DNA of 64,000 nucleotides, from the NCBI RefSeq assembly GCF_000143415.4, contig NW_003314334.1, positions 1 through 64,000 on the forward strand, given 5' to 3'. The DNA comes from Selaginella moellendorffii. Its lineage: Eukaryota > Plantae > Lycopodiophyta. The stretch's first letter is position 1; every line of letters begins with the position of its first letter. Below the pieces are notes generated by a model. It was not told where the DNA came from. It worked only from the letters and a program-made list of their open reading frames with translations, and did no database searches. This document shows positions 1 to 64,000 of the stretch, in pieces. Made by a program: the position numbers and the translations under genes.

Positions 1-44
1 GCTCGTAAGCTCTCCGTAAGGCTCATCTTCATTGTTGTCTACAG

Positions 45-3000
45 ATGATCTCAAAGGTTTGCATCTGATTCAATAACTCCAACATTTTACGGAGTTTCTC
101 AGCAGCAAAGAAAGACTGGCCTTCAACCAAACAGTTTAAATTGCCCCCTCGTTCACCCAGAACATTGAGGACCTTTCCTCAGGCAGTCAATCCCAAATTA
201 GAGCTTACCATTCAATGCTTATCTCCACGTCCGTTAAGTATCGACAATGAAGCGACACTGCACTTGAGTTCTGAAAAGGGTCCAAGTACTGGCGTACTAT
301 GTTCTGCTCAGACAGGGGTAAACGAACAATCCTTTTTGTTCTTTTAGTGAGCCTTGAATTCAGGAAGAAGAAGGGGGCACAGCGATAAACCTGATAGCAG
401 GCGACCGATATAATGAAGATGACAGATTATTTACTGGAATGGACTTGGATAGTCAAAAGGAAATGCTGACAGATGATTCAGAAATTGACTTCTGGGATTG
501 TCATAAGGAAGAAGCGACACGAACGTTCTTCCCTATCGATGAGATTGATGCAGAAGAATCACTAAAGCTGGACGAAAGCAACAACAGAACCATATGTACT
601 TTGAATGGGGAAGTTGTAGTAATGCAAACCAATGTCACTTACCAACATATCGACAAGGAGATATCAGGTTGTGCTTCTGCATCAAAGGAATACCTTGAAG
701 GTCAAAAACATGTTCAGGAATATTTTGACTTACAGCTCCAGGCTTCCAGTGATCTTAATGGATTGCAGGATAATAGCACACGAAATGAGAAACTCGAAAA
801 GCAGCCGAGCTTAACCTGGGAAGGAGGAACTAGCAGTTCAAAAGATGCTTCAGATGCCATCTTTTCAGTCTCAAGCAAAAGGCGATGGCCAAGAACTTCA
901 AAAGTACTGAAAACCTTGACTACTGGAAATAATGATGGTTCTCAAAGCAGAAAAGTGTCGAGGAAGACTGTTCTAAGGAAAACAAGAAGGTTAAAATCCA
1001 AAAGGGAAAAAATTAAAGCTGAGAAACAGTCAAAAATAAGTGGAACACCTCATGAAAGTCGGTGTCCAGAGACAATGCCAACGCCTGAATTAAAGCTTGT
1101 TGAAGGTCATGGCATAAAGGATAGCTGTACAAAATCCACCTCGCTCTCTGCTGAAAAGGTTTGCAGCATCCTTTCATTTCTTAAGCAGGTCGACAGCAAT
1201 AATAATATCATGAAGATGTCTGAAAGAAGTTCACCAAGAACTGTACTAGACCAGGACGATGCCTTTGTTGCCGAATCATGCGTTTCTGTTCCTCTGGAGT
1301 CTGCATCCGCCGTTAGCTCAGCCGAAATGGCTTTTGTGGGGATCAAGAACAAGATTAACGAGTTAAAGGAAAAAAATTTAAAACAGAAAAATCAAATTAT
1401 GCAACTCGAAGCTGAGAATGAAAGTATACAGATAGTAAAAAACAAAGATATTGCAAAGTAAGTAACAGCAGCTTTCAGTGTCTTATCACCAAATATGGCC
1501 TTCTGCTAGTGAGAAAGAGAAGTACGCCAAGGAATCACACGAACAAGCACAACAGTATAAGGCGGCACTAAAAAANNNNNNNNNNNNNNNNNNNNNNNNN
1601 NNNNNNNNNNNNNNNNNNNNNNNNNNNNNNNNNNNNNNNNNNNNNNNNNNNNNNNNNNNNNNNNNNNNNNNNNNNNNNNNNNNNNNNNNNNNNNNNNNNN
1701 NNNNNNNNNNNNNNNNNNNNNNNNNNNNNNNNNNNNNNNNNNNNNNNNNNNNNNNNNNNNNNNNNNNNNNNNNNNNNNNNNNNNNNNNNNNNNNNNNNNN
1801 NNNNNNNNNNNNNNNNNNNNNNNNNNNNNNNNNNNNNNNNNNNNNNNNNNNNNNNNNNNNNNNNNNNNNNNNNNNNNNNNNNNNNNNNNNNNNNNNNNNN
1901 NNNNNNNNNNNNNNNNNNNNNNNNNNNNNNNNNNNNNNNNNNNNNNNNNNNNNNNNNNNNNNNNNNNNNNNNNNNNNNNNNNNNNNNNNNNNNNNNNNNN
2001 NNNNNNNNNNNNNNNNNNNNNNNNNNNNNNNNNNNNNNNNNNNNNNNNNNNNNNNNNNNNNNNNNNNNNNNNNNNNNNNNNNNNNNNNNNNNNNNNNNNN
2101 NNNNNNNNNNNNNNNNNNNNNNNNNNNNNNNNNNNNNNNNNNNNNNNNNNNNNNNNNNNNNNNNNNNNNNNNNNNNNNNNNNNNNNNNNNNNNNNNNNNN
2201 NNNNNNNNNNNNNNNNNNNNNNNNNNNNNNNNNNNNNNNNNNNNNNNNNNNNNNNNNNNNNNNNNNNNNNNNNNNNNNNNNNNNNNNNNNNNNNNNNNNN
2301 NNNNNNNNNNNNNNNNNNNNNNNNNNNNNNNNCAACTTGAACGTTCAGAAGCTAGTCGCAGGGAGGATAAGCAGTATACACAAGAACTCCTTGCTAGGTG
2401 CAATAAAGAATATGCTCAAAGGTGACGCTGTGCAAGTCAAATCTAGATTACGATATCTTCAATTTTAGAGAGGAAGCTATTCGAAAACAATACGAAAAAC
2501 TGCTTAATGAGTGTCAGAGTGCATCCCAAGCAGAAAATCAAGCAATGAAGCATTCCTTTGAGATGGAACAATCAGAATGGAACATCTCACTGAATGAGCG
2601 TATCATGAGGGAAGTGAGAAAAAGAGAACCTGAAATTGAGGCCAGGTAAATCGATCTAACACCTGGAACAAAACTTTATGACAAATTTCTGCGGTTTAGG
2701 TGTATACGGGAGCGTAATAGAGAAATAGATCTTATAATTGATCGCATGGAAAAGGAAAGGAACGAACTTGTTGCTGAGCATCGGAGTGAACAAGCAAACA
2801 GAGTACAAGAACTTCTACAGGAAAAGAATGTTTTGCTAAATCAGCTCAAAGAGAAAGAAGAAAATTACATGGATCTTTGCAAAACCGCCATTGAGGAAAG
2901 TTTGCATTTTCAAGACATTAAGTTTGTATAAAAATTTAACTGCAGGGAAAGGCACAGTCAAATGCAGAACGGTCAGAAATGAATAAGAGAATGGAAAAGT

Positions 3001-3438
3001 TCAAGGACCAACTAAGAAGTCAAGGTTGTGTCATTGAACAGCTTACAAAACAAGTATTTTGTTTTTGTTTCAATATTTCTTGAGTTTTTAAGTTGCTGTT
3101 TTTTCAGATTGGTTTTGAAAAGCAAGAGTCAGATAAACTCAAGAACAACTTAGAAGCGTGCATGAAAAGACAGGAGAAGGAAATAGAGAATACGAGAATT
3201 GAGCTTCAGCAGTCTCGTTGTGAAATGGAGAAGCTTAAAATTCGAAAGGTTTCATTTTTCAAGCCATATGGAATCTCACAATTGATTTCAGGTGGAAGAA
3301 CTAGAAGAAGTGGAAAATAAGGTCAAGCTGGCAATCGAAAAGAAAAATGAAGTTATTCTTGGTTTGCACAGCGAGTTAAAGTCTGCTCACCAACACATTC
3401 GACACACGGAACAACTCCTAGAACAAAATGCTAGCTAA
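45..3438 (+). CDS. CEP131: Centrosomal protein 131 (CEP131/AZI1)-like coiled-coil protein; multi-exon, 5' end probably outside the window, interrupted by an N gap
   Basis: GT-AG introns at 1458-1509, 2422-2469, 2646-2699, 2900-2945, 3054-3108 and 3249-3291 join coiled-coil ORFs. The spliced peptides 'RERNREIDLIIDRMEKE' and C-terminal 'ELEEVENKVKLAIEKKNEVILGLHSELKSAHQHIRHTEQLLEQNAS*' resemble the CEP131 C-terminus as I recall it; 'SILSFLKQVDS' also fits. Confidence 0.75.
1576..2332. other. Assembly gap (N run) inside the CEP131-like gene
   Basis: 757 consecutive N. Confidence 0.99.
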
Positions 3439-5700
3439 TATTCTAAGAAAAATGAATTATAAATTTATTTGCCTCTCTCTTTAAAAGGATTGCTATAAAG
3501 TGAAACTCTGGTCCACGTGTCACCAACCTACATCATCTTCTTCACGTTCAAGTACAAACTTTAGCAATTCCAGCAGCAAGATGAGAGAGATTTCGAGAAA
3601 GAAGTATTTAGATGTCAATTCTCATATAAAAGACCACGTAAAACATTGTAACGGTGATTCTGGCGATATTAACACCACCTCATGTGAGATTAACACCGCT
3701 TCAGCGAGATTAACACGAGGGAAGGGCACTCTCCCTCAAGTGTTTTACCTAAAGGGAGGGATTGTGCCGCCCTCTCCAAACTCACTAAATTGGAATGATT
3801 GGCAGAAGTTAAATCTGAATTGTCTAGATGGTGTAGAGTAGGCAAGACTTATATGGCTCTGTGATCAATCCCAAAATGAAGTGGCTATCGATCATGGTCG
3901 ACTATGCAGCGATCACTATCCTCCTCCTGGGATCCTGGAGCCTGCTCCAACTTTAAATTATGGATTTCTTATGTTCCATCTCCAGGATGATGAATTTAGA
4001 ATCTCTTGGAACTTTCTATGCAGGCATTTGCTTTCATTTCAAGTACAAGACTTGCAGAATAAAAGAAGCCAGCTTTGATTAATTACAAAACCTTGCTTTC
4101 TAGAGTTTACAGCTATAACTTTCAACTGATTATTTTAAAATTAATATTAAAATGCTTACTCTTGATGCTAAAATGCTTGAAAATACAATGTATCCAAAAT
4201 ATTTTATACTTCTCCAAGCGGAGCTGGGATCCCAGCTAGTACTATTTCAAAACCTTTTATGAGAAATAAGAAAACAGAATAAACCAATTTTCATAATTAT
4301 CAATTAAAATTAACTCTTTTAAATTTCTCATTTGCATAAATTGTATTGAGTCTATGCATGAAATGGAAGCCCACTTTACTCAAACTTTGGAAATTATTAT
4401 TTAGAGGATTCTCCACTACACTATATGAGAAAAAAGATTGTCCACTCGCATTTAAGCATAAGCAATTGTTAAGTATAGTGTAAAGTTTGTGTGTATTTAG
4501 AGAAAGAAGTGCTCCACCAAGGAGAAGAACAATGACTCAATTTACAGGAAAAGAGTATATTTGTTTGGAAAGAGTATGATTATTTTGGTTTACCCTTTAT
4601 CAGAGAGATTAAAGTAGGTTCTGATTTACTGGGAATGTGGTTTAGCTTTCAAAGTTTCTATAGACAGGTGTTTATCCATTACATTTCATGAAAGAGCATT
4701 GGGAAACATTGAGTGAAAGTGAAGTCATTGCCCTTCACATGGTAACGGTTTGAAGTTTCTTCTCCTACAAGGAACTCTCAGCTTGTCCGAGTTTGATACT
4801 TACGTTAGCACTTGGGCTCCTAATGTTCCTAGAGGATTCTTATGCAACTAAATTCAACAGGTGCTAAAGATCATTTGGAGGAATGGCTGTATACCTTTAA
4901 GTTGGTGATAAACCTTGCTATGAGTGCCACAGTCTATGCTCTTATCCCTTACACAGCATTCCTTACACGGCCTTGATGTGTCTGTAGGAAAATCTGGGTT
5001 CCAGATCAGTTTGTCTCTACAGAAAAAACAACCTTGCTGCTAGGGAAAAAAATAGAAAAACCAACCAGCAGCTGGTGCTTCAGTTTGGTTCTTCCAGGCC
5101 TTCTTGAGGGAAATAATAGTTATTAGCTTCATTAATGCATTGTGTAAAGACGGGAAATAAAAACAATAATGGATGTTATTATTTGTCTGTTTTGTAGAAA
5201 AATAGCGCAAGAAACTTACCTGGTTGGCTCTTTTGTGCTCATTTGTGTGAGCACAAATGAGCACAAAATCTATTTTGTGCTCATAAATCTATTTCTCTCT
5301 CAAAGAGAGAGAGAAGTGAGTTTATAGGTCGCTGCACTTTTCTTCTGTCATGCCGCATCCATGGAGAGGAAAAATTTATGTCGAGATTCAGCAGCTGGAC
5401 AGGCAAATGAAGGAAGCAGGGTACCTCTAAGACACCAAAGTGGAGGGCATTTTTCGGATAAACAAGAAACAAATGTGACAATGCCAGAGCTGTGAACCGA
5501 ATCGTCTCAACCTTGAGGCCTGACTGAATCACCTGCGATATGAAAGACATTGGAAGGGCTTGTTAGCCAGGAGACTTTATCATATATACAATGATGGCTG
5601 GCTGATAATCCGGTCGGCAATAGGTTCAATGTACTTATTTTAGCCCTCCAAAACACTTGTGCAAGTTAAAGCAAGAACCCAAGTTTGCCATACGAAGATC

Positions 5701-5980
5701 ACACCAAGCACTGAGCAGCAAAGATGTGGTCCACATTTGCTCAGATTCTCGATGAATTCCATAAGACAATGTGGGAATCATCAAGCTTGTATAAGCCCAC
5801 GCTGACCATTTGCATTTAATCTACTTTTTACGTTGAAGATCCACCAAAAACCATGTTGCTTGAGGTTCTTTCTCTCGTTGTCTCACATCCTGTACGAAAG
5901 CTTTGAGATGGTGACAATCGCGTGATACGGTACCTGGCCAACAACACGCACTTAGCAAAGATGTGAGCTCCACTTCGTTG
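5701..5980 (-). pseudogene. Two short duplicated fragments of the PPR E-motif segment (EVELTSLLSAC)
   Basis: 5947-5978 and 5706-5735 match 6776-6808 (gcactgagcagagatgtgagctccacttcgt). Confidence 0.55.
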
Positions 5981-6611
5981 TGCTCAGGGGAGAAGATTCG
6001 GCAATGCTGGAGAAGGGATCAGATCAGTGCTTTATTCATTCTACGCATTTTTCTGCCCAGCTTTTCCTGCATTTTCAATCAAGTCGAGTGACTGATGAAC
6101 TTGAAAAGCAAATGAAGATACCAGAAAGGCACCTTATGTAAAAGCCAGCCTTCACTCAGCCTTTCACTCATCCGATTCCTGAAGGAGGTCCGTAGCAGCC
6201 ACCTAAGCTCCCCTTGCAAACCTTTTCAAAATGAACCTGCACCCAAAGCCTGCTTTCTACTTCATTAATGGACTTTACCATCTCGAACTTATCAAAACTG
6301 TCACACAAGATTGAATGCACAAGTAGAAGTTTTGGATCAAAATAACACAAGAACGAAGTTTAAGAAGCACTTCACAAGAGAAAATGTGTCAGTGAACAGA
6401 TTACACATTCTCTAAGAGGTTGGCAGCTTCAATCAAGATGGCTGCAAGAAAGTAGAATATCACAAAGACACGGCCATGCAAACTTTGGATATAGAAGTGT
6501 GCCTAGTTTGAGTTTGGGTGTATGGAACCCGAAAGCCACTTACACCTCCCTATTGGCTACATCACACACCCCTAGACTGAAATCCACTTTGCTACACACA
6601 AAGCTCGTGAA

Positions 6612-7240
6612 TCAGCTATATTTTCGCGTAGTTGCCTGGTGCCAAGAACAGCGTTGTCTCGACCTCCTGTACAAAGCATTGGAGAGGAGTACATATGGCG
6701 ATGATCGCATGGGTGATACACTCCCCTGATCCATGGCTGCCTGTGAGGTCTGGTCAGCGTCACAATGCAAACTACAAGCACTGAGCAGAGATGTGAGCTC
6801 CACTTCGTCTGGGACGAACAGAATGCTCATTGCTAGATCAATCGCGTCGCCCAACCGGCCGATCCGTGCCAGGAGACCCACCATGCACGAAAAGTGTGAT
6901 CGCTCAGCCCAAACACCGTGATCCATGAGCAGCGACTGGAAGTGGTGGCAGCTCCCATTGATCACAGAGGACGGTGAGGAGTGTCATGCCATTGGGATCC
7001 ACTCCCGCTATCCACATTGAGCGCAGCAGCTGGATCCATTGTTGGAGTGGCCGGCAATCATTGTGTTCCAGAGCGTCATGTCTGGATTGGCGATGCCGGA
7101 GAAGAGAGCCTGCACTCACTGGAGCTGCCCGGTCTTGGAGTAGACGTTGAACATCACCGTGAGGGACAGCTGATCCGGCTGTGTGGTCGCGGACTGGGTC
7201 ATGGAGTGGAAGAGATCTGCAGAGCTCGGATCTCAAGACA
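6612..7240 (-). pseudogene. PLS-class pentatricopeptide repeat (PPR) protein with E domain, frameshifted remnant
   Basis: 'GVDPNGMTLLTVL', 'DHGVWAERSHFSCMVGLLARIGRLGDAIDL..FVPDEVELTSLLSAC..SPYVLLSN' are typical L2/S2/E motifs, split over several frames. Confidence 0.8.
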
Positions 7241-7749
7241 CCAAAGAAGAAAAATTTTCTGTGGTCATTACCTTTGGGTCAAATGGCATAATGCCATAGA
7301 CTTCCAATTCTCTGTTTAGCTCTTTCAAGTTTAGTATGCAAAGCAAAAGAAAGAAACGGCTTCAGCAACATTTACCAACCAAAGAATTGACATGATGATC
7401 CGAGCAAATGCGAGGAAGTATCACTTCTTTCCCACCTTGGCTGACACTTCCCTGCTTTATAGAAAGTCTACTAAAAAGATACTCAAAACTAAGAAACCTC
7501 ACAAATGCTTAATATCTTAAATTGTAGTGAATAGCTGTCCACCAGTTTGCATTCGTGTTGTTTTGTGCCAAGTCTGTAACAAAGCAAAGATATATTAGAA
7601 ATTGAGCAAGAAAGAAACAACAAAGCTGTAGTCCAGTGCTAAAACTGCATTCAAAAGGTCACCATAACACATATGAGCCTTCAAGTGAAACTTCTCTTAG
7701 CCACAAAGACATATATGTTTAAAGGTTTCCAAGTTAAATTTACTTCACT

Positions 7750-9612
7750 TCTAAGTCCCAAAGTGGAGCTGAAGATGATGCATGAGGTAGTGGTCAAGGT
7801 GGAAATCCAACAAGAGTAACAAGTTTGAACTAAAAGCTCTGACTTGGAAAGTCAAGCGCAAGAGTGGAACCCACAAAGAAGTGCTCGAGGAGTGAGCATG
7901 AATCAATCAATAAGTGAGTCTTTAGAAAGGGATATAAGACAGACCAACACGTGGACCAAAACTTGGTCGAGACCGAGACTGAGAAGACAGAGTACAAGTT
8001 TGAGTCCAAGTCTGAGGCAAAGTGATCATCTCTCAAACCTTGGGGGGTTTGGTAAATCCCTATGGGATACTAGGGGAAGGACTTTAGTGGAACCAATTTG
8101 GCTAAGGAAGGATAGTGTGAGCAAAGAAGGTTACACCCATGTGTTGGGTGATGATATAAACATTAAAGAGTTCAAGGCTAGAGTAAATATGAACTCACTC
8201 ATAACCTTTATAAGTCCCATTCGCAACTTGGTCCAAGTGCTCCATGTGTGTGATCCTATGATAGATACCCAAAGGTGCCATTGACTTATCAGCCCATTAC
8301 ACTAAGGCTATATCTATTTAACTTTGTCTCATTGGTAGTCCAAGACCACCTGTACTACAGACCCACCTTTCAAAGATTGGGCTTTCTATTCATGAATAGT
8401 CATCCCAAGACCCATCCTTAAGATGTCTGAAGACATGGGGAACACCCTTCCCCAATGTCCCTTCTTCAGTCCCCACCAAGTCTCTCTCCAATCATGGCCA
8501 TGCTCACCAACACTACCATTGCGTTAGGGCCTAAAGGCCTGACCACTAAGTCTTATTGTCCTTTAGGACTTCTTCACTATGTAACTATATCCTTGGTCAC
8601 TACGTAAGAGGATTATTCCTCTTCCTTTTTAGAGTTTGGAGCTTTGGGATGACATTTTCAAAATTCTATGGCCCTATGTGAGCCTCGTAATAACTCTCCT
8701 CACCTTCTGCCCTTAGGTGCCCTAGCTATGTGGCTAGAGCAAGGTTCGGAAGAGCCACCCCAGGTTATCCAAGTAGGTAATGCCACCCACACTTGGATTA
8801 AGAGTATTAATTATTTGATCTTCCAGGGGAGCTAGAGCCAGCTCTTGAACACTTTACACTAAATTACCCCATTTGTCCGTCTATATTCACTCTAGCCTTG
8901 GACTCCTTAGCTGTTATATTATCACCCACCATGTGGGTATAACCTTCCTTGGTCACACTAATTTTTCCTAGCTAAATTGGTTCCACTCGAGAAATGAGCA
9001 TGAAGCAATCGATGAATGAGTCTTCAGAAAGAGACACAAGAAGGATTGACACATGGCAAGTGTTGTGACATATGGAAGTGTTGGGACCTAGTCCAAGGTG
9101 GAGTTCAATAAGGAGTTCGAGATGGAGTCTGAGCTGGAGTACGAGGAGTCTGAAATGGAGTTTGAGATGGAGTCCGAGGTTGAGCCTAAGATGGAGACCG
9201 AGACTAGATCGAGACCAAGACCGAGTCCGAGTCCGAGTCTGAGTTTGAGTCCGAATAGTAATACAGATCGGGTGAAAGCTTAAAGTGATCGTCCCCCAAG
9301 TGGGGAGCTGTAAGGGGTTCCAAAAGTATAGGAGATGCTGTGGTATAGGTGGTCTTGGATTACCAATGAGACAAAGGAGAATGGACATCGCCTTAGTGTA
9401 ATAGGATGATATATTAGTGGTGTCTGTCGTGGGATCGGACACGTGGAGCACTTGGACCAAGTGCAAAGGCTGAGTGGCACAAAGGCCATTCACAATACTA
9501 GCAAGTCCCTAAGTCAGAAATAGGAGTTATAAAGGTTGTGAGTGAGATTCTTTCAAGTGGTTAAAGGTGTGATTTAATGACTAAAGTAGAATGGAAAATT
9601 TAGTCGCTTATA
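7750..9612 (+). mobile_element. Rearranged family-A LTR remnant(s) with an internal inverted segment (~8195-8990)
   Basis: Matches blocks of the 13438-14926 LTR. It ends ...tagtcgcttata, like ...tagttgcttaca. About 8085-8190 is repeated in inverted orientation at ~8880-8988. Confidence 0.7.
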
Positions 9613-11149
9613 GCCATTTTTTTTAAAGTCAGCACCTTTAACTAGCGTCTTTATTCCTTCTATTTGTCAATCCCACTTAGCAAGTCACCTAGCCAATATA
9701 ACATGTCCCATGTAGAAGCATGAAAGTCCTCAAATATCAATTTTTATTTAAAGCTATTTCTTTGAATATGCTAGAACCATTTCCCCAATCTTGATAGCCT
9801 CAAGCTTTAAGACCTCACCTATATTCTGCTACTCGAATTTTGGGCATTTCTATGAATCATTTGCACTTATTTCTCTAGCTATCATCTTACCCAAAATTAT
9901 CTTCAGAATATTAAAGGGATTCTATCCCTTAGCTTGCTAAGGCCTTTCCTTTCATAAGCTTTCTATTTGCCATCTTGTTTAATATGGACAGTTTCATATT
10001 TTAGACTCTTTATCGCACCATTATTGCAAGTAGCAAAACTATCGAGCAATTATTTAGTTCCTTACTCCCAACTTGAATTACCACCTCAGGTTAGGTCTTT
10101 GATTTCTACCCCTTTATTACTTGCTTTTGGCTTCATATATTCTGTTCACTTATTCTCTTTCATGCTAAGAGGGTAGTTTTGCACTTCTTACCATGCCTTA
10201 ACAAGTATTCTTAAGGATGAACTTACTTGATAACCTAGGAAGTGGTTCCTCAATCTAGATATGGTCACCTTATAATCTCATATACTAGGATTAACATTTA
10301 CTACTCATAGGTCCTTATATACTTATTGTTAGTCATACCAAAATCCTTTTGGCCTTGTTCATTTTGGATAAATAGATCTCTTTTATCTTTAGCTTTCGGC
10401 ACCTTGGACATTAGATATCACCTCCTATTCATTATTCTCTAGGGGTTTGGTCCTTTAGGCCTTATATAATACCTTCATAATATAAAACACCACTTTTTTG
10501 GTGTTTTAATGTGCTTATATGTTTAGTGATGAACTTCCTAGATAATAAGCATTTCCTACTATGATATTAACTTGCTATATTGCAACATAAGCACATTATT
10601 ACTTAAGGGATGTATCTAACCTCTTTAAGAAGTTGTAAGAATTTAACTCCCACTATTTCAACCAATTACTCCAAACCTTTTTCTTAGTTTCTTCATAATT
10701 ATTATATGTTACAACTCATTGGTGGTGCTTCCACACCTCCATTAATATTTATTAAACACATGAATCCCATTAGGCTATGCCAATCCTGTTTCTATTGGGG
10801 TTCCTTTGGCAAGAGGTTCTCTTAACTACCCAACTTGATATTAAGGCATCTTCCCTTGAGATGCTTGGTGTTTCCATACTATATAAGTCTATCTTTATGA
10901 TATATTTCATTTGTGTCTATGCTTTTTGCTAAGAATATATTTGTCATTCCATATGCCTAGCACTTCACCATTGTATTTATACATAACACTTTACAAAATT
11001 TATTTTCTTTTATAAACACCTTTTTATGACTTTAGTATCACACCTTCCATCATCAATGAGATACTCACTATTCTCATGCATCAATCTCATGATCTTTCTA
11101 GTGCTTCACTACTTGTATAACCAACATATATCAAAATAGGAACTCTCAA

Positions 11150-11270
11150 TTACATAATATGAACATGAGCAATGAAATTACACTTTATTGCAAGTTATTT
11201 CTTGAAGAAGAGAAAATGATTTATGTGTTTGATCCTTAGTCCCTGAAGACTTTCTTTCAGTCTCAACTTT
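11150..11270. repeat. Dispersed repeat shared with ~52235-52350 (decayed retroelement-derived sequence)
   Basis: taatatgaa..gagcaatga..ttgcaa..atgatttatgtgtttgatcctt.gtccc occurs at both sites. Confidence 0.65.
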
Positions 11271-11764
11271 TAAACTTCAAGTTTGCATTCACATTTCCTT
11301 CAATCCAATCTAAGTAAAGTTTACAAAAAAGTATGGCAATGACTATTTGAATGAATAGACTAATCCCTACAATCTTAATTGATCACTCATAATCATGCCT
11401 AGGAGCAGAGGAACAAGAGCACAGAGAAACTCCCAAGAATACAATCTAGGAGTGAAAAAACTAAAGGAGCAATATAAGAAGAGTTTTAGAGCATCTATCA
11501 TCCCACACTAAGATTAACACACAAAACAGAGCCAAATAAAATCTAGCACTAAACCATTTTGTTAATGTATCCCCATATATCCCCCACTAGCAAATGTCTA
11601 TTGATACTACACCTAGGTGTCCAACAAGAATTCCCTCATGACATTCCTAAAACACCTGCTTGCAGAATTTTCTTTTGTTGCTCAGTAATACCTGATGCCC
11701 CCTCCAAAGGAAATCATCTCAAAAGGAGAAATTTGGGTGAGAGAAGCTAGTAGACATCCTGAAG

Positions 11765-12710
11765 TTGTCCCTATATTCATATTCCCCTCTAATCTGTTGT
11801 ATATACTCACTCTCCTGTGCAGATATCAAGATGAAAGTGGACATTGCTGGTTTTTCAAACCTCCATGACAGTGCATCCGGCAGATTGTTGGTGCTGCCAG
11901 GCTTTAACTCGATAGTAAAGTCTAGAGCTTGTAGTTGTTCAACCCATAGCATTGTTTCTTGTTGAGATGAGCCTGATCAAGAATAAACTTGATGCTGAAA
12001 TAGTTGGTACATAGGATAAATCTCAAAAGAGTGAGATAATGGCACCACTTGCCAACCACATGCATCACAGCAAGCATCTCTTGCTCATAAAGTGGTTGTC
12101 TTGATTCCACCTCTAAGTCTCTAGCTTTTGGAGGCCACCAGGTTCTCTCTCTAGTTCAAGATAGTACTCATACCAGCATTAGATGTGTCAGTCTTAATAA
12201 ACTTTTGTAAAAAATCTGGTAAACACAGTAGTGGTGCTGTCTCTATCTTGTGTTTGAGCCACTTATAAGCAAAATGAGTGTTCTCATTCCCTAAAATCCT
12301 GGAAGTATGCAAAGCATAGTGATGGATGTATAATTCTCAAAGAACTTATGTAGATAATTGCAGAGACCCAAGAATGATTGAAGTTACTTCAGAGATTGAG
12401 GTTTTGCTATCAGCCAGAATATATCCTCCTCCGATAACAAATCTAAGGTATTCAATCTCTGACATACCAATAGAACACTTGGATAGCTTGATAACTAGCA
12501 AGAACTCATCTAGAACTTGAAGCACCCTCTCCAAGTGATGTAAATGCTCTTCCCAAGGGATGTTCTCATAAAAAATTACGATGATAAACCTGAAAAGGAA
12601 ACGTGCAAAAAGGCAGTTCATCATTGCTTGGAATGTTGCCAGGCGTTGGTGAGGCCAAAAGGAGCCCAGGTACATTTTTGAGCTCACAATCTCATGAGTT
12701 AAGCTCACAA
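11765..12710 (-). mobile_element. Degenerate Ty3/gypsy RT-RNase H remnant
   Basis: 'ATFQAMMN..F..FL', 'HLERVLQVL..KLSKC...EIEYL', 'YEQEMLAVMHVVGKWCHYL', 'IELKPGSTNNLPDALS'. Confidence 0.8.
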
Positions 12711-13437
12711 CTTCTTAAACATTGAAAAACTTTAGTTCGTCCTAAACCAACATTTCTTCATTTAATCTATATTTTCAAGTAAATTTGACCAATAAAAGAC
12801 AAATATAAATTTAGATCCAAACACTAAAAACAATCTAAAAACACTTTTGAAGCTCCACAATTGTAAGGCTTGTGTGGTGGATGTGATAGTCCCTTTCAAA
12901 ATGGAAAACCTATATTGGACAACCTTCCTATTTCTAGCTAGTCATGTATGCTAGTCTAATGTTGATTTCAATGGCATAACACCATCAATAGCAACATTTG
13001 AAGAAGTCTTCAACTTGAAACTTGCTCTTTCTAGACTTTCAATCTCTTCTTTCGAAAGATTGCAGATTCACTCAACTAGCCACTCCTCTAGTACAGAATC
13101 TAGCTTTGAGATAATTGAACTATGGATTTGGCTTCAGTCCCACAATATTAAATCCAGCTTGATTGGTGGCCCTTTACCCTTAGATCTTGACAGGCCCAAA
13201 AACATAGCACTACTAAAAAACTCGAGCCTAAGTGCACAAATGCAAGACACTTACCTTGACTCCTAATATCATTCTAGACCAATATGCATTGCTCTTGGCA
13301 CTGACTCTTGCCATGATTAGAAATGTATTTCTCAGTGACATACTCAAGTTGTCCACCATAATGGACTATGGACACGAATCCATTAATCATCTAGCCAATG
13401 GAAATTTGAAGAATATAGTCCTATTATAGGAAGATAG

Positions 13438-14926
13438 TGTGAGACACAAATCTCAAAGCTCCAAAAGTGGAGTTGAAAGGGTGGCACATGGTAGTGGCCG
13501 AAGCAAAAGCCAAACAAGAGTAACACATTTAGACTAAAAGCTCCGACTTGAAAAGTCAAGAGTGGGAGTGGAACTCTCAACGAAGTGCTCAAAGAACAAG
13601 CATGAAACGAGCAATAAGTGAGTCTCTAGAAAAGGGACACAAGAGGACCAACACATAACACGTGGAAGTGTCAAGATAAACCCCCCGAGATAGAGTCCGA
13701 GATGGGCTTGAGATGAAGTCTAAGATGGAGTCTAAGATAAACATGAGATGGAGTCCAAGATGGAATCTGAATGGACTTGAGATAGAGCTCGAGATGGAGT
13801 CTGAGATGGACCCGAGATGGACTTGAGATGGAGTCCAAGATGGAGTCTGAGATGGACCCGAGATGGACCCAAGATGGAATCTAAGATGGATTCGAGATGC
13901 AGTCTGAGACTGAGAACAAGGACTAATACTAAGTCCAATTACTAATATAGGCTATTGGGTAAAAGCCCAAAGCAATCATCCCCCAAGGAGGGGGGGGGGG
14001 GGGGGGGGGGGTTCCAAAAGTATATTAGGGAGAGTGTGGGTGCAGGGCTTGGACTCTAGTGGAACTAGTTTTTTTGGCAAGGAAAGATTAGTGTGGCCCA
14101 GGAAGGCTATACCCATGTGTTGAGTTATGATATAACCACTAGGAAGGCTAAGGCTAGAGTGAATACAGATAGACAAGTGGGGTAGTCGATGCCCCCAGTC
14201 CAAGTGTGGGTGGCACTACCTACTTGGATACATAGCATGGGTTATCGAAACCTTGCTCTAGCGACTTGGCTAAGGCACCTAAAGGCAGATGGTGGGAAGA
14301 GTACCCATGAGGTTCACTTAGGGCCACAGTGTTTCAAAATGTCATCCCAGAGTCCCCAAACTATGGAAAGGAAGAGGAGTAGTCCATTTATGTGGTGACC
14401 AAGGATGCGGTCATGCAGCAAGGAAGTTCTAGAGGTCATTGGGACATAGTGGTTAGGCTTGTGGGCCTTGACCGAGTGGTAGTGTTGGCAAACATAGCCG
14501 TGGACGGAAAAGGATTTGGTGGGATTGAAAAAGGGATATTAGGGAAGGCTATTCCTCATGTCTACAGGCATCCTAAAGATGCTAAGGAGTGGATTTGGGA
14601 TGATCATTCATGGATGGATGGCCCAATCTTTAAGAGATAGGTTATGATGTAAGTGGTGTTGGACCACCAGTGTGACAAAAGTGAATGGGCATGGCCTTAG
14701 TGTAACAGGTTAATATATCAGTGGTACCTTTGGGTGTTGGTTATAGGATTAGACATGTGAAGCACTTGGACCAAGTGCAAAGGTTCAGTGGCATAGATGC
14801 CATTTTCGGAGTTAGCAAATCCCCAATTCCGGAATAGGACTTATGGAGGTTGAGAGTGAGACTCTTCTATGTGGTCAAAGTTGTAGTTAAATGACTAAAG
14901 TAGAATAGAAGAATTAGTTGCTTACA
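13438..14926 (+). mobile_element. Solo LTR, family A (1489 bp)
   Basis: TGTGAGAC...GCTTACA termini; flanks GATAG/GACAG (5-bp TSD, one transition); contains a GAGATG/GAGTCC array and a G-run. Confidence 0.85.
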
Positions 14927-15589
14927 GACAGAAGTTCACCTCTCATGTACAAGAATTCCTTTAGTTCCAACTGTTATGATCAAGACTGCCAACCACCGCT
15001 TCAAAAATTGGTCCAAAAGGAATATACCTCCTTGTCTGAGAAGTTATGTTTGGAAGCTCATCTTAATTTTCATCACTGGAGAGAATAACAACTTCATGCT
15101 TCACTCCTCATACAATTGGTTATGAAATTGATGTGCTCTCCTCTCCTCGCTTTAGAGATCTTATAACTAAAATTTTTTAACTTGTATATATATCAACATC
15201 CCATTGAATCCCATTCTCTCCCCCACTATTATCAAGAAGAATGGATTTGTGTACTTGATTATCCTTGTCATGACATACATTCCCCAAACTAATTAATCCT
15301 GACTTTAGTTTGAATCTTTTGAAGAGGAACCACTCTTAGAGAAAACAATTGGAGGCTTTTGATCAAACATCAAGTAGAATTCTCTCATATTTTCTTCTTG
15401 CTTGAGCACTTATATAAAATTTAGGGAGAAGCTGACAAAAAAGAATAAATATATTCTTCTGTATTATGAGCTTTAATTAGCTATGTCCTTACAAAGGACA
15501 AGCAAATGATTTTAATAAAATATACAACCATTTAAAATCTAGAGATATATGAAAATCTTAAAGAGCCACCTATATTAATTATGTAATTG

Positions 15590-16850
15590 ATTATGAGAGA
15601 AATAATAATGCTGAAATGAATGGGGTACCCCTAACAACAAGAAAATAACCAAGAAAGCTTGCCTCTAAGCAAAAAAAAGGTGGGGAAATGTTGGTTTGCA
15701 TGCAAATCAATCTTTCCCACCTCTTCAACAAGGAAAAAAAAAGAAACAATGGGGCAGAGATGGGCAAAAACATGAATGGAAAACTAAATAAAATGCTAGG
15801 AGATGTTAGTTTGCATGAGAACCAACATTTTCATCCCTCTCATTGTTCAAGAAAAAACAAAAATCAAGAAAAAGAACACTATTGAAAGAAAGAAGGTGAG
15901 GAGATATCAATTCATATATGAATTGAACTCTCCTAGCCAAATCTCTCTTTCCACAAAAGAAAGATAATTACAAGCCATGAGTTGTGAGCTGTGAGTTGCT
16001 GACAAGTTCGGAGCAATAGATGAGGAGATAAAGAAGTAGCAGATGGGGAGATTGAAAATAAGCTTAAGCCATACCTTGATTGAGGAGCATCTTTCTAGCA
16101 TCTTGAAGAGTGTTTAGTGTCTTGAAGCACATTGCAAGATTGAAGTGCCTTTCTCTTGCCCTTCCCCTGCTCAAACCCTTAAAACCCTAAAAATCAATAG
16201 TCATGATTAATAGTCACAATTAATAGTCATGATTTTTATTTTCTTTGATGGCGATTGCTTCTTAAGTTCCAATGGCTTTAATTTTGTAAATAGTGGGATA
16301 TATTTATTGGAAAAATCCTCTATGAATAAAGATTTGACATGTTCTTTACAAGGACACAATGCTTTAGATATTGAAATATGTGTAATTGATTGTGAGAGGA
16401 ATAATACTATTGAGATGAATGGGGTTATAAACTGACCTCTCTAAGGCTAACTCTCACTGCTCACAAAAGATTAACACTCTCTTGAAAGGAAGAAAGTATG
16501 GAGATGAGAGGGAGAATAAACTATCAGTGTTATAACTCTTGTGATTGATCAACACCTCTCTCTCAGAGATCTTTATATTTTAGAAAGTAGGGAAATAAAA
16601 ATGTTGGTTCTTGTGCAAATTGACATCTTCAAGGATGTTGTGATGTTTTTTTCTTGATTTTAAGGACTTGACAACATATTACTTGTGAAAACAAGAGGGT
16701 GGAAGATGTCAATTTTTGCATGAAACAACTTCTCCCATATTTTTGTTATATTTTTTTTTCTTGAGGCCTTCTTGGTCTCAAGACTTTTTGTTTTTTAATT
16801 TTAGAGAGGTAGGATGAGGTCCATTATCATACAAACCAACCTGTTTTAAT
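15590..16850. repeat. Cluster of ~30-45 bp motifs (ATGTTGGTTTGCATGCAAAT..) in both orientations; possible subterminal repeats of a decayed DNA transposon
   Basis: Copies near 15686, 15800 and 16601, inverted copies near 16700-16737 and 16830, plus a ~50-bp direct repeat at ~15580 and ~16380. Confidence 0.45.
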
Positions 16851-17619
16851 TCTTTGCATTTTCTATAGCTAATAATCTATTTTTCACTACTTTTACTTAC
16901 AAATTTTCTTGTGAGAGAAAATATAAATCAAGCTTGACTAGCTTAAACTTCCAAAAGGGGACTTGAACTTATAATGCCACAAGTTTGTTTTACTATACAA
17001 GTTATATGTTATAATATTTTATTTTTTAGTTTAGAGGAAGCATTAGGGCAAGCCTCAATAATTCTGGTCTGTAGGATAAGGCAGCTGTGTTGATCACTAT
17101 GGCCTTGGCTAATTGAGTGGAGATTCATCCCAAGTATCTAATAAAGTTGTCGCTTGTCATGATGAAGGAAACAATGAAGAGTATAACAATGATGTGGATG
17201 CTAAAATAAATGCTCAAACTGGTCTTAATGTTATTGTTATTGAGGTTGTTAGTACTAATACTTATAAGGCTATGACTGTTAGTGGTGGGGTACTTGCACT
17301 TGATGGTGTTGGTGGTGGGGGAGTTATGCCTTTGGCTACTAAGGCTACTTTTGGCAAGGTAGATAAACCTACTATAGAGGCTATTAGTAGCATGGTAGTT
17401 ACATTTGCTATAGAGGTTGCTAGTGGAGGCTGCTAGTAGTATGGTAGCTACTTATATTGCTCATGAGGCTAGTGGTATGGGGGGAACTAATGGTGGTGAG
17501 GGATTATGCATACATGATTATAACACCATCTTAAATAATTGTGTTTAGGACACGATCATCCAAGCTCAAGAATGGATGGTTATAAAGTGTTACAAGAAAT
17601 GGCATGGAATGGCTTTTAA

Positions 17620-20451
17620 CATTTTTTGGTTCCTTTATGCCAGTTGGTTGAAAGCTATTGGGTGCACTCAGATTACAACCTCAATATGGCTATCTATAGC
17701 TCTTTTGAAGAGGTCAGATTTAGGACCACAACTAGTACCAAGATTCACCGGAATTAGCTAGATAGAACCAATGACTATTGAACTTGAGAAAAAATGGGAT
17801 CCTATATAGCTGTGAAAGTCTCATGAGTTTGATGGATTCTTAAGACAACATCTACAAGATTTATTGAAATTTTTTTCTAGATGATCGATGGAAACCATAG
17901 GTGACTGGCATTTTGGAAATGCATTCAAAAGAAGTTCTAAGATGATAAAAAGTGATACATTAGTGTTCCAATCACACTTATCAAATTGATGACTTAGGAG
18001 CACGCTGTGAAACTCAATATAGCATGCTATAAGATCAACATGTAAGAATTTATTTTTGGTAAGTTAGCCCATATCGTGTTTTTGTAGGCTAAACCAATTT
18101 GTATTTCAAGCTCATACATTGGTACATGACATTGAGCACCTTTGGTTTATCGGCATGCTTTCGCTAAAGGAGGTCAAAACATTGTATAATTGTAAGGTCT
18201 TTGAAGCAATTCGAGTGAAGTTAACAGCTAGAAAAGGCCAAGAATTGCATACTTGGTACTATCTACCACTTGATTTTCTAGTTGCTGTCTAGGTGAAGCT
18301 AAATTATTGTTGAAGTATGCATCAACTTATATATTGTTTCTTACAGCCCATAATCAAGGATGAAAGTGCCTCATTTTTTAAAAATGCCTAAGGGGAAAAG
18401 TAGTAGAAGGAGATGGAGTGGCATACAATTGAATAGAAAATTCTACATATGAAGAGAACAAAGGTAAAAAAGTTGCTTTCAATTGCAGATATATGACATG
18501 GGCAGAAATGGTTGATAGCATTGCCAAGATTTGCTTTTACGTATGTAAGTTCTTCTAAAATTTGTGAAACATTTCATAACTCTTTATGTATGTAGAAACT
18601 AGTAAAGTACCAAAGGAGCTCATTTACAACATCTCTAAGTGTAAAAGGTCCTTTGCCAAAAAAATCATTTGTTTAGAAGTTCTCAACACTTGGCTACAAA
18701 ACAATGAAAAATGCTGAGACAAGGATGGAGAAGTGATGAAATAGAAGGCATAGATTTCTCAAAGTATTACCACTGGTGAAGAGATGCTGCAAGTTTGGGA
18801 TGAGAAGTTTCTTTCTTGCATTCGCATAGGTATCACTTTTCAAGAATATATTTGTGCTTATCTTGCGAAGCTAGGGAATGATTAGCTTCCTTGTGGTGGG
18901 ACAAACTCAGTCGAGTTCAAAAACTAGCTAGAACAACCATTTCTTATAAGGCACATGGTTTACAGATATTTTTTCAAGTCTCATTTATATATTGGTATTT
19001 ATATTTTTCTTTTACTTTGTAGATATTTAAAATTTGCCCTAGAGGTGTTTTGTACTAGCTCCTGATTAGAGGCAAGAAGTTTGGATGTATAAGCCAAAGT
19101 TCTATTGTCTTGTATATATAAGAAGGAGCTGTGCCCATGGTACCTTAAATTTTTGGAGCAAATGCTGACATCGGATTTTGAGTTGGATCTCTACCTCAAA
19201 TGTCATCCAGGTTCACTTGAATCTTAACACTTAGCTAGGAAATATTAACCTTGAGTTATATTCTTATTTTCCGAAGGCTCTTTCCACTATGATGATAACA
19301 TTGTTGAAGTTCAACAACAAAACTTAGGAATCCACACTCAAGAAACCATTTTAGAGATGCCAAATCCAAATACTGCTGAACCAGATGAAATTGTAAAGGA
19401 GATTCCAACACAAGAGAAACCAGTGCTTGCTCCTTGCAACCCTTGAAGGAGCCATCATGAAGCCTTTCATACAAGTAAAGACTTTGATTTGGAACTTTTT
19501 TATTATCATTCTTGACTTTGCTTTTTTTTCATAAATGTTACAAAGAGCAACTAGTAGTCTTCTCGGTAGACCAAGACATTTTTCATCCCTCCCTACAGCT
19601 ACAGACAATGACTTGAGAGAGCTCTCCTTTGCAGCTATGCACAAACATGTTAGTAAGCATGAATTTTATCTCTAACTTCTAGTTCTTATATTTTCTTTTT
19701 CAGGGTTGCAGATCTTTGTAAAAATACTTGCAGGAAACAATTTCAAGTCCTTGTCTTTGCATTCAAACCTCCTGCCCCAGTAGTTTGTAGCTCTACATGC
19801 TTGATTGGTGGATCCATGGCCTAAGTCAGCTCACACCTTACAGGAAGATTAACTTCATCTTCTTCGATCTTCCTGATGCACCACCATATAGGGATACTCC
19901 CTCATGGAATATGTTCCCCAACACATTTATGAAGCCTTACAAGTTGCAAGAAACTTTATGATATACAAGGGTGTGGTTGTCATGATCCTTCTCACTCTCT
20001 AATGTGGGAAGGCCTTCTCACACACTTGGCTGACAACAATGATGGATTTGTGGGGTTTTCATCCAACTGCCTTCTTTAGAGTATGTTGACGGATACAAAA
20101 GGCACTAGTGATCAAAAGTGGAAGGTGCATAATTTCTTTACTTACCTGTAAGGCCACACAAGCTAATGAGCATATTGCTCTTACTTTACCAGGATATGAC
20201 AGCTCTATAGACATCATTTCAAATATGATTGACTAAGAGGTTCTCCACCCAACATTCCCTGGCTATTGACACCATTCGGTTATTCATAAATCTTGTTAGA
20301 GTTATTCTGTCCTCCAAACAAGATTGTGCTTGATGCTATGGGGGGATTCAGGTCAATGGTGTAGGTAGCAAAAGAGATAGGCTGAGCTGTTTTTGCACTT
20401 GAGAAGGAGAGTGCCTTTGAGGATATTCTTGGGAGATTTTGCAACAAGTGA
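17620..20451 (+). pseudogene. Decayed ParB/Srx-like domain + beta-class N4/N6 DNA methyltransferase fusion gene
   Basis: Manual translation gives 'FLVPLCQLVES' (~17623), 'MIDGNHR*LAFW' (17881), 'KINFIFFDLPDAPPY..PSWN' (19845-19910), 'HIYEALQVARNFMIYKGVVVMI' and 'LLELFCPPNKIVLDAMGGFRSMV*VAKEIG*AVFALEKE' (20293-20409). Many stops and frameshifts. Confidence 0.7.
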
Positions 20452-22009
20452 TGTTAGTATTTGAAGTAATCTATAATATTTATTCTCAAATGTTTCTATA
20501 TCATTAGGTCTACACTTATCACACGAGGTGTTTCAGTCCACATGTGTGATCTTAATGATATAGATGATCATATGGACCAAAGTGTTGCAAATGTGACTAT
20601 AAGTATCAAAAGCTATTAATTAGCAAGCCCTTTTGGATATTCTTTCCTCACTACCATGACGGCAGGAGGTTGGTATTGCTAGACCCTTTATCAGTGCTAG
20701 TGGAGTTAACTAGGCATTTTAAGCATATTTAAACTAAACGAGCATAACAATAGAATTCCTACAAGCTATTAACTCAGTATATTAAGCGTTCCCGTCTTGT
20801 TGTGTTTTGCACTAGCTAGTGATAAAAACTCCTATATATTGAGACTAATTCCTTAATATCACCAAATAATAGCTTATTATCTTTACCAAACACTCGCTAT
20901 GATGCCTCTTTTGTTAATCTTGTTCTTGTCCCATTAGCTATTTATGGAAAATATCTAAATCTACTAGTTAGGTATATTTATGGAATGTAGAGATTGTTTT
21001 GAACACAACAGTATTATCTTTACTTCCAAATTCACTATCAAGCACTATTCCATATTTAGTAAATTTTCATGATTATCTCAGAGACTAACTCCTAGGATTG
21101 AAAGCCCAAAGAGTGTGTTCCTTAAGTGAGGGTCTGTAGGGGGTTCTAAATATATAGTCAGAATAGTGCATAGGTTAGGCATGGTTGACCAACTTGAAGC
21201 ACAGTTTAACTCTTGTTTATATACTTATTATTGTTTTGCATCTAACTTGGGTCTAAGCCTAAGCTCCATACCATACTAGCTGGTGGAGTATCCATATCTT
21301 CTCACTAAGCTACTAGTATGCATAATAGTGCTAAATTTCATTTGGCTTTGTTTTGCATGTTAGTCCTAGCATTGGGATGCTAAAAGCTCTAGGACTATTT
21401 TAAGTCATTCTGTGTTCCTATCCCTTTACTCTTTGGGTTATATGCTCATGAGTCATTCCGTGCTCCACTTCCTTGGCTCCTTGGCTCAAGGCTTTAAAAC
21501 TTAGCCTCTACTCTAGTATGCGGCATATGGCATGTGGAGGATTAAGGTTTTGCTACATGGTTATCCTATAGTAAAACACTATGGGCTAAAGGGTGAAAAT
21601 TATGTATGCTATACAAAGTCAGTTCCATTTACCTATTTATGTTGAACACAGGGCATAACATTATATGCAACATGAGCCTATGGTGAAGGAGCATTCCACT
21701 ATACCCATTTCTACTTTTCTGGACATGAAAATAAAAAAAGACTAAATATGTTCTGATTTTAATATTAATTATATTTTTTAATAGATTATTTTCTTTCTTT
21801 GTAGACTAGAAGATTTGTTATTTTCAAAATAATAATCTATGTAAGCTTATGGAATATCTTAAACACATAAATTTTAAGCTAAAAAAATCTTAGTTCAAGA
21901 TGAACCAAGGTAGTGCCATTTAACTTTAGCTAGTTAGGGGACTGTATTGACTTCCTTTGACTTTTTTTTACTTTTATTGACTTGAGCTCAACTCAAAAAT
22001 GACCAAGCC

Positions 22010-22280
22010 TTATTCAAAGGGCATGACTTTAAATTGAAAATATCCCCAATGCATATGAAAAGCTATCTTGAATCTGTCCTCATCAGCGACTGCTATTTGA
22101 TAATAGCCAAAGTAAAGATCCAACTTAGAAAAGTAACAAGCAGGGCCTAATTCATCCAAAAGATCCTCCACCCTAGGAATTGGATACTTATCTTTCATAG
22201 TATATTTGTTGAGCTGCTTATAGTCCATGCAGAGCCTCTAGGATCCATCCTTTTTTAGCACAAGGAGGACTAGGGCTGCA
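22010..22280 (-). mobile_element. Ty3/gypsy reverse transcriptase fragment
   Basis: 'MDYKQLNKYTMKDKYPIPRVEDLLDELG.ACYFSKLDL..GYYQI...FKVMPF'. Confidence 0.85.
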
Positions 22281-24921
22281 AACAAACAGAAACATGATGA
22301 GGCTATATTGTCAAGGAGGTAAACATGGCATGGTGAATTGAAGAAAGTATCTAACACCTGCAAAATAGAAAAGAGGCAAGGCACAAAAGAAAAAACCGTG
22401 TTACCAACAATGACAAATATCTGTATATGCCCATACTGGGTTACATAAAAATACCACTGCTACGACAGAGGTCATCCACAAAAAGGAGCTGCAAAAGAAA
22501 TTTGGCCTGGAAAGACTGGTGTTCCTCAAGAGGATGCATGATAGTAATTGTATAATCCATGGAAAGAGCACATTCTAAACATTTAGTTTCTCCTTAAGGA
22601 TGACATCTGAGAGAAACAGTAAACAAGACCACTACAGCTCTTCATTGAATTTTAAATTCCTGCTAAATTTTGGACAACTTCCTTCTTTATTTGCAGCTTA
22701 AGCAACAAAATCTAAGCTCATGGACCAAGTATACATCATAATGCTTTGCAAACACTATTACATCTGCAAGAGATATTGGATCATTTATTAATGAAGAAAT
22801 GAAGTTTCCAACAAAGGTTTTCAAAGAAATCATCAGCACACAAAGATTACTCTAATTTTGGTGTAACAAACTAGGTGCTAGAGAAACCATGTACCACATA
22901 AATGGAGAAGAGAGGAGCTTACACCACTACAGTAGAACTTTGTAGAACTTAGAACTTAGAATGGAGAGTGTTTTCCAGAGAGATCTCAGGGCTTGCCAGT
23001 GGCAACAAGGTGGCCTTGAGCTTGGGCGTGAGCATTCCATGGCCTGCTAGTGGCAACACAGATAGTGATCTTGAATCTAAGAGTATCCTTGAGGATTTAA
23101 ATCTTCAGAGTGTTCTCTTGAGAGGATTGAGAGAGTTCAAGGGAAAATTCTAGAGCACGAGATTGGCTCATGGCCTGCTGGTAGCAATGCAGTGGCCATG
23201 AGCAGATTTGATCAATAGAAGAGTGTTCTTTTACTCTTTCCTGGAAGTGTGTGACAGTGATGCAATTGGAGGCCATTTGCTTACGTCTTGGAGCCCCCAT
23301 CCAACCAGATCTCGGACTTGGTCTTGGACTTGATCTCGGAATTGATCTTGGACTCCATCTTCTATTTCTTGGCTTGTTACCACACATTGCCATTTACAGT
23401 TGTGTTGTGTGCTAGAGCCAGTCTTCATTTGAGGAAATTGTTCTAGCTCATCAGCAATCCTATTGCTACATGAGACCAAGCAGAACCTTATAAGTTGGAG
23501 AGCATTGTCACCACTTTTCACCTGGCTTCTCTTCTCGGTGTCAAGTGTCCTTGTCTCGCTACCATTCAAGAGTGGCTTGAGGCTGGCTAGCGGAAACGTA
23601 AGCTCTCCTCTCCCCTCTAAGTGCACACCATCATCCTCTCATGTGTGGGATTCCTCCTATGCAGCACAACAAGGAATTAGGGCTTCTAGCTAGACTGGTT
23701 GATCTTTCTAGCTATAGAGTGAATTTGGTAGCCTTGGATTTGTTTGGCCTCCTTTGCTGTAGCTGCTTCCACATTTCTTAGAGCAACTTACCCAGGTAGG
23801 CCACATGGCAGATTCAAGATGTAGATATGTGAGGGAGTAGGGGTGAGTTTCACTGTTCAACATGCCTTGGTATCAAATGGAAGAGTTCACATCCAGCACA
23901 TATTGAATGTAGGGTTTAGGATTTAGAAGATCTTGCTATTCTCTTATCTAGAGAGTAATGAGCTGGTTTGGGAAGATTTTCAAAACTGGTATCTGTAAAA
24001 ATGGTAGGTGAAAGATCAGCCCCTAGAGCACCAGAGTACTGCTCTTAGAAAAGGCACATGATCAATGATGAAGCAATAGGATTCCACCTGTTGTTTAAAA
24101 AAGATTCATTAGAAGGAGATCTAGTAGTATTTCCAACAGCAAGAACCAATGCAATGCCATCAATAGTGAGCTTGCAGGTAGCATAGTCAGATTCAAGCTT
24201 GGCTAGAGTGGCTGGAGTCCCTCCAGATCTGCACAAAAGGCTAGAAGGGCAGCAAGCAGCCACACAAGGTTGTAAAAGTCCTACATGCAAGGAATTGGGC
24301 ACTTGCAGCACACCAACACATCATGTTTTATGGTGACTTTATGTCCTTCTACAAGGTCAAAGGGCCCCCAAGGACAAGGGATTCCATCTTCCTCAAGAAG
24401 ATTATAGTGGGCATTTTCCTTAAGAGGCAAATGTGATATATGTCGAACATGGAGTGATTGGGGACTCATTCATAAGATGCATGAAAATCAAGGGTATGAT
24501 AGATGTGCAACATTCAAATTGGAATTGATAGTTGCTGTACTTACAATTCAATTTAATTTCAAGAAGTCACTCAGTCACTAAGGCAGATGACTTCAAGCAT
24601 AATGAGATTAAGATTCCTAAAGTGAGCAAGATGATGGAATAGATAACAAGAAAGTTGGGGAGATGCTACAGCTGAGAAGCTACAAGAAGAGGTCAAGGGG
24701 GTGACCTCAAACTTCACTCGAAGGATTAAGGATGAGTTTACCAAGATGGATTACTAGATGGTGACCCTGGATCAAATTGGGATAGGTAAAGAATGCTCAA
24801 AGTGGGAATGTAGGTTTAAGGTGGGGCATTTGCAGCAGCAACTTTAGGAGGGATGTCTATGGCCTTTCTAACATGCTATAGATGTCTCAAATGACCACAA
24901 AGGGTGGGTCAAGGGGCAGAG

Positions 24922-25332
24922 TGTTAGGTGCCAGCTTTAACTAGGTGGTGAATGTAGGTCAAAGGGAAGCTCAAGGGTATATTAAGGCTTAGCAATGTCC
25001 TTGAGAGCCTTTGGAACTATGAAAGACTTATGTTAGATAAAACCATTAACCTAAGGGCTCATAGTGGAGTGATGATGCAGTGGAGCTTTTGAGGTAGCTC
25101 GGGGGTGGTTGGGTGGTGAGGAACCTGAAGAGGAGGTGTAATATAGTCTAGGGAGAGTAGATATTTATCTTTTAGCACCAAATTATAACATTAGTATTAG
25201 AGGAGTTTGTCGTGATGGCTAACCAAAATGAACACTAAAATCCTATTGTCATTGGTGGTGCTGATGATGGTGCCAACAGAGCTGTGGAGCAAGAGATGCA
25301 AAATGAGATGCATGGCATGATGGATAGCATGT
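24922..25332 (+). mobile_element. Degenerate copy of element-C LTR (24922-25190) with decayed PBS and gag start
   Basis: Reverse complement of 43279-43510 (TGTTAGGTGCCAGC...TATAACA), followed by ttagtattagagg and a gag N-terminus. Confidence 0.75.
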
Positions 25333-26290
25333 TGTGAGACATAAATCCCTAAGCCCTAAACTTGGAGCCAAAAGTGTGCCACATGGCAGTGGTCGAAGCA
25401 AAAGTCTAACAAGCATAATACATTTGGACCAAAAGTTTCAACTCAGAAAGGCAAGAGTAGGAATGGAACTCCAAATGAAATGCTCAAGGACTGAGCTGTA
25501 AGTAACTAATTTTTCCATTCTACTTTAGTCACTTAACCACACTTCCGACCACTTGGAGGAGTCTCACTCACAACCTCCATAAGTCCTATTTCAAACTTGG
25601 GCTTGCTAGCCCCGAGAATGGCATCCCCGCCACTCAACCTTTGCACTTGGTCCAAGTGCTCCACGTGACCGATCCCATGACCGACACTCCAAGGTACCAC
25701 CAACATATCAGCCCGTTATGCTAAGGCCATGCCCATTCACCTTGGTCACACTGGTGGTCTGACACCACCTCCATCACAGTCCCGTCTCTCAAAAACTGGG
25801 CCATCCGTTCATGAGTGATCATCCCAGATCCACTCCTTAGCATCCTTAGGATGCCGACAGATATAGGGAATAGCCTTCCCCCAATGTCCCTTTTCTGGTC
25901 CCCACCAAGTCCCTTTACTGTCCATGGCCATGTTCGCCAACACTGCCACTAGATCAAGGCCCACAGGCCCGACCACTAAGTCCCATGGTCCTCTGGGACT
26001 TCCTCACCATATGACTATATCCTTAGTCACTACACTAGAGGACTGCTCCTCCTCCTTTCCCCCATTTGGGACTCCGGGACAACATTTCGGAACACGGTGG
26101 GCCTACGCGAGCCCCGTGGGTACTCTCCCCACCTTCCGCCTTTAGGTGCTCTAGCCATGGGCTTAGAGTGAGGTTTCATTGAGCCACGCTTGGTATCCAA
26201 GTAGGTAGTGCCACCCACACTTGGACTGGGAGCATCGGCCAGTCGATCTCCCGGGGGAACTAGAGCCGGCTCTTGAACACTTCACCAAGC

Positions 26291-26904
26291 TGTAAGCTCC
26301 TGAGTTTGGATTTCCCAGGAGGTCACCCAGCCCAGTACTATTCAAACCCAAGGATGCTTAACCCCAAACATCCCAAGACCCTTAACCAATTGGAAAAGGG
26401 GGTGCACTCTTGTTCATGGGCCATTTCCCTCTATATTTGAACCCCATGGATTGTCTCTCAAGTCGTTCCCTTTGGTTGCTTACAATCCACCACACTTCCC
26501 TGCAAGTTCACGCCCTCATGAACGGAAGCTGAGAGCCGCAGCTCTCTCAAGAGCCCCGCTGCTCTCTCAAGAGCCCCGCTCTCTTGACACCCTACCCCTC
26601 GGGTCGAGCCCAGTGGGAGCAAACTGGACCAGCCAGATGTCAATCAACATGTGGTGTGATTCCTCTAGCCAACCAACAGAGTCGGACCCGAGACCGCTCT
26701 GATACCAAATGTAATGCTCCTGAATTTGGACTTCCCGGGAGGTCACCCAGCCCAGTACTATTCAAACCCAAGGACACTTAACCCCAAATATCCCAAGACC
26801 CTTAACCAATTGGAAAAGGGGGTGCACTCTTGTTCATGGGGCATTTCCCTCTATATTTGAACCCCATGGATCGTCTCTCAAGTCGTTCCCTTTGGTTGCT
26901 TACA
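26291..26904 (-). mobile_element. Cassandra-type TRIM (614 bp) with 5S rRNA-derived segments in both LTRs
   Basis: LTRs 26291-26484 and 26710-26904; PBS reverse complement cgctctgatacca (26695-26707); PPT at 26485-26501; TSD CAAGC. The reverse complement of 26728-26782 (GTTAAGTGTCCTTGGG..TAGTACTGGGCTGGGTGACCTCCCGGGAAGTCC) matches the 5S internal control region. Confidence 0.92.
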
Positions 26905-27114
26905 CAAGCTACCCCGCTTGTTAGTCCGTATTTACTCTAGTCTTGGACTTCCCAGTGGTCAGTTCATCACCCAACACTGGGTCTGGCCTTCTTAGGCCAA
27001 ACTGGCCTTTCTTGGCCAAACTGGCTTCACTGCAGTCCTCCCCCTTACTATACTTTTGGAGCTCACCAAACCCCCCAGGGTTTGGGAGACGAACGCTTTG
27101 GGCTTTCACCCTCT

Positions 27115-27665
27115 CAGACTCGGACTCGGACTCGGACTCGGACTTAGGCTCGGGCTTGGTCTCGGCCTCCGCCTCAAGCTCGGTCTCGGTCCCGGTCTCA
27201 GTCTCGGTCCCAGTCTCGGTCTTGACCTCGGACTCCATCTCGGGTCCTTCTTGGACTCCATCTCAGATTCCATCTCGGGTCCATCTCGGACTCTATTTTG
27301 GACTCCGTCTCGGTCCATCTCGGACTCCGTCTCAGTCCATCTTGGACTCCATCTTGGACTCCGTCCCGGTCCATCTCGGACTCCGCCTCGGACTCCATCT
27401 CGAACTCCACTTCGGACTCCATCTCGGACTCCACTTCGGACTCCATCTTGGACTCCATCTCGGACTCCATCTCAGACTCCACCTCGGACTCCATCTCGGA
27501 CTCCATCTCGGACTCCATCTCGAACTCCACCTCGGACTCCATCTCGGACTCCGTCTCGTTCCATCTTGGACTCCATCTCAGAGTCCGTCTCGGTCCATCT
27601 CGGACTCCACCTCGGACTCCATCTCGGACTCCACTTCGGACTCCATCTCGGACTGCATCTCGGAC
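27115..27665. repeat. Tandem hexamer/dodecamer array (CTCGGACTCCAT)n inside LTR A
   Basis: Visible directly; it generates the spurious ES/ME, SDSI, LGLH and RTPS ORFs. Confidence 0.95.
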
Positions 27666-28232
27666 ACTTCCATGTGTCATGTGTTGGTCCTTTTGGGTCC
27701 CTTTTTGGAGCCTCGCTTATTGCTTGCTTCCTACTTGTTCCTTGAGCACTTTGTTGGGAGTTCCACTCCCGCTCTCAACCTTCCAAGTCAGAGCTTTTAG
27801 TCCAAATGTGTTACGCTCGTTTGGCTTTCGCTTCGGCCACTACCACGTGGCACCCTTCCGGCTCCACTTTGGGGCCTAGGGATTTTGTGTCTCACATGAG
27901 CATAAAGCGATTGATGAATGAGTCTCTAGAAAGGGATACAAGGATTGATATATAGCAAGTGTTGTCAAAGAGTCCTAGATAGAGTAGTTTGAGAAGGAAT
28001 CCAAGATGGAGTCCAAAAAAGAGTCTGAAATAGAGTCTAAGAAGGAGTCTGAGATGGAGCCCAAGGCCGGGTTTGAGACATCAAGTTGGGTAGCTTGGTG
28101 AAGTGTTAAAGAGCTGGCTCTAGCTCCTTTGGGAGATCGAATGGTCGATGCTCCCAATTCAAGTGTGGGTGGCTTACAACTTGGTATAGAGCTGTTTCTT
28201 AGTCTGAATTTTATTAGTGGTTAAGTATATCA

Positions 28233-28754
28233 CTAGTTGGTATTAGCATTGAAAGGTCCCAAGAGTGGATTTATCCTGAAGGAGTAGCATGTCAAGAGAG
28301 CATGATTGTCCATTGTGGGAGAGATGAGCTGTAAGTCCTTCCAACAAATCTGAGGCTGATGTAGTTGGAACCAAGGAAGACCGAGCACCACAGAGGAGGA
28401 CTTGCTCTTGATGATGTTGAAGGTGATATTGGTGATGGTGGACCCAATGTGTACTCGAACAGGCAACGTTTCCCTAAGTCCAGAAGATGGAGACACAAAA
28501 TGCCCGCCAATGCCTTCAACCCTCAGATCCCGTATGGTAGGAGAAAGAGGAACGTGATGTCGGGCAGCAAAGTCCGTGTCCATGAAGCAGGAAGTTGCAC
28601 CCGAGTCCAGTAGCGCCAAAGCCTTAAGTCCTGATTGTCCGGTGAAAGAAAGGAGACATGGGACGCGGAAGTTGCGGGAATTGGTGGTGGCTTTGATAAA
28701 AGGTGGTGAGGAGCTTGATAAGGAAGAAAAGTGATTTTTATTCAGGGAGTCCAA
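28233..28754 (-). pseudogene. pol: Retropepsin protease (start of pol, truncated) of element D
   Basis: 'ALLDSGATSCFMD..FA', 'VVLGLPW..LHQPQI.W'. Confidence 0.85.
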
Positions 28755-28765
28755 ATAGACAGCTC

Positions 28766-29743
28766 CTACTCTGTTTGGATAGGGTCGTTTCCCGACTGCA
28801 ACAGAGGTGGACTTTGAGGCAGAGTGAACTCAAGCAATCGGGGAGGCTTCTTGGGACACACAGCTGCTTTGTGATTAGGATCAGCATAGTAGAGGCAAAG
28901 ATTATGAGATATTCGACATTGCTTCTCAACAGGACTCAACTTCCCTCTAATGAGTCGGGGAGTACCAGAAATATCCATCGGGACCGGAGCAGTAGGTTCA
29001 GGACTATGCCCCAAAGACTCAAGCTGGGATTCCTGAGTCTGGGATGGAAAAACAGCGGCGCGGCGACTTTCCTGATGATGTTCAAAGAGACGATTGTCAC
29101 ATCGAACAGCTTTGTTGATGGCGTCTGACAGGTCCTTGGGATCCTCCATGGTGAGCAACAAATCCTTGACACCGTTGTTGAGGCCGAAACGAAATTGGTC
29201 AATCAGGGCCCGCTCATCCCACTGAGTGTCCAAGGCAAGGAGTTGGAACTCTGCAGCGTAGATCGAGGCAGGACGAGACCCCTGAGAGAGACGTCTCATC
29301 TTTGTGGTAGCAGCCCGAACCCGATCCGTCTCGCCAAAACATGCTTCGAGCTTCTCTTTAAACAATTGAAGATCCATTAGCTCCGGAACCACAACCCCTT
29401 TCATGCTCTTCTCCAGAAGAGGAGAAAACCATGACAAAGCTGCACCCTCGAGCAACGTCTCAATCGCGCCGATTTGAGACTCGGGAGTGGGGTACCGCCG
29501 ATGTTGAAGTGCAAAGATCAGCTCCATTTGGTTCAAAAATCCACGAAGCTCCGAACGCTTGCCTGAAAATTTCACCGGGAAACTCACCTTCGGTTCAGGA
29601 ACTTTGCTGGATCCTTGAGCCAAAAGTGAAGCAAGCTCCTGCTGCATGCGAAGAAGGGTCGCCTTCAGCTCGGTATTCTTAGACTGGATTTTTGCAAGGA
29701 CTTCAGCAAAGAAATCAGGATGGCTTGGAGACTCCATTGGCAA
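28766..29743 (-). CDS. gag: Retrotransposon Gag (sushi/RTL-like) of element D
   Basis: 'PEPKVSFPVKFSGKRSELRGFLNQMEL', 'LSQGSRPASIYAAEF', 'FRFGLN', 'PMDI', degenerate zinc knuckle. Confidence 0.85.
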   Translation of the reverse strand: MPMESPSHPDFFAEVLAKIQSKNTELKATLLRMQQELASLLAQGSSKVPEPKVSFPVKFSGKRSELRGFLNQMELIFALQHRRYPTPESQIGAIETLLEGAALSWFSPLLEKSMKGVVVPELMDLQLFKEKLEACFGETDRVRAATTKMRRLSQGSRPASIYAAEFQLLALDTQWDERALIDQFRFGLNNGVKDLLLTMEDPKDLSDAINKAVRCDNRLFEHHQESRRAAVFPSQTQESQLESLGHSPEPTAPVPMDISGTPRLIRGKLSPVEKQCRISHNLCLYYADPNHKAAVCPKKPPRLLEFTLPQSPPLLQSGNDPIQTE

Positions 29744-30229
29744 GAAGAAAGAAAAGAAAGGGGGAAAAAGACAAAGGCAATCAAATAATCAAAACGAGCT
29801 AAAAGAAAAGCAAAAACCACAATCTGAATCAAATTGTCAAGACCCCCAACAAGATCAAGAGTAGAAAATGCTAAAGACAAAGAGAAAAAGCTAGTGAAAA
29901 CAAAGAAGAGGCCTTAGACTGGCGTTGATTCAGATTGTGGAGAAATGGAACAAGGCTAACCTATATATACTATAGGTTGATGAAGCTCCACCACTCTTGG
30001 ATCGAGGACGGCCTAAATATAGTTGAGGTCAAGGAGGCGCCACATCAATATCAGGAATGTGGCTCGAGACTCAGGAATCGGGAAGTGTCTTGAGAGTTAG
30101 GAATAGGGAAGTGTCTCGAGAGTCAGGAATAGGGAAGTGTCTCGAGAATCAGGAATGTGGTCTGCAGGTCAGGAATCCGGCAAGAGTCAGGAATATGGCA
30201 AGAATTGGGGAATTCCTGACAAATGCCTC

Positions 30230-31329
30230 TGTAGAAGGCCTTGTTCAGCAGCCGCTCGTTTACAGCCCATGAGTCCTCCTGAGTATGCACTCTAGAGCTC
30301 CAAGCCACGAATTCCCTCTGCTGTAGTTCTGCTTCCCTCTGATCCAGGGCCGCCTGCCACCTTCCTGCGTCCTTGGCCGTCAGCACCATCCTCTGAGCTG
30401 CTGCCACCTTCTTCCTTGCTAGGCGCAGCTCCTTCATTACTTCACCCTTTATTGCCCTCTGTCTCTCTCGCAGCTGGTCCGAGCAGTCTTGTAGCACTGT
30501 GGTGAGCACCAGTTCGCTTCCCTCCAGAATCTGCCAGGGTGTGGATTGAGATGGCTCGCTGCACTGCTTTACCTTTGTCTTTCTGGAGCTTGATTGTACA
30601 CCAGACTGGGTCGTGGTCCAAAAAAGAGGGGAAACACAGCCACGTCTTGAGACTCCCGCCATCTTTTCTCACTCTAGGGGAAGCGTAGATCCTGTCCAGT
30701 CGTGACTGACAGCTTGTTGACTCCCGACGGGTGTAGGGATGTGCATGGGGGGCGAATCCTTCCTCGTGCTGCAAGTCCACGAGGTCCAGCTGTTCTGCCA
30801 GTGCCAGCCATTGCAGTTGTTCCCGGCCTTGGATGGTCTCTTGGCCTCCTCTCTTGTCCTCTGTGTTCTCCACCATGTTAAAATCCCCTAGCACCAGCCA
30901 ATGCTCTGCCCAGCCTCTTGTTTTCAATCGAAGTTCTTCCCAGAAAAGGGTTTGAGCCTGTCTGTTGGTTGGGGCGTAGACGTTTAGGATCCCCACTCAT
31001 CCAAAATGTAGGCTGAGCACCAGGAGCTGCGCTCTCCCCGGCACCAACACTTCATGATCCCTTGCTTGTGCTGACCATCTGGTGGAGACCACAATGGCTG
31101 TGCCCCCCCCTGGCCTAGACCGAGCTGCATTCCACCAAGTTTTCCCTCTCATGCCGAAGTTGTAGTCCGGTTCAGCGTCCATCTTATGTTCCTAGATGCA
31201 TAGAAAGTCTATCCCGCCTTCCAGTCCCAACTCCCTTATATGCGACTTGAGTTGGATTTTTTTGTGGAGCCTATTGTCCGTGGAACTGAGGCCTCGGCAA
31301 TTCCACGTCAAGCATGTTAGGGTCGTCAT
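30230..31329 (-). pseudogene. LINE ORF2 APE endonuclease domain (RT part missing)
   Basis: Motifs as above; stops at 31192 and 30997, frameshift near 30660. Confidence 0.85.
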
Positions 31330-32070
31330 GGCCCGACATACTTCCAGGAGAACCTGTTGGTGCTTGGCTGCGCCCTCCACTCTGTGGAGATGGTCCACAC
31401 TGCTGTTGGCTTCCCTCGGTGTCTGGCCCAAGAGAAGCCCCGTACCATGTATTTTGCGAATCCTGTCCACTCTGTTATCGCTCGCTCCATCCGAGTCTGG
31501 TAGTCTCCGAGAGCTACTATCTCTGGGAAAGTCCCATTTCCCCGCTGGACCAGCCAATCTCCTGCCTCTGATGTTGCCAGCTCTCGCTTTGGGGGAATCC
31601 ATCGGATCGCCAAATTCACTGTTTTGGGGAGTACTGTCTGGAAGCCTTCCATGCTGGTTTCCACTGAGGGACCTTCAAAAAGCCTGCACTTGGAGCCCGA
31701 ACCTGCTACAGGTGGGGCCATCGGGAACCTGATGTGCGGGGCACTAGCTGGTTCACGTTATAGTAGCATCTTTTCTTCCTCCACTGGAAGCTCGAATGGC
31801 CGTTCCGGGGCCAGTTTCTCCGTCCTCGCTGTACATGCCATCTCCTGGTGGCCCAGCTTCTGACAGATCCTGCATCTTCTTCCTGTGACCTCTGTTTGGA
31901 CCCTGATGTATTGTCCCAATACAGCCAACAACGTTGGGGTCTCTGCTGGAGAGTCTACAAAGACTTTTAGCCTGATCGGCCCTAGCACTCCGCCAGCTTC
32001 CACAGTATCCAGCCCTAAAGCAATATTCCCAATACTGCTTTCCACCAACTCTTTCACCACGTCCTGTGAT

Positions 32071-33254
32071 TGTAAGGAACCAACTCCCCGAGATGTCGTA
32101 GGCTAAAGGATCCCCGAAAGCTTGACCGAAATGACAAAGAGTTCATCGGATAGGACCAAGTCGAAGATCGAGTCCAAGACTGACTTTGAGACCGAGTTCG
32201 AGATAGAGTCCGGGATCGAGCCGAGGCCGAATCGGAGACCGAGATCAAGACCGAGTTCAAGACCGAGTTCGAGACGGAGTCCGAGATCCAAATCGGGTCC
32301 GAGACCGAGTCCGAGGTCGAGTCAGAAGTCGAGTCTGAGATCGGGTCTGAGATCAAGTCCGAGATCGAGTCCGAGACCGAGTCTGAAGTCGGGTCCGAGA
32401 CCGAGTCCGAAGTCGGTTCCGAGATCGAGTCCGAGATCGATTCTGAGACTAAGTCCACATACTAATATAGCTCAAGGGGTGAAAGCCCAAAGTGTGTGTC
32501 TCCCAGGGGGGGGGGGGGGGCTGCAGGGGGTTCCAAAAGTATAGTAGGGATAGTGAGGTCCAGAAACCAGTCTTGAAGGAACTCTCCAGTGGTGCTTCCA
32601 AACTGACTTGAGGTTGAGACTTGGGCCGAGGGGCCTTGGGTGGGAGTGAGCATGGGCTTGGGTGGTGCCGGAGGGGCCACCCAGGGAAGTGCTCAAGAGC
32701 AGCTCCCACTCCTGAAAGGGAAACTGACTGCGGTGCTCCCGGCTCATGTGGAGTGGTGCCCCACTTAAGTACCTTGTGGCTCATTGGTCCTCGCCCTTCC
32801 TAAGGGCTTGGGCCTTCCCTTCGGGATGGAAGTGGGGGGTAGAGGTACCCATACTAGGCCGTTAGGCCACGGTGTTTCATCCCGACGTCCCGAAGCAAGT
32901 GCTGCACCCAAGGCTTAGGATTTAGAGGGTCCCATGATCAAGTCTTGTAGTACCAAGAGGTGTTAGGAATCTTGAGGCTTGGTGTGCTTGGCTGCTTGTG
33001 CCTGCTGGGAGTGTAGCCGAACCTTAAGTCCAGTCTAACCCAAGGAGGGGGATTGGGAGAGATTTGGGAATCCGTAGATGGATGGCTAACACTCCATTGC
33101 TCATGCAGTGAGTAGCTGAAACCAAGTAGGACCAAGTGGGAGCTGGTACCATAGGCGAGAACCTTGGCGAGGGAACTTTGCACAATCCAAAACAGAGTTG
33201 ATCGGATAGACGAGGTAAGCTGACAAATTGGAAAAGAAAAATTTGTGGCTTACA
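32071..33254 (+). repeat. 5' LTR of element B
   Basis: Direct repeat of 43631-44788; followed by PBS. Confidence 0.95.
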
Positions 33255-33313
33255 ATTTGGTATCGGAGCCTGTTCCTCAGTTCTAGCGAAGGATAGAGGC
33301 AGATTGCTGGGAG

Positions 33314-36300
33314 ATGCCAAGGGCAGGACGTAAGCGAACCCAGACGGAGATGGAACCTCCTCCAGAGCTGGAGCCTCCGGTTGAACAGGAGGCTATGGAT
33401 GAGGAATCCTTGCATGACAGGACTCTAGTGAGGCAACTTCCAAACAGGAGTCTGGTGGTGAGGTTCGGTCGTCCAAGGCTCGATTGGACGTTCTAGAAGG
33501 ACAATTGGCACAAACCAATGCCCTGCTAGAGACTCTCGTACGCAAGTTAAAGCGTGACGAGAAGCGGAAGAAAAAGCGAAAGACTGCAGATGCTGGCAGT
33601 GTAGAGGGTGCAGACCCTTCGGTAGGCACTGAGGCAGAACCAAACAAGGTCGAACAGACCGAAGTGGAATCAGTCCCTCAGGCAGTTCCCAAGTACAAAC
33701 GAAAGCCCCCACCAGTCTTCAAGGGAGTGAATGACTATAAGGTGGTGGAGGATTGGTTTTATGATATGGAGGACTACTTCCGAGCGTTGCGGTTACCAAG
33801 CTCGGAGAAAGTCCCATGTGCAAAACCATACTTGGCAGATAATGCCAAGTCTTGGTGGAAAACGACAGAGGCCAACGAAGGACCAGTGGCCACTTGGGAA
33901 ATGATGAAGGCGAGGATTCGTGCGACTTATGTTCCTCCGAATGCTACTCTGCATCTAAGAGACGAGCTGAGTAGGCTGAGGCAGACCGGAACCATTCAGG
34001 AGTATGTGAATGGGTTTATGGCAAAGAGGATACTTGTCACGGACATGGGGGATATGGATGCGTTCCATGCCTTCATATCAGATTTGCAAACCTAGGCTCG
34101 CGGTGAGGTGATGTGGTGGAACCCGACCAATTACAAGGAAGCGTTGGATGCAGCCATCAAGGTGCATTTCAACGATAACCTGCGAAAGGGAAACACGACG
34201 GGGTCGGGGTCCACGTTTAGCAAAGGGGCCAAACCAAGGGGAACGTATAGCCGAGGGAAATTCAAGAAGAGTTTCTCTAAGAATGAGTCCTCGGGGTTCC
34301 GGAAAGGCAAATCCGGTGGCCAGCGAGCGAGTACGTGGGGGAGTGAAGCGAAAAGAGACAAACTCACGGATAAGAAGGTCAAGTCATATAGCAGCGTGGG
34401 AAACAACGTATGCTACAACTGCGGTGAAGTGGGACACTTTTCGAGGGAATGTCCCTACCCGAAGAAGGCCAGAGCCAATATGGTCATCAAGTCGGGTGAA
34501 GTCTAAACTGAGGTATGTGATCCAGTCCCTAACTCAAAGTTACTCATTACACGAGCAACTTTGGTAGAGAGTTGTTCGCGACATCTACTAGCCCTCCGAG
34601 GGAAGCTCGAAGGTAGCTTTGTTAAGATCCTTATTGACACAGGTGCTTCAGATAATTTTGTGGCTGCAGATATAGTCCGGCAAGCCGGACTAACAGTGCA
34701 GCGGCTAGGCGAACCAAGGACTATAGAGTTTGTTCAAGGTAGCCAAAGCACCGATGAGGTACTTCGACAAGTGAGAGTCGAAGTGGGGACATGGAAGGTG
34801 GACATGGATTTCACCGTGTTAGACATATCGGGATTTGACGTGATCTTCAGAATGGATTGGTTCCATCTGTTCGTGGTAGCCTTGCATGGACAAGGTAGAA
34901 ACCTTGTGGTACTGGCAAATGCCACAGGAAGAAGATCTAGGGTGGAGGCCCAAGATCTAAAGGTAGGGCAAAGCAAGGCCAAAGAATCCTGCTTAAACCT
35001 GGTGTCCACAAGAGGACAACTCACTAAAGGAACTAAGGCAGCCTTTTTGTGCTTACTCTTGGTGAAGAGTGATAAAAAGACAGGAACGGAAGAAGTACCT
35101 TTAGTGATCCAGTGGGTGTTGGACCAATTCCAGGATACCATGCCGGAGGAGCTACTGGCGGGGTTGCCCCCAACACGACCGATAGAACATAAGATTGAGC
35201 TGGTCGAGGGTGCTGAGGCGGTGGTTCGTCCTCCTTATCGTTTGAACGAAAAAGAACTCAAGGAGCTCAAATGCCAACTAGAGGAGTTGGTGGACAAAGG
35301 GTATGTTAGGTTGAGCAAGTCACCGTATGGGGCGCCAGTGTTATTTGTGAAAAAGAAAGATGGATCTATGCGCATGTGCATAGACTACCGATTGCTCAAC
35401 AAATATACAAAGAAGAACAAGTACCCTTTGCCAAGGATTGAAGACCTGTTCGATAGGTTGGGAAAGGCAAAATACTTCTCGAGGATTGACCTAAGGTCAG
35501 GATACTACCAGATCAAGGTAGCCGAGGAAGATGTCGAGAAGACAACTTGTCGAACGAGGTATGGGAGCTTTGAGTTTCTGGTGATGCCCTTCGGGCTATG
35601 CAATGCGCCGGCAATGTTTTCGGCACTGACGAACCACATCTTTGTACCCTATCTGGATCACTTTGTGGTCGTCTATATCGACAACATCCTGATTTATAGC
35701 GAGACGCTAGAGGAGCATGCCAAACACTTGGCGAAGGTGTTTGAGAAACTAAGGGAACACAAACTGTATGCTAAAGAGAGCAAATGTGACTTTGCTCAAC
35801 AAGAGGTAAAATTTCTCAGGCATGTGGTGGGTCAGGACGGGCTCAAGGTGGACCCAGAGAAGGTCCAAGTGATCCAGGAATGGGAGCGACCATCGAATGT
35901 ACATGAGTTGAGGGCATTCTTGGGGCTATGCAACTACTACCGACAGTTTATCAGACACTATTCGAGAGTAGCCCTGCCCTTAACGGACCAAACAGGAAAA
36001 GGGAAGATGGTATGGACAGCGGAATGTGAGGTAGCATTCGTCCACCTCAAAGGGAAGTTGAGGAAGGCTCCCGTGTTGGCATTACCAGACTTTGGTAAGG
36101 ACTTTGAGGTAGAAATAGATGCTTCGGACTTTGCGTTGGGCGCAGTTTTGAAGCAAGACAACCATCCGGTAGTGTTCTTCTCGAAGAAGTTGGACAAGGC
36201 TCAAAGGAAGTGGCCTGCCCACAAGAAGGAACTATTTGCGGTGGTCAAGGCTCTCAAGGAGTGGCGACACTACCTTGGGAGACACTTCAAGTTTTACACG

Positions 36301-38084
36301 GACAATGTGGCAACGAAACACTTCTTGTCACAGCCCGACCTGAGAGGGAAACAAGGTCGGTGGGCCAATGCCTTGGCCGAGTTTGATTGCAAAATTCTGT
36401 ACAAGCCTGGGAAGAGCAACATCATGGCAGATGCACTAAGTCGAAAAGCGAGCTTGAGGTTGGCAATATCCAGTGCAACAGCAACCTTTTGGGACGATGT
36501 GCAGACAGCATATGAGAACGATGGTCTAGCACAAGAAGTGTTGTTGAGGAATCTAGAGGCACGGAAAGCTCACCAGAGAGGTGAGCTACCAACGGAAGAG
36601 AAAACGGGCTATGCGGAATGCAACAGACTCATCTATTACAAGCAAACGAGGGTGTATGTTCCAGAAAGGGAACTAAGGAAGGCAGCCTTAGAAGAGTGTC
36701 ATGACGGACCTCTTGCGGGGCACGGCGGAGTGCCCAAGATGATGGGCTTACTCAAGAGGAAGTACCATTGGCCAGATATGGCTAAGGACGTCCAAGACTA
36801 TGTAAAAACATGTCTAACATGTCAGCAGGTAAAAGCCGTGACTAAGGCTAGTGGGGGCTTGTTGCAAAGCATCCCAATTCTAGATTGTCCGTGGAAATGT
36901 CTTACGATAGACTTCATCACGGGACTCCCCCCAAGCGAGGGGTTTGATGCGATATTCGTGGTGGTGGACCGATTTTCGAAAATGGCACATTTCATACCCA
37001 CCATAACAGAGGTGGATGCGGAAGGTGTGGCGAAGCTATTCTTCGAAAAAGTGGTTCGAGTGCGGGGAAGACCGGAAGAGATCATCTCAGATCGAGATAA
37101 GATCTTCACCAGTAGGTTCTGGAGGACTCTCCTGGAACAGTATCGCACCAAGTTGAAATTCAGCACAGCCTATCACCCATAGACAGGTATGGGGTATTAA
37201 GTCAAGTTGTTGGCACTAACACTTCTTGACAGACGGACAAACGGAAAGGGTGAATAGGCAGCTAGAGGATTATTTGCGATGCTATGTCTCGGGAGACCAG
37301 ACCGATTGGGTAAGTCATTTGGGACTTGCGGAAATGTGTTATAACAACTCACCACATTCGAGTGTCGGGGTGAGTCCATGGGAAGTCATCAATGGGCGAG
37401 CTATTGAAGGTCCTGTGGAACTCGGCGTGGCCGAGTATCATGGAGAGTTGCACGCAGTGGAGGCATTCACGGCGGAAAGACTCAGCATTTGGAATCTAGT
37501 GAGGGATTCCTTGGAATGGGCTCAACAAAGGCAAACCAAATACGCGAACCAGAAGCGTCGGGATGTAGAGTTCCAAGCTGGGGAGAAGGTGTGGCTGAAC
37601 ACCAAGAACCTCAGACTACCAAGTGGGATCAGTCGAAAGTTGACCCGAAGGTAAAGATGCATGTATTCCTGTAAATGAATTGATCTTGAGTTCCTTAAGC
37701 AGGTTCGCGGGTCCTTACGAGATTGAGGCACGAATCGGTAAAGTGGCTTACTGTCTCCGACGTCCTCGAGAGATGGGGAAGATGCATCCAGTGTTCCACG
37801 TGAACTTACTCAAGCCGTACCTTGAGGATCCGCTTCACAAGGACCAAGTGAGACCTTTACCTGAGGTTATCCAAGGGGAAGAGGAATACGAAGTCGAGGC
37901 CATCCTCAATGCGCGCAAGAGCAAGCGACAAGGACGTGACGTGAGAGAGTTCCATATGAAGTGGAAAGGATTTCCATACTACGAAGCAACATGGGAACTA
38001 GAGGAGAACCTAGCGAACGCGCGAGATCTAGTGGAGGAATTTCTGCAAGGCAAAACTCTATGTACTTATGCAAAGTTCAATTAA
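33314..38084 (+). pseudogene. gag-pol: Gag-Pol of element B with chromodomain; nonsense mutations and two introns in the integrase
   Basis: CYNCGEVGHFSREC knuckle, LIDTGA protease, RT (YIDN, mutated), RNase H, HHCC and DDE integrase, chromodomain 'EYEVEAIL..KWKGFP..EATWE.EENL'. In-frame stops at 34093, 34504 and 37180; introns 37187-37232 and 37651-37702. Confidence 0.9.
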
Positions 38085-38373
38085 AAATATCAATTTGCAA
38101 AGTTGAGCAAGTGGCATATGTTGGGACCCGAAGGTGCGCCGAAGGTAAGCTAATTAGCATGGGTTGGATAGGTCGACCAGGCGTAGGGCACTACGCCCGA
38201 CTCCCTGTGGGGATGTCAAATCCGTAGACGTATTCTACGGAGGTTGGGTTTGAGTCCCAACCCCCTAGTAAAGCAAGGCTTGGTTCAAGTCCCGACCCCA
38301 TACTAGGGCGTGGTGAGGTGAGGGGTATAGGGACACCTATATTTCGTTGTCATGGGCTCTTGGCCGGGGAGAT

Positions 38374-38491
38374 TGTTAGGCACCAGGTCAGGATAATAGG
38401 ATAAGGAAAGGGCCCTGCAATCAAGTGATCACCCCTTTAGCCAGTTGGCTTAGGGTGTAAGGGATAGGATCCTAACATTGGTATCGGAGCC
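38374..38491 (+). mobile_element. 104-bp LTR (TGTTAGG..CCTAACA) with tRNA-iMet PBS; TRIM-like fragment
   Basis: Perfect 7-bp terminal inverted repeat at 38374-38477, then TTGGTATCGGAGCC. Confidence 0.75.
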
Positions 38492-38904
38492 GAGTTCGAT
38501 TCTCGTGGCTGACGAGTGGGGCAGGAATATTCTGAAGGAATATTCAACATGGTGGATCTAGCTTGGTCGGCCATCGCAACCAATCCTCTGATACCAATGT
38601 TATGATTCGGCACAAAAAGACAAAGATCTCGTTGCCCTAGACTATGCTACGCCACCTCTTGAGGTTCCTCACCACCCAACCACCCCCGAGCTACCTCAAA
38701 AGCTCCACTGCGCCGCCGCTCCACTGTGAGCCCTAGGGTAGGTTAAGTCCCTTACCCTAACATGCCTTAATATACCCTTGAGCCTCCCTTTGACCGACGT
38801 TGACCACGTAGTCAAAGCTGGCGCCTAACAATTCTTCCCCCCCAACAAAGTCCTTGTCCCAAGGACGAGTTGTACCGGTGATCACCCTTTCTGGGGAATC
38901 CTGC

Positions 38905-41900
38905 TCAAGCTCCTGGTCCATCTTCCACAGCCGTATACATCAAGGAGGCATTGGGCCCGTCACTCCGAGATAGTACACCTTTCAACTGGCTGACATAAAA
39001 TACCGGATGAATTTTCACCCCAGCTGGTAGCCGCACTCGATAAGCCGCTTTACCAATGCGCTCCAGCACTTCATATGGACCAGCATATCGATGGGAAAGT
39101 TTATCACTCTTCCCTGTCCGTAAAGGCACCAAGGTGTTCTGCCGCTCACTTGACGGAAAGATCACCCGCACAAAGACAAGATCACCCACCTTATATTCCC
39201 GGAATTGGCGATGCTCATTGGCAAACTTCTCCGCTCTATCCTGAGCTGCTTGCAAATTCCGTTTGCACACCACCAGAATCTCATCAAGTTCTGTGGCCAG
39301 ATCAGTTGCCTCGGAATCAAGCTTATCTTGAACGTCCTTACTCAAATGCAATCCCAACTCCACCGCTGTTCGAGGATGCCTTCCAAACATCGCAAAGTAA
39401 GGACTTAGCTTGGTTCCACTGTGTTGGCTATTGTTGTAAGCAAATTGCACCAACAGAAGATATAGATCCCATTGTCCTTGCCTTTGACCAATGCTACAAC
39501 GTAGCATATCCTCCACCACCTGATTCACACGCTCAGTTTGCCCATCCGTCTGAGGATGATCTCCACTCGAGAGTTTCAAAGTCACTTGCATAGCCTTTGC
39601 AAAGCTTTTCCAAAATCCACTAGTGAACTTTGAATCTCGATCACTAATGATGTCCTCCGGCAAACCAAAATCAGGAAAAACCTTCTCCAAGTAAACCGCA
39701 GCCAAGTCTGAGGCAGTGACAGTCTTCCGAAGAGCCAACAACCGCACATACTTCGTCAACCGATCCACTATGACCCATACTTGCTCCTTTTGCCTCTGTG
39801 TTCGTGGCAAACAAGTGATGAAGTCCATAGAGATACTACACCAACGGCTCTGAGGAATAGGTAAAGGTTGCAAAAGTCCCCCCGGCTTCTCCCGTGGCAC
39901 CTTAACTCGCTGACAAAGCTTGCATGATTTACAATACTTGAGGATATCAGCCTTCATATTCCTCCAATAAAAGTTGCGCTTAATCAACTCATACGTCTTC
40001 TTCCCCCCAAAATGACCAGCCTCTGGACGATCATGATAGTGGAATAAAACTTGAGTAATTAACGCATCCACCTGTGGCAAATAGACACGGCCATTGTAGT
40101 AGAGAATCCCATCCACCAATGAGAAAGGAGCTTCCATCTGGTCTCGCAAAGAGGCCACCTCAGCATCCTGAGCCTGAGCATGCTCAACCAATTGCCCAAA
40201 CTCGCTGACCACCTTACTCAAATGATGACAAAATCGTGTTCGTAACGTCGTCACATGACGAACACGAGATAAAGCATCCGCCACCACATTTGTTTTTCCC
40301 GGATGATGCTCAATAGGAAACTCCCCAAACTCCATGAGTTTGACCATCCAACGAGCTTGCCTAGTGTTCAACTCCTTCTGTGTGAAAAGATACACAAGTG
40401 GTTTGTGATCTGTCAACACCACGAACACTGCACCATAAAGATAGTGCCGCCATGTCCGCAAAGCATGAACAATAGAGAGTAACTCTTGCTCATATGTGGA
40501 ATAGCGTTGCTCCACGGAATTCAAAGTTCGACTCTCATATGCAATAGGCTGTCCCTCTTGCATGAGAACTCCTCCCAGTGCATAACCACTCGCATCGCAT
40601 GTCACCTCGTAAGGTTTCGATGGATCAGCAATGCGAAGCACTGGAGCCTCGCTCAACAATCGTTTCAGCGCCACAAAACTCTCCTCTTGTGGCATCTTCC
40701 ACTCGAATGGCACATTCTTGTGTAGCATCCGCGTCAAAGGAATAGCCACCTCTGCAAACTTATGCTGGAAACGTCGGTAGTAACTAGCCATACCAAGAAA
40801 ACTGCGCAACTCGGCCACTATAGTCGGTGTAGGCCAGTTTTCCACCACAGCCACCTTCCTTGGATCCGTCTTGACACCCTTAGATGTCACAATATGGCCT
40901 AGATATTCCACCTCCGACTTTGCAAACTCACATTTGCTCTTCTTCGCATAAAGTTTGCTGTCTCGAAGTAACAAAAGAACCTTGCGCAAATGCACCTTAT
41001 GCTCCTCCATATTCTTGCTAAAAACAAGAATATCGTCCAAGAAAATCTCCACAAACTCATGAAGATAACGCCCAAATACCTCTGTCATCAACCGAGTAAA
41101 TGTGGCCAGTGCATTCGTCAAACCAAACGGCATAACTGTAAACTCAAAATGTCCGAAGCTTGTGTTGAATGCCGTCTTGGAGATAGATGCATCATCCATT
41201 GCAATCTGATGATATCCACTCCTCAGATCAATCTTGGTAAACACTCGTGCTTCACCAAGCTTGTCTAGGATATCATCTACACGTGGCATCGGCATCTTAT
41301 CCTTCACTGTCTTCTTGTTCAAAGCGCGGTAGTCAATACACATTCGCATTGAACCGTCCTTCTTCTTCACAAGCAAGACCGGAGCACCAAATGGAGACTT
41401 ACTTGGCTGAATGAATCCAAACTCAAGTAACTCCTTGACTTGTCGTTGAACTTCTTGCTCCTTCGCATAACTTAACCGAAATGGACGCCGGTAAATTGGC
41501 CGCGTCCCCGGCTCCAATGTAATCCCATGCTCCACACCTCGTAATGGAGGCAATCCATGAGGAAGTTCAGATGGAAAAACATCAGAAAACTCGTCGAGTA
41601 CATCCTGTACTGTTGCTTCTCCCCCACACGTGCCTTGGTCGCCCAAGTCACGAACAAACAGCAAGTAACTCGAAAGTGCTTTTCCATTACGACAAGCCCG
41701 CTTCAAAGATGTAGCAGAGAGCATAACAACTGGTGGTTGAACGCCCTCGCCAAACCACATATCTTTAACTCCACCATACTCCAGCGAGATACGCTTAATG
41801 CTCCACTTTATCTCTGGATCCACCTTCACCAACCATGGCATCCCAAGGATGAGATCCACATGATGGATATCCGCGAGATAAAAAGTCTCCACAAGTGTGG

Positions 41901-42465
41901 TTTTGCCAACCAACACTTCCAGCCCCTCAACACAAGCATCGAAATGCTGAGCAGAGGTAGCTGCACCTTCCACTGTGTATGGAAGAACTCCACGTGTGTT
42001 CAGGCGATGCTCCGCAACAAACTTTGCCGAAACAAAGTTGTCATCGCTCCCACTATCCAGTAAAATCCGCACTGGATCGCCACGGAACACGCCCTCCAGC
42101 ATTAAAGCTGATTCATGTGTATCCTCGAGCTCCATCTTGTTCCACACACAGTTGAGTTGACGAGCAACGATCGAAAGTCTCTTCCTTCGACCGGAATGGT
42201 CGTTCTCGTCATCCTCACGCTGTAAAGCTTGCAACTTTTTAGTATCTGAATTACCGTGAGAAGATGATTGGCCATTCTTCTTGTCCTGCTGCTTGTTCTT
42301 CAACTGCGGACAATCAGCCTTGTAGTGTCCAAGTTTGCCACAATGATGACAACCCTGTCTATAATTCTTCACAAGAACTTTTGCTTCTTGGACCCCTTTG
42401 CATCTGAAGTAGTCACCACCGACTTCAACTTGTGATGCTTGTTCCCATCCTTGTGTCCACGGCAA
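38905..42465 (-). CDS. pol: Gag C-terminus/Pol of element C (zinc knuckle, PR, RT, RNase H, IN; no chromodomain seen)
   Basis: CHHCGKLGHYKADC, LLDSGS, FLDD, TCDAS..YEQEL..TDH, HPQTDGQTERVN, AGPY; 1186-aa open frame. Confidence 0.93.
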   Translation of the reverse strand: MPWTQGWEQASQVEVGGDYFRCKGVQEAKVLVKNYRQGCHHCGKLGHYKADCPQLKNKQQDKKNGQSSSHGNSDTKKLQALQREDDENDHSGRRKRLSIVARQLNCVWNKMELEDTHESALMLEGVFRGDPVRILLDSGSDDNFVSAKFVAEHRLNTRGVLPYTVEGAATSAQHFDACVEGLEVLVGKTTLVETFYLADIHHVDLILGMPWLVKVDPEIKWSIKRISLEYGGVKDMWFGEGVQPPVVMLSATSLKRACRNGKALSSYLLFVRDLGDQGTCGGEATVQDVLDEFSDVFPSELPHGLPPLRGVEHGITLEPGTRPIYRRPFRLSYAKEQEVQRQVKELLEFGFIQPSKSPFGAPVLLVKKKDGSMRMCIDYRALNKKTVKDKMPMPRVDDILDKLGEARVFTKIDLRSGYHQIAMDDASISKTAFNTSFGHFEFTVMPFGLTNALATFTRLMTEVFGRYLHEFVEIFLDDILVFSKNMEEHKVHLRKVLLLLRDSKLYAKKSKCEFAKSEVEYLGHIVTSKGVKTDPRKVAVVENWPTPTIVAELRSFLGMASYYRRFQHKFAEVAIPLTRMLHKNVPFEWKMPQEESFVALKRLLSEAPVLRIADPSKPYEVTCDASGYALGGVLMQEGQPIAYESRTLNSVEQRYSTYEQELLSIVHALRTWRHYLYGAVFVVLTDHKPLVYLFTQKELNTRQARWMVKLMEFGEFPIEHHPGKTNVVADALSRVRHVTTLRTRFCHHLSKVVSEFGQLVEHAQAQDAEVASLRDQMEAPFSLVDGILYYNGRVYLPQVDALITQVLFHYHDRPEAGHFGGKKTYELIKRNFYWRNMKADILKYCKSCKLCQRVKVPREKPGGLLQPLPIPQSRWCSISMDFITCLPRTQRQKEQVWVIVDRLTKYVRLLALRKTVTASDLAAVYLEKVFPDFGLPEDIISDRDSKFTSGFWKSFAKAMQVTLKLSSGDHPQTDGQTERVNQVVEDMLRCSIGQRQGQWDLYLLLVQFAYNNSQHSGTKLSPYFAMFGRHPRTAVELGLHLSKDVQDKLDSEATDLATELDEILVVCKRNLQAAQDRAEKFANEHRQFREYKVGDLVFVRVIFPSSERQNTLVPLRTGKSDKLSHRYAGPYEVLERIGKAAYRVRLPAGVKIHPVFYVSQLKGVLSRSDGPNASLMYTAVEDGPGA

Positions 42466-43255
42466 TCATCACGACGATTCTCGACAGAAGGACCCCGCGA
42501 ACGCTTGCGAGACTTATGCTTGTCATTGTCAAGGCGACGAGCCGCATCAAAGAGCTCCTCCAAACTCTTTGTAGGCTGAGAATGACGCAAGTGTTGCCGC
42601 ATGCTCTCACTATGTAGGCCATCAATGAAGTAGGACTTGTTCTGATCTGGATCCTTCGTTGGAACACGACTAATCAAGCGAGTAAGCTTCTCAATATAAT
42701 CCCCGAGCGTCATTTTCCCTTGCTAGAAATGGCGAAGTTCTGTACGAGCATTCTCCACGTCGTAATGAGGGGCAAAACGTAAACGGAAAGCAGCCTCAAA
42801 CTCATCCATGGTAGACACTGGTGGTTTCTTATCCGCAACACGGGACTCCTCAAGCCAATTCCACCATCGAAGACCCGCATCATGCAAAACCATCGGAATA
42901 GCCACTAAAGCCTTTGCATCTGGAGTTCCTCTAGCAGCCAAAAACTTCTTCACATTGGCTAGCCAAGCAAGACACTCGTCCACACCACCATCACCGGAAA
43001 GGTTGGAATCTTGAGTTGATCTACCAAAGAAGGCTTACTTGGAGCACTACCCCGTCCAGCCTCGAGTGTCTCAACACGCCCACACATGGTATCCATCATG
43101 CCATGCATCTCGTCTTGCATCTCTTGCTGATTTTTATTAAGGGCTCGCAGCTCATGAACCACATCTTGAATGGTCCAAATCTCCGCAGCTTCGTCGGCAC
43201 CATCGTCGGCACCACCATCGACAATAGGATTCTAGTGTTCAGCTTGGTCGGCCAT
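42369..43255 (-). pseudogene. gag: Gag of element C (stops and frameshifts)
   Basis: 'KIPTF..DG..WLANV..FL', 'AGLRWW', 'F..RF.P', 'YFIDGL'. Confidence 0.75.
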
Positions 43256-43630
43256 CGCAACCAATCCTCTGATACCAATGTTATGATCCGGCGCAAAAAG
43301 ACAAAGATCTTGTTGCCCTAGACTATGCTACGCCACCTCTTGAAGTTCCTCACCACCCAACCACACCCGAGCTACCTCAAAAGCTCCACGCGCCGCCACT
43401 CCACTGTGAGCCCTAGGGTAGGTTAAGTCCCTTACCCTAACATGCCTTAATATACCCTTGAGCCTCCCTTTGACCGACGTTGACCACGTAGTCAAAGCTG
43501 GCGCCTAATAGAGACTAACTTAGGCACACCGCTAAGTGGGGGGATGCCCCCGGAGACATGGTCAACAAGTCGTAGGATAAAAAAGAGACGTTCGATGTGG
43601 CCATCGAACTTCTTCTATGGGTGGTGGAGT

Positions 43631-44788
43631 TGTAAGGAACCAACTCCCCGAGATGTCGTAGGCTAAAGGATCCCCGAAAGCTTGACCGAAATGACAAAGA
43701 GTTCATCGAATGGGACCAAGTCGAAGATCGAGTCCAAGACCGACTCTAAGACCGAGTTCGAGATAGAGTCCGGGATCGAGCCGAGGCCGAATCGGAGACC
43801 GAGATTGAGACCGAGTTCGAGACCGAGTTCGAGACGGAGTCCGAGATCCAATTCGGGTCCGAGACCGAGTCCGAGGTCGAGTCCGAAGTCGAGTCCGAGA
43901 TCGGGTCCGAGATCGAGTCCGAGATCGAGTCCGAGACCGAGTCTGAAGTCGGGTCCGAGATCGAGTCCGAGATCGATTCTGAGACTAAGTCCACATACTA
44001 ATACAGCTCAAGGGGTGAAAGCCCAAAGCGTGTGTCTCCCAGGGGGGGGGGGGGCTGCAGGGGGTTCCAAAAGTATAGTAGGGATAGTGAGGTCCAGGAA
44101 CCAGTCTTGAAGGAACTCTCCAGTGGTGCTTCCAAACTGACTTGAGGTTGAGACTGGGGCCGAGGGGCCTTGGGTGGGAGTGAGCATGGGCTTGGGTGGT
44201 GCCGGAGGGGCCACCCAGGGAAGTGCTCAAGAGCAGCTCCCACTCCCGAAAGGGAAACCAACTGCGGTGCTCCCGACTCCTGTGGAGTGATGCCCCACTT
44301 GAGTACCTTGTGGCTCATTGGTCCTCGCCCTTCCTAAGGGCTTAGGCCTTCCCTTCGGGATGGAAGTGGGGGGTAGAGGTACCCATACCAGGCCGTTAGG
44401 CCACGGTGTTTCCCCCTGACGTCCTGAAGCAAGTGCTGCACCCAAGGCTTGGGATTTAGAGGGTTCCATGATCAAGTCTTGTGGTACCAAGGGGTGTTAG
44501 GAATCTGGAGGCTTGGTGTGCTTGGCTGCTTGTGCCTGTGGGGAGTGTAGCCGAACCTTAAGTCCAGTCTAACCTAGGGAGGGGGATTGGGAGAGATTTG
44601 GGAATCCGTAGATGGATGGCTAACACTCCATTGCTCATGCAGTGAGTAGCTGAAACCAAGTAGGACCAAGTGGGAGCTGGTACCATAGGCGAGAACCTTG
44701 GCGAGGGAACTTAGCACAAGCCAAGGCAGAGTTGGTCGGATAGACGAGGTAAGCTGACAAATTGGAAAGGAAAACTTTGTGGCTTACA
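43631..44788 (+). repeat. 3' LTR of element B
   Basis: Direct repeat of 32071-33254; preceded by PPT. Confidence 0.95.
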
Positions 44789-47700
44789 GTGATCTCATCT
44801 CCATCGGGACATCCCAGAGTGCAATATTGAGAGGAAAGCTCCCTCCTTTCAGTTGTGCTTGTTCTTCTGCAGTGAACTTTGGGACCCAGGGGTGGAAAGA
44901 CACAACCCATTGGCTATCAATCACTCCATGCAGCTCCTCTGCTCGCCTTCTTGCCTCCTCATCCTCGAACACGACTGTGTAGCATCCTTTACCATACAGG
45001 AGTAGCTTCTGGACCGTGATCCTTTTCTCCAGCGATGCGTTGAGCCAGTCGATGGCTAGGCGTCTTGTTGGGAAGCTACCTCGGAAGACCGCAATAGTTT
45101 CTTTTAGTTTCAGCTCTGCTTCCTTGGCCGCCACTACTTGCTGCAAGTGGTCCCGTAGCTGCACTATTTTAGTCCTGCTATTATACATTACCCTCCCACT
45201 TTTGGGGACCTGCACGTTTGTCTTCGTCTCTAAGCCGTCTCCGCTTCCATGTGTACCCTCTTTGCTGTTCTGTCCTGCGTCAATGTCCTGGTCCTTGGAT
45301 CCCTCAGGGTCCTTGGACTGGTCCTCTCTCCCACCGTTTCCTCCATCTCTTTCTGCTTGAACTTTGAGGCACTCAGCTTCCTCTCTTTCGGACAAGTCTC
45401 CTGTTTTCTTTTCGATCGCCGTGCTGCAGTGGCTGTGTCACAATCTCCCCGAGCAACACTCCCTCAGTCTCAAGGCTTGTGTCAAGCATTTGGCGTCCTC
45501 TCTTGCTCCTTGCTCCACGCCTTCAACTTTCTCCTCGCCGCCTTGCGTTCTTTTTTCTTTTCTGTCTTGTTCTTCTTGCACTCCTTCTGGGCCTCTTCTC
45601 TCATTTGTTGCATTTCCCTCTCCTGGTCCTCAAGTAGTTTTGTAAGAGGCTTATCTAAGTCTCTACGCTTCTGCTGCTCCCCTTGGGTATCTTTCCCCTG
45701 TCCGCTTCGGGTGGCCATCCTTTCTTCCAGGTTTAGCAGTTTTGCCTTGTCCAGATTCTTCCTGCTCTCCATCTCGTCCGCGACTAGGTGGAAAGCCTCC
45801 CTGTATGCTGGGCCAAGTACTAGGTCCTCCCCGAGTACATTTGTCTCTTGGTGCCAGATTTCTGCCATGAGGATATCCTGGTGTAGAATGAGATCTTCTG
45901 TGGAGCTCCTACTAAGCTTCAGCTTGAAGTCCCTCAGACACCAATGCAGCTCTCCTGCATCGGACAAGCATGGCATGCACTTCTGTACGTCGACTGTCCT
46001 TGTGTGAGACATGATCTTTGGTTGAGATCCCACCGATTTAGCGGGAGACGGCATCTCCGGCTCCTTCAGTCTATTTGTGAGGTCTGAGAGGCATTTGTGC
46101 ACGAACTTGCAGCTGAGTGAGACCACAATGCTCCTGTCTCTGATATTCGCTCGATCCAGTGGCAAGGCGAAGTCCCCTAGGACATTCTCTCTCCCTTCCT
46201 GCTTGTTCGGGCTCCTCTGCGTTTCAGGGTCGTCCCTTGTCTCCCGTCTCAGGGTGTGTGGTGTTGGAGAGGGCTCTCATTCCATTCTAGGCTCAGTGGT
46301 GGGGGACACCATACTCCCCTCATTGTCCTCTTTTCCTGTTTCTGCTCTTGCTCGGCTTGTCTCGCCTCGCTCGCGAGTGACTCTCCCTTGCTTACGTGGT
46401 GTTGTTGTCCGGGAACCTTCGCCACCTTTCATCTCCTGGTTCAATGTTGCCATTTCTCCTGCTCCTTGGGCTCCCAGGTGACTCCTCGGAGTTACATTTC
46501 CCAGCAGCTGGTGCTGTTCCACTGGTTCTTTGTCCACTGGAATTACGAGGCTTAGCCCCGCACTCTGCTCTAGTACGCCCAACCTTATGGGACTTCTCAC
46601 ATCCTCCTCCTTTGCCCATACCTTCTTTGCCAGCCTCCCTAGGCTCCTTGTCCACATGGGGCTCAACCTTCCCTCGACCTTGTCCTTCTGTGTTTCCACC
46701 CAAAGAGTGTCTTTAGTGGACTGCAAGTCCTCCCTGGCCCAGCTCGAGCCCGAGCCTTCATCTACTCCAACTTGGTTAACCTTGCATCTGTCCATTGATC
46801 GAACTGAGCTGGCTGGGGCGCCTCCAACCACTGCTCGAGACTCCCTCATCTTGGGCGTGCTGGCCTCAACCATTCCCTTGAGGAGCTTGAGATTTTCTTC
46901 TGCCCGGGCCATCGTCTCCTTAGTTCCTCTCTGTATTTCTTCTGTGACATCTTCTATCTTTTTTGCCTTCTACTTCTCACTGTCCAACCCCTGGGACTGT
47001 TTCGTCTGTGGGACTCCTCTGTTGGATGCGTTGCTGCTGGGATCCAAGTTCATCTTACCAGGCCCTGTGTTGTCGTGGCAGCCGAGGGGTTGCTGCTTCG
47101 TGCCCATTGGGGTCTTGTGGCTTGCTGCTCGTCCTTTGATCAGTCCACCTTGGGGTAGGCGAATGCTGAGGCCTCTCCCTCTTGTCCCTTGTCCCAACGT
47201 GATGGGCTGCCCTTGAGCTCTTCCTCTGCTCGGTGATTTGTTTGGGTCCATCTTGGACGCAAGAAAATGAGACAACACAGAGATCAAAATAGAGAGCTTC
47301 TTCCCTGAATCTCGCGGCGGATGCCCCCGCTGACGGTAGCAAGTGTGGGGAGATTGGGTGCTCTCCCCTTAGCGCTCTTCTACCTCTGACTGCTCCTCCG
47401 GTCACGGCAGCCATGGTGCTGGACGCTGCACCCCTTTACGCCCTAAAACACCAATCATTTTTTAGGTCCCTTTGGACACAGGACGAACACCATTGTGTTC
47501 AGGCCAATCTCTACATTCCGTAGATATGCCAAATGAGCGAATCTAGACACTTTCCATAAATAGTATTTGGGACCAAAATGAGACTAACACAAAAGGCATG
47601 ATAGCAAGGGTGTTTAGCAGACACGGTAAGCTATCATCCAGCGATATTGAGGGACCAATCTCAATATGTGAGGGTTCTTGTCAAGCCAGTGCAAGACAGA

Positions 47701-50700
47701 GCAAAAGAGAACTAAGAGCCAAGCTAAGTATGCTCAGCTAAAAACACATAGGAGTTCCTACCTTATGTCCATTTGGCTAAGTACAGGTGCTAAGCCCAGT
47801 AAACTAACACTTGAACAAGAGGGGCTGATAAAGGGAACCAGCAATACCGACCTCCTGCCATTATGGCAGTAAGTAAAAAGTGTCCGTAAGGGCTAGCCGA
47901 CAGATAACTTTTGATACCCGAAGTCACATTCGCGACACTCTCCCCCCGTAGGGAAGATCGACATCCTCGTTGATGCATACTCGAGTCTAGAATACCGCCA
48001 AGGAAACAACTCAAGAAAAAGTTCACGGTAGTCACACTATGTGAGAAATGCACCAACTTAAATGAGTTAGGAGGTAACCTCTTTGTCTAACGCGGATGCG
48101 CTACTAGCTCAGACACCTTTCGGCCGTCGCCAACAAGGAAATGACCAATGGAGTCAGCCACCCTTGCTGCTCTGGGTGTCACCCAACTACAAAAGTGTGA
48201 TATGCCCCTGCCCGCAAGGACATAGAGAGAGGAGCCAGAGGCCCCAACCCTCCTGAGCAAAGAAACCAAACCCATCGGTAAGGTTTAGATAGACTACTGT
48301 CAACAGGCAGTTAGAGTTGTTTACACAGTCACGCCCTTTTGAACGAAATAAGGAACATCGACAAAGAGGCGGGTGATGTGACCAGTTGATAGTAGCTACC
48401 CCATGATTAGAGATTTCACCATGCACACGAAGTGCTGAAGCCAGTCTGCCTATACTGGCCCAAACTCAAAGATCAATATATGGACTATATCAAAGTCATA
48501 GACAATGATATCTTAGAGATTTAATTATCAATGAAATAAAGCTTAGATTAGAACACAAAAGTATTCCAAGTAAGTTATCATCCGATAAATTAGTAGTTGA
48601 GTATAGAAACCACCAAGATCATCATAATTGGTAAACATAGGAATCACCATCCAACAAAATTCAATAACAAGTATATCATCAAGGAAACCCAATGATGAAA
48701 CTTAACTATCAAAGATTGCAAATAGTATTCCAAACAGCTTACCAAAGATAACTCAAAGAACACAAAGTATCATCGACTAGCAAGCAAAATGCTCGCGAAT
48801 GTATCACCTAAAGGAAATAACATCCCAATCTATCAGAACTAACTCTAGCAATAATCAACAGAACTGAATGAATGTAGTAAGATCAACAAACACTTGTTCA
48901 TGCCAACCATTGCACCAGCCAATCTGAATAGATCCTAGTCAACAATACCAAGGAGCTTAAGTTGCCTAAGCAAGTGTTAGTAATGTTTTACTAATGTCTC
49001 AAACCCAAGAGACCAATCCAGAGCAAACCACAAAGAACATGTGGTATTGCCAAAAGCCATAAGCCATCAAATAGAACAACTAATTATCATGAAATATCAT
49101 CAATCATCACATCAAAAGAGAGATGCATAATCGTCATTGAAGAAAGAATCCACCATCCCAAAGAATGGCAAATCATTCTAAATCAACGATAATCAAGCAA
49201 AACCTTTGACAAGGATAATCAACTATCCTAGATGATAGTCAATCATCACCAATAATTGCTAGATACAAAAGCCAACTTCAACATCAAAGCTAATGAGCCA
49301 AAATGCTTTCCCAAATAATTTCAAACAAATGGAATAATGAGCATAAAAACTCAAGGAACCGAAAGTTCGAAGAAGCCTATAGCTAAGTCATGCCTAACAA
49401 TGATCACAAATTTTGCATGAACTAACTTCAATGCTAAAGAGAAATCATGGTACAACCCACAATATTCTCAACACATCTAGAAGTCAAACTTCATAATGCT
49501 AAAGCTAATGAAGAGTATATTTACATCAATTCAAAAGCTAAGTATAACAAAGCTATGCTCAACAAATGATCACTGAATGATCTTCCATGAATCCATCTAT
49601 AGCAAGATGTAGCTCACTTCATAACAAGCCCAAGAGAAATCATCAATGATCGATATATTCCAACTCAAATCCAATAAAGATTCAAACATTTTAATATCAA
49701 TCACTAACTCTTCCACTTGTAAAGCTAGTATAGTCCACGACTAAATCACTTTTCAAGGAAAAGCTAAAACTCAACCTCAACTAAGCAATTTCATCTAGAA
49801 CACAACTAACTCAACTTACTACTTAGTTCATTTGAACATCAACACAATTGCTAATTAGCAAATGCATGAATGCCAACAACACAAAGCTAAAGCCAAATCA
49901 TCAACACTATTTTCATCAAGACTAATGAAATTCAATATCAATCTTTGGAAGGATATCTCATTCACTCAAATCTCAATATCAACAATGTTAACAACAAGGC
50001 ATCATTTCAATGCCATCAACTAGAAGAAAGCGAGAGTGAATCACCACCCAAAACTTTTTAGCAACTAAGCTAACCAAAGTCAAAGATACTTTAGTCAGTA
50101 TCCGAGACTAATCCTTCAGCAATACTCAGTTTCAGATAACATATCATCAAGGAGTGATTCACCACATCTATGACTCAATGCAATTCCAACACTACAGACT
50201 AAATGTAACCAAATGATATCGACAAAGGTAGAGCCAATATGCCAGTATGAAAAACTCATGTAAGTCTAACAACACGATCCTCCATAACATCATCCGGTAA
50301 AGCAAGCCCATCACTGCTAAATCAACATTTAGCAAAGCAAGTGTCAAATAGTCTTTGACAAAGTTTACAAGCAATCACTAGTTGCAAAGCAACCAACAAT
50401 CGCTCTTCAACTTGCCTTCACAAGACCCAAACACTAAACTCACGTCATCAAGTTATATACTTGTCCAATATGAATGTGATACCCTAGGCACGAGATAAAA
50501 GTTCATGGACAAGCACTAACGAAATGACCACTCGAATTCAACTCAACCGCAATAAGCTGACTAATGCATTTACCCAATAGCTCTGAGCATGCCTTGAACA
50601 GGCTAGCTATGCATGATCAACACTCAGTCGAAACTAAAGTGAAGACCATAAGATGGACTCATATTGGTACACAACCTCCTCATAGACAAAGCTATAGTAT

Positions 50701-53036
50701 GGGTACCAACATCTCAACTTAAACAACTAAGTTGAACATCACCATCCTCAACCATGGCACAAAACCACCAAGACCAAGTCATGATCAATGAGAGCTTACT
50801 ACTCTCATAGAGTCTAAACGAAATGCAAGGTGCAACCTACCACCAAGCACAACACTACAAAAGAAAAACACAAGGGTCACCTTTCTTAGAAAAGCGCAAC
50901 GGCCACTTTTCTACACCAACTCCAGACTCTATCCAACTCAATTGCCTTAGCCCTAAAAGTGAGCATCCCTTTTAGGCTGCATCATACAAACTACTTACTA
51001 AAGTCTAAGCCAACCAAAGTCAACTCCAACCCTTTCACTAGTTTGTACTGTCTTACAAAAATGGAATGGTTTTTGGGCAAAATGATCGACAGATCAGCTA
51101 TTGGAAAAGCCTAAGAAAATTTGTGGAAAATTTTCCATCCTAGAGAAAGAATGACTCTCAGTCTAGGAATACAAACCTTCAAGACTTAACCAACTTTCTC
51201 CTACTAACAACTTCACAAAGGTTCACCTCAACACCAATTCTCATGACCCATAGTATGCTTAAGTCTCGAACATCTTTGCCCATTTTTTCGACATCCAACA
51301 TTGACGTCCACAAAATGCAAAGTGAGGTGATTGAAGAAGAGTGTTAGTGCAATATGGATATCCGAAGATGTGGTCTTTGTGATCAAGCCTTGGGTGTTCT
51401 TCAAGATTCAATGTGAAGCCAAAACACTAACAAAAAAAATGGCATGGAAAATCAAGGTTTAAGGAAAATTCCTCATCACTCAAAATAACAATGTCACTTC
51501 CACTAACACAAATGCTAGTGATGTCAATGCCCTAACTACACATTTTCTCCATCCAACAATTTATTCCAAGTGTTAATGGATCAACCGATGAGCTATAGCA
51601 AATGAATGCTACAACCCTTTTCCAACACCACATAGGCAAACTCTCAAGGAAACAAGGTACTAACTTAAGCTTAACATAATGGACCACCATCAAGAATCCA
51701 GTCAAAGCTACTACAATGCTACTACATGCAAGTAGACTAGCTTCACCATTAACCACTTTGGGGTTGATCATCATTTAACCAAGAAACTTTGTAAACACAT
51801 TGCTCATTATCACATGGATATGATATGAGTATCACAATTATTTGATCATCAATCGAGCAACACTACGAGCAACGCCCATATCATTACTACAAAGGTTTAC
51901 GTAAGTATCAAGTGTTAACTCAATTCGACAAAATGCAACATAAATGCCACACTCCACCAATAGAGATTTACAACACCCAACACCACTAACTTTTGTTCAC
52001 AACACAGACAAACTCATGCCACTCTTTTTCCAACCAAACTCAACACTAATCCAACACCAAGCTACTCAAGGAGCAATAGCAAGGTTCCTCGGAAAAGAAT
52101 TGAGCATTGTAACCCAAGTCTTCCAATGGCAAGCCTAGACAAAATGGTTTAGCGCTTCACCACTATCCATCCCATGACTCACCACTTGTAAGACCATCAT
52201 CTCCAAGATATATCAAGGTAGGGACTCTTGATTGCATAATATGAATACGAGCAATGAGTTAACACCTCGTTGCAAATCATCTTTCCAAGAAAAGAAGATG
52301 ATTTATGTGTTTGATCCTTCGTCCCCGATGACTCTCTTTTCGGTCTAAGCTCTATTTCGTTAAAGTGGGATTTATTCAGTAAAATGGGACTAGGTACAAA
52401 TTTTCAAGTATTTGAAAATGACGTGAAATTATATGTTTTTTGTCCAGGGGGCTAGACATATCTGGGGCATGGTGACTAGCGCGGTGACTTTGTGTCCAGA
52501 CTGAGTCCATCTGGTTGTATAATAAATCTCATTGTCAAGGTGAACAAGCCGAATCTGAAGCTAAAGAAGAGCGATGGCATGCGCGCACACACTATTTGTT
52601 TGTTCATTGAGCGTGTGGTGAGCTTTCCAAGATGAACGTCATTCCTATTAGCCAGACATATAACTTAATGGTGAGAACATTTAGATATTATTCAATGTTA
52701 TCTTTTTCTAACGAATCTAATTGTGAAGGTGTAGCAAGAGGCATTGCTAGTCTGGAGAAGTCATTTAACTCATTTGACCCTTAGTGTATTTTCATGAAAC
52801 TAAATAACATTCATATTATTAAGGAATTTCTCTAGTACCTTTTTTTTACGACATAGAGGCTTGCATTTGTTTCAAAGGTGATTTAGTAAAAGGCCTGAGG
52901 GCACATGCCATTCTATTTCTCAGACCAGTATTAAGATATACTAGTGCAAAGGGCCACATGCCATCACGCCTCCTCTGATTCAGATTCGGATTGTTCACCT
53001 TGAAATAAAATACATTAGAAACTTAGTAAAGGAATA

Positions 53037-56000
53037 TTAAATCTCACCTTGAACCCGGGTTATGAATGCTCTTGCTGCATCTCTTGCATGGTCTGGCAAG
53101 GTGATGGTGGCACTCTGCTTCCGCATCCAACCATGCACAACATTATCCACCGATATGCTCATGCTGGGATCCCTTGGATTCAGCACCCATCTCTTTTCTA
53201 GGCAATCCTTCGTATATCCGGAACTTGGCTTGAACCACTCCACAGTTACATTGAAGGAGTTAGTTTCCGCGTCCTCCTCTGCATCAGTGATGCAGCGCCC
53301 CACCCATATCATTTGTTTTTTATTACTGGGTCTGACAAGCACGACCATTCCTTTGCAGACCTGTACTGGATTGAATGCTGAATCCGGCTTCTTGTTCCTC
53401 GGCCCACAATAGTGATCCTCAACATCCTTATCTGTCACTGCATTTCCAGAGGACATTGTTCCGCTACTATCTGGTGCTCTGGGTTCTGGCCAAAAGGACT
53501 CTTCCAATTCTTCATATACAACCGGCCCATTTTGGATAGCAGATATAATCTTCTCCCAGTATTCGAGCAAAGGCTTGCACCTCTTAAAATAGGATTCTCC
53601 ACCAAACACCAACCCCCTCTTCCAGAAGGCAATATGCTGTCTAATCCCGGCCACTATACTTTCCTGGTCTTTGAGTCCATCCGGGTGCATCGGCCGTGGG
53701 GAACCTTGAGGAATCATAGGTTCCCCAGTTATGGGATCTCTCTTGAAGAGTTCAATGCCGTCCACTGGCAGCCACACTGTGTCCCATTCTCTCATCTTGT
53801 ACCTCATCACTGGAGCACCGTCACACATGCTGAAATGAAACTGAAGAGGCTTGGAGTGGCCAATCAGCGTTTCGGATCCGTCCCTGATGTAGCCTCTTAC
53901 AAACCCCTTAAAGTCTGGAACCTCTGTCACAAGTGCAGCTTCAACAGTGCCTTTGATGCAATTTTGGAATTCATCGTAGAGTTGTGGGAGGGTGAGGACA
54001 TTGGATCGCCGGAGGGACTCTGCCAGGTGACTGAACATGGCATCGACGTCTTCATGAGTGTGCCCAACCATGAGAAAGCCAAGTGTAACCGTTTCAAATA
54101 TGCCTTTGGCAACAAGCATTGCCAAGTACGCGAAGACGTACATGTTTTTGTTCTCACTGCCAGCATTGTCTGTTTGGAGCAAAAGATGGGGTGGAAGGCC
54201 ACATCGGCCGCAAGAACTTCCTTGAGATTCTGCTTCGTTTGGATGAGGCTGTGCATTCACCGGGCGACCAGCCTCGTCGGAATGGCATGAGGCCTCACGT
54301 GATAACCCTACAATCTGACGGCCAACATATTCACTGGGATGGCATGGGGCCCCACGCGATACTGCAAGCCTTTGCTCCTCCTCCAGCTGAACCCTGTATG
54401 GGGTACGATCGACAAGGGCCTTATGCAAGGGTTGGCCGTTCAGCTCAGTCTGCGCACTTTGCAGAGACCTTAAGTGTTTTGCTAGGGACGCAATCATCAT
54501 GTTTGCACCCCCGCCACCCCATAGAGGTACAAAGAAGTTCCCATAGTTCTGGGCACCATGCCCATGAGCGATTATGCCAAACAGAGACACAGGCAGCTGC
54601 ATGGATGAAGAGATTGCCTTGGGGGCAGGATTGAGTCGAGGTAAGCACGTCTTTTTCTGGTCCATTTTGTCGTGGATGATGCAGAGGTAAGAGTCAGGTC
54701 TCTCCATGGAGAGAATCCTGTTATGATAATATGCAGTCCTGCAGCTTCTTTGCTCGATGTTGTGGTCGAGCCGCCTTCTAACCAACGTCTCTCGCTCTTG
54801 AGCGCTGCAAGAATTCTTCGACAAAGCCATTTTGATAGCAGTGCACTCGTCACACTTTGAAAAGCTGGAGTACTTTCCTATACTCACATCCCTGAACCTG
54901 TTGCTCCACAATCTACTAAATCTAGATTGGCTCAGCTTCCTGTAGCCATTACTCTGGAGTTCCCGATTCACATCTTCCAATATGGCCCCCTTGGTATACA
55001 TGGAAGGGAGAACTCGTTGGGTGTCTCGTGTTCCATCTTCCAAGAGGCGGGTTTTATGTGGTTGCTGCTCGCTACATGTCTCGACAAACCTCTTGAAGAT
55101 TGCCTCTCCATATACAACATGACCCCTGGTTTTGTGCGTACCGTCGTTCCCATGGACTGCCTGTTGAACCCTTTGTTCCTCGAACTCAGTTTTGATTCTG
55201 TAGAATGTGCTTCGAGGGACTCCATAAATGATTCTCCATGCCTTCATGCAGACCAAACCCCTCTGGAAGACCATGCCCCCCACCTGATGTTCTGAAGCAT
55301 CAACAAATGACCGTAATGCCTCATACACAAAATTGCGAGCTGCCTTCCAGGACAATGTCTTGTATCTTGCTCTCTCCTCTTCAATAGCATCCCAATCAGC
55401 ATGTTGACAGCACCTCCTCTTGCAACAAGCAACTGTCGAGACCATTCGAACCTCCATCGCCATTTTCTGCCTTTTTGGTTCGTTGCTCAGATCCCTTTGG
55501 CTGCGCTGTAGGAAGGTGTACTTTCTTTTCCCATGAAGAGATGTTCTGTCATCAGTTGTAGTGGTGTTTGATTGTGAATCCTTCACATTCTCAAACACTA
55601 AATGCCTCAATTTCCACCGCACAATGCTTCCAATAGTCAGACTATTTTCTTCTGTGTCAACAACCTCTAAAATTGCAACTCCAATATCATCCCAGCCCAA
55701 TTCTTGATTAGCAACCGCATCTCTTGGATCGACAACTGTGGCTAAGCCCTCAGCTACCACCTCCCCCTCGGGGTTGTTTAGAAACACCTTTGCCTGAATC
55801 CATGTAGCACGGTTCTTAAGATCCACGGAGGGAACATGCGTCGCACTTGCGCTGTCCCCAACATCTGCTTTCTTCTGTAGATTTTTCAAGGCAACAACAA
55901 CATTTACCCCGACAACCATCTCTCCTCGTTCAATAGCGACCACATTCCCATCGAAGACAGTCTCTACTGATACAGCAGCATTGCCTTCCCCAAGCCTTTG

Positions 56001-56102
56001 ACAGTGTATAACAAAGTTCCGATCCATAGACACAAGGGTCCCTTTTGCAACTCTCTTCCCACCATTCAAAATGTAAACCTTTTCCCCAACCCTGAAGGCC
56101 AT
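53037..56102 (-). CDS. Sola-type (DUF7869-like) DDD transposase, 1021 aa, intact
   Basis: Catalytic motifs 'IIHDKMDQKK', 'LQTDNAGSENKN', 'FLMVGHTHEDVDAMFS'; Cys clusters CCKRRCC, CMKAW..IYG, CDEC; two N-terminal repeats; a 3' splice site immediately precedes the ATG. Confidence 0.82.
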   Translation of the reverse strand: MAFRVGEKVYILNGGKRVAKGTLVSMDRNFVIHCQRLGEGNAAVSVETVFDGNVVAIERGEMVVGVNVVVALKNLQKKADVGDSASATHVPSVDLKNRATWIQAKVFLNNPEGEVVAEGLATVVDPRDAVANQELGWDDIGVAILEVVDTEENSLTIGSIVRWKLRHLVFENVKDSQSNTTTTDDRTSLHGKRKYTFLQRSQRDLSNEPKRQKMAMEVRMVSTVACCKRRCCQHADWDAIEEERARYKTLSWKAARNFVYEALRSFVDASEHQVGGMVFQRGLVCMKAWRIIYGVPRSTFYRIKTEFEEQRVQQAVHGNDGTHKTRGHVVYGEAIFKRFVETCSEQQPHKTRLLEDGTRDTQRVLPSMYTKGAILEDVNRELQSNGYRKLSQSRFSRLWSNRFRDVSIGKYSSFSKCDECTAIKMALSKNSCSAQERETLVRRRLDHNIEQRSCRTAYYHNRILSMERPDSYLCIIHDKMDQKKTCLPRLNPAPKAISSSMQLPVSLFGIIAHGHGAQNYGNFFVPLWGGGGANMMIASLAKHLRSLQSAQTELNGQPLHKALVDRTPYRVQLEEEQRLAVSRGAPCHPSEYVGRQIVGLSREASCHSDEAGRPVNAQPHPNEAESQGSSCGRCGLPPHLLLQTDNAGSENKNMYVFAYLAMLVAKGIFETVTLGFLMVGHTHEDVDAMFSHLAESLRRSNVLTLPQLYDEFQNCIKGTVEAALVTEVPDFKGFVRGYIRDGSETLIGHSKPLQFHFSMCDGAPVMRYKMREWDTVWLPVDGIELFKRDPITGEPMIPQGSPRPMHPDGLKDQESIVAGIRQHIAFWKRGLVFGGESYFKRCKPLLEYWEKIISAIQNGPVVYEELEESFWPEPRAPDSSGTMSSGNAVTDKDVEDHYCGPRNKKPDSAFNPVQVCKGMVVLVRPSNKKQMIWVGRCITDAEEDAETNSFNVTVEWFKPSSGYTKDCLEKRWVLNPRDPSMSISVDNVVHGWMRKQSATITLPDHARDAARAFITRVQGEI

Positions 56103-56281
56103 TCTGAAAGTGCAGAAAAGAAGTTAAGACCATACAAAAAATGATTGGAGAATGGCCTAAATCATAACATACCAAATAGCATGAGGCCACATGCCATTAT
56201 TCAAACATGCTATTGACACCCACGTGAAATTTCACATTCACAAAATTGGCATGAGCCCTCATGCCATTAGTGGTACCACTA

Positions 56282-56473
56282 ATGGCATGAGGCCTCACGC
56301 TATCTTTGGCCCCTGCTAGCCTGTTGCTATATTCCTTTTGCCTTGTTGCAACTGTATATATTTTTGTGTGTGTGACTAGTCACCCATACAAAAATATATA
56401 CAGTTGCAGCAAGGCAAAAGGAATATGGCAATAGGCTAGTAGGGGCCAAAGATGGCATGAGGCCTCATGGCAT
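56282..56473. repeat. 192-bp near-perfect loopless inverted repeat capped at both ends by the 22-bp palindrome
   Basis: Centre GTGACT|AGTCAC at 56377/56378; arms compared base by base. Confidence 0.95.
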
Positions 56474-56668
56474 CTTGATAGACATGCAGGCGCGGGCCAG
56501 GAAGAACATACATGACGATACGCTAGCCATGACATTGCAAGGGCCCAAGATGGCATGTGGCCTCATGCCATTTCTAAATGTGGTCCTAAACCATTCCATG
56601 GTGAACATACCAGGAAGCACAAGTGCCGAATATCAAGAGGAAGCGGTAGCCACACCAAAGACAGTGCT

Positions 56669-56860
56669 GCTCGCAACACCGCAACTACTCGTAGCGCCGC
56701 TCACAACACCGCAACTGCTCGTAGCGCCGCTCGCACAAACTGCCACTCACATAAACTGCCGCTCGCAATGGCGCTCGCAATGCCGCAACCGCTTGTAGAC
56801 GCATAAACCACAGCTCACAACGCCGCTTACACAAGCAGCGCTCACTGCGCTCAGCGGAAC
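56669..56860. repeat. GC-rich tandem repeat (30-bp unit x2, then degenerate units) upstream of the transposase
   Basis: gctcgcaacaccgcaactactcgtagcgcc is repeated. Confidence 0.75.
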
Positions 56861-57595
56861 CAAGAACACGGCGCACAAAAATGATAGACCTAGGAATGAG
56901 TTCGAGAATTCAAAAATAACACACGCTTGAACGTCACATCAAATCCTCTGACAAACCAGATCTTATGATCTTATGATTCAAATTTCAAACTGAGTAGCTT
57001 CTAGACTTTGCTGTCGGAGGTTGAACTTTGTCACATCATGTCCTTGCCTCGATCCAGCTGTGCCATGTCAGTGATTTGAACTTTGCCATGCCATGTCAGC
57101 GATCCGCGCCAAGATTATTTGCCGTGTAAAGGAATAATTATGCTGTGTGTGTATGTCCATTTATGGCAATATAAGGCCACATGCCATTCAAAGAATAATG
57201 CTAGTTGAGCATCTTTTGGTGCATTTTTGGGTTCAAAATTGCATGAGCCCACACGCTATAAAGTTTACCTGTACCAAAAATAGAAACAACTTTATTTACT
57301 TGGGAATTTATATGGCTGAGGCATTTTTAAACTTACAAACACATGCCCTACTTACATTCCTTTGGTTGCTTAAAATTCAAAAATATTATAAACCTTTTTT
57401 TTTGCATTTTCAATGTTTTCAATTATGGTTTTTGATTTTCGCAGGACCAGCCTAGTAATCTATTTGCATCCCGTCATGTTTATAGCTAGCTTTTGTTTGT
57501 CCCCTTCGCTAGCCTGAGATACATCTGCTCGGCATCTGCCTCTTACAGCATTTGCCCAGAAAGGGCATCTTTCTTCACGCAGCATTTGCCACATG

Positions 57596-57627
57596 TTTAG
57601 GGTTAGGGTTTAGGGTTTAGGGTTTAG
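57596..57627 (+). repeat. Interstitial plant telomere repeat (TTTAGGG, ~4.5 units)
   Basis: TTTAGGG TTAGGG TTTAGGG TTTAGGG TTTAG. Confidence 0.9.
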
Positions 57628-58838
57628 CAATTCAGTAGCTTGATAAACATGCAAATACAGAACTTGATGCAAAATCCTTTGATATGTCACAATGCCCCTA
57701 GGACCATAAACACATTTCAATAGAGAGGGTCCTTTCATTTCATAACTCCTTACGTAGCTCTTGGTGAAACCAGAGTTAGTGAAGTTGGTTTCTTGTGATC
57801 CCGCATCTGATTGTGATGTCCCTTTGCAGTGTCGATGGAAAGGTCAATGCACACCAAACTGTAGAATCTTGGAGCAAAATAACGGTCGGATCTATGGCAA
57901 ATGCCCCTGAAACATTGTAAGGCTCGTATGGTCTCATGTGGTGTCCGATCGAGATGCTTCTTTGCAAGGTCATCAAGAAGGACATTGTATACCATTCTGT
58001 AAAATCTGGTTGCGATCTAACGGTTGGATCTCCAGGAAACTCAAAACAATCTCGCGCGTGTTAGAATATTCTAGGAATATACTCCTATGTGCTCCTGAAA
58101 ATGGCATGCGGCCCCACGCCATTCAAGAGATAACGCCAGATGACGCCAGGCATTTTTTGGTGCATTTTTTGGGATCAAAATTGCATGAGCCCACATGCTT
58201 GAACGTCATCCTCTGAGAATTTATTTAGCTGAACATCTGGCATTTTTGGAAATACAAGATGCTTTGGAATATCCAATCATGCATGGTATAAATATAGCGA
58301 GGGTATTAAATGATATCCCAATCATGATCTTTCTTTTGGATTTCGCGTGCATGCAGTCCGAGGAATGATGACGTTGCGGATTTCTTTTGGATTTCACGCA
58401 TGCGCGCGCCGATCCAGAAATTAATGGTGGCGCCCAAGTCCGAGAAATGATGACGTGGCGGGATTACCAACTGTCGTGACATTTCGCGCGTGTGAGGTTA
58501 GGTTTTGCATTTTGCTTCGTACTCGCGCTCGCATCGCGCTCCCACTCGCGCTCCCACTTCTCTACAGGTTTCTCGTGTGCATCGGCGTCCACTCGCGCTT
58601 GCATCACACTCGCGCTCGCATCGCGCTGGCGTCCACTTCAAGACACACCCAGTTTGTAACTTCGCCACCAACTCCGCCGCCCACTCCGCCACCCACACGC
58701 AGCCCACTTGGCGTCCCGGGAGATTTCAGCGCCACTCTCCAACTGTAAGTGGCAGAGTAGCCTTGCTGCTACGATCCGCTGCACACACAGTGCACATTCG
58801 CCAGCGAGTCCGGTTGTCACGCCTCCATTCGGCTTCAA

Positions 58839-61800
58839 ATGGTAAGTCTTTTAGGCCAAGTAGAAAATGGCATGAGGCCACATGCCATTCAGTAGCAACA
58901 TTGGCATGCACCGATTGGGCTCTCGAGTGCAGTCCGGTTACAGATGGCGTGTAGCCTCACGCCATCTTAGGATGCAGCCTCAAGACATCTGATGCAGTGG
59001 TGAATAGCGTGTGGCCTCACGTTATTTCCAGCTACTAGCTTTTCATCTGCCAGCTCTAATTGTTGTGCATTTCTGAACAGGCGAGGAATTGCGTTCTTCT
59101 TCCAGCCACTGTCAATGTGGATGCAGAGAAGGGGGAGGAGCTCACCAGTTGGACTTTCGGGATGGAAGGCGAGGATTTGAGGCTGTACAACACAGATGGT
59201 GGGAGAAAAGAATGCATGGGGATCCTCATCCAAATGACAGACACTCCATGCAGTTCCATGCAAGAATATGGACTGGCACTTGTGGTAGAGACAGCGTCTG
59301 CCTTCAAGATCCACCTTGCACATCCTAGCAGCTTCCCGGAGGGGGGCAGCGGCTATGAGGAATTCCTAGAGGGAGCTAGGGAGAGGTTGTCCAGGAGGCC
59401 CACAATTTCAAAGACGTTGCGGGTCTATGAAGATAACATGGAATCCACGGACCTCACCTACGGCGATGTTCAAAAACTATATTCCAACATTGAGCCGTTG
59501 AGAGTGACTCCAGTTCGCGAAGCAAAGGGGAAGGGGGTCGATCTGGAAACTACTTCGAAGCAGAAAAGGGTGGTCAAGCTCAAGCCGACGTCCGACTCTC
59601 CTGCACCAAAAAAGAAGCTACTCAGTGATGCCATTGCCTCGGGTTCGAACACTACACCCACCAAAAAGAAGAGCCGCAAAGAGCAGAAAGAGCAAGAAGA
59701 GGCAGCAAAAATCGTCGCAGATAATAGTACTTGTTACTATTCCAACAAAGTATATACAATCGACGTGAGCCGTATCGACATCCAAAGCAAATACAACCAC
59801 AGGCTAGTATCTGATGAGTGGGTGGAGAAATTGAAGCAGAAGATGCTAGCAAGTCCAGTAACACCCGACATCGCAGACGTGATCCCCTACTACCAAAAAA
59901 TGAAGGGCGAGATGAGGTTTCCAGACTTGATCAATAGGAAGGTGTTGGACGATCAGAACATCCGGTTCTATGCCGTCTCCGGGCAGCATTCTAGCTTGGC
60001 GATGCAAGAGATAGTTGTGGATATTATGGTGGGCGAGGAGGTGAAGAAAGTCTTCAAGACAAGAGTTGTCCGCCTGATAAAAGGCAACTCGCCCCTCCGA
60101 TCTATCATATACATCTCCCACACGCAGAATGTCAAGCAAGAAACGTGCTACAAATCGGGTCTGCACGAGACATTGGCACGAACACGGAAGCTCTGGGTTC
60201 AACTGAAGAAGCCACAAAAACCAGGACAAGGACGTGCACTAGCAACTAGCGCCTGGTAGGTAAGCCTCGTTGTATGTGGCATAGCATGTGGCCTCACGCC
60301 ATTTCCATTGCAGGAATTCTCGAGTCTTCTCTCGAAAACACTGGGGGTCAATGACACACTCAGCATCCATAACATTCTACTCGCGACAAAAGTTGTTTTT
60401 GACAAATGGGTAGATGTGCTGAGGAGGTACCATGACGGGGAGTTGCCAAACTCAATGGGTGTGGAGGACGGCCGGAAGCCCAATGATTTGAAGCTCAACG
60501 CCTTGCGTTTCTCGCGGTCTCTAGACGACGATGACCTTCTGACAGTGGCTAATGCTCTTCTACGTGGTGAGGTTGTCTTCAACAAGACCAAAATGACTCC
60601 CAGCCATATTGTGACATACGAGGACTTGTGCACGACTTTGAGAGCTCGTGCGCTATTGAAGGATTGGATCTTCGAGCAAGTGGCCGTGGAGAGGGTGAGC
60701 ATCGACACCACGCAAGAGATGATGGAAGCGCTGGAGTTGTCAAATGAAGACATCGACGAGTACGTGAAGGGGGCCCCCAAGTTCATCGATCTGCTGCGGG
60801 ATGCCACGAAAAGTAAAGCTGAGAAGTTGGATCAGTATCCAAATTTCATTAAGATTGATGTCGACCGCCGGCTTCAGAAACAGCTCGACCCCGCAGCAGA
60901 GGCCTATCGAGAACCTTACCGGGTATACTTGAATTCGGATGAGGATGAAAGGTGGAGGAGCATCGTTTCCCGCGGAGATGAGCAGGTCAAGAACATCTTT
61001 TGTGTGATGGACTTCACAAACGAGGAGATCACTCATGCAGACGAAGTCAGCTCCATCATTGACTTAATGGTGGGACTTGCGGAGGTGGAATCTTCAGTCC
61101 ACTATATGATCTATGACTCCGAATCCTATCACAAGTTCTGGAAGGCCTTGAATGAGGTGAAGGCTCAGTTGAAAGGCAAGGAGATGCGGGAGATCCATGG
61201 GATAATGGCTAAGAAGAAGATACCGACGAATGTCCGCATCTTCACACTCGCCCTTGTTATTGGTCCTGCAGCAGAGTGGGACTGGAGTGACTTCCCAGCT
61301 TCGTTCGACAAGGCCAATCGAATTGATCTGAGGGAGGTCAATTTACCCGTGCCTGAGGAACTGAAGACGGCTATGGAGCTTTCGAATCCAAAGAAAGCTC
61401 CAGGTGCAGCATGGGAAATGCTCAGCTGGGTCTTCAACGCAATAGCGGGTGGGTCACCTGCTTCCGACTCCAAGGGCAAATGCGTTGTCGAGTACAACTG
61501 CGGCGGACTATTCTTTCGAGCCGCACTACTCAAGGGTGTCCCGTGTGTTGCAGTGACAAACTCCATTGAAGAGGTGACTTCAATGGAGCATATAATTACA
61601 GTTGCCAAAGAAAAATAGTATCTTCTCTACGAACCTGGTGAGTACGCACTTTAAGTTTAAATGTTATCTCACAAGCTCTGTATGCAGGAGCGTGGCCACC
61701 CCCAGATGCTGAAACGGCGTTAACAGCTACTGTTGAAGATACCCATGTTGGGCCGAGCTCACAACCTGCACAAGGTAAGGTCACGTGAGGCCTCACGCCA

Positions 61801-64000
61801 TTTTGATTATAGATCGTTGTGAATATTCAGACACGAGGACTGAAAAGCGCACTGGTGGCGCATCGAAGAAGGACAAACAGAAAAGCAATAGGAAAAAAGG
61901 AGGTACAAATTATATTTGCAATGGCATGTGGTCTCATGCCATTCCTTGCAGGAGAAACTTCTTCAAAGGCAAAACAGGCAAGCACCAGCCAAGCTCAAAC
62001 TGACAGTGGTCATAAAAAGCGAAAGCACGTTGGACAGTCGTCGAGATCAGAGGCGTTTGATTCGAAAAGGAAGAAGGGCAACGAAAAGATGATAGGTAAT
62101 GCCTCGCGGTTATGGCGTGTGTGCTCATGCCATTCATTGCAGATCAAGGGCTGAGTGAAAGCAGGCAGTCACCACCTCATGACTCAGATTCCTATGGCGG
62201 ACTCCCCTTCCCCAATCTCAATGGAGAGGTACAATGGATGAGGGAAGCTTTTCAAGGCAGGGCCACGTTTTTCTCATCTCGTCGTCTTCGAAGGGTGCAA
62301 GAACGTGCAGAAACCATGTTAAGACAGTCGGGTGAGGATACGGTCCTAGGTCACGCACTAAAACAGGCTATGGATGTCTTGTATTTTGAGATGGAGACTC
62401 GGCCAGATGATTTTCCCAAGATGGTCCTGGAAGAACAAGCCATCCAGCCTGAGCAGCCTATGGAAGAAATGCAGGAGGGGGATGAGGAGCCAGAGAAAGA
62501 TAGCCAGAGGAGGACGAAGAAGAGGAGGACGAAGAGGACTTGGATGGTCCTCATAATGGTGACGATCACAATAACGATGACGACGATGATGACGACGATG
62601 GCCAGCCTGAGGTGGCCAAAGAGCGGCAGAGGAAGGTCATACAAGACAAACCATCAGGTAAATAATAATACATCCATTCCTAACCTTTTACCATTTCTAA
62701 CATTGTCCATGTAGGTCGCAGAGCAAATGGTAAGTAGAGATTATTCAGTTGAATTTACAAACTCTAGCCTTTAGTGTCGAGGAAGGATAGTGCCAAGCAA
62801 GGGTCGAAACGTATGTCCAATCCTTCAGAATCAGCAGTGCGCTCAAGTGATATCGGTCCTAGTTCCTCAATAGCAGTTGATGGTAAATACAGTATAGTCG
62901 ATTCAATGTGCTAATGAGTTTGTTTTTAGTAGCACGGGAGGATACCATCTCAATCGAAGGGAGATATTTGGACATGCATATGGATCCGCCAGTGGACTCT
63001 ACTTGGCTGCAAGAGTCATCAGAGCTGGTGGAGGCTACTATCCATATCAACGCCAAGCAAGCTGACCACGCTTCACTTGATGCTGCCCATACCACTGAGT
63101 CAATCTTGTCCACGTATCCAACTGACGGTGACCAGGCGCCATTGGACCCACATGAGGCCGCCCCAGCCGCCGAGCCGGTCGTATCCTCATTTCCAACGGA
63201 CTCAACGTGTGCCCAATCATCTGACTACGCGCCGTTGGAACCTCCCTACACCGCCCCTGCTGCCTGTTCGGTCATATCCACTTTGCCAACGGAGGCACCA
63301 GCTGAAATGGCGTGTGATCACACGCCATCGGAACCACCCCATGCCACTGTTGAGCCAGTTGTACCAGAGTCTACAGCTGAAATGGCATGTGCCCACACGC
63401 CATCGGATGCGATTGACCCCACATTGCAGAGGAGAGTATTTCCGCCCTTCACATTTCCTCGACCAAAACCCTCTCAACGACCATCAGGAGCAACATTCGC
63501 TAATATTGTAGATGGTAAAATTGACTTGTACCATTTTTTATGCTGACGCATTTCATTTCAGAGTCACGGCGAAGGTACTGTATCGTTTTTGATCTGAACG
63601 GTGTCCTTTTCTCCCATGAGCGTGGCTCGTCCTCGAATGTCATTGCACCCTCCAAAGCCTGCGGTCGCAAGTTGGTCAAACGAGACAGATTCACATTAAT
63701 CACACGGGAGAAACTGCGGGATCTAATAATGACCATGCGACACTTAAAACAGAGGGCCGGGTTCAATTTGCAATTGGGAGTTTGGACATCCATGATGCGC
63801 CACAATGCATTAACGTTGCTACAGATGATGCACGATCAGACGCGAGTAATATTACCATTTGACTTTCTCCTAACGCAGGAGGATTGCTTGACTATGGTCC
63901 ATGTGAGGGGTAGCAAGCCCATCTTCGTCAAGCCAGAGGCTGTAGTGATGAACCGGACTGCTAGCTCAAGTGAAATCCTCATCATCGATGACTCGCCGAT
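58839..64000 (+). pseudogene. Multi-exon cargo gene: ParB/Srx-like domain + degenerate N4/N6-MTase fold + acidic linker + FCP1/NIF-type HAD phosphatase; runs off the window, two TAG lesions
   Basis: Introns 58842-59080, 60260-60313, 61638-61687, 61775-61830, 61903-61951, 62096-62142 and 63515-63561 preserve frame; 62657-62714, 62730-62774 and ~62856-62932 are probable. Motifs: 'RLVSDEWVEKLK..FYAVSGQHSSLAM'; 'NPKKAP..KGKCVVEYNCGGLFFRAALLKGVPCVAV'; 'CIVFDLNGVL..VWTSMMRHNA..TQEDC..IFVKP..ILIIDDSP'. TAG at 60257 and 61616; frameshift near 62500. Confidence 0.75.

Follow-up and report, generated by a model that had tools for sequence, protein, structure and literature searches.

Bacterial ParB/parS, Noc/NBS and RK2 KorB each work through many degenerate palindromic sites dispersed over the same replicon, with Noc, ParB and KorB binding palindromic operators. 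Among transposons, the large Sola1 element Sola1-1_Ec32 of Ectocarpus has, on the strand that does not encode the transposase, an accessory gene for ParB-like and N4/N6 DNA-methylase domains. Its product was suggested to act on the element itself, by binding and modifying it, in an account whose main text does not mention palindromes (PMC12477816). In the Plavaka element PAG3 of Bostrychia, an accessory gene encodes a ParB-like protein, and inverted repeats have been put forward as its binding sites (bioRxiv 10.1101/2025.02.11.637652). ParB-methylase genes carried by Sola1, and arrays of inverted repeats next to ParB, have already been proposed in algae. In these accounts the ParB-like accessory proteins are proposed to bind their own elements, without a specific site being defined or tested (PMC12477816; bioRxiv 10.1101/2025.02.11.637652). 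VANDAL elements of Arabidopsis encode a second protein, VANC, for which demethylation has been shown, and the VANDAL motifs are described as family-specific, located in introns and intergenic DNA, and spread partly by tandem duplication (PMC5735166). In Spm/CACTA, family-specific motif clusters are reported to be bound by an accessory factor, TnpA (bioRxiv 10.64898/2026.08.24.746577). Here we describe an element in which a family of 22-bp palindromes occurs together with a predicted ParB-fold protein, found in a stretch of 64,000 nt that was analysed as a whole (the window).

The transposon and its two genes

The element is a young multi-copy DNA transposon (52347..64000) whose right end lies past the window. 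At its left end, seven different flanks meet 52346-52349 in contigs of two samples, and past 52346 the host repeat runs on into other sequence in 59, 31, 3, and 4 contigs of X1, X2, X5, and X11, respectively. In three DNA-type runs, coverage extends to every one of the 30 bins of 48001-64000. On the minus strand the element encodes an intact transposase of 1021 aa (53037..56102) that matches DUF7869 (PF25273, E 6.3e-42) and has 36 homologs. CxxC 417/420, H447, D478, D645, and GHTHED 680-685 are invariant in 19 sequences, with the exception of E684 (at least 90%), and the invariant residues include D478, D645, D685, and D687. We provisionally take DUF7869 to be equivalent to Sola1, and the element likely belongs to Sola1. 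Sola elements have a 4-bp target-site duplication (TSD) and terminal inverted repeats (PMC10741241), and both were found in the two relatives examined at their ends, L014 (3126-14032, TSD ATAA) and L020 (3760-17509, TSD TTAG). Both relatives have 5'-AAC termini, and the window element starts with AAG at 52347. The transposase profile had no match in the PDB, no relatives of the transposase were found in the viral collection, and its N-terminus gave a sub-threshold match to Transposase_23 (E 0.035). The CACTA/G termini and 3-bp TSD that mark CACTA/En-Spm were not seen.

Divergent from the transposase, on the plus strand, is an accessory gene predicted to have 11 exons (58839..64000). Its GT-AG introns are predictions read by hand from the sequence, and all keep the frame: 58842-59080, 60260-60313, 61638-61687, 61775-61830 (or -61812), 61903-61951, 62096-62142, 62658-62714, 62730-62774, 62883-62929, and 63515-63561. 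The window copy of this gene is broken by in-frame TAG codons at 60257 and 61616 and by a frameshift near 62500. Contigs of X20, a presumed RNA run, are unspliced.

Structure models predict a ParB/sulfiredoxin (Srx) fold for the accessory protein, in a domain with an SGQHS motif (59660..60256, plus strand). There are 16 phmmer matches, of which 15 span the domain and one, from yeast, lies outside it. The AF2 model of the domain (pLDDT 76) has Noc-NBS as its best Foldseek match (7ol9, E 2e-4) and aligns with PadC (VIA; Z 9.1, rmsd 3.0, 98 aligned) and KorB (VIA; Z 8.5, rmsd 2.7, 94 aligned). A single-sequence fold of exon 2 reached a pLDDT of 33, word-based protein searches returned no matches for exon 2 or exon 3, and Pfam, NCBIfam, and PDB sequence searches did not name the ParB domain. 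The CTP motif of ParB is the arginine-rich GxxRxxA; this is absent here, and the family carries SGQH(S/T)xxA in its place.

Further along the gene, a region (60910..61615, plus strand) weakly resembles a degenerate beta-class N4/N6 DNA methylase. The homolog P0051 matches PF01555 (E 0.0039) and M.RsrI (E 0.0046), the window tail aligns weakly with P0051 (pairwise E 0.011), and profile A6 matches mostly SAM methyltransferases (E 0.07-1.2); similarity of exon 3 to L014 was not significant by BLASTP. Active beta-class amino-methyltransferases have a catalytic (D/N/S)PP(Y/F/W) motif and an FxGxG SAM motif. The exon-3 translation has no PP dipeptide at all and so lacks the former, and reads YNCGG at the position of the latter. 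Judged by these motifs the region looks catalytically dead, making scaffolding or recruitment a likelier role than self-methylation. A NIF/FCP1-like HAD phosphatase domain (63562..64000, plus strand; DLNGV; PF03031, E 1.5e-5) is predicted to be in frame with the accessory gene, given the hand-read splice frame.

The palindrome family in the element and its relatives

The sequence-only reading of this DNA had reported about 23 copies of the palindrome over 11 kb and none in the first 52 kb, and had named neither the element nor a candidate binder. Scanning the window with ATGGCRTGWGNNCWCAYGCCAT placed 20 sites at up to 3 mismatches, and 23 at up to 6, in 52574-63403. As the limit is raised from 3 mismatches to 4, 5, and 6, the count past 52,500 goes from 20 to 21, 22, and 23, the first 52,500 bases hold 0, 0, 2, and 6 matches at the same thresholds, and 30 second-order Markov resamples of the 11.5-kb region average 0, 0.03, 0.4, and 3.8. 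The reported copy number is therefore reproduced, as is the absence from the first 52.5 kb at up to 4 mismatches, and restriction to the element holds within the 64-kb window only. With a 16-bp core and up to 2 mismatches, the window has 22 matches, 21 of them inside the element, against an expectation of 1.70, and none of 100 shuffles reached 22.

Predicted coding DNA is largely avoided, with 19 of the 23 sites outside it, 4 of these in introns of about 50 nt, and the 4 coding copies all in variable linkers. Near the left end, 3 copies starting at 52574, 52890, and 52943 (to 52964) lie in and between the arms of a 47-bp inverted repeat (52535-52581 / 52957-53003). Inside the transposase ORF, 2 copies (starts 54282 and 54339, to 54360) fall in a poorly conserved insert at about aa 582-607. 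Just upstream of the transposase ATG are 5 more (56176, 56246, 56282, 56452, and 56550, to 56571), in a stretch that likely represents a 5' leader intron with its AG acceptor before the ATG. Two of these form the outer ends of a 192-nt near-perfect fold-back (56282..56473; 91% complementary, -96.3 kcal/mol, z -20.3). Between the divergent genes are 4 partly duplicated copies (57166, 57238, 58101, and 58180, to 58201). In the accessory gene, 3 copies (58867, 58944, and 59004, to 59025) lie in predicted intron 1, and 4 (60281, 61780, 61921, and 62112, to 62133) each lie in a predicted intron of 47-56 nt, 9-11 nt before the AG. The last 2 (63307 and 63382, to 63403) are in a 75-bp duplicated coding linker. 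By hand count, 7 of the 9 sites in the accessory gene are in predicted introns, which make up 691 of 5,160 nt (binomial ~2e-5).

The candidate half-site is ATGGCRTGWG. Over 46 half-sites, position 6 is A in 28 and G in 17 and position 9 is A in 22 and T in 18, in agreement with the A/G and A/T alternatives first described, and the scan confirmed 63307-63328 as a perfect palindrome. Of the two centres that had been named, GGCC is common (13/23), but GATC occurs once (1/23) and 9/23 copies have other centres. The flanks carry little information past 1-2 bp, so the repeated unit is the site itself. Not every copy is an independent one, given the local duplications (57224/58166 and 63292/63367) and the 56282-56473 hairpin. 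Where the half-site has its CpG position, CA outnumbers TG by 27 to 1 (copies not all independent), and plain CpG decay was on this account rejected as the sole cause of the variation at position 6.

The variation had also been called symmetric, and it had been attributed to either a dimeric protein site or a conserved hairpin. The same positions do vary in both halves, but the halves are not coordinated. Position 9 pairs in 8/23 copies (null 8.7) and position 6 in 13/23 (null 11.4), pair 9-14 is unpaired in 13/21 copies and pair 6-17 in 9/21, and the covariation score is 0.105 against 0.115 for shuffled copies, with 334 of 500 shuffles at least as high. This shuffle test on the palindrome copies thus found no half-site covariation, and the independence of the halves agrees with a dimeric protein on double-stranded DNA rather than with a hairpin.

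Related elements, in which the first reading had raised the question of other motifs, do carry them. One fixed dyad rule was run over 23 related loci, counting those with at least 4 copies of a dyad; 8 of 23 were counted, and controls had 2-3 copies in 4/4 window control stretches and 1-2 in 15/15 Markov controls. Six of the eight have clear families of palindromes, which fall into four types that differ from that of the window; L008 and L021 passed the rule as small tandem duplications and were left out. L001-L003 were not scored as families, each having just 1-2 copies of possible palindromes. The window's exact core is in none of the 23 loci. Up to 3 copies are found at the other 15, including L018 (20 kb, with a ParB-like gene) and L011 (8.7 kb); many others are short. 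In L019 and L022 the palindromes are inside a predicted transposase intron, in L014 and L020 they are arrayed at each end, and tandem units of 50 and 43 bp occur in L004 and L020. A ParB-like gene lies upstream of the transposase on the opposite strand in L014, L018, and L020. The plant-type loci with a clear palindrome family, L004 and L005, include no ParB domain, and L004 has only a methylase-like tail where its contig stops, which does not match P0051 significantly. Profile A3 against A4 gives E 5e-4 with a probability of 31%, and by sequence the plant and animal-like ParB domains appear modestly linked.

Candidate binders of the palindromes

We give a probability of roughly 0.58 to the reading that the palindromes are candidate double-stranded operators for the element's own accessory protein, as the modelled ParB fold suggests. 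The protein would bind as a dimer with one subunit per half-site, and with at least 20 sites across introns, leaders, and the divergent promoter it would be able to coat the copies that belong to its family. We infer that the accessory protein rather than the transposase is the binder, and that the dispersed sites serve this coating. By analogy, the outcome might be family-specific control of both genes or protection from host silencing, as with VANC for VANDAL, such that the protein regulates or shields its own element in a VANC- or KorB-like manner. This is favoured by a fold whose best matches include binders of palindromic operators, by the independent half-sites, the avoidance of coding DNA, and the different palindromes of relatives, by the CA/TG imbalance, which plain CpG decay would not produce, and by the similar logic proposed for algal elements. 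The dimeric site suggested at first is to this extent supported in part. The operator reading is weakened by the 15 loci with few copies, ParB-bearing L018 among them, by the end arrays of L014 and L020, which fit transposase binding equally well, and by the palindrome loci L004 and L005. It is weakened too by SGQHS in place of the ParB arginine motif, the broken accessory gene of the window, the modest plant to animal-like ParB link, and an exon 3 without detected homologs.

A much broader version is tentative and, taken whole, somewhat unlikely. It holds that the DUF7869/Sola1 lineage across eukaryotes runs a bacterial-style ParB/operator system that would counter silencing, come from prokaryotes, and be independent of both VANC and TnpA. 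Each family would pair a palindrome of its own with a matching protein derived from ParB, which would load at 20 or more sites, many of them in mini-introns, and then spread along the element. The dead methylase fold and phosphatase-like domain would be brought in with it, and the family would stay transcribed even when methylated by the host. Either T or methyl-C would be tolerated at position 6, so that silenced copies could still be read.

It is a serious alternative, though in our estimate an unlikely one, that the transposase binds the sites through its Cys-rich and N-terminal domains, in end synapsis or self-activation, with the ParB-like gene a passenger. The arrays at both ends of L014 and L020 would suit this, as would the sites of L019 and L022, on whose short contigs no ParB gene was seen, and transposases can be sequence-specific regulators (bioRxiv 10.64898/2026.08.24.746577). 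However, in the window element only 3 of 23 sites are less than 700 bp from the known end, none is in the terminal 200 bp, and most lie 4-11 kb inside, in introns, while a second gene with a predicted operator-binding fold is present.

Recruitment of a host dimeric transcription or chromatin factor is improbable. The sites are indeed concentrated near the divergent promoter and in the first introns, and the half-sites contain GCATG/CACGTG-like cores of the kind used by plant factors, but five unrelated palindrome types among related elements fit an element-encoded partner better, and the fixed 22-bp geometry and the absence of any complete site from the other 52 kb of host DNA also speak against it. 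We attach similarly little weight to the copies being neutral debris of local duplication or of a tiny mobile unit; several copies did arise by local duplication, and L004 and L020 have their tandem units, yet the cores are conserved amid unrelated flanks, coding DNA is avoided, tolerance at the CpG is strand-biased, and different palindromes recur in related elements. Very improbable are RNA or single-stranded DNA hairpins acting as splicing aids or small-RNA sources, since despite 4 copies placed 9-11 nt before an intron AG with a branch-point-like CTCAY, and two that close the 192-nt fold-back, the halves do not covary, the motif is missing from 5 of the 10 predicted introns, and 48-64 kb has no Rfam match. 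The hairpin reading of the 22-mer is largely refuted, and the long fold-back at 56282-56473 may still yield small RNAs.

Comparison with known systems

Our literature searches turned up no land-plant case, no element-wide dispersal into mini-introns, and no family-specific palindromes of this kind. The element offers a candidate operator that is precisely delimited at 22 bp and whose specificity pattern can be read, and it belongs to a young multi-copy family in which the transposase is intact. Since relatives add four other palindromes, binding assays across families could put the self-binding proposal directly to the test. If the operator reading is right, transposons would have, besides VANC and TnpA, a third way of recognising and regulating copies of themselves, and plant epigenome tools could draw on the orthogonal protein-DNA pairs.

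The predicted ParB fold is the likeness to ParB/parS, Noc/NBS, and RK2 KorB/operator, from which the window gene differs in being eukaryotic, spliced, and transposon-borne and in not conserving the CTP-binding arginine motif. VANDAL elements are Mutator-like, and no MULE or VANC-related Pfam family was found among the 6 proteins scanned. As VANDAL elements are described, they share with the window element family-specific motifs in non-coding element DNA, but the VANDAL motif is only 9 bp long and not palindromic, and ParB and VANC are unrelated. The TnpA sites are reported as terminal and TnpA as transposase-derived, and neither CACTA ends nor 3-bp TSDs were seen here. In the account of Plavaka PAG3, the transposase is of the EnSpm/Plavaka type, ParB is fused to a 2OG oxygenase, and the repeats form a tandem array beside the gene, whereas the sites of the window element are dispersed over introns, leaders, and linkers of a DUF7869 element. 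Sola1-1_Ec32, as published, shares the ParB-like domain opposite the transposase strand; relative to it, the window element has a plant-like host, probably akin to a moss or liverwort, 23 mapped candidate sites, degenerate-looking methylase motifs, and a NIF phosphatase-like domain predicted within the same protein.

Palindrome family and its transposon

The sequence-only reading had described about 23 copies of a 22-bp palindrome over 11 kb and none in the first 52 kb. This family is real: a repeat finder recovered it directly from the window, and scanning with the consensus ATGGCRTGWGNNCWCAYGCCAT gave 20 copies at up to 3 mismatches and 23 at up to 6, all within 52574-63403. The first 52.5 kb contained no match at up to 4 mismatches, with matches at 5-6 mismatches at chance level, and the 16-bp core was found 22 times in the window versus 1.70 expected. 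Taken together, the 46 half-sites follow ATGGCRTGWG as their conserved pattern, with positions 3, 6, 9, and 11 variable and little information in the flanks past 1-2 bp. The A/G at position 6 and A/T at position 9 described earlier are thus retained, but positions 3 and 11 vary too, and the proposed alternation of GGCC and GATC centres reduces to 13 and just 1 of 23 copies, respectively.

The copies fill a DNA transposon. Seven different flanks meet it at 52346-52349 in contigs and the left-hand host repeat runs on into other sequence after 52346, placing the left end at 52347. Part of the seven flanks may instead belong to right ends that match via the TIR. The right end lies outside the window. 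The element is inserted into another abundant, more diverged, strand-skewed repeat (48001-52346), to which two further element copies are also joined. In the remaining window are retroelement genes, those of Ty3 among them, and zero palindrome sites; 12-bp-unit tandem arrays recur near the Ty3 elements (9090-13909, 27113-27665, 32154-32456, and 43725-43984).

Contigs from three public DNA-type runs of one organism cover all 30 bins of 48001-64000, with long pieces ~99% identical to the window (e.g., 2,695 bp with 13 differences). Since ~64% of the element's words are present in 17 runs of just 3-4 million contig letters, a high copy number is suggested, though depth is not equivalent to copy number. 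Palindrome number differs among element copies, because a 222-bp segment with two palindromes (57997-58220) is missing from contigs in three runs.

The DUF7869 transposase, identified by Pfam, is an uninterrupted minus-strand ORF (53037-56102) whose CxxC, H, D, D, and GHTHxD residues are invariant in the homolog alignment. Among named homologs, those of the liverwort Riccia sorocarpa score best (~30-35% identity over long matches), which would suggest a bryophyte-like host; others reach ~40%. Homologs bear precomputed PF26133 annotation, and the N-terminus (55800-56102) contains two tandem SH3-like modules and a sub-threshold Transposase_23 match. Short plant-telomere-like repeat runs lie upstream of the transposase here (57595-57627) and in the related locus L004 (3540-3680). 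DUF7869 probably corresponds to Sola1. Two relatives with readable ends have short TIRs beginning AAC and 4-bp TSDs, matching the TIRs and 4-bp TSD described for Sola (PMC10741241).

Three of the 23 sites are near the left end, 5 directly upstream of the transposase ATG, 4 intergenic, 3 in predicted intron 1 of the accessory gene, 4 in its predicted mini-introns, and 4 in predicted coding DNA. Coding DNA is predicted to make up ~65% of the 11.65 kb, yet it holds only those 4, which fall in a linker that has been duplicated and in a transposase insert that is not conserved. Half of the predicted introns (5/10) have sites and half (5/10) do not. Close to the left end is a 47-bp inverted repeat (52535-52581/52957-53003, 83%) with a palindrome copy in or beside the end of each arm.

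Accessory protein and related loci

The accessory gene starts at an ATG at 58839 on the plus strand. In a hand-read splice frame, ten predicted GT-AG introns, nine of 45-57 nt, hold one frame to a Pfam-matched NIF/FCP1-like phosphatase domain (63562-64000) at the window end, which splicing is predicted to join in frame with the ParB-like protein; the window copy carries two in-frame TAGs and one frameshift. Exon 2 has 16 distant matches by sequence search, with an SGQH motif conserved in 13 aligned homologs. Its AF2 model (pLDDT 76) matches the ParB/sulfiredoxin fold, which the protein is predicted to have: Noc in complex with its DNA site leads the Foldseek matches (E 2e-4), then come ParB, PadC, KorB, and Srx, and all of the best eight VIA rows (Z 9.1 to 5.8) show this fold. 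The Riccia homolog P0051 has a beta-class methylase-like tail that window exon 3 weakly resembles, with the catalytic PP motif absent from exon 3.

Scans for relatives gave 3 loci from metagenomes and 20 from genomes, the latter (L004-L023) being eukaryote-type DUF7869 sequence filed in bacterial or archaeal bins. These 20 contigs look eukaryotic because of their introns and microsatellites, and their binning is likely contamination. Under one fixed counting rule, 8/23 loci have at least 4 copies of one dyad, versus at most 3 in controls. Six are clear: L004 and L005 share, around the transposase, the 21-bp palindrome TT(C/T)AGCTCGA-S-TCGAGCT(G/A)AA; L019 and L022 share a CGATTAC-based one, with several copies in a predicted transposase intron; and L014 (TTGAAATTTCAA) and L020 (GGACTCA-based) have arrays at both ends. 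The window's core was found in 0 of 23 loci. In L005, the outer six bases of the palindrome (34-509, 3573-4091) are like the RK2 KorB operator half-site, perhaps by chance.

A ParB-like gene lies upstream on the opposite strand in L014, L018, and L020, and methylase-like tails were seen, mostly by eye, in L004 and L011. Against a palindrome/ParB pattern, no palindrome family is seen in 15/23 loci, L018 among them, and a ParB domain together with palindromes is seen in none of the five plant-type contigs (L001-L005).

Candidate operators

The same positions vary in both half-sites, but they change independently of each other. Covariation between halves, proposed as a check, was at random level: position 9 is complementary in 8/23 copies (8.7 under random pairing) and position 6 in 13/23 (11.4). 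The ParB-like fold is known for dispersed palindromic operators. Because the sites act like dimer half-sites, the element encodes a predicted ParB-like fold, and palindrome sequence differs between families, we favor the palindromes as candidate operators for the element's own ParB-like protein, with a probability of about 0.6. A dimer of this protein would occupy each palindrome, one half-site per subunit. The likely outcome would be that the element is shielded from silencing or that its two divergent genes come under family-specific control, with VANC of VANDAL as the model (PMC5735166). The main rival, that the transposase itself binds the palindromes, is less probable. Self-methylation of the element seems less likely, since the catalytic motif is lost.

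A conserved hairpin, offered earlier beside the dimeric site, is rejected for the 22-mer: the halves vary independently, no structure measure exceeds shuffles (228-377/500 as high, in 21/23 copies with the two most degenerate omitted), and Rfam gave no match. At the half-site CpG we counted CG 16, CA 27, and TG 1 among copies that are not fully independent; deamination alone should yield equal CA and TG, so one strand seems constrained. A separate 192-nt near-perfect fold-back (56282-56473, z -20.3) is real. It is closed by two palindrome copies, lies directly upstream of the transposase ATG, and is a possible small-RNA source against the element's own leader.

Comparison with known systems

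In the literature we found no land-plant case of a DUF7869/ParB transposon, nor any study of palindrome sites that are dispersed or differ by family, although subscription papers, Repbase Reports, and supplements may hold such data. According to the available parts of these reports, Bostrychia Plavaka elements have inverted-repeat arrays adjoining a ParB-like gene (bioRxiv 10.1101/2025.02.11.637652), and the Ectocarpus element Sola1-1_Ec32 has a ParB-plus-methylase gene opposite its transposase (PMC12477816). The window element shares with Sola1-1_Ec32 a ParB-like gene opposite the transposase, whereas its methylase-like region is without the catalytic PP motif and its protein has a predicted NIF/FCP1-like domain that those parts do not mention for algal ParB-like proteins.
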